Assembly (NCBI RefSeq): GCF_026571515.1 | Contig: NW_026856044.1 | Span: 1 to 64,000 of the forward strand | DNA length: 64,000 bases | Direction: 5' to 3' | Origin: Ruditapes philippinarum | Lineage: Eukaryota | Shown here: positions 1 to 64,000 of the stretch, one piece after another | Numbering within the stretch: the first letter of the stretch is position 1 | How the letters are laid out: each line of letters opens with the position of its first letter | Notes under the pieces: model-generated | Database searches by the model: none | The model's input: only the letters and a program-made list of their open reading frames with translations | What the model was told of the DNA's origin: nothing | Translations under genes and position numbers: made by a program

Positions 1-378
1 AATCATCAGTGATCTTTAAGTCATCAGTTACCTTTTAAGTCATCAGTGATCTTTTAAGTCATCAATATATTTGGAGTATTATTCAACTTGGAAATTAAGT
101 GATTTATTGGAACTTGGATTATTAATTATTTTCTTTGTGGATTTTATTGTGGGAAATTTATTCTAAAGTGTTCTTGGATTTACTTGGATTTAACTGTGCT
201 ATGGAAAAGGATCATTCCAGGATGCAAGACTAGACATTTGTCAATTTTTATTTGGACTTCAGGTATTTGTAAAGTTATTTGTTATTTTATTTTTCTTTAA
301 TAATTTTTCTGTAATAAATTTGTTATTGTTACAAGTTTGTTGCTGGCTTTTCTTTCTCGTTACGCCTGGCTCGTAACA
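1..378 (+). repeat. Short ~19-20 bp tandem repeat followed by a possible LTR 3' end
   Basis: (atcagtgatctttaagtc)-like unit x3 at 1-63. AATAAA near 313 and the segment ends ...GGCTCGTAACA at 378, resembling an LTR terminus. No coding evidence. Confidence 0.3.
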
Positions 379-1167
379 ACGCTCAGTCAGACAAGACCAC
401 CGACCAGAAACCTGGTTTTCTTTTTCTCTTTTTTATTTCGTAAAATGGCTTTAGAAGAAAACGGACAGTAAAATAATCAAATGAAGAATGCCTGTAGGTC
501 GTCCAACATTATAAAAGTAAAAATTTCGCCTTCTTAATGTCATTCAAATTGTTCATTAAACGGCATAAATAAATCCATGATACCGTCCTTGCCCCTAGGT
601 TCAGCTCGAGCATTTTTTAAATAAGATATTTAATCCGCCGATATACACATTTAGCTTTTCTCGTAGAACGTTAAGTCCACAAGGCGTTGTATGGTCCCTA
701 AACTTGTAAATGAAAGTTCAAGCAATAAACGAGATAACAGTGAACAGATCTAAAAAACGGGATTTGATAGGGTTATGAAGACTGTTGTAACTATGTCATG
801 TGTTCCTAAATGGCAAACTGTGAAACAAATTAATGAATATAATTTATCTTCTTTTCATAAGAATTAACAAGTTCAAGTTCATTTTCAGCGCTAATACATT
901 CATTTGTTTTAACATCTAACTTGCTTTAAATCCATTACTAGAACATAATTGAACACATGTTGAACCTGTCTAAAGAATTAAAATTTTACTGATTTCTTAG
1001 ACATATTGCGCCTTAAAGTATTATGGATAAGTTCTTATAAATTAATTGTTAAGTCTGATATTGGTGATCCTGAATATACATGTATCATGCTATGCCTCAT
1101 AATTGAAAAAAGGAAACAATAAGACAGTTGTATGTGATAAATTAAGAATATGACTCTTTTCAACAAA

Positions 1168-3575
1168 TTAGAGATCCTTGTATAGCGTGTCTACTGAAGG
1201 ATGGATTGGAATATTGCAATTGTCTGTAACACAGCAGTAGGTACATTCAAAGGAAAGAAAGTTGAAATCGCTGCCCTTGAATTGTCTACATTTATCGTTA
1301 TCCGATGATCCAAGGAACCAGTCTGTATAGCATGTAGAAAAGTTCCCGCAGCTAAATACAAAAAAAATATATGTTGGTGGTGCCTTTCTGAAGAAGGTGG
1401 TAACTGTAAGGTGTATATGTAGACAACTGTGTTAGTAAGTGGTTTCTTACAATATAAGTTTATTTATCTAGATAAACTCATAATTTTAGCATGTTTCGTA
1501 TTTTTTCTATCCCTATCATAAATGTGCAATACGTTTGTGCATTACAAGTCTAAGAAAACAAAACATAGCAGTAAAAGATGATTACATGTATAATGACCTG
1601 TTTGGCAAAACATAATCTGTATTTACCTTCTTTCAACCGTCCTTGTGCCATCAATGTAATTTGTTAACTTGTTGATACAATAATTATTAGGCGGCGAGCA
1701 AGGTGTAGGGGCATATAGTTGCTCACATAGGAACCGGGGTCCTGTACATACAGCACACGTTGCTAAAAATTGAAATATCTATTAAGAAATAATGCAAATC
1801 AATCAATATATTCTCATTTTTATGCTAAACCTTATATCACATCCGGCAAACTTACGCTCAAATTTCAAAATGTAGTATGCTGAAAAACGAGCAAATAGAG
1901 CGGGAGCTGTTTTAAACGGCTGAATGTAAGTACTCTTTAATAATTTAATAATGTGTTTGTCTTTTTATTTATTTAATTTTTGTTGTTGTTGTTGTTTTTT
2001 TCTTCAAAAAACGGTCAATGTAGTTCCCAGTAGGACTGATAGAGGCTCACAGTGATTAGATCTGTTGCAAAAATGACAAATTAAACTCAAAGGAACATTT
2101 TCCCCTGACGAAATGAACGACGATTTCTTGAATATTGAACGTTTAAACCCTGAAAATGCTCTTCTCATTTCACATTTTGAGAATGTGTATTAGAAAAAAA
2201 TAACTACCCGTTACAAGAACTTGTCATTAGATCGTAAGCCTGTCGGGTATGATATATACATGTAGGTAACTTTAATAAAGCAAATTTCAAAATGTAGTAT
2301 GCTGAAAAACAAGAAAATAGAGCGGAAGCCGTTTTAAACGGCTGAATGTAAGGACTATTTAATAATTTAATATGTGTTTGTTCTTTTATTCATTTAAGTT
2401 TTTTTTTAAAACGGTGAATGAAGATTCCTGTAGGATTGTTGAAGGCTCCCATTCCAATGATCTGAGCTGTTGCTAAAATGGGAATTAAACTAAACTCGAG
2501 AGGACATTTTTCATCTGACGAAATGAACGACGATTTCTTGAATACTGAACGTTTAAACTCTAAATAATGCTCGTCTCATTTGATTTTGTTGAAAACGTGT
2601 ATTAGAAAAATAACTACCCGTAACAAGAACTTATCATTACAGCATAAGCTTTCCGGGTGTGATATATAAATGTAAGTTACTTAAATAAAGCTTGTGCTGA
2701 GGGGTTGCCTTTAAGTGTTTAGGGAAGAGTATTGAAGCCACCGTTCATCTCTTTATGATCGTTAGAGGCGTCTAAATGGGATCTATGCATCTCTTAGTTC
2801 CAGCAAGTGAGGTGGTTTTGATCCCATGTGATGTTCTAAGTTTGTAACACCTGAGATAAACTATAGTCATCTTTCCTGTTTCGGGACCATATATGGCTTA
2901 AATTGTATATGTGTGCAAATAGTAAGCAAGGCAAAACGTGGGATAGTATTCATTTCAGTAATGCTATTTGAGTCAAAATGTGCACAAAAGTTGAACATGA
3001 CCATCCACAAAATAATTCTAAATGACAAAACACTGGGGATAATACTGCTATTCTAACAATCAAGCTCGTTAAAAAGAATTATCTACATCTCGCGTTCATC
3101 AAAGTGTATCGTGTTTCATTCTCAAGAACACATTTCATTATAATTGAAGCTTTTGAATGTGTGTGTGTTTGTGTCTAAAGAGAAGTTTATTTGTGCAATA
3201 AAATGTTACTTGTAACTGGTGGTAACGTCCTGGGCTGCCTCGATGTTGTACTTGTTTGTACAGTTCCATTCATGAACGGGCTCAATCAAACCGAGCCTGC
3301 AACATTAAATTGTGTCGTATTGGCGTTCTTTAGGGATTCCTTTTTTCTTCAATTTACATGTTTTGATTTTACAAAATATTTCAATTTTCTAATCTAAAGT
3401 CTTATCAGAACCACATTTAATGCCGAACGTGATTATTTAAACGGAAAATATTTGAAATGCTCAAAGTTTGATGCATTTTAAGAGTTATATATATGTAACG
3501 AGTGTTACCTATTGATAATGCATTAGCCACTGCTAGTGTCACACATACGAGGAAAACAATCCGAAGTTTAAACAT
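1168..3575 (-). CDS. Secreted 12-Cys three-finger/Ly6-uPAR-like protein, 128 aa, 3 exons
   Basis: Exons 3509-3575, 1627-1762, 1168-1351 with GT-AG sites and compatible phases (1, 2). Translation: MFKLRIVFLVCVTLAVANALSIATCAVCTGPRFLCEQLYAPTPCSPPNNYCINKLTNYIDGTRTVERSCGNFSTCYTDWFLGSSDNDKCRQFKGSDFNFLSFECTYCCVTDNCNIPIHPSVDTLYKDL*. Has a signal peptide, CxxC start and CCxxxxCN end. Confidence 0.75.
1859..2691. repeat. ~420 bp direct tandem duplication in intron 1 of the three-finger gene
   Basis: caaatttcaaaatgtagtatgctgaaaaac starts at both 1859 and 2281. The two units are colinear to ...aataaagc. Confidence 0.9.
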
Positions 3576-4058
3576 TATTAAACTTTATACACTACTGTCC
3601 TAGATTTTTTGATGAAAATAAAATAATGACACAATGACTGTATCTTATCTTCATTATCACAGGGTTAAAAATTGTTACTTGTTACTTTATCTTAAAATGC
3701 CCTCTAAATCTGACCCAAACAGGCCATATATAAAATATTTTCTAACACTCACGAGAATGTGTCACTATAGACAAAGAAGGGAAAAAAACGGTGTTAAACT
3801 GCAAATAAACACTGGTTAGGGACTGCTTGTATATGCGGCTGTTATGTTTTCACCCTCTATTATATTATTTGCAAAGCCTTTTAAAGCAACGATATAAAAA
3901 GCATTTGTATTTATATTTTCAGTTCTTATAATGTTTCATACAATACCGAAATAATATCTCACATACACTAACGCCACATATTTGATTCATATCAATATTT
4001 ATATTGTACCAAAATGGCGTTAGTATAATTATACATTACCGTTCTTCTTATTATATGA

Positions 4059-4189
4059 NNNNNNNNNNNNNNNNNNNNNNNNNNNNNNNNNNNNNNNNNN
4101 NNNNNNNNNNNNNNNNNNNNNNNNNNNNNNNNNNNNNNNNNNNNNNNNNNNNNNNNNNNNNNNNNNNNNNNNNNNNNNNNNNNNNNNNN
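4059..4189. other. Assembly gap (131 N)
   Basis: Run of N. Confidence 1.
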
Positions 4190-6412
4190 TCAAATCTGGA
4201 TTGACATGATCTCGTATTAGGAGTGATGGTTTACGGGTAGATATACAATGCCACGACCTTGCATTTTTGGTTGGTCAGTCCTTTCCTTGATTTTAAGTAA
4301 TACTGAATGGGTGGCGTGTTCTCTGAATATACCGTATCATAATTATGATAGAAATGTTATAACGATTGTATTAGCATGTACATGAATCTTTCAAATTTCA
4401 ATTAGGGGTACAAATATATATTTAACTTATTGCAAACATAGACATGTAAAATTCTTACAATAGGAAAAAAATATATTATTATATAATATATATCAGCAGC
4501 AAAATTATTGTCTGAATTAAAAAAAACATTTAAATTGAAAATGCTTGTATGAAAGAAATATGACAGTAAATTGCCTCAAAAGCGAATGACAGAGGCACGA
4601 AATCATTGATAAACTGTTAAAACCCTATTGAAAATAGCAACGTTGAAACATTTTATTCTGTTGACATTTCTAATATTCATGTGTGTTGAATAACAGAGAC
4701 ATGTTAGAACTCAGAAAAATTGTTGTTTCTGATAGTCTTTGTTACATACGTAGCCCCTAAGATAACATGTTTAACACTTTTTTTTCCCGGCACTTAATTC
4801 GTTTTTACGAAATATTGGTTAGAAGTTTCGAAATATTTATTATATTTTCACAAAATATTAGTTCGTTTATACGAAATAATAATTCGTTTTGACAACATAT
4901 TTATTCGTAATTACGAAATATTAATTAGTTTTTACGAAATATTAATTCGTTTCTATATTAACTGTAATTACGAAAAATTATTTCGTTTTAACGAAATTTT
5001 ATTGTCATTGTGAGCTTGACAATCAACACAATCATATACAAGCCTGGATCAACTTCGACACCAAATATAATGATTTTATTTCATGCTTTCCAGTGTTTTA
5101 TTGTAATTTGTCAGATGATTATATTCTGATAAACCACTAGTGAAATTTATAAAATATAATTTTCACTGTAGCCGAACTATATCTGAATGCGGATGAAAAG
5201 AAAATCATAACTAAATGGAATAGCAGGCTGAAATAAATGCCGTCATGCGTAAATGTTGCTTCTTTAGGACAAGAAAGTCTATGTCACCATACATCATGTT
5301 AAAAATGTAACAAAGTTAGAGAAATTTAACAGCACTATATTTCAAAATTGATGATGTGACGTCATGATGTGATGACGTCAAAAAGGAGAATGCGCGACGT
5401 TACGCGGCAAAATCAGTAAAAAAATACTTAAAATCACTGAAATAGCATGAAATAAAAAGAAAATTTATTTGTTTTACATAAAAGATTGGAATATAATTTC
5501 ACTGAGTGAACACCACATGCAATATTTTCTCTAGTTATTATATTTTTGTGAAGAGGATTTTTGAGTGAGAAGTCATTTTCTTTTTTCCCATTTTGAAATA
5601 CATATTTCCAACAGCTAGTAACAGCTTTTAATTTTAGAGACAATTAATATTTTTTGATATGTTTCTTTGAAAAGGAAACTGGCTATATTATTACTTTCTT
5701 TCATCATACACATTAGTAAAACGTAAATGTGATAAAAAGCGAATTACGCAAGCACGAAATCATTGGTAAACTATTAAAGCAGCACGCCTCCAGATTCATG
5801 TTAATTTTCGTAACAATTTTGGAAATGTATTTAAAAGTAATATAATGTGAGGTGAACAAATAAAGAATTTGCAGTCGGAACTTAAAACCCACGAAAAATA
5901 CCAAAAAATGGTCAACATATGCAAATACAGCCCTTATTGGTTAGTAACACAGTACAAATATTGTGATAATATACTGCAAAATCTGTTTTAAACTGATCAT
6001 TACATGTAAAATATAACTTGGACCTTGAATGATTTTACCTGTCTTAAAAGTTTATTGCATTTTTCTCAATATTTGTTTTCTTGAAATATTCTGGCTCATC
6101 TGGGGGCGTGCAGCTTTAAAACACTACTCAAAATAGCAACATTATATTTTGTTACAAAACATTTTACTCTCTTGACATATGTAATATACTATTTTGTAAA
6201 ATAACAAAAACATTGTATGTTAGCTTTAAGAAAAATAATTGTTTCTGGAATTCTTTGTAATTCTTCATTGAAACAAAATCTACATTAAATCAGGCATTGA
6301 AATTCTACATTGAATTCTACATTGATTGCATTACCATGCTGTTTAAAGATTAATCCCATGAGCTCAAAGTCAACAAATTTCTTAATGAACCTAAAACTGA
6401 TGGCGCCTAATT
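4190..6412. repeat. Paralogous copy of the PC-A 3' flank, with an internal ~21 bp minisatellite
   Basis: 4190-4760 matches 14970-15560 (ggattgacatgatctcgtattaggagtga...). 6130-6412 matches 15450-15743. (ttacgaaatattaattcgttt)n at about 4795-5000. Confidence 0.8.
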
Positions 6413-9400
6413 TTAAAAATGGAAAATTGCAATAGCGCACAGGGCAATAGCAGATATAGATAAGAACATTATGATAAGAGTAAAATAAGATATATAGCTT
6501 TCATTCGCAGTTTTTACGATCTCTTCCTCGTCATCTATTAAATCCTCGTCTTGAACATAATTACTGTCACTAAAATCAGTCTTATCATTTATCCTCTTTT
6601 CAGTTACATTATAAAATGATTTAAACGGGTGACTGGCCAGTTCCAAAAAGTGTTAATGCTAAAATTCTTCACCTCTAGTTGTTCTGAAAAAGAAAACGAT
6701 GTTTGAAAGTTAATATCACAATGAAAAGCCAAAATTCCTTCCATCAAAATGTTAATTCTTTACCTCATAAAATTTGTCAACTTTTTATTATTATTATCAT
6801 TATTATTTTTTATTATCTCATCATTATCAAATTTAACATCAGCCCCTTAAATTTACTCTACACATTAGGATCTAACATTTTACCATAGGCATCTTCTCGT
6901 GGTCTTTCAAACAACCAATTATTGGCGAGCTTTCATTATTTTGAAAGCGATGCGGTTTCTAATTCTTACCACTCAGTAGTTAATTTTCACAATTTCGAGT
7001 ACAAACATGACGTTGTCAGATAAACGGTCAATACAATCTTGCCATTTAAAAGTGACTCTATTATTTCAAGTAAATTTGTTAAAAATTACTTCAAATCAAC
7101 AATGTTTTAACTTCCATGGATAACGTTGTTTTGATACTTCTTCTAATGCCTATCTGTAAAAATCGCTTTGATTGCATGGCTAAAAATAGCTTTCTCGGGA
7201 AATCCAAATTATAAAAAAGGCGAAACATATACGGTCGTCATCAGATCTACATGGAAGAAATAAGTAGATCTGAACATAAGTCAGAAAGTACAATGGATAT
7301 GAATAGATCAAGGAATGATAAAATCTTTTCTCTTTAAGATATTGCGTAATTATAATTTCAACAAGCTTTATTTAAAAGAAGGAAACACATCTAGAAAAGA
7401 TAGGAACTCCACATAGGAACACATACTTTGATTAATGTTTATGGCTTATATTGAAAACAAATTGTCAGTTTCCGGCAGGGGTTTTCACCCAAAATGAACA
7501 TGACGTAAAATTTCATATTCTCCATCCTCGTAAGTTTTTTTTACGATTTCACATTTCCTTTGCGACTTAAGTTAGCTTAGTGAACAAGTCCGAGTGTGGT
7601 TGAAACAAAGAACAATGTCAAGTAAGTCGTCATGCTGTTTTGTATAGCTTAAACTTATTTTGCACATGCTCTAATTGTTTTATACAGTCTTTATCCGACA
7701 GCACAATGGGTCTACTTGTAGGTAAAGTGAGTTATAACATTTTCTCGAGGCAACCTGTAAATAAAAAGTAAATTACTGACATAATACAAGAATAAACAAG
7801 TATACTACGCAGACTTAACATCGGCGGGGTAACAAAATAAAATATTCAGACAGCAAGAAAACCACTTGTAGAATACTTTTTTAAAAATTTTATTTGTTGG
7901 TCAAAGCAAATTCAACTGCGTACATTAACTGGTATTTATCTCCAACACTCCATTAACACCAGTTTGCATAAAAAATGAAATGAAATGACCAATGAAGTAA
8001 TACATTAGGGTTTAAATTAAAGTGTTTATTTTATCTTAGCCGTCAAAAATTACTATTCGCCGTCAAATTCATATATGTTTCATGCAATACAATCAATAAC
8101 TTTAAGATAACGATTGCAGACTCGACTTGATTTCGTCTGTTTATGAAAGGTTGTGCAAAATCTCGCACGCCTTCTAGTACCGGCTTAAGTAATATTTCTT
8201 AGGTCACTCTGCAAAATCTATGTATTTTAAAATCTTTCTTGTAGCATCAAACACAGTTTTCGTAAACTTTTTTAATTTTACTGACCGTATTCTGCAAATT
8301 GCGGCTTCTTTGACTGTCTTTTGTTTGTTTTTGTGCGTGGTACATTTGTCCAATTTCTTGCCATAAGTTGTCATTTTTGCAGATTTCATTAATCAAAATC
8401 CAAAAAGAAAGAATTCAACTGAAAATATGAAAGTTAAATGACTCTATGAAAATTATTTAAAAAAAATAGAGATAAATTCGCCTAAAGATTTAAGGCTTGC
8501 TAATGAATAGTTGGGTTATTAATGATCATTTTCTTTTACTTTGAAGATATTTTACCTGTGGTTTGTGCTTTTTCGTATTATTTTATTCAATAATTTCTTA
8601 GATAAATGTCTGTTGTTTCTACACCTTTCTTAAATTTAATAGAAAACAATTTAAGAGATAAACATGGCAGTTACAGAAAAAGATTCATTGAATGTATTCA
8701 AGTTCTTGTTCGATTATAGTTGGTAGCCTTTATTTTTCAACATTGATACAAGTTTACCTTTATAGTTTACTTTAAGGTGTTCACTATAACTTACACTGTA
8801 GCCAGCGGCATTTTTTCTGAAGTTGTCCGGTGTTTTCTAGTCTTTCATTGTGAGGCTGACAATACAATAATGTTTGTAAATCTCTCCATGTAATGTTAGG
8901 ACTGGAAAAAGCGTTGTTATATACCAAGGTGATTTAGTAATATTCCATCTTTTACCTTGCACAGAAATATCTTAGATATATTGACATTTTTATCTATAAC
9001 AATATATAATATTGAATTCTAAGATGACATATAAACTTCATATGATAAATCTAACAAAGAGTCACACTTGTGAACGCTTTTGGATAGCTACAAATGATTG
9101 AGGTGGTAATAATTTATATCTTTTTACGAAACTCTATGAAACTGCTTTCATTTTGTTTAAAGGTTTTGAAAATGACCACCTTAAATTAAAAAAATAGACT
9201 TAAAAAAAAAGGTAGGCCTCAAAACGTGAATTGTTTCATTATAACAGTCCGAGCGTTTCCTTATTTTTATGTTTTTATACTCTTTTTTGCCTGTATTAGT
9301 TAAAGCATTTAAATACCAGAAGCTAAAGCAGTTTTGAAAGCAGAATGTTCCCCCTAAAATCATTCAACACTTTGTTTGTTCGTGGCGTTGTAGTCTCCTG

Positions 9401-10324
9401 TGTTAAGCCAAAAGCAAAAACAACAATCATGGTACCCTTAATTGACCTTATTCGGGGGCTACAGGTTCCATTGGAACGTACCCAAATTTTTATTTATTTT
9501 CCATAATCAAACTGTATATGGAAATGGCCAAAAAAAAGTTTGTGACTGGGCTACATTAAAAGCTTAGGTTTACAGAAATTACATTTCATTAGACAAAAAC
9601 GTCTCCAAATTAATTTGAATCAAAATAAATCCTATATAATGCACTGGACAGCAAGGGGAATTCTTCTTATGATTGACATAATTTTGCCCCTTTTATCACT
9701 TTCAATTTTGTTGATGTATCAATGTTTTAATTGAGGTCAATATCAAAGCCGAACAGTTTATATACTTAATATTATTCTTGTGTTGTATTTTCTCAAAAAT
9801 ATGTATTGAAAATGTTACCAAGGGATGATACGTTTTGAAAATTTTTTTTTTGCGTATACTTTCTAATATTTCTATATACATGTACATTAAGCTTTACTAA
9901 GTTTTTCCATGTCCCCGTTTTTAATTTGGAGTTTTAAAAACTCCCCGTAAGGGTTGGATTGCCCAAGGGTTATGAAAAAGGTGGGGGGCCACATGGAAAG
10001 TATAATGAGGTTCTTGATCCGCGTTCTTGCCAACACTTGAGATGGTGACATTGTATATTGCTGCTACCAGAAGCTTCTATGTTACCAATCATAATATAGG
10101 ACCAAATGTCCTATTTCTCCTGGCAGAAAAAACACAAAGATTTTCTTCCCTCTTACCTTTTCGACCCATTTTAACAAGAAATAATAATTTGTTGAATTTT
10201 TTTACGAGAAAAGTTACTTAAGACAATAAACTAATTTTTACAATTCATCACATCTAGTTTCAGAAAACCAGCTTTTGGAGCATTCAAAATTTAATATTGT
10301 TACATTTTCAATTCAAAAATATTA

Positions 10325-10545
10325 GAATCAGTAATGGTTTGCTTTCCAGCCTGTACCATTGTTGGAGGAAAACTCAGCGGAGGCCTTTCTTGGTGCCAAT
10401 TATTTCAGCCACGGAAAACGGACACCTTTTAGCAGCAAACCGCCGACATGCCCGTATAAGCTAGCTGGATAACTTCCCTCGCATTAAAAAATGGGCTTGA
10501 ATCCCGGAAACTACCTTTATCTACTTCGGACACGGACGCGTAGCC
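10325..10545 (-). mobile_element. SINE fragment (Deu-like central domain), intron 7 of PC-psi
   Basis: Noisy copy of the element at 19215-19405. Confidence 0.6.
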
Positions 10546-11188
10546 CCTCAAGGTATTACATCCGTATTTCCCTTAGTTTCAAAGACATAGAGCCGAAAAA
10601 GCCCAATCTAAATGAAGGAGAAAAGCCAACAATTTTGAGTTTTTAATTTTTTCAGCAACTTGTGTTGATTACTTTGCAAGCCTAGGTTTATTCTTTACTA
10701 GGAAAAAACCAACTTCAATTAACGAAATAATTATTTAAACCTTTGTTTAACGCCTTCTTTTAGAGCCTTGATATTTCATGTAAATAGTTGAAGCCTTTCT
10801 AAATTTACCAGCTTTAGATTGAAACTGTTTGCCGCCTACGTCGCATGAATATATATCTATTTCATCCTTTTTATAAACAATAGCTGATGGAATATGTTTC
10901 TGTTGATAAGGCAAATCCATGAAACATCCATGAAACGGGGCTCTCGCCAGGATGGAACACTTTTAAAGCTAAAATATCGAAAGGGAATAATATCTTAAAA
11001 TGCGAAAGATTTATGCATGATGAACGTTTCTACCGGTAATATCTTAATATATTTGTTTAGATTAAAGCGACAAATCAAATTGAAATAGTACATAAATGCA
11101 TGTATTATCATTATTAGAAACTTTAGTCGTCGCCTTAGAAACGATAGTAGAAAAATATATAGAACCTCTCTCCCCTGAATAAAATACT

Positions 11189-11299
11189 AACTTACTTACT
11201 TACTTACTTAATTACATACTTACTTACTTACTTACTTACTTAACTACTTAAATACTTACTTACTTACTTACTTACTTAGTTACTTACTTACTTACTTAC

Positions 11300-11358
<59 letters not shown>

Positions 11359-11362
11359 AACT
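11189..11362. repeat. (ACTT)n microsatellite
   Basis: About 40 imperfect ACTT units. Confidence 0.95.
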
Positions 11363-11580
11363 AACATATCATTTAAATTATTTATTGTTTATTACTCTCA
11401 GTTGAAGAAAAAACAACGGAAGTTGAAATGTATGTTTGTTTATAAGAAACATATTGCAAACCTGCTAATTTTGCATTAAATGCAACTCCAGCAGAACAGT
11501 TGATTGCCGAATTCCGCACCAATAAGTCCAGTGGCCATTGTTCCATTAATGCAAAGACAATAGTGAACACATATACATAG

Positions 11581-12640
11581 AGAATAATAGGTTGGTGCCG
11601 TGGATTGAGAAAGTTTATCTGGCGAGGCGGAGGAATTTATTGGGTGAGCCGAAGGCGAACCCAATAAATTCCGGAGCAGAGCCAGATAAACTTTCTCCAT
11701 CCACGGCACCAATCTATTATTCTATTTATCCTGTCACCGTTTTTTTAAAGAATTTTATTAGGCAAACAACCTTAAATCACACTATCGGAAATGTTTCTAT
11801 ATAAACAAAGAAGGCCCTAATTTTTCTACACCAATGCACTCGCCGTTCTTATTATCTCCCCGTGTATTTTCACATTGAGGGCGCCATTTTGTTTGAAAAA
11901 TGTGATAAATAAAAACAATTTTTTGTCGAATTTTGTTGTGAAAACTATCTAGAATGAAGGAAAATGGTCTAACTAAGAAAATGAATTCGAATACCAATAT
12001 CTTTTATTCAGTCGTTAACGCTGTACAGACGTTTAAAGTATTGTTTACGTGACGTCACAATGTAGCGCCAAACAGCACGTGCAAAACAATCAAATCAAGT
12101 ACGCTATTCTAAAATGTCGCAAACAGTTAAGTTTTACATTTATTTCACTTTAAATAATTTTTATTTCGCTTGAAAAATTATAGAGTGAAATAAAATAAAC
12201 AAACAAAGTTTTATCAACGTTTCCAAAATTCGTTATTCTACACACAGAAGATTTAACGACAGTTTTTATATTTTTTCTTGAAAAGTAGTCCGGCAAACAT
12301 GCATACCACGTGATCAAGTGCCGTAGATCAGTAAAAATATACGGCACCTTGTTATCGGGCCGAAATTGAGACAAGTGACAGGATAAATGTATTTATCACA
12401 TACCCTTGCCGTTTTTGCGACTCCGTAAATATATTATTGCACGGCCGTGTACATATTTTTTCGTGACGTCATTTACTTTGTATAAGCATAGCGTTATGTC
12501 ACGCAAAATGTTAGTGCTACACTATAAGCGCATCGATGAAAAATGGTTCTTATTCAGTTCAAACGGTCTTTACTGTTGGTATATGATAAACTGAATATTA
12601 AATTCGTGTAAGTTCATTGCAAGAGACTCGCATAACAATT
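11581..12640. mobile_element. Palindromic (hairpin) non-autonomous DNA element
   Basis: Near-perfect ~143 bp hairpin 11581-11723 (agaataataggttggtgccgtgga...gagccgaaggcgaa...tccacggcaccaatctattattct). A second inverted pair, atttatcctgtcac / gtgacaggataaat, lies at about 11724 and 12375. Right boundary approximate. Confidence 0.65.
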
Positions 12641-15600
12641 ATACTACTCAAATTGCTGAGCACTAAGGGTATGTTTGTAACTTTCTTATAGTGTATGTCA
12701 AATATAAGATTTGTTCTTATATATGACATAGTGATTTAAAACATCAATTAGGAATTTGTTACCAATTTTTATGTGTTTTCATATTGATAAGTTTTGATTG
12801 TAATGAAATTGTGTTTTAGACGGGTGTGGTGGAATTTGTGAAAATACTCTTTTGCAATGTTCTGGTGAAATATCCAGTTTCGAGATCAAACTATAAATAG
12901 TGATTTTTAAAAAAAACATTTGTAAGTTTATTAACAAACTTAAGATTTTTGTAAGCTCCGTAACAACCGTTCGCCAGAGGCTTTTTAATAGGAAAAATTT
13001 ACAAACTTCTTTAGAAAGGGAAAACATGAATTTTTAATGTTTAAATAATAGTATCAGAGAAATTTAAGATACTTGTTACCTGAATAAAGTAGCGATAAAT
13101 GTGAAAAATGTCATTAAAGTAGCAAAATGTAAACAATTTTGTATTTGACTTCCATATAAAATACTTATTCACTATTACTGTACCCATTTCCAAAAAGCAA
13201 CAGATGAAAAAGATGGTTCAGATAATTGGCCAATGAGTAACTTTTTGGATACTATTGAAGAACACCAAAATTTAAAAAAAAAGCTTAAGAAATACAAATA
13301 AAAGCATAACGGGCCTTTAAAACGTTATTTTTATAATATCGGGTGGATCGGGACCCCACCATCCCGTCTGGACTCCCCCCAGTCTTGACTTCCCCCTCAG
13401 TGAGAACTTTACATTATTGTATTTTCTGATGCTGACATTCAATCTCTGGCACAGCGCTTCACGACATAATTAACAACAAGTAGCTTTAGTTCTCAAAACA
13501 GCTTAAAATTAGCGACATAAAAGAAGAAATATTTTTATTTTGTTACAAGTATCCAACAAATTACAACGCATTCAAAGTTTAAAAGTAGTGTTGGCTTATA
13601 GAATTGTCAATAAATGCACAATCACAAATTACGCGGTTTTATATCATTTAATCAATGAAAATGCTATTTTTTAGCGATGTCGATTACCGAATACTTCAGA
13701 TAAATCTGACTGTCGAGTGGTGGAGTATATACATGTCAGACTGTTTTGGTGAGAACATTTTTGCTAAATTATTTACATCAGTGCTAAACAAACAGATTTA
13801 TCATGAACAAAATACGTCGAATTTAATAAGGATTACAAACCCTAAAATTCTATAAAATTATTTGAGTTTATTCAGTTTTCTTCGTATAACTTCCCCGTGG
13901 TGCAGGGGTAACATGCTCGTCCAAGGTGCAAGAGGTCTGGGGTTAAAAACCCAGTCGAGACAACTATCTTTTTTTGAAATGGTCTTTTTTAAGCCACGAT
14001 ATGCAAGGATAAAGTGTGGCTGTCATAAACAAATGAACATAAATGATTTTTGATGCAAATCTGGTCATGCAAAATTCCGTATGTATCAAACTCAAACTGT
14101 TACAGTAAAAAATCTAAACGCAGTCGCTGCATCTCGGTGCCCTGCAAGATAAATAATAGTATATTAATATAAACTTATACAGGAAAATATATACTTGTAC
14201 ATACAGATTTACAGTACGATTTAGTTGCAAAGATCAGAAAATATCACAGAGATTGCAGCCCTTTGATTATGAATGTGTGACTACTTAAATAGTTTATGAT
14301 ATTTTTGTGTTCTGCCTGTACGGACTAATACTTAAGTTTCTTAAATGTCACATTTAGATAAGCTTAATAAATGGCCATTTCAACATAATCAGGCACAATT
14401 TTTACTGAAATGTCTTATTAAGATTTCCCAGAAATTATACCTTTTATCTATGCTAAGACTATTATATTTCTATAAAATGTATCAATAAAAATAAACGGGA
14501 AAATGATGCAGTTAATGAAACGGAACAATGGAGTTAATGAAAGGTGTACATTCTTTTGAAATTAATGGAAAATGTGAGAAAAAATATATATTTTGAGTTA
14601 TTAATTGATACAAATTCTTTATTTGATGAAAGTTCTTCACTCATTTAAAATACCTGCTGATTCTACTATAATTCAGGACACATGTTTTGCCTCTATTCAA
14701 TACCTTGATTTTTGTTTACCATTGGCTTTGACTACAATATATTATTTGAAACATCATGAGAATTCATTTTAATGATTTATTTTTTATGACCCCAAAGTGC
14801 GGTCGCTTGTCTAATGTTCAGAAATGCATATGTACCTGTTGGTCAAAATTAGACCTCAAACTTCGTAACGCACTCTGAGGTCGGACCCCAAAGTACGTAA
14901 CGCCCTTTTGGGTTGGACCCAAAAGTGCGTTTGATCCCAAATTGCGGTGTTACAAAGCTTGACTAAATGTTCAAACCCGGATTGACATGATCTCGTATTA
15001 GGAGTGACAGTATGTGGGTAGGATTAAGCGCACGTTTAACTTATTTAAAGAATATGATATATAATGCCACGACCTTGCATTTCTGGTCAGTCCAATCTTT
15101 TTATTTTAAGTAATACTGAATGGGTGGTGTGTTCTCTGAATATACCGTATCATAATTATAATAAAAATGTTATAACGATTATGATATCTCGTACATGAAT
15201 CTTTCAAACTTTAATTAGGGGTACAAATATATACTGAACTTATTGCAAACACAGACATGTATGTAAAATTATTACAACAGGAAAGATATATGTCATTAAG
15301 CTATATATCTGCAGCAACATTATTGTTTGAATTTTAATAAAAAATCGAAAAAATCGAAAATGCTTGTATGAAAGAAATATGATAGTAAATTCCGTAAAAA
15401 GTGAATGACGCAAGCATGAAATCATTTGTAAACTGTGAAAACCATATTGAAAATAGCAACATTATATTCTGTTACAAAACATTTAATTCTCTTCATGTAT
15501 GTAATATACACGTGTGTTTAATAACAGAAACATTCTTTATCAGCTTTAAGAAAAATAATTGTTTCTGGAATTCCTTGTAACGAATTCTACATTGAAATTC

Positions 15601-15743
15601 TCCATTGAAAATAAATCTACATTAAATCATGCATTACAATTCTACATTGAATTCTACATTGATTGCATTACCATGTTGTTTAAAGATTAATCCCATTAGC
15701 TCAAAGTCAACAAATTTCTTAATGAACCTAAAACTGATGGCGC

Positions 15744-18700
15744 CTATTTTTGAAAATGGAAAATTGCAATAGCGCACAGAGCAATAGCAGATATAGATAA
15801 GGAAATTATGATAAGATTAAAAACAGATATATAGCTTTCATTCGCAGTTTCTACGATCTCTTTCTCGTCATCTATTTTTTTATTACTGTCACTAAAATCA
15901 GTCTTATCATTTATCCTCTTTTCAGTTACATTATAAAATGATTTAAACGGGTGACTGGCAGTTCCAAAAAGTGTAAATGCTAAATTCTTCACCTCTAGTT
16001 GTTCTGAAAAAGAATACGATGTTGAAGTTAATATCACAATTGAAAAGCAAAATTCCTTTCCATAAAATGTTAATTCTTTACTCATAAAATTTGTCAACTT
16101 TTTATTATTATTATCATTATTATTTTTATTATCATCATCATTATCAAATTTAAATCAGCCCCTAAATTACGCTACACATTAGGATCTAACATTTACCCAT
16201 AGGCATCTTCTCGTGGTCTTTCAAACAACCAATTATTGGCGAGCTTTCATTATTTTGAAAGCGATGCGGTTTCTAATTCTTACCACTCAGTAGTTAATTT
16301 TCACAATTTCGAGTACAAACATGACGTTGTCAGATAAACGGTCAATACAATCTTGCCATTTAAAATTGACTCTATTATTTCAAGTTAAGTAGCAGAAAGT
16401 ACAATGGATATGAATAGATCAAGGAATGATAAAATATTTTCTCTTTAAGATATTGCGTAATTATAATTTCAACAAGCTTTATTTAAAAGAAGGAAACACA
16501 TCTAGAAAAGATAGGAACTCCACATAGGAACACATACTTTGATTAATGTTATGGCTTATATTGAAAACAATTGTCCAGTTTCCGGCAGGGTTTTCACCCC
16601 AAAAATGAACTGACGTAAAATTCCATATTCTCCATCCTCGTAAGTTTTTTTTACGATTCACATTTCCTTTGCGACTAAGTAGCTGAGAACAGGACCGGTG
16701 TGGTGAACAAAGAACAATGTCAAGTAAGTCGTCATGCTGTTTTGTATAGCTTAGACTTATCAACACATGTTCTAAATTGTTTATACAGTCTTTATCGACA
16801 GCACATTGGTCAACTTGAAGGTAAGTGCGTATAACATTTTCTCGAGGCAACCTGTAAATAAATAGGTAAATTATGACTTAATACAGAATAACAAGTATAC
16901 TACACAGCTTAACATCGGCGGGGGTAACAAAATAAAATATTCAGAAAGCAAGAAAACACTTTTAGAATACTTTCAAAATTTATGTTTGTCAAGCAATTCC
17001 CTCATGACTAACTGGTATTATTCCAACACTTCATTAACACCAGTTTGCATAAAAAAACGAAATGAAATGACCAATGAAGTAATACATTAGGGTTTAAATT
17101 AAAGCGGTTATTTTATTTTATCTTAGCTTTCAAAAATTACTATTCTTCCTCAAATTTATATATGTTTCACCAAATATACTCTTTCGAGAGCAATAAAATC
17201 AATAACTTTTAGATAACGATTGAAGACTCGACTTGACTTAGTCTGTTTATGAAAGGTTACGGATTGTGCAAAATCTCGCACCTCTTCTAGTACCGGCTTA
17301 AGTAATATTTCTTAGGTCACTCTGCAAAATCTATGTATTTTATAATCTTTGTTGTAGCATCAAACACAGTTTTCGTAAACTTTGTATTTACTGACCGTAT
17401 CTGCAATTTCGCTTCTTTGACTGTCTTCTGTTTTTGTGGTGGTACGTTTGTCCAATTTCTTGCCATAAGTGTCATTTTTGCAGCATTCATTAATCCAAAT
17501 CCAAGGAAAGAATCAACTGAAAATATGAAGTTAATGACTGTATGAAAAAAATATTTCTTTACAAAATGTAATTTGCCTAAAGATTTAAGGCTTGTAATGA
17601 ATAGTTGGGTTATATGATCATTTTCTTTTACTTTGAAGATATTTTACCTGTGGTTTGTGCCTTGTTCGTATTATTTTTTCAATAATTTCTTAGATAAATG
17701 TCTGTTGTTCTACACCTTTCTTAAATTAATAGAAAACAATTTAAGAGATAAACATGGCAGTTACAGAAAAAGATCATTGAATGTCATTCAGTTCTTGTTC
17801 GATTATAGTTGGTAGCCTTTATTTTTCAACATGATACAGTTACCTTTATAGTTTACTTTAAGGTGTCACTATAACTTACACTGTAGCCCAGCGGCATTTT
17901 TCTGAAGTTGTCCGGTGTTTTCTAGTCTTTCATGTGAGGCTGACAATACAATAATGTGTTGTAAATCTCTCCATGTAATGTTAGGACTGAAAAAGCGTTG
18001 TTATATACCAAGGTGATTTAGTAATATTCATCTTTTACCTTGCACAGAAATATCTTAGATATATTGACATTTTTATCTATAAACAATATAATATTGAATT
18101 CTAGATGACATATAACTTCATATGATAAATCTAACAAAGAGTCACACTTGTGAACGCTTTTGGATAGCTACAAATGATTGAGGTGTAATAATTTTATATC
18201 TTTTTACGAAACTATGAAACTGCTTTCATTTTGTTTAGTTTGAAATGACCACTTAAAAAATAGACAAAAGCTCAAAACGTGAATGTCATTATAACAGTCG
18301 AGCGTTCCATGGTTTTTATACTCACTTTGCCTGTAGAGTTAAAGCATTTATACCAGAAGCTAAAGCAGTTGAAGCAGATGTTCCCCTAAAATCATCACAC
18401 TTGTTGTCGTGCGTTGTAGTCTCCTGTGTTAAGCAAAAGAAAAGAACAATCATGGTACCTTAATGACCTTATCGGGGCTACATTCTATTGGAACGTCCAA
18501 ATTATTATTCATAATCAAACTGATGGAAATGGCCAAAAAGTTGTGACTGGGCTACATTAAGCTTAGGTTTACGAAATACATTTCATTAGACAAAAACGTC
18601 TCCAATAATTGAATCAAATAATCTATATAATGCACTGACAGCAAGAATTCTTCTTATGATTACATACTTGCCCCTTTTCACTTTCATTTGTGATGTATCA

Positions 18701-21700
18701 ATGTAATTGAGGTCAATATCAAAGCGAACAGTTATATACTTAATGTTATTCTTGTGTGTATTTTCTCAAATATGTATTGAAATGTTACCAAGGGATGATA
18801 CTGAAAATTTGTTTTTTGCGTACTTCTAATATTTCTATATACATGTACATAGCTTACTAGTTTCCCATGTCCGTTTAGAGTTTTAAACTCCCCGTAAGTG
18901 GATGCCAAGGTAGAGGCACATGGAATAGTATATGAGGGTCTTGATCCGTTCTTGCCAACACTTGAGATGGTGACAGTGTATATGCTGCTAGCCAGAGTTT
19001 CTATGTTACAATCATATATATGACCATGTCTATTTCCTGCAGAAAACACAAAGATGTTTCCTCTACCTTTTCGACCCTTTAACAGAAATAATAATTTGTG
19101 ATTTTTTTACGAGAACAATGTACTAAGACATAAATCAATTACATTCATCAACTAGTTCAGAAACAGCTTGTGAGCATTCAAATTTAATATGTTACATTTT
19201 CATTCAAAAATAGTATAGATCATATGGTGACTTTCCAGCTATACTGTTGGAGGAAAATCTCAGGAGCCTTTCTGTGCATTATTTCAGCCACGAACGGACA
19301 CCTTAGCAGAACCGCCGACATGCCGTAAGCTAGCTGGATAACTTCCTCGCATGAAAAAATGGTTTGAATCCAACTACCTTTACTACTCGGACACAGACGC
19401 CCCTTAAGGCATTACATTTGTATCCTTAGTTCAAAGACATAGAGCCCAAAAAGCAATCTAAATGAAGGAGAAAAGCAACAAGTTTTAGTTTTAATTTTTC
19501 AGCAACTTGTGTTGATTACTTTGCAGCCTAGGTTATTCTTTACTAGGAAAACACAACTTCAATTAACGAAATAATATTTACCTTTGTAACGCCTTCTTTT
19601 AGAGCTGATTTCATGTATAGTGAAGCCTTTCTAAATTTACCAGCTAGATTGAAACTGCATGAATATATATCTATTTCATCCCTTTTATAAACAATAGCTG
19701 ATGGAATATGTTCTGTTGATAAGGCAAATCCATGAAACATCCATGATTCGGGACTGTCGCCAGGATGGAACACTTTTAAAGCTAAGATATCAAAATGGAA
19801 CATTATCTTAAAATGCGAAAGATTAATGCATGATGAACGTTTCTACCGGTAATATCTTAACATATTTGTTTAGATTATTACGACAAATCAAATTGAAATA
19901 GTGCATAAGTGTACCTATAATCATTATAAGAAATCTTAGACGTCTCCTTTGACGGCCAGACAGGAAGCCGACCCGAAAATGATTAATATAAGCTTCCACT
20001 ATTTGTTTCACAATCAAGCGAAAATTTATCTGTTTAAACTAAACACTAGTCGAAATTCTTATTTCGATGTTTAAAAAATCCAGAAACATTCGTTTATAAG
20101 ATATATAAGATAAGTTAAATTTTTGCTATACTGGAACATTTAACACAATACTGTAAAAATTCTAAGCATCATTGAAGATATCGAAAATTTATTATTCATT
20201 AAATTACACAATGGTAAATACATTGTATACAAAAACACCAAAATGGAATTTAGATAAGTTTAATGTTTCTTGCACGTGTTGATTCAAGTAAAGAGATGTC
20301 TTGAATAATGTAAAAAAAGTAAACCTGCTACTTTTGACTCAAATGCTACTCCAGAAGAACATTTGTTGTTTCCAAACACAGCAGCAATTAGTCCGGCAGC
20401 CTTTGTGCCATGGCTACAAAATATTCATTTTACATCTTTGCATATCAAACAAAATAATCTATATCATTTCACTGTCTAACGATACTGGGGATGCTCATGC
20501 AATATACACTTATTATACAAAAAACCCTAATGTACGTAACTTTAAATGGACCTCATCATATTAAAAAAAGAGTATTTTAAGAGAATTGAGCTGTTTGACG
20601 AAGTTCACATGATTGAATTTGAATCGCCGATAAATTATGAAAAAGAGTGTAAAATGATATTTTTACAAATATTGTACAGTGTTAATTGTCGATCATAAGT
20701 TCAAAAGTTCTGTTTAAGGTTTCTACTATTTTCAACAAACACTCTCTGTCGGTCTGTCTCAAAGCCTTTTTTTGTTTTGTTTGTCAGTCCTTTTTTGTTT
20801 GTTTGTTTGTTTGTCTTTGGTTATTATTTCATTGAGCTCCTCAAGGACCGTTAAGTTTAAGAAACTAACAAATGTTTAATAATATTAATATAAAAGGTAA
20901 AAACGTCTTACCTAGTAGCTTCTGATGTTTCGATGAAGTCTCTAAAACGTGGAGGGTAAACATGGCTATGGTTTTTGTCAACGAAACTATATGAAAGATC
21001 ACTGGCCTGAAAATGATTTATATACTCATATATATATGTATGTATATTATCAAATTAAGTAACATATTTAAAGTGGTCCACTTCTCGATTATATTGTAAA
21101 GATAAAATGTTTTTTTTTTATTAATTACCTTGACAAAAAACAAACATGCAACAGATATTGTTGCAAATTCATCTTTAGGGTTTGTAAATGCTGTGTATTA
21201 TCCATGTTGCTTTCCGCTGATGGAGGTAATGAAGAAACAATATATTGATTAAGTAATGTGTACTATAATGTAACAAGTGAACACATTACAAGGCTCAGTA
21301 TTCGGCTTTTCTATTATTTTTAACGCTTATTAATTCGTCACTATGATGCCCTCAGGTAAATGTACACTCTTCTATGGTATAAATTACTTGTGCTATCGTT
21401 CTTTCTAAGAACTAACAATGTTAGATTTTAAGTCAGGATGGTCCACTTCTACTCCAATATCAACAACTGCCACGCTGACGCCATGTCCAGTGTAACCAAG
21501 TGACCAGGCTTCTTGAACAGCCATTCCATAGTATGGCCAGCATTGGCCTTTCTGCAAATACCATGTAATGACAACACGTTTTAAGCTCCATGCTTCCAGA
21601 AGAGACAGAATGTTTAAAGAAAATCAAATTTGAGAAAAATGAATTAATATTTTAAGAAATATAAAAAGATTCAAGATTCAAGTAATTATGTTATGTGCTA

Positions 21701-24700
21701 TTTATGACTGATTTTGCAATAATTATTTCCATATTTCTACGGTGTGACTAACGCACTAAGGGCTATGTTTGCATGTTTTGGGACCTTTTTGGTTATTTAC
21801 GTGGATTGAAAGTACCGTTTGCAGCGTGTCAATTACTTTTGTTGTTCATTTCACAATATTTCTCTTTTAAATTCATTTTCAAAGTTTACATGAACATTTA
21901 CATTAATGTTCGAAACTGTATTTAAAAGTAAAATATTGTGAAGTGCAAAAACATGTTATTCACTCACAACAAACGCCAATTGAAATCTACGAAATATCTC
22001 CAGAAAAGTTAAGTACAAGTATGCAAAACATATATGGTGATTAATACTTCAAATCAGTTTTAAATGGCATATAACATGTGAATTATTTCTTTAAATTATT
22101 TGAATTTGAATATTATTACTTTTCTTAAAGGCTGATTTACATGAAATCTTTTGACTAATCTTGAGACATGCAGCTCATTTCTTGTAACGGTGTAATTAAG
22201 TTGTTACATTTTATCGAAAACTAGTTCAGGAATATCCAAGAGCTATACATTTGTCAAAATAATAAACGAAATAATAAACGAAATATTCAAACTCTATTTG
22301 ATTTGTTCTGTTTTAGTTATAACAACGTTTGTTTTTTTCGCATTTAGTGTTCAATGCATTGACTTTAACTTAAAGAATAACAAAAAAAAGAAACAAAAAA
22401 AAAACATGCAAAAAGCATTTCACCAAAGGATGTGGTGACTATTTATGTTCTTAGTCCACACATTTCAATACCAGATGATCTGTATTAAGTGTGCTGTGAT
22501 TTAATACTACTCCCGAACCAGAACGTCTCTTAATGATGACATAAACGTATCTATATTCTAATTTATTATTATAGATTTGTTACTCACTATCATAATCGAA
22601 TGTGGAAAATAATCAGTTATCTAACTCCACTTATCTGATCTTATCTATAATGGAATTATACTTGCATATGCAGATCTCTTGCGTCGGAGTATCCATCTGC
22701 TGAACATTGTTTTTGCTGGTTCACTGGTTTGGTTTCCTCCAGTATGATATCTAACGATTCCCTTTTCACTTTTTTCAATGTTTAAAATCTGAAATGAAAA
22801 ACGTGTCTTTTATAAACTCATAAACATTCTTGTATTCTACTGTAGAATAAATTATTATAGATTCCTTATGTATAGCGTCTGGCCATTAGAGCTTGAATTT
22901 GGCACCTTGCATATCCTGAATCCCTTGCACATGAATAGACGATCACATCGTTTGGACTATATTCTGGTGAAATATAAAGTGTGTAAATGCATAATTCGCG
23001 TCCAAGTGCCCAGAAATTACGTGCATTGGCTTTCAATTGTCATTTTGAACTTATAGTTTACGTAGGCGGTCACAAAGGTAAAGAAACGTACTTATTTATA
23101 AGTTTCAACGTGTTCGTCGGTGGCCAAGACATGAGTTTATTGCAAAAAAGAAAGGTCGCAGTGCTAGAAGCAACGTGCATCCATGTTCTATAGAAAAATG
23201 TGTGTAAAAGTAACGATGCAACGCCGGGCAAGGGCTCAATAACATGCAATGTCCAGATCGTTTGAACATGAAAAGAGGCCCAACGTAGGGAGGTCCAAAC
23301 GATTCCTTTTTACTTAGGAAGGAAACTGCGGTCATGGCATATAACAGACGCATTAGTTACTTGTAAACTGTTATTCGCATATTTTAAGTATTTAACGTGA
23401 TGCAGGTGAAAATATGGTGTCACGACATACTTGTAATATTTACTAGTAATTACCTTGATTATAAATCTGATTGTATAACCTCAAATGTTTCTAAAAACCA
23501 AACACAGATTTAAACCAAAAACATGAAAGGTTGATAATTCTGTAAAATGAAATTAATGTTACCTTGTCAACGAAAAAGCCCTTGAAAGCCTTTATATCAA
23601 CTGTGATGCCCTCTGTGGGCGACATATTCCCTTCGAACAAGAGTATATTGGATACAAGCTGCAATGGAATCAAAATCATATCATACTTACTTACAATTTT
23701 GTATAATGTATTAATTAATAATAACTTTTGTCTGCTTGAATGTAACAAACTATTTACATTTTATTTTGTAATCTTTTTGCAAGTTACAGTTTGCCTTTTG
23801 CTTAACTTGAGCACATGTGTTTACAATAACTGATGATAACCACTCAGATGACATCCTATTACTTACATATGATATTGAAATTATGATTGTTTTAACGCAG
23901 AAAACATACGCTTTTATTGTCGATCTACCTCAATAATTATGTTTATTTTATGCTTTTCAGTGGATAACTGACTTATCCGTGAAAATTATATTTGATAATT
24001 GCACAGTGAAAATTATCAAAATATAATTTCACACTTTTCAATGACGAAACTACTTTTTTAAGATTTTCCCCATGTGGTACCTCAATTTTATTTTTGCTGA
24101 CAAATCTGACAATGTCAGGCTGTTTAAAGAAAAAGCAAAGCTGAAATTGATAATAGTATAAATGTCAAAAGTAATCAAAAGGAAAAAACTTACTTCTATT
24201 CATTCAAATACCAATCACCAAATTTAGTCTCTAAATTTTTTTTGTTTAATTTTTACAGTCTAAAAAATACATTCCTTCCACATGTAAAACTGCTCTTGAT
24301 GACATTTAGGCATATAAAAGTATCCTACGAGCAATAACTGCCTTATGCTTTATGAAAAATTGAAAAGCAATGATAACCATTATCGTAGAATAAGTAAACA
24401 GCCCAGCGTTCCTGAACCATTTTCTAAGTTTTCCATTTTCCTAGCTGCTTTTTTAATTTTTTCACATCTGTCAACACTTATTTTCGTCTGTTACAATCCT
24501 CAAATAAGTTTTCTTTCTTTTAAAAGGTGTATGACTAACAAATCCAAATGATATCTCTCTGAATCAAACACAATTATTTTCCTCCCGTGAAATACACAAC
24601 TTTAAAAAATGGCTGCCGCTTACATTTAACAAAGCTATATTGTAAATTCCTGGTAAAATTATCTCCTACAAGATCAATCAGATGATTAAAACCCCAACAA

Positions 24701-26138
24701 ACGCCCCTCGTTCCGGGTAAGGCTTTATCTAAACACTCACATGGCGATAAGTCTAAACCCAGTGCAAACGTCCGAAGCTAGTGCTTATTTTCAATTAATA
24801 CTACATCATAACATTTACGTCTTTTTATATTATAAATCTACAAAGAGAGCGTGTATAGCTATACACCAAGTTTAAAACACCCTACGAGTTTTAACTACTT
24901 TCTTTAATCTGACCATTTTTTATTTATTTTTTTTTTCTTTGGTCAATTTTAATTTTTATAATTTTTTTTAAAAGAACAGTAAGGGTAATACTAATTACCT
25001 CTCAACTTTAAACGTATTATTGAAAACGATAAAAGCAAGATAAATGAAAAACATTTTTTTAAGATACCATTAATTGTAGCACATATCTTTTATTTATGTA
25101 CGTCTTATATGCTAGTATATATCTGCCATATCTGTAATTGCACTGTGCATTTTGCCGCATGGGTCGTTCACATACTGGTTTGATATGAATAAAACTTGTA
25201 AAACTTATCTTCAACAATACTGCTAACTTGGTACATTTTCTTTACGGTGTAATTATGTTTTTACATATCTGGCACGTTTTAACCCACGTATTTTTGTTAG
25301 ACTGTATCATATAAAGCTACAGTCTCACTTACATCCCGGCAAAGTCCCGGGAGAGCCCCGGTAGACGTCCGGGGTGATCCGGGGACGACCGGGGTACGAC
25401 CGGGAACAACCGGGGTACATCCGTAACTCTGCCGGCAAAGTCCTGGATGGTCCGGGATGATCCGGGAACATCCGGCATTCGACCCCGAGACCTTACCGGG
25501 ATGGTCCTGGGCTCTGGGAGTAAGTGAGACCGAGGCTTAAAATAGAATTACAATGTCTACATGTAATACTGCACATATCCAGAAGCGTAGAAAAATGTGG
25601 GTTTTTTCTCTATCATGATTTTTAATTTGTTTTAATGTTTCTACCGGTAAAATCTTGATCCCATACTAACTTGCCAACATCACAATATTCAAAGTCACGC
25701 GCCGTTTTGAAGCAATACTGCGAAATTATATCCGGCTAACAGAACATCTTTAAATTTTTCGGAAGTGACGTTGAAATAGCTAATTGAAATATTAAACATT
25801 TTCATAATATGTAAACAGCGCAAATTGTTATAAATTACGTAAACTAACAAAAACCCTGTCATAACATAATCATTCTCAGCATAATCATTCTCAGTTGACT
25901 TTTGCTATATAATGATAAATAAATAATGATTTATAACGTTTATTAACCAACGATTGTTTACCTTTCTGACATATTTAAGTCCAAATCTTTGTGACTCTAG
26001 TGTTACTGTATCTATCCATTTCTCCTGTATTTGAATAATGTATTCCTGCTTCCGAATCTTGTCTTTCTTTTCTAGCACTTCTGAAAATGCTAGAACAATA
26101 AAAAATATTAAATACCACATATAAACAAAATATTTCAT
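15744..26138 (-). CDS. PC-A: divergent furin/kexin-family proprotein convertase-like serine protease, 677 aa, 13 exons, C-terminal TM
   Basis: Exons 25962-26138, 23563-23658, 22666-22788 (GC donor), 21417-21551, 20912-21006, 20325-20413, 19582-19781, 18858-19076, 18326-18423, 17880-17986, 17396-17516, 16538-16851, 15744-16003 join into one open frame (2034 nt). Motifs: signal peptide, GYTGHGVSVAVVDIG, HPDL, SHGTKAAG, FVFSAGN, GTSAS, TWRDLQH, GFGLMNA, P-domain LEHV...[21 protein letters not shown]. Confidence 0.92.
19215..19405 (-). mobile_element. SINE fragment (Deu-like central domain), intron 7 of PC-A
   Basis: Reverse complement reads ...atgcgaggaagttatccagctagcttacggcatgtcggcggttctgctaaggtgtccgttcgtggctgaaataatgcacagaaaggctcctgagattttcctccaacag..., homologous to 45962-46160. 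Confidence 0.6.
25315..25537. mobile_element. GC-rich MITE, PIF/Harbinger-like, intron 1 of PC-A
   Basis: Imperfect TIRs agctacagtctcacttacatccc / gggagtaagtgagaccgaggct with TAA on both flanks. Internal ~10-11 bp ccggg-containing repeats. Confidence 0.7.
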
Positions 26139-26354
26139 TATCTACAAAGAAAATTTGTCGCGGTAGTCAAAATGATAATGGTTGAGTTAATTTAACCATG
26201 TTGTTATTGTTTAACCTTTCGAATACAGGTTTCGGTTTTATCGCAAGCTTACATTTTTATCTATACGCATTAGTCATATTGTCGGATGATGTTTTCATAA
26301 CTCATCCGTTTATCTTAATGCGCAGTTATTGACTTTTCATTAATAATGTACTTC

Positions 26355-29300
26355 GTACTGGTTAACGACCAAGTCAAGTGCTTCTTAATGACTAAGTTCA
26401 GTTCTGATTAACGACAGAGTCCAGTACTGGTTAATGACCCAAGTTTAACACTTGTCAATGATCAAGTCCAGTACTGGTTAATGAACAAGTCGGGTACTGG
26501 TTAATGATCAAGTCAAGTACTTGTTAATTACCAAGTCAAGTACTGGTTAACGATCAAGTCAAGTACTTCTTAATGACCAAGTCGAGTACTGATTAAAGAC
26601 CAAGTCCAGTTCTGGTTAATGACCAAATCTAGAACTGGTTCATGATCAAGTCCAGTACTGATTAATGAACAAGTCAAGTTCTAGTTAATTACCAAGTCTA
26701 TAACTGGTTAATGACCAAGTTAAGTATTTGTAAATGACCAAGTCAAGTACTAGTTAATGACCAAGTCTAGTACTGTTAAATGATCAAGTCTAGTACAGGT
26801 TACTGACCAAATCAAGTACTTGTAAATGACCAAGTCAAGTACTAGTCAATGACCAAGTCTAGTATTGGTAAATGATCAAGTCAAGTACTGGTTTATGACC
26901 AAGTCTAGAAGTGGTTTATGATCAGTTCAAGTACTGGTTAATGACCAAGTCTTGTACTGGTTAACGACCAAGTCAAGTAGTAGCTAATGACTGCGTCTAG
27001 AGTACAGGTCAATGACTAGTCCAGTACTGGTTAATGACTAAGTCATGTACTGGTAAATGATCAAGTCTAGTACTGGTAAATGATCAAGTCTAGTACTGAT
27101 TAATGATCAAGTCCAGTACTGGTTAATGAACAAGTCAAGAACTGGTAAATGACCAAGTCAAGAATTGGTTAATGACAAAGTTTAGTAATGGTTAATGACC
27201 AAGTCAAGTACTGGTTAACGACCAAGTCAAGTACTTCTTAATGACCAAATCTATTACTGATTAACGACAAGGTCCAGTTCTGGTTAATAAACAAGACTAA
27301 CACTGGTTAATGATCAAGTCCAGTACTGGTTAACCCTTTTCCTCATGAGCATATTGTGAAAAATGGCCGTTTTCACTGAAAAGCCTCCTGTTACAAGTTC
27401 AAACTGCTATGAAACTATGAAAAATGCTTCAATACTAATATAACTTGGCACAAATATTGACTGGACCATTGCCTTTGTAACGACATGCTTAATCGTAAAT
27501 TTCCTGTTATCATGGCAACGAGGGGACATCTCAAAATTGCCAAAAATCAATATTTTGCCTCGATTTTTCTATCAAAATTTATTTCAAAGTGCTGCAACTT
27601 CTCAAGGGATTGAGAAAGGGTCAAAGGCTTTTAAGTGTTGGTTACACGTTACCTTATGATCGACCTGGGGTCATTTTTAGCCTTTCACAAGTACAAAATT
27701 TTCTTGGCTATGAGGGGGAATCCGATCCCCCTTCAAACCGCCCAAACAGAAGGGGGACATCCCCCTTTTGGCAACCCCCTGATGTATCTGTTGGATGGGG
27801 GGCGCCGCCCAAATAGTGCTCACTTTTTAGCAACATTTCTCAAACGAAGACATGTGTTTGGGGCCAAAATCAAAATAGGACATTTTTTCACTATTTCAGG
27901 CCTAAAAAAAGGGGGGTGGGGTCGAAAGTGCGTTGTTTCGCGTATATATGAGGTAACGGGTTAATGAACAAGTCAAGTACTAGTTAATGACCAAGTCTAG
28001 AACTTGTGAATGACCAAGTTAATTACTTGTAAATGACCAAATCAAGTACTTGTAAATGACCAAGTCAAGTGCTAGTTAATGGCCAAGTCTAGTACTGGTT
28101 AATGATCAAGTCTTGTACTGGTTTATGACCAAGTCTAGAACTGGTAAATGATCAGTCAAGTACTGGTAAATGACCAAGTCTAGAACTGATTAATGACCAA
28201 GCTAAGTACGTGAAAATGACTAAGTCAAGTAGTACTAGTTAATGACCAAGTCTAGTACTGGTAAATGATCAAGTCTAATACTGGTTAATGACCAAGTCAA
28301 GTACTTGTTAATGACCAAGTCAAGTACTAGTTAATGGCCAAGTCTAGTACTGGTTAATGATCAAGTCGAGTACTGGTTTATGCCCAAGTCTTGTACTGGT
28401 AAACGACCAAGTCAAGTACTAGCTATTGACCGGGTCTAGTACTGGTCAATGATCAAGTTCAGTACTGGTTAATGACCAAGTCATGTACTAGTTAATGACC
28501 AAGTCTAGTACCGGTAAATGATCAAGTCAAGTACTGATTAATGACCAAGTTAACTACTGGTAAATGACCAAGTCCAGTACTAGTAAATGACTGAGTCAAA
28601 AACTGGTAAATGACCAAGTCAAGTACTGGTTTATGACCAAGTCTAGAACTGGTTAATGATCAGGTCAAGTACTTGTTAATGACCAAGTCTTATACCGGTT
28701 AACGACCAAGTCAAGTTCTAGCTAATGACCAGGTCTAGTACTGGTCAATGACCAAGTCCAGTACTGGTTAATGACCAAGTCATGTACTGGTAAATGACCA
28801 AGTCTAGTACTGGTACATGATCGAGTCTAGTACTGGTTCATTACCAAATCATGTACTGGTAAATGACCAAGTCTAGCACTAGTAAATGACCGAGTAAAAA
28901 ACTGGTTAATGACCAAGTCAAGTTTTATTGATAACCAAGTCCTGTACTGATTAATGACCAAGTCTAGTACTTGTTAATGACCAAATGCAGTGCTACCAGT
29001 ATTAATTCATGACCAAGTCTAGTATGGGTTAATGACCAGGCCATGTACTGATTAATGACCAAGTCTAGTACTGGTTAATTATCAAGTCACGTACTTGTTA
29101 TTGAGCAAGTCTAGTACTAGTTAATGACCAAGACTAGTCCTGGTTAATGACCAAGTTAAGTACGTTAAGAACTGGTTAATGATCAAGTCTAGTAGTAGTT
29201 AATGACCAAGTTTAGTACTGGTAACTGGTAAATGATCAAGTCTAGAATTGGTTAATGACCAAGTCCAATACTGGTGAATGATCAAGTCTAGAACTGGTTA

Positions 29301-29533
29301 AGGACCAAGTCTAGTACTTGTTATTGACCAAGCCTAGTACTGGTTAATGACCAAGACTAGTACCAGTTAATGACCAAGTTAAGTATTTGATAATGACAGA
29401 GACCAGTACTGGTTAATGACCAAGTCAGTACTGGTAAATGATCAAGTCTAGTGCTCGTTACTGACCAACTCCAGTACTGGTTCATGACCAAGTCAAGTAC
29501 TGATTGTCGACCAAGTCCTGTACTGGTTGTCGA
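26355..29533. repeat. 23-bp satellite array (about 110 units), interrupted by a piggyBac-like element
   Basis: Consensus GTACTGGTTAATGACCAAGTCWA, head-to-tail with no unique spacers. Confidence 0.97.
27334..27960. mobile_element. Non-autonomous piggyBac-like DNA transposon (627 bp)
   Basis: TTAA target duplication (27330-27333 and 27961-27964). Termini CCCTTTTCCTCAT...ATGAGGTAACGGG form a 13-bp TIR with 2 mismatches. A second, truncated copy lies at about 55804-56240. Confidence 0.85.
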
Positions 29534-31035
29534 CAGTATATAAACTATCTCGAATATAAAAATATTGCAACAATGTTCGTTTAGAATAGAGTTTTACCGA
29601 TATATTATGAACAATATTTACAGAAATATCCGTTGGTCAAGTAAATAATTGTTTTTTTTAGAGTAACATAAATTGAATAAATTTATGGCAAAATTTCAAG
29701 TTTTTTTTTTATTTGAACCTGTTCAGTGACCATTTGCACCTGAATATGTGACACATTAAAGTCCCATTATGCCTCAGAAATATTTTCTTTTTATTTCTCA
29801 AAGTTTTTTAATATTTTTGGTGTATTTCTATAGTTCAAGAAAATTACTTATTGACCAGTTATCTGAAACATGTTTTGCACCTGATGCTTTTTGGAAACTA
29901 TTATACTTAAAGTGAATAAGTATTTTATATTGAAGGCAAAATACTTCTTTGTTTACATTTCATTTTGCTACTTTTATGACAAATTATTTCACATTGATCG
30001 CTATTCCTTCAGGTTTAAATCATCTAACATGCTCTTAATCATTATTTATACGTCATAAAATTCAGTTTTGCCTTTTCTAAAAAAAAATAGAAATATTCGT
30101 TACTGAGGAATTATGTGACTTTCAGAGAAGTACCTGTATGGTCAGCTTTAATAAACGCTGCGCTATGACGCTATGGCGTTACAAAATTATAATCGACAGG
30201 TTTAATTTAATTGTTCTGTAAGCCAAGAAAACCTTGATCATGCAATATACAATGCTTGGCAGAAAAATCACGACAAGGCTGACCCTTCTTAAGATTCAAC
30301 TTTCTTCTTAATATTTCCATTATTACATCAACTTTGAAATTTTGAAATATTATCAATATGATGTCCAAGTCGTCTTTCAAAAAAGGGTGTTTTTTTCAGC
30401 CGAACGTGAAATATTTTTACCCCATCTTTTAGACACTTGCTTTTAATTTGTGCTTTTTAAAATCCTATTTGATTAAACATCTTGTCAAAACACATTGTGA
30501 ATCATTTAACAACATGAGCACCTTGGAAACAACATCATATAAACTACTTGAGTTAAACCATTTTAAAACTAAATGGTTTAATTACTTAAACATGCTTCAA
30601 AGCGATAAATTTGTTTAATGTTTCTTACCTATATTCAAAGTATGAATAAAAAGTTAATGAGTATAAGAAAACACCAGAGCCAGGTCGTTTATGGGACAGA
30701 TAATAGGATCAACTTCAGAAAAAATATAAATACATTTAATTCTGAAAGTATTTCAATCTAATACAAAGGCTTAATAATAAATTCGAAAGAGTTTACAAAT
30801 CAAACAGATAGAAGAATCAAAATAGACAAAATACACTGGCACATAAGGACTCGAGGAATACATTCTTCATCGTTACAAAATACTTCTCATAAATGTAGAT
30901 GTTTACACGGTTTTAATAAATAGCTTAAATTAAAGATATACTATGCTAATCTTTGAGAAAATAGTTTTATCGCAGAAATTTATCGAAATTAATGAAATGT
31001 TTACTTAATATACCTAAATTGATTTTAACAATGTA

Positions 31036-32401
31036 AACAAGAGCCATATCAACATGGCCATCCCCGCCGAATGTGTTTGCTCATTGGAAGAATGTTTATG
31101 TAGTAGAGCAGAATAATTCCATTTTAAGAGGTCTTTTGGTAATGAAAACTGATGGCTATAGTGATTACAGATTTGAAACCTATGTGAATACTGATGGTTG
31201 AAAATAACAAAGGGCAATAACTGAAAAATAATGCAGGGTAGGTTATCATTCTTGTGTGCTGCATCCCTCCTCAGTAAAATCTATCCATCTTGGAAGTTTC
31301 AAGTTGATACCTCAAATAATTTTGAGAAAAAATTGTATTGAAAAATTAAGTATGAAAAATAACAAAGGGCAATAACTCAAAAATTATAAAAGGTAGAGTT
31401 ATCATTCTTGTGCACTGCACACCTCCTGAGTTAGATCTATGCACCTATGAAGTTTCATGTTGATATCTCAAAGGCCTTTTGAGTTATGCTCTGGACAAAA
31501 ATTAATTTTGAAAAATAACAAAGGGCAATAACTAAACAATTATGCAGGGTAGAGTTATCATTCTTGCTGTGCACTGCACTCCTCCTCAATAAGATCCATC
31601 CAGCTATAAAGTTTCAAGTTGATACCTCAAATACTTTTTGAGATAAGCTCCGGACAAAATAGCATGAAAAAGAACAAAGGGTAATAACTCAAAAATTGTA
31701 TAGGGAAGAGTTATCATTCTTCCGCACAGTATTGCTCCTCAATAAGATCTATCCACCTATGACATTTCATGTTGATATCTCAAACACTTTTTGAGTTATG
31801 CTCCACTCAGGTGAAAAATTAAGTATGAAAAATAACAAAGGGCATTAATTCAAAAATTATGAAAGGTAGAGTTATCATTCTTGTGCACTGCACACCTCCT
31901 GAGTGAGATCTATGTACCTATGAAGTTTCATGTTGATATCTCATAGGCTTTTTAAGTTATGCTCTGGACAAAAATTGATTTTGAAAAATAACAAAGGGCA
32001 ATAACTCAAAAATTATGCAGGGTAGAGTTATCATTCTTGTGCACTGCACTCCTCCTCAATGAGGTCTATCCACCTATGAAGTTTCAAGTTGATAACTCAA
32101 ATACTTTTGACATATGCTCCGGACAAAAATGTCGGACGGAAGGACGGACGGACGTTCTCACAGGACAGTAATTATGTGGCTACTCTATTGTTCTCTCTAT
32201 TGTTCTTTTTAGCCACGTAAAAGAAAATAGCCACATAAAAGCATTACGGAATGAATGACATCAAAGAGAAAGAACAGTTACCTATTGTCCCTCTAGCCAC
32301 ATAATTACTCTCCTGTGAGTGCGGACGGACGGATGGACGGACGGACGGACGGACAGAGACTATTACTATATCCCCCGCCGCCTTTTCGGCGGGGGATAAT
32401 A
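31036..32401 (+). mobile_element. Helentron-associated non-autonomous element (HINE; CvA/pearl-like architecture) with internal ~155 bp tandem repeats
   Basis: 5' acaagagc...atcccccgccg, then six ~155 bp units (aaaataacaaagggcaataactc... at about 31201, 31357, 31512, 31668, 31831, 31986), a (GGAC)n microsatellite and a 3' hairpin atcccccgccg...cggcgggggat. Confidence 0.8.
32155..32321. mobile_element. Small MITE nested in the (GGAC)n tract of the HINE
   Basis: TIRs ctcacaggacagtaattatgtggcta / tagccacataattactctcctgtgag. The GGAC repeat resumes on both sides. Confidence 0.75.
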
Positions 32402-33051
32402 AACACTATGTAAACACTAGGTACAGGAAACTGCAATCCCTATTGCGGGTCAAGTAAATAAAGTTGTTCCTTTTCTTTAAAAAAAACGTTATTTTTATTT
32501 TTCTTTTAATCACAAAGAGACAGTGTATCAATTTTCAACGTCTTCAAATTTGAGCATGATATATCTTTAGCAATATAATATTATCACTTTTAATAGGCAT
32601 GATTTTATGATACTGATTAATACAAAATATAGAACATAAGCGCCTATGATACTGGTATCAAAGAATCAATATTATTTGAAAAGGTTACTCTAAATACAGA
32701 ACATCATTGTGACCCGTAATTTGGAAACGCAAAAGTATACGACAAATAATGATGATACATGTATATAATTATAATTATCCGAGGTATGGCAGAAAAAGAC
32801 AAAAATAAAACAATATAAAAAATGGCATCAAAATCAACATATTATTATTTCAATAAATCACCAATGATCCATGAGCATTACATTTACATCAATATAACAT
32901 GGAATCAATTAATACATACATGGCAAGATGGCTAATATCAAATAAATACTTGAGCAAAAATATCAGTGTAATAATTGAGGCATGGATAAATGCCGAACTA
33001 GAAGCACAACCCTATTTGTACGGGAGAATATCAAGAAAGGTTCCGTACGTA

Positions 33052-36000
33052 CTACGTCCCAGCTACCTTGAATTCATTTAAATAGCAGCCAGCTAGAATA
33101 GTTGATATTATAATGAAAGGAGCGACGATGAAAATTAAAAGCACTTTATAGCTGATAAATCCTTGGCTCGACTCTTTCATATAATCTTGAGTGTTTTCTC
33201 TAGAATTCTCTGAAAGATCATTTATCACATAATGTTTAAACCTGCTATACCACTCAGTTAGATTAAAAAATTCCTGCTCTTTCAAGTTATTATTCTCATC
33301 ATAATGCACGTTATAAAATCTCTCTGAGGGGTTGTGTGATGTTCCATATAACGTTAATGCAACTCTTTGCAGTTTTAACAATTCTGAAAAACATAATGAT
33401 ATTGCTATTGTTAATATAATACTATACAACATTTCTGTCAAATTTACAACTGAAAACAACTTGAAAATAACAAATTAATCAAACATTTAGGTTGTTTTCG
33501 ATAATAAAACATGGAACATTTTAAATATCAGATACGTACCATAATCAAGATGATTGCTCTTATGAACAATCAGAACCCAATGTCCAGTAGGATTTTCTCC
33601 CCAAAAGTGTACTGATGTGTAATTCCAGTATCGTTTACCATGATATGAGTTAGTTTTGTAATCATGTTTCCCGTCATAGGCTTTCTTGTTTAGTAAAAGT
33701 GAGCAGGAATTCGACGGCGAACAAAGCAATATGTCCAACAAAGCTTCAAACTGTTTATCATATTTCAGCTCTACTTGTACATGCTCCAAGAAATTCACAC
33801 ATTGTTCACTCTTTTCACATGGTCCGACTTGAGCTGTTACAGCTATCGCATCTTGATGGAGTAGCCTAAAATATAAAAGTAAAGACCAATAGAATTTATT
33901 AAAAATTATGAATACTTGTGTATGATCAAAAAGTTCACGGTCCGATATAGTTCTAGCCACTACACTGACATTAACACACGATACGTCGATACGTTACACG
34001 CGGTTTTATAGAGATTAAGTAACATAAAACACACTTTGATCAGTAAAAAGATGTATCATTTAGACCAAATGGAGAAAGTTGAAATCAGATCAGTCATTAA
34101 GTACCTCTGTACGAAAGGGATGTCCCCAAAGAAGTCCATGAAGACTTCATGGATACACTTGGGAAGGTGTCACCTTCCTATGCACTGTGACAAAATGGGC
34201 TGCTGAATTTAAGAGAGGCAGGGAGAGCATTGGAGAGATGAGCGGCCTGGGCGGCCAAAAAAGGCCACCAACTATGAAACTGCCGAAGCTGTGCACGATC
34301 TGGTCATGTGCGACAGAAGGCAAGACATGCGAAGCATTTCTATTGAAGTGGGTATAAGCTTTGGTTCAGTTCAGGCAATTCCAGACTGATATCCATGGCA
34401 TGTCAAAGGTTTCCGCTAGACAAGTTCCCAAGACAGTTGACTGACAACCAGAAACGGAGAAGCCTTGATATTTCAAGATATCGTTTGTCTCGCTACGAGG
34501 ATGAAACTGATTTTATCTACCAGAACGTAACTAAGGAAGAAACATGAATCAATCACTCCGATCAAGAATCCAAAATAACAGAGCATGCCATGGGAGCACT
34601 CTGGCTCACCCCATTTGAAAAAATCCAAGAGGCTGCCGTCAGCAGGGAAACTGGTGGCTTCAATTTTTGGGCCAGTCAGGGGATACTCATGATTGACTAT
34701 CTTGAGCAAGGTGGTACTATATTCGATACGTTTTATGCAGATGAATTGAGACGTCTGCGTCAAGGTCAAGAAATCGCGCCGCGCGTAAAAGGAAGGACAA
34801 ACGGACTCAAGGCGTTCTGCTTCTGCACGACAATGCGCCAGCTCACACATCATGAGTTGCAATGCTGCTGTAACTGACTGTGGCTTTAAAATTCTTCCCC
34901 ATCCTCCATATTCTCCGGACTTGGTCCCCTCTGACTTCTACCTACTTCCGAAACTGAAAACCAAGCTTCGTGGTAGACATTTTGGAAGCATTGAAGGTGT
35001 CATAGAAGGAGGTCAATGAATTCTTTGAGGACCAAAATAGAGAGTTCTATTTTGGAGGATTAAAGTTGGAGCACAGGTGGGCAAAGTGCATTGATGTAGA
35101 GGGCGATTTTATTGAAAATTAAGACCATAAGTTGGATTCTCTGACTTCTTTAAGTACATCGGGCCAATAACTTTTTGATCAATCCTCGTAAATCTTAGAA
35201 TATTGTGGGTATTATAAAACAAAGTGTGTTTATAAGTAAGTCTTCTGTAAAGCTTATTTTACTAATAAGTTTTGTAATAACTGTTAAATTGCATAGTTGG
35301 CGTATTTACACTGTTTTGTAAAGTTCTCATTTACTTCTTCATTTGAGCAAATATCTAACCAGAAAAAAATCATTTTAGCGCGCTTTGTAAGATATTTGGC
35401 AATTTGTACACGGGTGGCGCTTTTTCAGTTTTTACTACTAAGTACTGACCCCAATTATATACAAACAATATCGGGAAGTTCTTGCCCTTTAAGTCTGGCA
35501 TCTTATTAAAATCTGGAAACAAAGTGATCCCTTGGAAGCATTAATCACAACAAAATTACATAAGAATTGCAGACTCGGTTTGATTTAGTCTGTACATGAG
35601 GGATACTGTAAAGTGCAACATCCCTCATGCCCCCTAGCACCGGCTTGAGCGGTACTCAATTCTCAACACTTAATAGTGCTGGCATCAATGATCCCGATGA
35701 ACCAGAAAAATATATATACACTGAAGTGAAGTACGGGGCAACTTTTTACAGCTGCCAAACAGCACTTGACACCTGCTGTTGTGAAGTATAAAAATCTGGA
35801 AACAAAGTGATCCCTCGGAAGCATTAATCACAACAAAATTACATAAGAATTGCAGACTCGGTTTGATTGAGTCTGTACATGAGGGATACTGTAAAGTGCA
35901 ACATCCCTCACGCCCCCTAGCACCGGCTTGAGCGGTACTCAATTCTCAACACTTAATAGTGCTGGCATCAATGATTCGATGGACCAGAAAAATATATATA

Positions 36001-39000
36001 CACTGAAGTGAAGTACGGGGCAACTTTTTACAGCTGCCACACAGCACTTGACACCTGCTGTTGTGAAGTCTAAAATTTTGGAAACAAAGTGATCCCTCGG
36101 AAGCATTAATCACAACAAAATTACATAAGAATTGCAGACTCGGTTTAATTGAATCTGTACATGAGGGATACTGTAAAGTGCAACATCCCTTATTAAATCA
36201 GATTTTCCACAGAAGCAACATTAGTTTTTGTAGCAGCAATCTTACGCTGACCGGGGCAGGGCCTCTGTTATGTCTGTTTTACCACTTTAAATGTTTCTTG
36301 CCAACTATACAACACAGAGGCTCATATATCTGTGAAGCTGATACATTATACCTTTAATATAAAACCCTTTTTCAAAGTTTGACGCACTTCTCATTGAACT
36401 TGCAGTATAAGAGCTAAATAACTACACCTATTGGAATTTCCAATAACTTTCGAAAGACCTCGTGAAAATTTTCAATTTGGTATTATTCATACCCTCTCTA
36501 CATGAAATATCCACATTTTTACATAATTAAAAAAAACACAGCTTAGAGGCGCATCAGTGACACAATTCAATGAACTTTCATCCGATTATTTGACAATGAT
36601 AATATATTCAAACCTGAAGAGTAAATCTAAGAGTATATGAAGTAATTTGTCAACACACATTTTGTTTTATAATTCATATAGTAATTGACGGTTTTGTGGT
36701 TCAGTCAGCAATACTTACCGATTTTCTCTTTTTGTTTCGTATACTGTAGTTTGTATTTGAAGTGGTACAGTCGACCATTTTTCAGCCAACAATGCCATAG
36801 CCGTAGCATTCATCAATCCAAATCCAAAGAAAGAAGTATCTACAAAATTCACATATTCACATTTGAAGGTTTATTATGCAAACCAGTTATTTTTCAACTT
36901 ACTTCTGACATTGCAACAGCACAAGTTTACTTCAGCTTTATCCAGCATAATTATGTAAACAACCTGGTGTGTTTTGTACATTTATGATCCAACTTATCGA
37001 ATTTATGTGATTAATATTAGCAGTATTATTCAAATGTCATGAAATGTTTCAAAAGATTTACTCTCACTTTGAACTTAATAGTGTGCATTCTATCGAAAGT
37101 CTTTCGAGTAATTAATATTTTAAAAAGAGGCCCCCGTGACCAAGTTAGTGGTTATGGTCGTTTACCGCTCGTCCTTGAAACAATGCACAGATGTCATCTT
37201 CCACTATTTAAGCTTGGAAATAGCTGTATTATCTTTCCTGCATTGGTGTGACTTAATCAAAGTAAGAAAAATCTGGAAACAATGTGATCCATCGGAAGCA
37301 TTAATTACAACAAAATTACATGAAAGTTGCAGACTCGGTTTGATTGAGTCTGTACATGAGGGATAATGAATAAGTGCAATATCCCTCACGCCCCTAACAC
37401 CGGCTTGAGCGGTACTCAATTCTCAACACTTAATAGTACTGGTATCAATCAAGTGACAGTTTAAAACGTCGAAAAAACATTGTCTATAAAGATACGCTTT
37501 AGAATTTTCGAGCTGTTGCAAATAATAATTATTATATAAAATTACCATATTTTTCACGGCTTCCATTTTAATAAATCCTGTATTATTTATCTAATAATTT
37601 CATGTATATTCTTATGATGCATCTACACGCGAATACAGTGATTATTCCCGAAGCATATATGCATTTATTTTATATTTTAATGTTACCCTTAACTGCAAAT
37701 AGTTATAACTCAAAAGCACTTAAGTTCTTCCATTAGGTGTATTAATGCTAACGTCATATGATATCATGAAAACTGTTGTAAACCTACATTAAGGTTAAAT
37801 TGCATGTATTTGATTTGATTATTTGAAAGTGTCGTGTCTTCGAGTATTTACATATCAGCTTACACTGTAGCCCGGCAGCATTTTTCATTAGTCTTCCGAC
37901 TCTTCCGGTATGTTCAAGTCTTTCGTGAGAAGAAGATAGTACAATTATGTGTTGAATATCTCTCCAAGTCAGCTCGGGACTGAAAAAGTAAAAAACGTTC
38001 CAAAATATCTCAAGTCTATTTTTGTTTATAAATATTATGCAGCAGATTAAATATAATATGCATAAAAGTGTATACAATGTATAGATTTACATATTCTTAG
38101 CAGCTCCATATTATTTTATTCATAACTAAAACACCAGGCCCTTTTCATTTTTTTTAAATAAATTGTATATTTGTTTTACTAACGAAGATTGATCGAAAAG
38201 TTCTAGGCCCGATGTACTTCCGGAAGTTAGAGAACCAAAATAAATGGTCTTACTTTTCAATATAATAGCCCTCTACATCAATGCACTTTGCCCACTTGCG
38301 TTCCAATTTGTTTAACCCTTCAAAATAGAACTCTCTTTTTTGGTCTCTCTATTTTGGTCCTCACAGAACTTATTGACCGCCTCCATGACACCTTCATGCT
38401 TCCAAAACGTGTACCACGAAGTTTTGTTTTCAGTTTTGGAAACAAGTAGAAGTCAGAGGGGTCAAGTCCGGAGAATATGGGGGATGGGAAAGAATTTCGC
38501 AGACAGTTGCAGCAGCCATTGCAACATGGGATGTGTGAGCTGGCAGATTGCCCCTCCTTTTACTCGCAATTACTTGACGCAGTCGTTTCAGTTTGTCTGC
38601 ATAGTACGTACCGTTTATGGTACGACGTTGCTCAAGATAGCCAATCATGATTATCCTCTGAATATTCCAAAAAATTGAAGCCATCATCTTTCCTGCTGAT
38701 GAAACCCTCTTTTATTTCTTCGGAAGGGGTGAGCAGGTGCTTCCACTCCATGCTCTGATTTTTTGGATACTATCCGGTAGATAAAATCAGGTTCATCCTC
38801 GTAGCGAGACGTTTCTGGTTGTCAGTCAACTGTCTGGGGACCCATCTAGCGGAAACCTTTGACATGCCATAGACATCAGTCAGAATTTCCTGAACTGAAC
38901 CAAAGCTTATACTCACTTCCCTAGCAATGCTTTGCAATTCTCGCCTTCTGTTGCACATGACCAGATCGTGCACAGCTTCGGCAGTTTCATCGTTGGTGGC

Positions 39001-42000
39001 CTCTTTTGGTCGCCCAGGCCACTCGTCTCAAATGCTCGCCCTGCCCCTCTTAAATTCAGCAGCCCATTTCACAGTGCTATAGGAAAGGGACTCCTTCTCA
39101 AGTATATCCATGAAGTTTTCATGGATTTCTTTGGGGGACATTCCTTTCTTACAGAGATACATAATGACGGTTCTGATTTCAACTTTCTCCATTTGGTCTA
39201 AATGACACACACCCCTACTGATCAAAGTGTGTTTTATGTTACTTTATCTGTATAAAACCGCGTGTAACTCAGTCAGTAATCTTCAATAAGATATGGGTAT
39301 CGACGTATCGTGTGTAAATGTCAGTGTAGTTGCTAGAAGTATATCGTGCCGAGAACTTTTTGATCATACGCTCGTATATATATTTTACCTATTGAACAGT
39401 ATCAGTTCATTGCCAATTAATCAAAAGGACATACAATTTGAGTAATATTTATGTACATTTATATAATTGAATCAATACGTGACTAATAATCGGACAAATT
39501 GTGTATAACTTACTTTGCTTGTAAGGTTAAAGCAATTATTCCAGACGCTAAAGTTGTTGATGCTGAAGTTCCTTTAAAGTAATCGCACATGCCATCGTGA
39601 CTTGTAGTTTCCTTAATGAAGAGGTGTAATTAGTTTTGTACCAGAAATAATGATAATTATATTAAGTTTTAGAAGTATGCTTTTAGATACAAACTAAATT
39701 GGGTAATATCTTTCGAGTTAACATAGTAAATGTATTTTTCATAGCTGATTTTTTAATTGGCCAGATAGAATGAAAACATATGGTATTATAAAGAATTATT
39801 ATATATAGCTGAATTTCTAAAGTGGCCTCACCAAAGTCTTTGGACCTCTGAGTGTATTAAACTCTCCATATGTAGAAGCCAAGGTAGTGGCACAGGGTAT
39901 AGCATAAGAAGGTATCGAGCCGTCCTTGCCAACACTAGAAATTGTAATCGTATAAATACTGTTTGCAAGAGCTTCCATGTTACAGTCATAAACCGGACCT
40001 TTTTTATTTCCTGCAGAAAATACAAAAATGCTCCCCTTACCCGCTCTGCCCTATACAGAGAAAAAAATAAAAATATGATTTAATTATATATATGCTGTGA
40101 TGATAGAAATATTGGTTTAAAAGGCAAAAAATTAGCATTCGTTGGTTAACTTAAAATCATATCGGCATATCAATACTAGAGGTGTTTCAGATTATCATTA
40201 ACATAGACCGCATTCAACACCGTGTTTGTTTTTTGATACATTTCGAAAAAGGTAATAGTTTTGTAAATCGAGTAAATGGATATCTCAGAAATATGTTTTA
40301 TTTGAAATATTTATTAATAAAACTGTATGTGCTAGAAGTCGTAGCGTACCAGGAGAACTGTAATAGAACCATCTGTTTCATTTCATTCTTTTTTCATGTT
40401 GATTTTCCTATTTCATTTAACACTTGCATAGATCAACAAAGGAAGCAGATGTCAATTAATTACTTAAGATAAATGACATGCATAAGCTGTTATTGTATAT
40501 ATTTAAAGTGAAATTAAGGAAATTGATCAATGTTTCTAAACATACCTTTAGAACTCCTTCCTGTAACGCTGTCTTCATATCTGGGGTTGCCGATTTGTAT
40601 TTATTATGGAGATTGAAACTACAAGAGTAAATATCTATGTCTTGTCGTTTGTATTCAAGTGCAGAAGGGACATTAACTATTGAAAATGGAAATCCCTCTT
40701 TTATTGCCAAACTGATGTAATGCTTGTTTATTTGGAACACTTTTAGAGCTGAAAGGGAAATTAGAAATCGTCATTCTACGTCATCAAAGTGTAATCATGA
40801 AACATAGGTCAAACTACTACAACTTAATTGAAAGTTGAAAGTTTCTCCTTCTTACCACGAGAATACATGTACACCAATAAGATAATCAAATGATGCCGCT
40901 GTAGAACAAACAATGATTTCTTCAAACGAAATACAAATAACGGAACGCAGTATTATCAATTTGTACGTTTTGTTACGAGCTAAACGTAACAGAGAAGATA
41001 ACAAAGCAACAAATATTACAATTTTAATTGAAGAAAAACAGAAAAACAGTTATTTACAATAGTATAAGAATTATGAAAATAAAGTTTAACTAACTATTAT
41101 CCAAGACCTCGAATTTAACAAATGTCCTAAAGTTTAACTCACAGTTCAAAATTCAATTGTCCACAACTCAGATATTATCAATGTCAAATGTCCACAGCAG
41201 AATAAATACAATAAGTCCAAAGTATCCAATATGTCCCACACAGAATTACAAATCCAAACATATGTATTGCTATGTTAGCAGTACAATAGCACACAATCAG
41301 TATATCAATATCACACAACACCACAAAATAGCACACAGCTCGAAGTACAAACATTCATCATACATATACTATCAGTGAACAACTTTGAATACTAAACTAT
41401 TAGAGAAAGAATATTCCAGAATGAACATGAAGAGAACTTTCTTTGAAAGAAGATGAATCAACATGAACAATTATGTAAACATTAAATTAATAAAATTATT
41501 AAAAATAATAGTGACCTTAGGCGAAAGGAGAGGACATGCAACGTGCAAAACAATATAAACCAACGGGCCATACGGGAACCCAAAGGGACAAGGGTCGTAA
41601 TGGTGAAAGGGGAGGGGGTCAAAAATGGGAGGGTGTGTGAGAAAATACCTACCGTTAACGACAATTCAACAAGGCATAATATCACAATACATGTAAACAT
41701 TCAAAAAAATAACAACACAGACATGAAAACACGTGAAAGATCATAGAGTGGTACCGCCTTGGAACGGTCAGTGGTAGTTAAATCGGGATTAGGCGCGCAA
41801 AACCTCATTCTTAACCCCAATATGTTCCTGAATGACACGAAAGTGTAAATAAAATTAATCCCCGCCGAGTGAAATTCTAACAATGGTCATGGTTACTTTA
41901 GACGAAATAAATAAAACACAGAAAAGATTTTGTAAATATGTAGAAAAAGGTACAGCCTATTGACCATTACCAAAGTACTCGATGACTTAAAGGAAGGCAG

Positions 42001-45000
42001 AGCAACAGGAAAATCACCGACAAGGGCCCGACGAAGCAAGACAGAAGACGAACATTAAGACAATATAGTCCCAAAGGGTTTTAAGAACTGTCCATCATAG
42101 AGTCTCCCACTTAGTCGTCAGATGTAATTAAAAGAGGAAAGAGTAGCGTCCAACTGTAAAAAGGTTGAACACCAAGCATGCGGTATGCCTTAGAATAATT
42201 GGGTCATAACCTCTTTTAATAAACCGTTTGATAATTTTAGTGAAGACGGCAGAAAAATTACTATGCGTCGTAAAAGAGTTTTCAAATAACAATTAAATTT
42301 CAAAACTAAATCTGAATTACGATGGTAAAACTTCGTAAAATATTTGCGCAATTTATGATAACGATAACCTTGTTTAAGATGTTTGCTAGTAATAAATAAA
42401 TTGCGTAACACGTAGATTTTAGTTACTATAGTATTGTTAATGATAGAAATGTTTAAATCTTAAAAAGATGTTATAACGTCTGAAGAGTTAGTTTTATTCA
42501 ATTTTTAGTTCACTGGGATATAATTTAGAAACAATTTAATCGAAATAAGGATTATTCATGTTAAGGATATCATCTAGGTAGCGGGAAGTGTTGTTAAATG
42601 CATGTATAATTTCCTGGTGTGAAGTAGGGGAAAAACTTAACATAAAATCCCCCTCATAGCAGTAAAGAAATAAATCAGCTATCAGGGGTGCACAATTAGT
42701 TCCCATTTGAATGCCTATTATCTGTTTGAAAACTGTATTACCAAACCTGGCATAAATTTTATCTAATAAAAACGAAAGTGCTTAACTTACTTACTTATAA
42801 TTCCTTATGAAATCGTATTGTCATAATTGGTCTGCACGATAAATATAAAAACAAGCATATCAATTAAAAGCGTTTATAGTTTGTTACACACTCAGTTAAG
42901 GTGAACACAATGAAATTTGAAATGTTTAAAATTAGTTTGCAAACCTGCCAACTTTGCATTAAATGCAACTCCAGCAGAACATATTTGATTACCAAATTCC
43001 GCACCAATAAGTCCAGCCGCCATTGTTCCATGACTGCAAAATCAATATTGAACACGTCAAATATATATATTTATGTATGTAGGTAGGTAGGTATGTACTT
43101 AGTATGAACGTGTGTGCGTGTGTGCGTGTGTGTGCGCGTGCGTGCGTGCGTGTGTGAAAGAATAAAAAGACAATTATGTTTTCTTTCCTTTTTAAGATAT
43201 ATTTTTTCAGTTCAATAAAGTATTATTTAATGAAGGACGTTTAACATTGTACAATATGTAACTGATTATGCTACTTTAAGCAAAAGTAAGGGACAGTGAG
43301 ACAGACAGCTATAAGATAAAAAAAATAGCACCTTGTTACTTCCTCGGTTTCCATGTAGTCTCTAAAACGGTCAGGACTAACAAAGCTGTAATTTTTGTCC
43401 ACAAAACTGTACGAAAGATTCAAATCCTGTAAATGGAAACAAAAATATGCTGGCCTTGTGCTATTTCTTCAAAACTTTAATTACCCTCATAAAGGTGCTA
43501 GAGATCACATGTTTAGATTGATAGGACTGGTGCATTAATTTTTTCAAGAAAAATGTTTAGCTTATATAGCTTATTAAAGCAAAGGGTCAAAAAAGGGTTT
43601 TTGGGAAAGGGGAACTATATTTTTATGATTATTTGTTTTCTTTTTTTTTTAAAACACAGTTTGAAACTTTGGGGGCTGATTTCCAAAAAAAAAAATTTAA
43701 AACAAATTTTCCCGGGCTGTGGGTTTATTAGGGCTTTTAAAAAAACTGGGAAAAATAAATTCCCCCATATTCGATACTATAAATATTTTTTTTTATACTT
43801 CTGGCATTTTTCTTAAAAAACAACTTACAATGTTTCGTTTTAAGTCCGGGTGGTCAACAGCTACTCCAATATCTACAATAGCAACATTGACGCCAAGTCC
43901 TGTGTAGCCCAGTGACCATGCTTCCTGGATGTCCATTCCATAGTACGGCCAGCACTGCTTTTTCTAAAAATCGATATTGTTATCGTTGATTTAAAGGGTA
44001 TCGATACCATTAAGTATAACAAATCCCCACTATAAAATGTATGTACATTTCACTATTGTTGATCATTATTGTTACTTATATTTAAATAATTGCAATTACA
44101 TTTTATAACGTTTCAACAGGGTCAATTGTGATTTTCATTCCATACAAAATGATATTGTACTAAGTAGCATATTCGTCTGGTGTTGTATAATTTGCAATAT
44201 CTCCGGTGATGTAAAATCTGGATAATCTATGCAATATCAGCTTAGTGAAATATTATATAAAGATATTTAAAAATTATATTATTAGTAGCTTCTTATTTGA
44301 AACGACAGCTTGATTTAAAAAATGTCCGTAATTACACATCACTTACGTTTTCATACTTGATTGGTTTAAGAAACCATCGTTCAAGCGTTTGTTTTTCGCT
44401 ACTTTGATTTCTCCACGTGTGATATTTAACAATCACTTTTGCCCGCCTTTCTGCATGTTCAATCTGTAAGAATACAATGACTTATATTATACACAAATCA
44501 TTTGATATTCGTGTGGCGGAATGGCCGATTGGTTTATGCGACGGACTCATTGTTATTATCACTAGCCATGTTTGGCTAGCCACTGTTTTCCTTGAATATG
44601 AAACTGACATTCATTGATCAGCTACTGTTTGGTTCTAGGAACGGATTACAGATTGTATCTGTAAGCGTATATAGCTACCTTCGAAATAAAAAAAAAATAA
44701 AATAAACTCTGTATTAAATACGATACATTTACAGAAAATATATCAGGTTGATTTATCTAATAAAACATAAATGCAAATATCAACCAGCGAGAATAAGATA
44801 AAGGTTCATTACCTGCACCAACACTAAGTCTCAAATTCATAAAAATAACAATACGCCTTTTGTCAGATAGTACCTTACAGAAATAATAAAAAATAAACAA
44901 TACAATGGTATTAGCATAGAAAATGGACTAAATGGCAGGACATGCGATAAAACCAACATAAAGATATAGAACTTATATAAATAAATGCATGACAACTTTC

Positions 45001-47045
45001 AAATCTATTCTAGGTTCTTAATATTGCTAACATTTCTGACCGGATAGTTTGTTATTGTATTATTATGTCAGCAGTTTGTTACCAAATTGGTTGTTGTTTC
45101 ATTGAAACCTGCTTTATCATTTACGTAGATTTCTTTATCTACCACTTTCTATATTTTATTATTTAAGTTTTAATTCAAACATCCTAAATTAGAACAACTT
45201 ATTATTTAAATTATGCAATGTTTCTTATATAAACGTAGCTACGAGATGTATGACGCTCTTAATATGTTTAATTTTTATTCCGAAAACATAAAGAATACTA
45301 CATTATGAAAATCCAATTTTCAATGTTATTCTATGCTCTATGTGATAATGAAGGGACGTCAAAATAAGACAACACGTGGTGCCAAACAATAAAAGAAAAT
45401 CATAAAGAACGAACTTGATTATTTTTCTCTATTTACCCCAGCGTACTAAGTATACAAGAAAGAACTCTAAATGGATGTGATAATCACATATAAAAAGTAT
45501 ATACTACAGTAGTTCATAAATCATACTGGGGTTAGCCAAGTCATATCGTAATAAACCTATTCTTTTGTTCAAATATGTAATACATTAACTCTTATAATTA
45601 AATGAAAGAAATAATTTTTACCTTATTCCCGAAATGTTTCTTGAAACCTTTAATGTCAGCAGATTTGCCCGCCCCGGTAGAAAGATTCGCTTCAAACAAG
45701 AATACATTTGACACAAGCTGCAAAAGGAAAGTAGATTTCTAAGAAATGTATGCATCATTTCCAAAGGCTTCTGAGCAGCAGATTTTGATAAAAAATATTT
45801 ATCTCCTAAAATGCCTAAAATCCTCCTAAAACCTATTTCCTTTATCATTTTACCTTTACAAGACTCGACAATGTATATCATTATTTCACGCTATTAAATT
45901 TTGACACAAATAAAAATAGGGCGTCCAGGGAAAGGGGTTAAAATCAAACCATTTTCCCCTCCCCACTGATGGTTCTAATCCCGTTATGGACTTTATATTC
46001 TTCAATGTGAGAAACATACCCAGCAATATTATCTGGGTCTACTCAGACGCCCGTGCGTATCTATAATAATGCACGGAAGGGCATCAGAGGTCTTCCTCCA
46101 CCAGTAAACGCTTAAAAGTCGTCATATGACCTTAAATGTATTGGGTGCGACGTAACATACATTAAGAATGTACAAAAAGAAATAAAAATGTAAAACGACA
46201 AATATACAGATATAATTTGAGGAATAAATGGTATGAAACAAAACAGTGAATTATTTTTTAGTTTATATATGAGTGTTACTTAAACAATTAAACAGTTTGC
46301 ATAAAAAACTCCTGTTTGTTTTTAACATAATTGTAAACCAGCGCAAGCTTCTTAAGGTAACAGTGTACCCATTACAGGGTAAATGGTGAGTGTACGGGTA
46401 AAGTCGAAATAACTTTACGTTTTGAAAAAAAAATGTGTTTAATGATATATTTAACTATGCAAATGTAATCATTAACGTTAGCCACGGACATTTCTATGTA
46501 TATCGTTAGGAATGTGTCGGTAACGTTCATTTAAAAAAAAAGTGGGGCAGTCTTTTTATATAATTTGGGTAGGTTTTTTATATTACATCTTTACATTTAT
46601 GACTATCAATTATTAGTTAATGCCCATTATGCTAGTCAATCTTTTGAAAAAAAATTACTAATTCAAGCTATAATTCAACTGACCTTGACAGCGGAAAAAA
46701 ATCATCATAACTTTTATTGATTAGGTTCTGTACGACAACTTGAACAAAATCACATAGAAAACGCGATTGATGTCAAAATGTACTTGAATAATACACAACA
46801 TGGTTCTATGTATTCTAACGATACTCTTACCCAACCCATCTAATCCGTTATAGTAATAGTAAAATACAAAACAATGTCACCTTTCTTTTGAATGCTAGTC
46901 CAAACAGATGGGATTCCGATTTCACCGAATCTATCCACTGTGTTTGTATCTGAATAATATAATCCTGTTTCTGCTGTACAAATTTCAATGAATCAATATA
47001 AACAAAACAGTAAATAAACAATATTACATGACATGTGGTTTTCAT
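33052..47045 (-). CDS. PC-B: divergent furin/kexin-family proprotein convertase-like serine protease, 703 aa, 13 exons, C-terminal TM
   Basis: Exons 46881-47045, 45622-45717, 44347-44463, 43829-43963, 43332-43426, 42945-43033, 40546-40748, 39832-40050, 39514-39611, 37864-37979, 36719-36839, 33540-33865, 33052-33383. All GT-AG, one open frame (2112 nt). Asp codon 43871-43873 (IVDIG), His 43030-43032 (HGTMAAG), oxyanion Asn 40006-40008 (SAGN), Ser 39564-39566 (GTSAS). P domain LEHVQV...HFWGENPTG. Confidence 0.93.
33915..35188 (+). mobile_element. Decayed mariner (Tc1/mariner, irritans-like) transposon, intron 11 of PC-B
   Basis: TIRs ...tatgatcaaaaagtt / aactttttgatcaatcctcg-TA. Frameshifted transposase from ATG 34069: [13 protein letters not shown]..., [25 protein letters not shown]. 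Confidence 0.9.
35509..36190. repeat. 282-bp tandem repeat (~2.4 units) of a dispersed repeat
   Basis: Units start at about 35509, 35791 and 36073 (aaatctggaaacaaagtgatccct...). A partial copy lies at 37268-37449 and a degenerate inverted copy at about 3235-3350. Confidence 0.85.
38183..39374 (-). mobile_element. Decayed mariner transposon, intron 9 of PC-B
   Basis: Both TIRs present. ORF fragments [33 protein letters not shown]. Confidence 0.92.
41700..42780 (-). mobile_element. Penelope-like retroelement RT fragment (5' truncated), intron 6 of PC-B
   Basis: Minus-strand translation ...[31 protein letters not shown]...[15 protein letters not shown] and ...[19 protein letters not shown]. 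The 3' region contains actgaccgttccaaggcggtac. Boundaries approximate. Confidence 0.8.
43109..43156. repeat. (GT)n/(GCGT)n microsatellite, intron 5 of PC-B
   Basis: Direct reading. An equivalent, longer tract sits at 62177-62284 in PC-C. Confidence 0.9.
44512..44680 (+). mobile_element. Degenerate tRNA-derived SINE, intron 2 of PC-B
   Basis: A-box-like gtggcggaatggccgattggttta. Body homologous to 63552-63735 at the equivalent intron position. Confidence 0.6.
45962..46160 (+). mobile_element. SINE fragment (Deu-like domain), intron 1 of PC-B
   Basis: ggttctaatcccg B-box-like motif followed by ...ataatgcacggaagggcatcagaggtcttcctccaccagtaaa...catatgacc. Homologous to 19215-19405. Confidence 0.6.
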
Positions 47046-47327
47046 TCTCTATTCTATAAAACACATCTACAATAAAACATAACATAGTTTAAACCGGGTT
47101 TATATCCCCTTATCTTTATTTCGTCAGGATATCAACTATCTTTCATTATAAACATAAATATTAAAGTGAAGACACTTGTTTAGACATGACTGGAATTGAT
47201 ATTTAATACTTTAGGTCACATAATCATTGAGGTGTTTTGATAAGGTACATAAAAATACACAATACCTGTAGTTTACGTAAGACATGAAAACATCAGATAA
47301 GATATTATTGTCGGCGAGACACATGCA

Positions 47328-48233
47328 TACGGAAGCACAGAGGTATGGAAGCACAGAGGGGACATTCCTGTTTTATTTTATTTTCCTATCTCGTGGCCAC
47401 GAGATATAACTCAGAAAAAAACAACAGAAATTACAAATTACTTATCTCGTTCCCACAAGATATAAGTCAGAAAAAAAATTGCTATCTCGTGGCCACGAGT
47501 TATAACTCAGAAAAAAAATTGCTATCTCGTGGCCATGAGTTAGCCGTCCAATCAGATGAACACATCTAAGTCGTGGAAACGAGTTAGCTGACCAATAAAA
47601 TCGAAGATGTGCTCGTTGATTTCGGCGCGAGTAGACATACTTGCCAAGATGGCGGCCTATAGAATGATTTTATGTCAACGAGATAGAATAAAAAGCTAAA
47701 AAAAAAAAGCTTATTGGCCGATTAACTCGTGGTAACAATATAGCAAATTTTTGTTTTTTTGGTTTGTTTTTTTTCTTCTAAGTTATAACTCGTGGGAACG
47801 AAATAGCAAATTTTTGTTTTTTGTTGTTTTTTTCTGACTTATATCTTGTGGGAACGAGTTAAGTAATTTTTGTTTTCTTTCTGAGTTATAACTCGTGGCC
47901 ACGAGATAGTGTTTTAATGTTTTGTTTTTTTCTTAGTTGTATCTCGTGGGAACGAGAAAGCATTTTGTTATTTTCTGAGTTACATCTCGTGGCAACGAGA
48001 TAGGAAAATAAAATAAAATCGGAATGTCCTCTCGGTGCTTCCGTACGAAAAAGCAAATTTAGTTGGGTTTTTTGTATTTTTTTCTGAGTTATATCTCGTG
48101 GGAACGAAATAACGATTTTTTTTGTCTGAGTTGTATCTCGTAGCCACGAGATAAATTTTTTTCTAAGTTATATCTCGTGGCCACGAGAAAGGCAAATGAA
48201 ATAAAATCGGAATGTCCCCTCTGTGCTTCCGTA
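47328..48233. mobile_element. Foldback/MITE-like DNA element with repeat-rich arms, upstream of PC-B
   Basis: TIRs tacggaagcacagag(g)ggacattcc / ggaatgtcccctctgtgcttccgta. Arms are built of ctcgtggccacgag / ctcgtgggaacgag repeats. Putative 6-bp TSD catgca/catgcg. Right terminus duplicated at about 48020-48045. Confidence 0.8.
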
Positions 48234-49356
48234 CATGCGTGTGTGTGGTTGGACTGTTTACTTTAACTTTTTAAAGGGACACCACTGAGGTTTAAAAGCC
48301 TAAAAACATAACATTAGAATTTTTTTCATAAATGAACTGGGGCGCTTTAAACAGAAATATATGCAAAGATAGTTAATATACTTTAAAATAAATCAAAAAT
48401 CGTAGTTTTATGCCTTTCTTAACCTAATTTGAGTGAAAAGCGTTTAAATGCTTTTCATTTTGGGTCATTTTTTTACAATTTGAATAATTATTATGGAAAA
48501 ACGAAGTGCGCGAATGATCTGAAAGTTTGCACAAAGATTCGTGGTCTACACCTACATCAAATGGTACCTTCATCTGGAAAAAATATTTTCAGTCCCATCA
48601 TGTCAAAAAACCTCAGTGGAGTCCCTTTAAGTTACTAACGATATCTTTTTATGTCATAGCTAATGATTTGTTACTTGATAACATTATTCGAAAAAGGAAA
48701 TTTACGTATCGTTGAACTTTGCATCTTTAAATGTTACCTCTGTTGTTTTCTTGATGTACAAAATAAAAAATATTTAAAGAATGAATAAGTTTTATTTAAA
48801 TTGTTTTAACGAATCATTATAGATATGATGTATGTACACTTCATTCACTATTGATTTTACTGACCCATATATTTTAATAAACATATTCTGGAAGCATTTT
48901 TTAAACCCTCTCATTTTTCATCTTTGTCTATTTATTTTTCTGACCCATATAATTTAAGGAACACATTCTAGAAGCATTTTTTAAACTCGCACAATTTTTA
49001 CAGAAACGTTACATTGAAGGTTTAGTAATGATCTGGTAATATCTGCTAGAAATCAAGCTGGTTCTGAGAATATGCCTATTAGAAAAACCGTTTCACCTCG
49101 CTTTACGACTCCATAATTATTAAAGAGAGCATTTTAAAGCAGGAGAACATCAATTCCAATACTCTGCTCTCCTAAACACTTAAGTTTTCAACGAATAAAT
49201 GGAATAAATTGATAAAAGTCAAGGTTTTGTGAGAACATTCTTTTTATCCTCAAAGATTAAACATATATGAAGCGAAGGTTTTTGTCAAGAGAATAGATAC
49301 ATTTATATCATTCATAACAATATATCATTTTCTTCTTGTATTTAAAAGGTGGTAAC

Positions 49357-51516
49357 TTATCCTATCACTTCGTTTTGTTGTCCAACTCTGGAAAAGACAA
49401 TTATTATTTATAAATGTGCATTTTTTAAATAAATATAAGAAGAATCTTGCATTTTATAAACTAATTGCATTTAAGATATATTTCAATAATGTGTTTGACA
49501 TGAAATTCTTCTGCAATCTCAGAAAATAGTATTATATAAAATTGCTAAAGTGATAATGTAAGCAAATTACCTTAACTCGCACAGCGCAGCCCTCGATGTA
49601 GTACATGCCACATCTGCCCATCTAAATTTAAGTAAGTGGCCAAACATTGCACAGTCTTCACCTTCGAATGCATCCTGGGGCTCGCTAGGTGCCCAGTCTA
49701 GATAAGGTGCTACGGTATTGTCTCCGTCATTCAACTTCCAAATTCCCTCAACAAGTTCATCTGTCATCCCCAGCCAATAGTCTATATCAACTATACATTC
49801 CAAAAGATATATATATTAATTTCAAGTAAGTTGAATAAGTTAAATAAACTATTTTCCTTCTCCTCGTGATAACTTAGTATCTGTTCATTAAAAATGTCAT
49901 AAATATGTGTCAAGATAGACTGTCATAATATCATTATAAATTTGAAAAAGTATTACATAAATTACAATAGCCATGTATTGGAGTCTGTAAGGTCGATTTC
50001 AAAGTTGTTAACCTTTTAAGTGATCCGCCATGTAACCTTTAAGGAACATATCCTCTTCTCGAGTATCTACATGAACCAGTCCACTGTTGTCGTGTTGACG
50101 ACAATATGCCTAGAATAAACATAGTATAATATCAATGGCCCTTTTCGCATTTAAAGAGCTCTTAATTTGAATTAAAATTTTACATCTTTACAATTTCAAC
50201 GAAATTATCATTCATTTAGTAATACAAATAGAAAATATTAATAAATGAATAGGGTATCAAATTAAATGAAATGATGCCCGGTGATTTTAGGAAGGAAAGA
50301 TTTATCATAATTAAAATAACTTTTTGAAATAAATGCTATATACATGCATGTATTTCGTTTAGTAGTACCAAAGAAAAACTATCTCCAAAATAGTTGTTTA
50401 CTTTAACGATATAATTAATCAAACGTTATCTGAATCATAATTTTCTTATCTTCTTTCAATCGTGCTTTAGAATACAGCAAAGAAATCGGGTAATTGGACT
50501 ATTAGATAAAGGTATTGACCTCGGCCTCGGTAAAATGAATATTTCCTGAACCAAATAGGTAACATGATCCATGAAAGGCCAGCCATCCGTCTGGGCAATC
50601 GGTGGCTGATGTTATACCTAATCAAATAAGACAAATAAAAATAAATATTGACCTGAATATCTATTGAAATTGCAATAAAGGCGGATATGTGAACACCGTA
50701 GAAAGGAATTTAGACATTAAAACTTGTAATGAAATAAAGAAATACTGAGAACGTAATGGGAAACACTGTTGTGATGTTCTATACAGTAGTTATATATGTT
50801 TACATATTGAAATCTAGGGACGAGAATCCATTTTTCAAATAATTATTTTGCGGTGATTAAGAGAATATTTTTATTAAAATCAGTATTCTTTCCAACCTGT
50901 CCTAGAGTGAGAGTGCAAACTGTATTCAACTTAATAGTTTTTATACTGGTGGCATTGTTTTAAAAATACATTATAACGTTACAAAATGTGAAAATTTAAC
51001 CAACGAGTCATTAATAACCTACCTGTTATTAATTAAGTACTACGAGTAACTTTTAAAAAAAGATAATACACAGTACTGAAGGCCTCATAGAATAATAGTG
51101 ATCTATAAAGAATCTCACAAACATTTAACGGACCGAAGTATGTTGTGTGCCTTAGTAGTGCCCACTTGTATAATAGATGAAATATGCACTCATTTGTGTA
51201 AGGTAAAATAGTCACAGAATTGATAAATATGTATTATATTTAATGGAACCGAAACAAAAGGATATACGATTACTTATGGTAGTAAATTAATTAAATTAAT
51301 TACTTTTTTCCGTGGCCCTTACCAAAGTAATTGATAAAAGAGAAGTTACATATTAAAGTCTTCTTTATAATACAATGTAGTAAATTAATCAATTATATCA
51401 ATTAATCTGTCTGTGAATTGTATCAAAGAAATTCATTAAAGAGAAGTTACATAAATAAGTAAAAGTAGCGTTTAAAATTGCTTACCAATTAAATACAATA
51501 CCAGTAATTGAATCAT
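49357..51516 (-). CDS. Secreted single-CRD C-type lectin (perlucin-like), 158 aa, 5 exons
   Basis: Exons 51486-51516, 50520-50617, 50013-50109, 49571-49790, 49357-49387, phases compatible. Translation: MIQLLVLYLIGITSATDCPDGWLAFHGSCYLFGSGNIHFTEAEAYCRQHDNSGLVHVDTREEDMFLKGYMADHLKVDIDYWLGMTDELVEGIWKLNDGDNTVAPYLDWAPSEPQDAFEGEDCAMFGHLLKFRWADVACTTSRAALCELRVGQQNEVIG*. The last exon is less certain; the alternative is a stop at 49567. Confidence 0.9.
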
Positions 51517-54500
51517 CTTATTTAAAGTTAACTTTTCCCAAACGTATATATGTGTATGTGTAGATGAAATGTACAAAATCTATATAGAACAACGGTATTT
51601 TGTTCAAAGCTAGATAGTCTAACGTCCACGTTAAGATAAGATAATATTTTTCAGCCGCTGTATGTTTATATGTTGAAATTCATAAACACTACTAACAAAA
51701 CAATGACTTGTACTTTGGATCTGGCAATGCTCAACAGATGTAAGGCTTCTTTGTGGTAACGAGTCTACTAGTATTTATACTTTAATGTGAGAATATGACG
51801 AATGTATGTAAAGGAGACAAATTTGCAGTACATTCACAGGAAATGGTGTATAATAGGCTTTGGATTTGTCCCCCTTTATCAGTTTCTTTTTTTACACTTC
51901 ACTGGTATTGCAGTTCTTGATTGTTTTGGTTTCACGTTTGTGGTGTATTTTTGTCAACATAAAAGATGAAACTATTATAGATTCAAATACTTTTGACAGT
52001 TGAAAGAGACTTTCGTTTCAAGATCAACTTTCTACAAACGTTTTCCCAAAGAAGGCAAAGTCTGTTCACTAATGGATACCGAATTTCAAAATGTTGATCA
52101 TCTGCATAATTAAACCAATCAATGGTACATATATATGTTCCGCATCATATTACCTTTGATAACATTATTTTGCTCCATAGTCATTCATCTGTTTCCAAAG
52201 GTTAAAGATGTCTATTTCTGATACCCACAGCTGGTCGGATGATGATGTCAAACATGCGATTGATGAAAATATATATATAGAAATGCAATTGTCTGAAAAA
52301 ACACAAAGATTTTGCAACACTCACAGATTATCAGTCAACCATCGTAATTAAGAACACTCACATAAGGAGCAAACTTTTTTTTTTTAAAAAAATGAAATCA
52401 ACACAAATATAAAAGGAAGGTTCTGGTAGGTCTTTCCGATATTTGTTTGACATTTGATGTATGTCTTGGCCAATAGCTTGTGGGATTCTCTTTTAACGCA
52501 TAAATATACAAAAACAAAACAAACTAACTCTTTGTTGGAGTTATTTAATTTCATTAAGTTATAATGAGTTGTAAGTTAGATAGAGAAACGCATACAAAAA
52601 CAAATTTATAAGCTTTTCTGTCAAGTCTGATATCTATGGTATTGTAATTTTTGTCAGTTATTATGGACATAAGTCAATGCAAGCTTGTATTTGATTATGT
52701 CACAGTTGTCATCAAAAACATTATATGCATCAACATTTGTTTACCATAAGTAAGCGTACGTTCTCGTGTATTCAAATCAAAATATGAAAGTACACAAGAT
52801 TTACGCGACATTTATTTTCATGATGTGTTGAAAAGGTATATATTTCAAGAGATTGGCAACTGTTATGGTGAATGATCAATAATTGATGATGAAGAAAGTT
52901 TATAATACAGTATATAAACTACCTTAAATATATAAACAGATTGCAACACTGTTCTTTAAGAATAACGTTTTACCTATATATTTTGAACGATATTTACAGA
53001 AATGTCCGTTAGGCACGTGGAATTATTGGTTTTTTGTATTTTCATAATTAATAGTAAGATATAAAATTGAATATTTACGGCAAAATGTCAAGTTATTATA
53101 TTTAAACCTGTTCACGGACCATTTGCACCTGGATAGAAATAATGTCACGTAAATAAGTGACACATTAAAGTCCCATTATGCCTCATAAATGTTTTCATTT
53201 ATTTCTCAATGGTTTATTTCTTCTTTTTTGTATTTCTTTAGTTCAAGAAAGTTACTCATTGACCAGTTATTTAAAGCATGTTTTGCACCTGCTGCCTTTT
53301 GGAAACTATTATACTTATAGTGAATAAGTATTTTGTATTGAAGGCAAAATACTTCTTTGTTTACATTTCAATTTGTTACTTCTATGACAAATTATTTCAC
53401 ATTGATCGCAATTTTTTCAGGTTAAAATCATCTATCATGCTCTCAATCATTATTTATACGTCACAAAATTCAGGTTTGCCCTTTCTAAAAAAATGATAAT
53501 AGAACCTAAGCGCCTATGATCCTGATTGGCATAAAAGAATCAAATATTATATAATAGACTACTACACATGCAAAATATCATTGTGAGCACGTTTTTTGAA
53601 AATGCAAAGGTATATTACATATAAAAAAGCTATGTAATTATAATTATACGCGGTATGGCAAAGATAGAACGAAGAAAAATTCAAGAATTAAAAAGATACT
53701 TTATTGGCATAAGCATTCAACATATTATTAATGAAATAATTCATATATGATCCATGAGCATGAGATGAACATCAATAACATTGAATCAATGAATTTATAC
53801 ATGGCAAGATAGCATTATTGAATATATCCGCTACATGTCAGCACACAAATATAATTGCTTTCTATTAATTCTTTCAATAAATAGAAATGATAATTACTTA
53901 ATAACACTTAAACATTTAACTTATTAGATACCAAATTTATACTTCGAGGATTATGATCTATCTTATTTCTCAGACCATTCTTCACCTGTTTAGCATATTT
54001 AACAAAATTATAGTTACAAATGTTCAACTCGAATTTTATTATTTTATGATATCTATTCTTAACAACAAGTATTTCTACCATGAATACATGTACGTACAAA
54101 ACATAAAACTGTTACAACAGAAAAGTAAAGTATGATAATAAGTATGACATTGTTACATGATGACAAGAAAAATATCATGTTTTCAATATAAAGATAAGTG
54201 AATATATTTGGCTAAATTTTATGATTTCATTGTTTTGAACCTTTGTTTAAACTTAGCTTTGTTAATTCTTAAATCAGAATAAAATTGACATACAACTAAA
54301 ACTGGTATTCATTTGCAATAACTTGCATATTGCATTTTATAATTAATATATTATTTCTATTTATATCGCTAAATGGTCGATGGTAAATGGATTTAGACCA
54401 ACATTTTCATTAATTACTAATACTAATATTAGTAATTTACTAAATTTTCCATACACCGCAATATTTAGTGTTTTTGTCTAAATTTGCCAAGAGTTCAGAA

Positions 54501-54931
54501 AAAGATAAGCAATACAATCCTATCATTCATATCTATGTTTTTCGACCCACAGGGCGGAGTAAAGGCTGGGCTGAAAGACATAGAAGACGTGTCTAAGTTG
54601 TCCTATAAATCACATCAGTATTGTTATATTTTTCTTTGCGTTCGGGATCAAGCACGATAGTGTCGTGGATAGAACTTAAGTCAAATTAAGTCTGTGCTAG
54701 GATGTGTGGGAGATATTGCACTTTTATATTATCTCTCTCATGAACGTCATTCTATTAAATCGAGTCTGCAATTTTCATAAATTTCATGAAAAGAAATCAT
54801 TACTTCCGAGAGATGGATTAGTCTCTTAGTGTAATGATTGAAACATTAGTTAGTACCGAACTAAAAGAACCATCCTATCATTATATCTGGGGTGAACAGA
54901 GTTGTGTATATCAAGACTGGTTCCGCACGTA

Positions 54932-57900
54932 CTAAGTCATAGCTACAATAAAGTTATTCAAATAGCAACCAATTACAATTACTACTAATGCAATAAAAAC
55001 AGAGGCGAGGAAGACGTAAAATAAATACACTTTATGGCTTGACTCTTTCAAATTCTCTTCCGTGTTGTCTCTAGAAGAGTTTGGGAGATCATTTAATACA
55101 TAGTGTTTAAACCTGCTGTACCATTCAATTAGATTTAAAACATTATATTCTTTCAAATTATTTCTCTCATCCCATTGCAGGTTATAAAATCTTTTTGAGG
55201 GGTTGGTCGGTGTTCCATATAACGTTAATGCAACTTTTCGTAGTTTAAACATTTCTGAAAAATAGAGGTATTTCTTTTGTCAATTCAAAGCTATATATAA
55301 CACTTCTTTAACATTTCAAACTAAAGACAACTGGAATATAAAACGAATTGATCAAACATTAGGTTGTTTCCGATAATTAACCTGAATTATTTCAATGTTA
55401 AATACTTACCTTGATCAAGATCACTGCTATTACGAACAATTAGAAACCACTGTCCAGTAGGATTCTCTCCCCAAAACTGTACTGATGTGTAATTCCAGGA
55501 TCGTGTTCCATGATATGAGTTAGTTTTGTAATCATATGTCCTATCAGAAGTTTTCCTGTTTAGTAAAAGTGAGCAGGAATTCGACGGTGAACAAAGCAAT
55601 ATGTCCACAAAAGCTTCAAACTGTTTATCATATTTCAGCTCTACTTGTACATGCTCCAAGAATTTGATACATTGATCACCCTTTTCACATGGTCCGACCT
55701 GAACTGTAACAGCTATTGCATCTTGACGGGGAGGCCTACAATATAAAGGAACTAGTTTGTAAAAAATATGAAAATTTATACTTCAGAATATATTGGAAGC
55801 ATTTTACCTCATGAGCATATTGTGAAAAATGACCGTTTTCATTGGAAAGCATCGTGTTACAAGTTCAAACTGCAATGAAACTTTGAAAAATGCTTCAATA
55901 CTAATGAAACTTGGCAAAAATGTTGACTAGACCATAGCCCTCTGTAACAGCATGCTCAGTCTCAAATTTCCTGTTACCAAGGCAACGGGGGGACATCTCA
56001 AAATTGCCAAAAATTACTATTTTGCATTGTTTTTTTTCATCAAAACTGATTATTTCAAGGTGCTGCAACTTCTCAATGGAAAATGCAATATATGTACTGT
56101 TATGGTATGACCTTGCTCGAGATGGAGTAAAATGTAGCCTGTCACATTTCTAGAATTTTCTTGGCGATGAGCTACCGCCCCCTTCAAACCCCTAAAATAG
56201 AAGGGGGCACATCTCCCTTCTGGCAAACCGCTGATGTATCTTTCTGATACTTACTACTTCAAATATATTCATTTTTTTGGGTGCTTCAAAATACAACAAT
56301 ATTAATCATATGTGTCTTGTAAAGCTTTACAATTCAATGAACGCCACTGGTTGTGTCTTATAATGATATGATATTCAACTCTGAAGCATAATCGAAGAGT
56401 TATATGAGACACACATTTTGTTCTATAATTCATCTAGTAATTGACAGTTTTGTGTTTCATACAACAATACTTACCAGTTTTCTCTTTGTGTTTCATATAC
56501 TGTGGTTTGTTTTTGAGGTGGTACCGTCAACCATTTTTCAGCCAACAATGTCATAGCAGTAGCATTCATCAATCCAAATCCAAAGAAAGAATTATCTACA
56601 AAATTAACAAATCACATTAGAAGTTTAATTGTGCGAACTAGTTATCTATCAACTTACTGTTGACATTGCAACATCACAAGTTTACCAAAGCTATTATCTC
56701 AATAGCATTGTTCGTTGTGTAAAAATAGTCCAAATAAGTAAAATTTATATGAGAAATATTAGCATTATCATTATTCAAATGTCATAAAATCAAATTAAAA
56801 AGTTTTCTTTCACTTTAAACTAAATATCGTGTATATAATTAAAAGTCTTTTGGGTTATCAATAGTTTAAAAAGCGGTATACGTGACCAAAAGAGTGGTGC
56901 AGGTCTTTTTCGCTCGTGCCTAATATAATGACAGTTTAAAACATTCCTATACGTCACAAAAACGTTCTATATAGATACGCTTTAGGACATTTCAGCTGTT
57001 TCAAAAAATTATATAATTACCACTTTTTTCATAATCTCTAACTTAATAAATCCTGTATTATTTCACTAATGGTTTCATTTATTTTCTTATGATGCATCTA
57101 CACTTGCGTACATAAGCAAGATACAGTTAAGATTCCTGAGGCATCAACTTGTGTGTATGATACATTTACTTTATCTTTTAATGTTATCCTTAACTGCAAA
57201 TACTAGTAACTCAAAAATCACTTCAGTGTATCAAGGCATATGATATCAGTTATTTAAACTATCGTATTGTATGTATTTATATGAAAGTATCGTGTCTTCA
57301 AGTATTTACATATCAGCTTACACTGTAGCCCGGCAGCATTTTTCATTAGTCCTCCGGTATGTTCAAGTCTTTCGTGAGAAGAAGATAGTACTATTATGTG
57401 TTGAACATCTCTCCAAGTCAGCTTAGAACTGAAAAAGTAAAAAACGTTAAAAAGTATCTCAAGTTTATTTTTGTTGATAAATATTATGCAGCAGATTAAA
57501 TAAAATATGCATATAAGTGTATATTGATTTACATATTAGTCTAATTCTTAGCAGCTCCAGATTATTTTATTTAGAACTAAAACAACAGGCCGCTTTCGTT
57601 TCTCAAATAAATTTGTTTTACAAACGAGGATTGATAAAAAAAGTTCTAGGCCCGATGTACTTATTGCAGTCAGAGAACCTAACTAATGGTATTACTTTTC
57701 AATATAATCGCCCTCTACATATATGCACTTAGCCCACCTGTGCTCCAACTTGTTTAACCATTCAAAATACAACTCTCTATTTTGGGCGTCAAAGGACTTA
57801 TTGACCGCCTCCATGACACCTTAATTGCTTCCAAAAAGTCTAGGGATTGGGAAAGAATTTCAAAGTCGCAGTCAGTTTTAGCAGCAATCGTAACTTGGGA

Positions 57901-60900
57901 TGTGTGAGCTGGCGCATTGTCGTGAAGGGCAGAACGCCTTGAGTCATTTTGCCCCTCCTTTTACGCGCGATTTCTTGACGCAGACGTTTCAATTCGTCTG
58001 CAATATACGTACTGTTTATGGTATGACCTTGCTCAAGATAACCAATCATGATTATCCCCTGACTATCCCAAATATTGAAGCCGTCATCTTCCCTGCTGAT
58101 GGCACCCATTTGAATGTCTTCGGAGGGGTGAGCCAGGTTCTTCCTCTGCATGCTCTGGGGTTTTTTTTGGATTCTGGATCGAAGTGATGGACCCTGGTTT
58201 TATCCCGAGTTACGATCCGGCAGATAAAATCAGGTTCATCCTCGTTGAGAGACAAAAGATATAATGAAATGTCAAGCCCGGTCCGTTTTTGGTCGTCAGT
58301 CAACTGTCTGGGGACACATCTAGCGGAAACCTTTGACATGCCATAGACATCAGTCAGAATTGCCTGAACTGAACCAAAGCTTATACCCACATCCTTAGGA
58401 ATGCTTAGCAGGTCTCGCCTTCTGTCGCACATGACCAGATCGTGCACAGCTTCGGATGTTTCATCGTCATCCGCTCATCATCTCCAATGCTCGCCCTGTA
58501 CCTTGTAAAGTCAACAGCCCATTTTTTCACAGTGCTATAGGAAGGGGACTCCTTCCCAAGTGTATCCATGTAGTCTTGGTGGATTTCCTTGGGGACATCC
58601 CTTTCTTACAGAGGTACCTAATGATGGCTCTGATTTCAACTTTTTTCCATTTGGTCTAAAATACAAACCCCTCTACTGATCAAAGTGTGTTTTATTTTTC
58701 TTAATCTGTATAAAACCGAGTGTTACCCGGTCAGTAATCTTAAATAAGATATCTGTATCGAAGTATCGTGTGTAAATGTCAGTGTATGTATTTGAATCAA
58801 TACGTGAATAATAATCGAACAAAATGTGTATAACTTACTTTGCCTGTAAGGTTAAAGCAATTATTCCAGACGCTAAAGCTGTTGATGCTGAAGTTCCTTT
58901 AAAGTAACCGCACATGCCATCGTGACTTGTAGTTTCCTTAATGAAGAGATGTAAATAGTTTGATTCAGAAATAATGATAATTACATTAAGTTTTAGAAGA
59001 ATGATTTTAGATAAAAATTAAATTTGGTAATATCTTTCGAGTTTACACGATATATGTATTTTTCACAGCTGATTTAATTGGTTAGATAAAAAAGTATATC
59101 GTATTATAACATTTATTATATATTGCTGAATTTCTAAAATCATCTCACCAAAGTCTTTGGACCTCTGAGTGTATTAAACTCGCCATATGTAGAAGCCAAG
59201 GTAGTGGCACATGGTATAGCATGAGAAGGTATCGAGCCGTCCTTGCCAACACTAGAAATTGTAATCGTATAAATGCTGTTTGCAAGAGCTTCCATGTTAC
59301 AGTCATAAACCGGGCCTATTTTATTTCCTGCAGAAAATACGAAAATGCTCCCTTTACCCAATCTGCCCTATACAGAGAAAAAGATAGAAATAAAATTTAA
59401 TAATATATATGCTATGATTATAGAAATATTGGTTAAAAAAGCAAAAAATAACATTCATTGGTTAACGTAATATCATATCGGCTAACAATACAAAAGTTGG
59501 ACTAGAGGTACTTCAGATAATTATGAACTTAAACCACATTTGACACCGATTTATTTTAAATTCATTTCCAAAAGAAAGGCAATGCGTATATTAACTGGAA
59601 TAAATTTTGTAATTGTATTGGTCGAGTAAATTGACTTCTCTAAAATATGTTTTATGAATAATAGTGTATGTCATGTATGTGCTAGAGTGTGCAGCGTACA
59701 GCGTACTGCTAAAGAACCATCTCGTTATTTTTTTTTATTGAATTTCATTTTATTGTTGATTTTTTCAATTTTATTTAACAATTTAATAGAACATTTAACA
59801 ATTTGATAGAATAACTAAGGAAGCAAACGCCAATTACAATGTAATTACTTAATTTATTGTCATTTACATTTATCTTCAACTGTATTAAATATTGTATTCA
59901 TAAATGGAATTTAAAGAAAGTGATAAATGTTTCAAAACATGACATCCTGCACCGTTAGCACTCCTTCCTGTAATGCTGACTTCATCTCTGGGCTTGCTGA
60001 TATGTATTTATTATGAAGATTGAAACTACAAGAGTAAATATCGATGTCTTGTCGTTTAAATTCAAGTGCAGAAGGGACTTTATCGATTGAAAAGGGAAAT
60101 CCCATTCGTACGTCCAAACTAATGTATCGCTTGTTAATTTGAAACACCTTTAGAGCTGAAAAAAAGAAATAAGTATTGCAACTTACAAACAATCCATAAT
60201 TTAGATTCATATAACAGTATAAGCATGTTCAGATTTGCAGCAGTGACTCGAGATAAAAGCGGATCATTGAGATGAATCCATGTGCAGTTCTGCAAAATCT
60301 ACCCACAAAGAAGTACGTTGCGATTGACGTTAGCGGTTGGACGTATGTGATTGGACTACTGACAATAATGAACAGCGGATTAATTAAGTAAATGGTTTGA
60401 AAAGCGATATTATTTTAATGTTAATGCATCCACTTCGTCGGAGGTGAAAGTTTGTAGGTGAATTCATGGCTTTGTTAGGAATATGTTTCTGTGGGCTATA
60501 AATTTGTTTCATAGGTACAGGCTACAATTTCATATTATTTACGTGCTCTTTGTCGCTCGTGGCTCAAAGAATTTGCGCTCTTTTGTTATTAGAACTATAC
60601 ATATAAAGCGAAACCAAAGTATTTAATTTACATTACGCGATTGATGTTGACGTTGTGTACTCAAAAACACTGAAACATCTAATTGTAATCAGTTTTTGCC
60701 CAAACCGTGTAGCATGTACTGACTCTTCATTCAAAATAGGTGAAAACATATTTAACGCTGGCGGATAATTAAACTATTAACTAAATTATTAAGGTGACGT
60801 TTCATTGCAAAGATGACTTATCATTGAATGCTAAAATTCTCGCAAAAAATGCCGTAAGAGCACTTGGAAAAATAATTGCTCAGACTAGAGATATAAAGGA

Positions 60901-63494
60901 ATTTTACATTAATACAGCTGAATTTTTCTCAATTCATTTGCTGTTCAAATTATGGATTACTGCTCGGGCGTGGACAAAACATCTATAGAAAATACCAAAC
61001 AATAAAACAAAGTGCAGCATTGTACGATTAGATCATTTCTTGGTGTCCACATATTTCAACCCATACCTGCAATTACCTGTCATATTGTTTGGATTCGGGC
61101 AATATGATAGATCCTTACTCTGACCTTTTATTTGAATTACAATACATTGACATGTGTTTTTTGTTAACAAATAGGTTATGATGAAAATCATATATTAAAA
61201 CACTAGTCTGATAATTTGAATGAGACAGATTAGGGTTACATAGGGATCTATCCATTAAAGATGATAGTTAAAAATGCTACGGATGCAGAACAGGCCCGTG
61301 TTTCTAAATGACAAAACAATCATAAAAGTGTTTTTGGATTACAGCCGTTGTATAGCCATTGTTAATGTAACTGGTGCAGTGAGGTTTAGGATCGAATTAA
61401 ATGACAGCTTTATTTAAAGACAACCAGTAAGTCAGAAAACAACTAGCAAACAATGCATAATTGAAAATCATTAAAATGATTGGCCTTGGGAAGTTATGAA
61501 AGTTTATAAGTTGCGAATATTATTCCATTTCAAGAGCGACTTTAAAAATAAAACATATCTTGACCTCAGCCTTAAAGAACGAGCGATCGCTACTAGCACA
61601 TTCGCGGTATTGTATCCTGCCATTCCGTATAGAAACCGGGCGGTATGTTGGTGAAGCGCCAGATCAGAGACTGTTGCAAACTGTGAAATTCTGGTAACAT
61701 TGAATATGAGCAGCATTTTGTACTCAAGTGTTCTTTATATCCGGATAATATACTCGATAATATAAGTAAAGTTCTCTTGTGTGATCAAACTATCAACATG
61801 AGAGATAGAGATATGTTTCTTAACATTATAAGATATTACCCTAGGAGAATTGTGTTCTCGTTTTTCTGCAGATAAATAAAATGTTAACTTATTTACTTAT
61901 AATTATGTATGGCATCAGAATGTAACGATTATTCTGCACAATAAAAATAAATACCAACTGGCTTATAAATTCAAATCATTGATAGTTAATCACACTCAGT
62001 TAAAGGTAAAACAATGAAATTTCAAATGTATGTTTGTTTTTTAGAAATAATATTGCAAACCTGCTAATTTTGCATTGAATGCAACTCCAGCAGAACAATT
62101 TTGATTACCAAATTCCGCACCAATAAGTCCAGCCGCCATTGTCCCATGACTGCAAAAATGAACACAAATATCATATATGTATGTTTGTATGTGCGCGCGT
62201 GCGAGCGTGTGCGCGTATGTATGTATGTATGTATGGAGATGTGCGTGCGTGCGTGTGTGTGTGTGCGCGTATGCACGTGTGTGAGAGAATAAAAAAATCA
62301 ATTATGTTTTCTTTCCATTATATATATGACATTTTGTGTTCAATAAAGTATTATTTAATGAAGGAGGTTAAACATTGTAAATTGTGTAACTGATTATGCA
62401 CTTTAAGAAAAAGTAAGAGATAGTGAGACAGACAAAATAAAAGATTTAACACCTTGTTACTTCCTCGGTTTCCATGTAGTCTCTAAAACGTTCAGGATTA
62501 ACAAAGCTGTAATTTTTGTCCACAAAACTGTACGAAAGATTCAAATCCTGTAAATGGAAACAAAAGTATGCTGGCCTTGTGCTATTTTTGCAAAACCTTA
62601 ATTACCGTCATAAAGGTGCTACAGATCACACGTTTAGATTGATAGATGCATTGATCTCTTCAAGAAATATGTTTAGCTTATTAAAGCAGGATCAAAGGTT
62701 TTGGCAAATAAACTATAATTATATGATTATTTGTGCTTTATTTAATTACAGTTTGAAACTTTGGTGCTTATGCATTTAATCAAAATCCAGTCTTTGTTGA
62801 TAGAGCTTCATAACTGCATATAAATTTTGCACATATTCAACAGCTATACTTTTGTTTTGTACATGTTGTATACTTCTGGCATTTTTCTTGAAAAACAACT
62901 TACAATGTTTCGTTTTAAGTCCGGGTGGTCAACATCTACTCCAATATCTACAATAGCAACATTGACGCCAAGTCCTGTGTAGCCCAGTGACCATGCTTCC
63001 TGGATGTCCATTCCATAGTATGGCCAGCACTGCTTTTTCTAAAACAAAAGAGCAAAAGTTTTATCGTTGATACCGAGAACATCACTACAACATGTATAAA
63101 ATACAATTGTTGTACTTTTCTCTACAATTAATCAATTTATCGATTATCAATATCTAAACACCTTCAATTATTTTTACAGGTTTCATAAGAGTCAAATGAA
63201 ATTGTACTTAAAATCATTAACCGTGTGGTATAATTGTAAAATGTGAAATATCTGTACACTATCAACTTACTGAAATATAATGTAAGATATTTGAAAATAA
63301 CTGGTAGGTAGCTTCAGTTTCGAAATGAGAGCTTAATAACAAAAAACACAAAGGAAACAACATAACACAAAACTTACGTTTTCGTACTTTATTGGTTTAA
63401 GAAGCCATCGTTCAAGCGATTGTTTTTCGCTACTGCGATTGCTCCACGTGTAATATTTAACAATGACTTTCTCCCGCCTTTCTGTATGTTCAAT
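54932..63494 (-). CDS. PC-C: convertase-like paralog of PC-B, exons 3-13 (5' exons lie beyond the window)
   Basis: Exons 63378-63494, 62904-63038, 62453-62547, 62061-62149, 59953-60155, 59149-59367, 58839-58936, 57322-57428, 56475-56595, 55410-55735, 54932-55254. Open frame, triad and oxyanion Asn intact. Confidence 0.92.
55804..56240 (+). mobile_element. Truncated copy of the piggyBac-like element, intron 11 of PC-C
   Basis: ttacctcatgagcatattgtgaaaaatgaccg... is colinear with 27338-27790. Confidence 0.8.
57625..58786 (-). mobile_element. Decayed mariner transposon, intron 9 of PC-C (one TIR deleted)
   Basis: Same family, orientation and flank as 38183-39374. ORF fragments [15 protein letters not shown]...RIVTRDKTRVHHFDPESK. 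Confidence 0.9.
60550..61800 (+). mobile_element. Highly degenerate LINE (CR1/L2-like) remnant, intron 6 of PC-C
   Basis: Fragment ...LSLNAKILAKNAVRALGKII...MDYCSGVW resembles the region C-terminal to a non-LTR RT. Absent from the equivalent PC-B intron. Confidence 0.4.
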
Positions 63495-63551
63495 CTGTAA
63501 GAATATCGTAACTTGCATCATACACAAATTACTTCTGCTAAGAAATTTCTC

Positions 63552-63735
63552 TGGCAGAATGGTCGAGTGGTTAACGCTAAGGACTTGTAATGTTAGGATC
63601 CCTAGCTATGTGTGGTTCAAATCTCGTTAGGGACAAGCCGTTGTGCACTCGAGCAAGAAACTATACACTCATTGATCAGTACTGGCTGGTTCCAGAAACG
63701 GATTTGATAGTGTGTCCATAAGCTTTTAGCGTTTT
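63552..63735 (+). mobile_element. tRNA-derived SINE (Meta-like central domain), intron 2 of PC-C
   Basis: A box tggcagaatggtcgagtggttaa and B box ggttcaaatctc, followed by gttgtgcactcgagcaagaaact...cattgatcagtactggctggttccagaaacgga. Confidence 0.65.
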
Positions 63736-64000
63736 ACACAATGAATGTGAATAATGGGGACAAAATGGCGGGACAGGAGCAAAACAATGCCATTAAGAAA
63801 AAACAAAGCAAGGCAATCATAAAGATACATGACCCACTAGATGGTATGACAATGTATAATCCTATTCTAGATTCATAGAATTGCTGAAATTCCCGGCAGG
63901 ACAGTTCTTTTAGGTCAATGGATTTTTTCTCCTCAACCATTCTTTGTTTTACTATAAAATTTCATCTTGGTCGTTGATTTATTTATATACACTGTATCAT

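Follow-up and report, generated by a model that had tools for sequence, protein, structure and literature searches.

To our knowledge, a kexin/furin-type enzyme that carries a P domain cuts its substrates exclusively after basic residues, and the known non-basic convertases, SKI-1 and PCSK9, belong to other branches of the subtilases. The locus described here raises the question of how the propeptide of such an enzyme ends, and how it might be released, where both the basic site and the substrate pocket have changed. The first-pass annotation had proposed that in three genes the R-X-K-R of the propeptide was replaced by the block I-V-[K/R]-Y-[H/Y]-T, and that this block is an autocleavage site which co-evolved with the pocket and reports an aromatic/His specificity at P1.

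The window (the whole 64,000-nt stretch of DNA analysed) lies on contig C4531, has a GC content of 33% and comes from the 1.4-Gb genome of a venerid clam. It carries three tandem minus-strand genes of the kexin/furin type (S8B), named A, B and C, all of which are intact. The genes and the features around the block are as follows.

15750..26138, minus strand: gene A, 13 exons, intact open frame of 676 aa
22666..22788, minus strand: gene A exon 3, with I-V-R-Y-H-T at 22741-22758; equals P0369
22675..22686, minus strand: R-R-K-R/S of gene A, an intact furin-type site just before the mature core, also present in the second contig copy
33052..47045, minus strand: gene B, 13 exons, 704 aa
44347..44463, minus strand: gene B exon 3 (last prodomain strand, pro-tail and linker), AG/GT ends, spliced joints on both sides
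44416..44433, minus strand: I-V-K-Y-H-T of gene B; in the furin register V is P4, K is P3, Y is P2, H is P1 and T is P1'
44356..44367, minus strand: K-P-I-K of gene B, by alignment the decayed counterpart of R-R-K-R in gene A
54935..63494, minus strand: gene C, exons 3-13 inside the window
63378..63494, minus strand: gene C exon 3, with I-V-K-Y-Y-T at 63447-63464; equals P0002

The stretches quoted in the first-pass annotation proved to be exon 3 of 13-exon genes in A, B and C, and the three translations and their coordinates were exact. The exon chains of A and B have AG/GT ends with a single exception, a GC donor at exon 3 of gene A (window 22664-22665, minus strand), with which the NCBI protein concurs. 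The model of gene A is identical to the NCBI protein P0369 over the length of the model, and gene C, whose exons 1-2 lie beyond the window end (C4531:64699-65468), matches the NCBI protein P0002 exon by exon; both proteins are labelled 'neuroendocrine convertase 2-like' of Ruditapes philippinarum. Gene B is 97% identical to P0001 over 470 columns and encodes, in order, a signal-like N-terminus, a prodomain, an S8 domain, a P domain and a C-terminal hydrophobic segment. Its joints 45622/44463, 44347/43963 and 43828/43425 (exons 2/3, 3/4 and 4/5) are GT-AG splices and were present in all three contig sets compared, which we guess to be of RNA origin; one raw RNA run, which hardly covered exon 3, contained no B joints. 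The dN/dS values ranged from 0.15 to 0.39 overall (B-C 0.39, B and C versus A 0.16-0.18, catalytic exons 0.15-0.26), and judged by these ratios the three genes are under purifying selection. The intact frames and the dN/dS values below 0.4 rule out pseudogenes or chance open reading frames.

Several other elements were observed at this locus and elsewhere in the genome. A partial fourth copy at window 6413-11546 (minus strand) comprises exons 6-13, which are 75-96% like the gene A exons and carry many small indels; exon 3 or 4 was not found upstream of it, and the copy is either a pseudogene or an assembly error. A second segment (G000:C2094:88792-127283), likely the other haplotype, contains an A-like and a B-like gene in the same order, and its B copy (B') reads V-K-Y-Y-K. 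There are 67 S8 matches over 27 contigs of G000, a count that includes other S8 types; many are divergent and convertase-like, and the convertase-like genes represent a large expansion. Exon 3 was looked for in the paralogues on C3621 and C15544 and was not found, and L006 and L007 yielded none. Three related insertions lie in introns (window 33903-35189, 38182-39386 and 57624-58786), one of them with a weak match to a mariner-type transposase (PF01359, E 5e-5, below the cut-off). A long tandem-repeat array separates genes A and B (window 26355-29535), and smaller arrays are located at 31201-32130 and 47343-48234.

To place the family, the proteins were compared with Pfam and with homologues. 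The S8 domain (PF00082) was found in A and C, followed after the catalytic domain by a P domain (PF01483), which also falls within the structural overlay onto furin 116-574. The catalytic triad, the oxyanion Asn and the P domain that characterize S8B are all present, and the P domain rules out a non-basic convertase of the PCSK9/proteinase K type. The Pfam prodomain family PF16470 gave no match; the predicted prodomain is otherwise alpha-beta, and in the model it docks beside the cleft. Protein searches yielded a bivalve clade (SH-aLRT 99) in which the junction can be read in 24 proteins; a subclade of 13 members is nested within it (support 95). The subclade includes A, B, C, B' of the second contig, and proteins of Mercenaria, Mya, Dreissena and others. 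These counts omit P0006, P0128, P0130, P0160, P0228 and P0232, which have no junction, and use the full-length cluster mates P0370 and P0363 in place of P0123 and P0231; B, B' and C are near-duplicates, as are P0003 and P0004, so that the 13 represent about ten lineages. The tree separates the clam, coral and R-V-L-[R/K] proteins from furin, PC1, PC2 and PC5. PC2 has Asp at the oxyanion position. Orthology to PC2 was rejected, since this position is Asn and not Asp in 12 of the 13 members and the family does not group with the PC2-like P0263. A sister clade (P0240, P0311 and P0320; L011:8876-8974) reads D-[T/D]-[L/V]-K/P at the junction, and its three proteins have Pro in place of the oxyanion Asn; they are possibly pseudo-enzymes. 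In the literature outside subscription journals and bioRxiv supplements, we found no account of this bivalve convertase family or its pocket.

The position of the block was determined from the prodomain side. The motif ends 8 residues past the last prodomain strand, which is predicted at 84-89, and bridging relatives carrying I-E-Q-Q/R fix this anchor. Of 343 aligned proteins, 200 could be anchored and have a canonical S1; in these, residue 8 counted from the strand is Arg in 186 cases and Lys in 8. Canonical junctions (155 distinct) have the consensus R-V-K-R, with Val at P3 in 74 and Lys at P2 in 131; the R-X-K/R-R that ends there in basic convertases is missing from the clam enzymes. In a structure of furin with the PC1/3 prodomain, the pro-tail threads the S6-S1 subsites (PMC12405487). 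The block thus takes the position of the furin primary site as the first-pass annotation had placed it, and the furin numbering of the block is plausible on sequence grounds, with the caveats that a 20-sequence alignment shifted the register by 3, that the hhalign confidence at the junction was 2-4, and that V-K also matches the canonical R-V-K-R one residue earlier.

Within this register the conservation of the block is uneven. Exon 3 of A and of B are 41% identical with saturated synonymous sites, and the 5/6 match of their blocks was reached in 16 of 3,000 shuffles. Over the 13 members, P4 is V/I/L in all, P3 is K/R in 11 and P2 is Y/F in 10 (His in 2, Ser in 1; the three Myida members read H, H and S). 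Conservation is lowest at P1 (Y 4, R 4, H 2, V 2, S 1); the residue at P1' is Pro in 7, Thr in 3, and Lys, Ile and Ser in one each. The claimed conservation of the block therefore exceeds chance between A and B and extends to homologues as V/I/L-[K/R]-[Y/F], but the final [H/Y]-T does not persist beyond the window.

Then we compared the pocket. Furin recognizes its substrates and binds calcium II with the acidic residues D154, D191, E236, D258, D301, D306 and E331 (S1/S2/S4 and calcium-II ligands; furin residue numbers here were checked against PDB alignments). The corresponding positions of gene B, together with its catalytic residues, lie in four exons.

43829..43963, minus strand: gene B exon 4, with the catalytic Asp, D154>I and C-W-P-Y-Y, at which the mature core starts
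40546..40748, minus strand: gene B exon 7, carrying E236>V, W254>F and G255>N, an insertion in the wall of S4-S6, and a D258 loop shortened by a 3-residue deletion
39832..40050, minus strand: gene B exon 8, oxyanion Asn retained, D301>Y, D306>E, E331>I
39514..39611, minus strand: gene B exon 9, catalytic Ser

The results showed that D154, D191, E236, D301 and E331, as well as the D258 loop (by the 3-residue deletion), are lost in 13/13 members, so that of the acidic pocket and calcium-II residues of a basic convertase all but D306 are gone; the D306 position reads Glu in 11, Asp in 1 and Val in 1. The Asp/His/Ser triad is kept in all 13 and the oxyanion Asn in 12, G255>N is found in 12, and the conserved P372 is lost. 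The changes E236>V/I (confirmed by profile alignment, while phmmer placed the gap differently) and D154>I, on which the first-pass annotation relied, are real and clade-wide, and a hydrophobic P4 accompanies the pocket changes in 13/13 as it had supposed. V/I/L at P4 and Y/F at P2 fit a match of these two positions to the changed cleft. We concluded that the clam enzymes have a kexin/furin fold yet lack the features by which basic-residue convertases, and PC2 in particular, are defined.

The match does not extend to P1: near-identical pockets accompany Y, R, H, V or S at this position, and as read from the alignments the agreement between pocket and tail in the clam subclade holds at P4 and P2 and fails at P1. 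This bears directly on the proposal that A, B and C cut themselves after His or Tyr (V-K-Y-H/T) and thereby reveal an aromatic/His P1 specificity. The proposal has the exact furin register on its side, as well as the six closest proteins, all of which have Y or H at P1, and the Thr at P1' in A, B and C, a residue tolerated in 10/155 canonical junctions. Nevertheless, the same pocket occurs with R, V or S at P1 in 7/13 members, the nearest outgroup, Mercenaria, reads Y-Y/P, and gene A retains R-R-K-R/S. We know of no subtilase that cuts before Pro, a point on which a literature search returned no paper, and Pro stands at P1' in 7/13 members as compared with 0/155 canonical junctions, which speaks against the block as the autocleavage site of the clade. 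Moreover, a PC1/3 mutant without a calcium-II ligand is described as self-cleaving and inactive in trans (PMC13419460); on that description, a self-cleavage site need not report the trans specificity. We consider the proposal unlikely.

The suggested co-evolution was also examined across the alignment. Of the 118 rows, 86 could be scored; 64 have D306 together with a basic P1, 17 have neither and 5 are discordant. The pocket losses are concentrated in two clades, bivalves and corals, and an independent-pairs test of D306 against basic P1, which predates the discordant P0364 and P0366, gave 4 pairs and a sign-test p of 1, so that co-evolution in the statistical sense was not borne out. The coral clade is nonetheless an independent precedent for the idea of the first-pass annotation. 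It consists of 20 proteins with D306>N (P0043, P0131-P0134, P0136-P0143, P0157, P0158, P0190, P0192, P0206, P0273 and P0276), in which position 8 (P1) is Tyr in 17 and Phe, Leu and His in one each, followed by a canonical mature start; judged from its sequences, this clade is the less ambiguous candidate for an enzyme of the kexin type that cuts after Tyr. Nine further coral convertase-like proteins with D306>S/N (P0153, P0154, P0163, P0164, P0170, P0178, P0191, P0213 and P0251) seem to be without a prodomain: the signal peptide is followed by a brief leader, in many cases containing a K-R/R-R pair, and then by the catalytic domain.

The V-K match noted above raises another possibility, namely that the enzyme cuts itself after the conserved Tyr/Phe, a residue before the site given by the furin register. 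I-V-K-Y would then mirror R-V-K-R, with Arg>Ile at P4, Arg>Tyr at P1 and V-K inherited from the canonical site, and the clade would be chymotrypsin-like. The shift would move Pro to P2', where it is allowed in 8/155 canonical junctions, the aromatic residue (10/13) is better conserved than the residue after it, and the exon-7 insertion could take up the one-residue displacement. It would, however, require a tail of 7 residues, whereas 194/200 canonical proteins are basic at position 8, where four members of the subclade still have Arg; it would also place Lys/Arg in an S2 that has lost both acids, and the Myida members would have H, H and S at P1. On this balance we regard a cut at the earlier position as decidedly doubtful.

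A different register is obtained from the side of the mature core. In gene A, R-R-K-R/S occurs about 23 residues downstream of the block, where the mature core of the AlphaFold model starts; the quotation of gene A in the first-pass annotation stops, at an ellipsis, just before this R-R-K-R/S-A. The deep model overlays mature furin from Q125 (C-W-P-Y-Y), equivalent to furin 116 (Z 47.8, rmsd 2.1, 444 aligned), and the overlay also starts at residue 1 of subtilisin. Counting back from Q125 places the furin P1 near 116-119, the position taken in gene A by R-R-K-R/S. The equation of RWFL with furin QWYL was reproduced by hhalign at moderate confidence, but the structural overlay begins 12 residues past RWFL, and the deep model puts RWLL in a linker helix of low confidence.

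Strong furin-type sites in the linker are present in 7/24 clade members (A, P0364, P0366, P0005, P0125, P0363 and P0356) versus 10/177 canonical linkers (Fisher p=0.001, uncorrected for kinship). All seven carry S or D after a site, and in six of them, P0356 excluded, the sites lie 8-13 residues before the Y-Y element. The other 17 members have no strong site, among them B, C and the two close relatives from Mercenaria; at this place B and C read K-P-I-K and Mercenaria reads R-P-R-K/T. The proposed replacement of R-X-K-R does not hold for gene A, which keeps such a site, as do six others of the 24; B and C have lost theirs. In short, the signal picked up by the first-pass annotation is real, but P1 was over-read and the surviving furin site was missed.

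Structure models were used to follow the tail. The deep AlphaFold model (118 sequences, pLDDT 86.6, pTM 0.88) was built from an alignment pre-set in the furin register and is biased accordingly. In it, one strand forms at residues 92-95 and another at 248-251, the exon-7 insertion, and the two may pair at the S4-S6 wall; there is no strand bridge at N274. Residues 91-100 have a mean pLDDT of 78, residues 103-106 are below 50, and the linker is loose. The prodomain is modelled with pLDDT above 90 across 31-90 and, in an overlay of model residues 25-458, matches pro-Tk-subtilisin in its unprocessed form (344 aligned, rmsd 2.2); an Atlas search returned prodomain-like clusters only. Modelling of the tail, which the first-pass annotation had called for, thus produced the 92-95 strand in the deep model, but the shallow model leaves residues 90-127 unplaced, and docking of the tail in the cleft is a prediction.

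A docked tail might also never leave. The proteins would then stay bound to their prodomains and act mainly as non-enzymatic binders, like PCSK9 after its single self-cut. Pro at P2, P1 or P1' in 15/24 clade members points in this direction, as do G255>N, which may block the cleft, the lost P372 and the sister clade without the oxyanion Asn. Retention of the triad in 13/13 and of the oxyanion Asn in 12/13, purifying selection on the catalytic exons and the persistence of furin-type sites in 7/24 argue the other way, and we think permanent retention quite improbable.

The reading that we favour, tentatively and at somewhat less than an even chance, is that of a hydrophobic pro-tail latch with release in trans where R-X-K/R-R/S survives, in which B and C may cleave themselves. 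I-V-[K/R]-Y-[H/Y]-T would be the end of the pro-piece in bivalve furin-like proteases that lack the acidic pocket residues of furin. Val at P4 and Tyr at P2 likely plug the hydrophobic S4 and S2 subsites, and the block likely reports preferences at these two positions and not a new P1. With Pro at P1' in most relatives and the acids of the pocket lost, the clade probably does not depend on self-cleavage at the tail. The Asp at the furin D115 position is not conserved in these enzymes; in PC1/3, according to a preprint, this Asp completes calcium site I after self-cleavage and licenses exit from the ER (PMC13419460), and its absence would remove one reason for self-cleaving. Where R-X-K/R-R/S stands before the mature core (A, Dreissena, Mya, Potamilus and others), it would be cut in trans by furin or another basic convertase. 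Since 17/24 members are without a strong downstream site, such release cannot be general. In the A, B and C lineage, P1' is Thr/Lys and not Pro. Since B and C have also lost the basic site, these two are the strongest candidates for cutting themselves at the tail, either after H/Y or at the preceding residue; gene A, which has both Thr at P1' and R-R-K-R, complicates the latch account. Once active, the enzymes are predicted to act as convertases on hydrophobic-X-aromatic-X sites without requiring the S1 calcium. All of these cleavage steps are deduced from sequence.

A broader scheme may be drawn: an expanded bivalve kexin-type family that turned to hydrophobic/aromatic sites without S1 calcium, lost self-activation through Pro at the former scissile bond and became furin-activated zymogens in a convertase cascade, with self-cleavage after His/Tyr regained in Ruditapes B and C, and with corals arriving independently at Tyr-P1 through D306>N. 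As a whole we hold this scheme to be rather unlikely. A furin cleft rewired in an animal lineage would show how basic specificity can change, and would imply that rules based on basic sites overlook genuine processing in molluscs and corals. Differing in P1' (Pro or Thr) and in whether R-X-K-R is retained, the paralogues offer a natural series for self- versus trans-activation.

Compared with known systems, the clam enzymes share with the S8B enzymes furin, PC1/3, PC5/6 and Kex2 the S8 and P domains, the D/H/S/N residues, an alpha-beta prodomain and a C-terminal hydrophobic segment, and are about 33% identical to furin; they differ in lacking the acidic S1/S2/S4 residues, the calcium-II ligands and R-X-K/R-R at the end of the prodomain, and in a linker about 20 residues longer than that of furin, counted between two anchors. 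The coral D306>N convertases likewise combine a kexin-type fold with a non-basic P1 at the exact furin position, but they form a separate clade, mostly keep W254-G255, D154, E236 and E331, and have no Pro at P1'. SKI-1 has a hydrophobic P2 and a loose P1, which the clam pattern resembles, and by this analogy the clam enzyme may work like SKI-1. As described in PMC9296861, SKI-1/S1P and PCSK9 are also secretory subtilases with a non-basic pro-tail, and PCSK9 has a Cys/His-rich C-terminal domain and no P domain; both belong to other subtilase subfamilies, whereas the clam enzymes sit among kexin-like proteins. PCSKX, an invertebrate-only kexin-like group of cnidarians and spiralians (bioRxiv 10.1101/802215), is likened here by description only, and the passages of that preprint on PCSKX mention neither a changed pocket nor a changed pro-site; the clam family may derive from this group.
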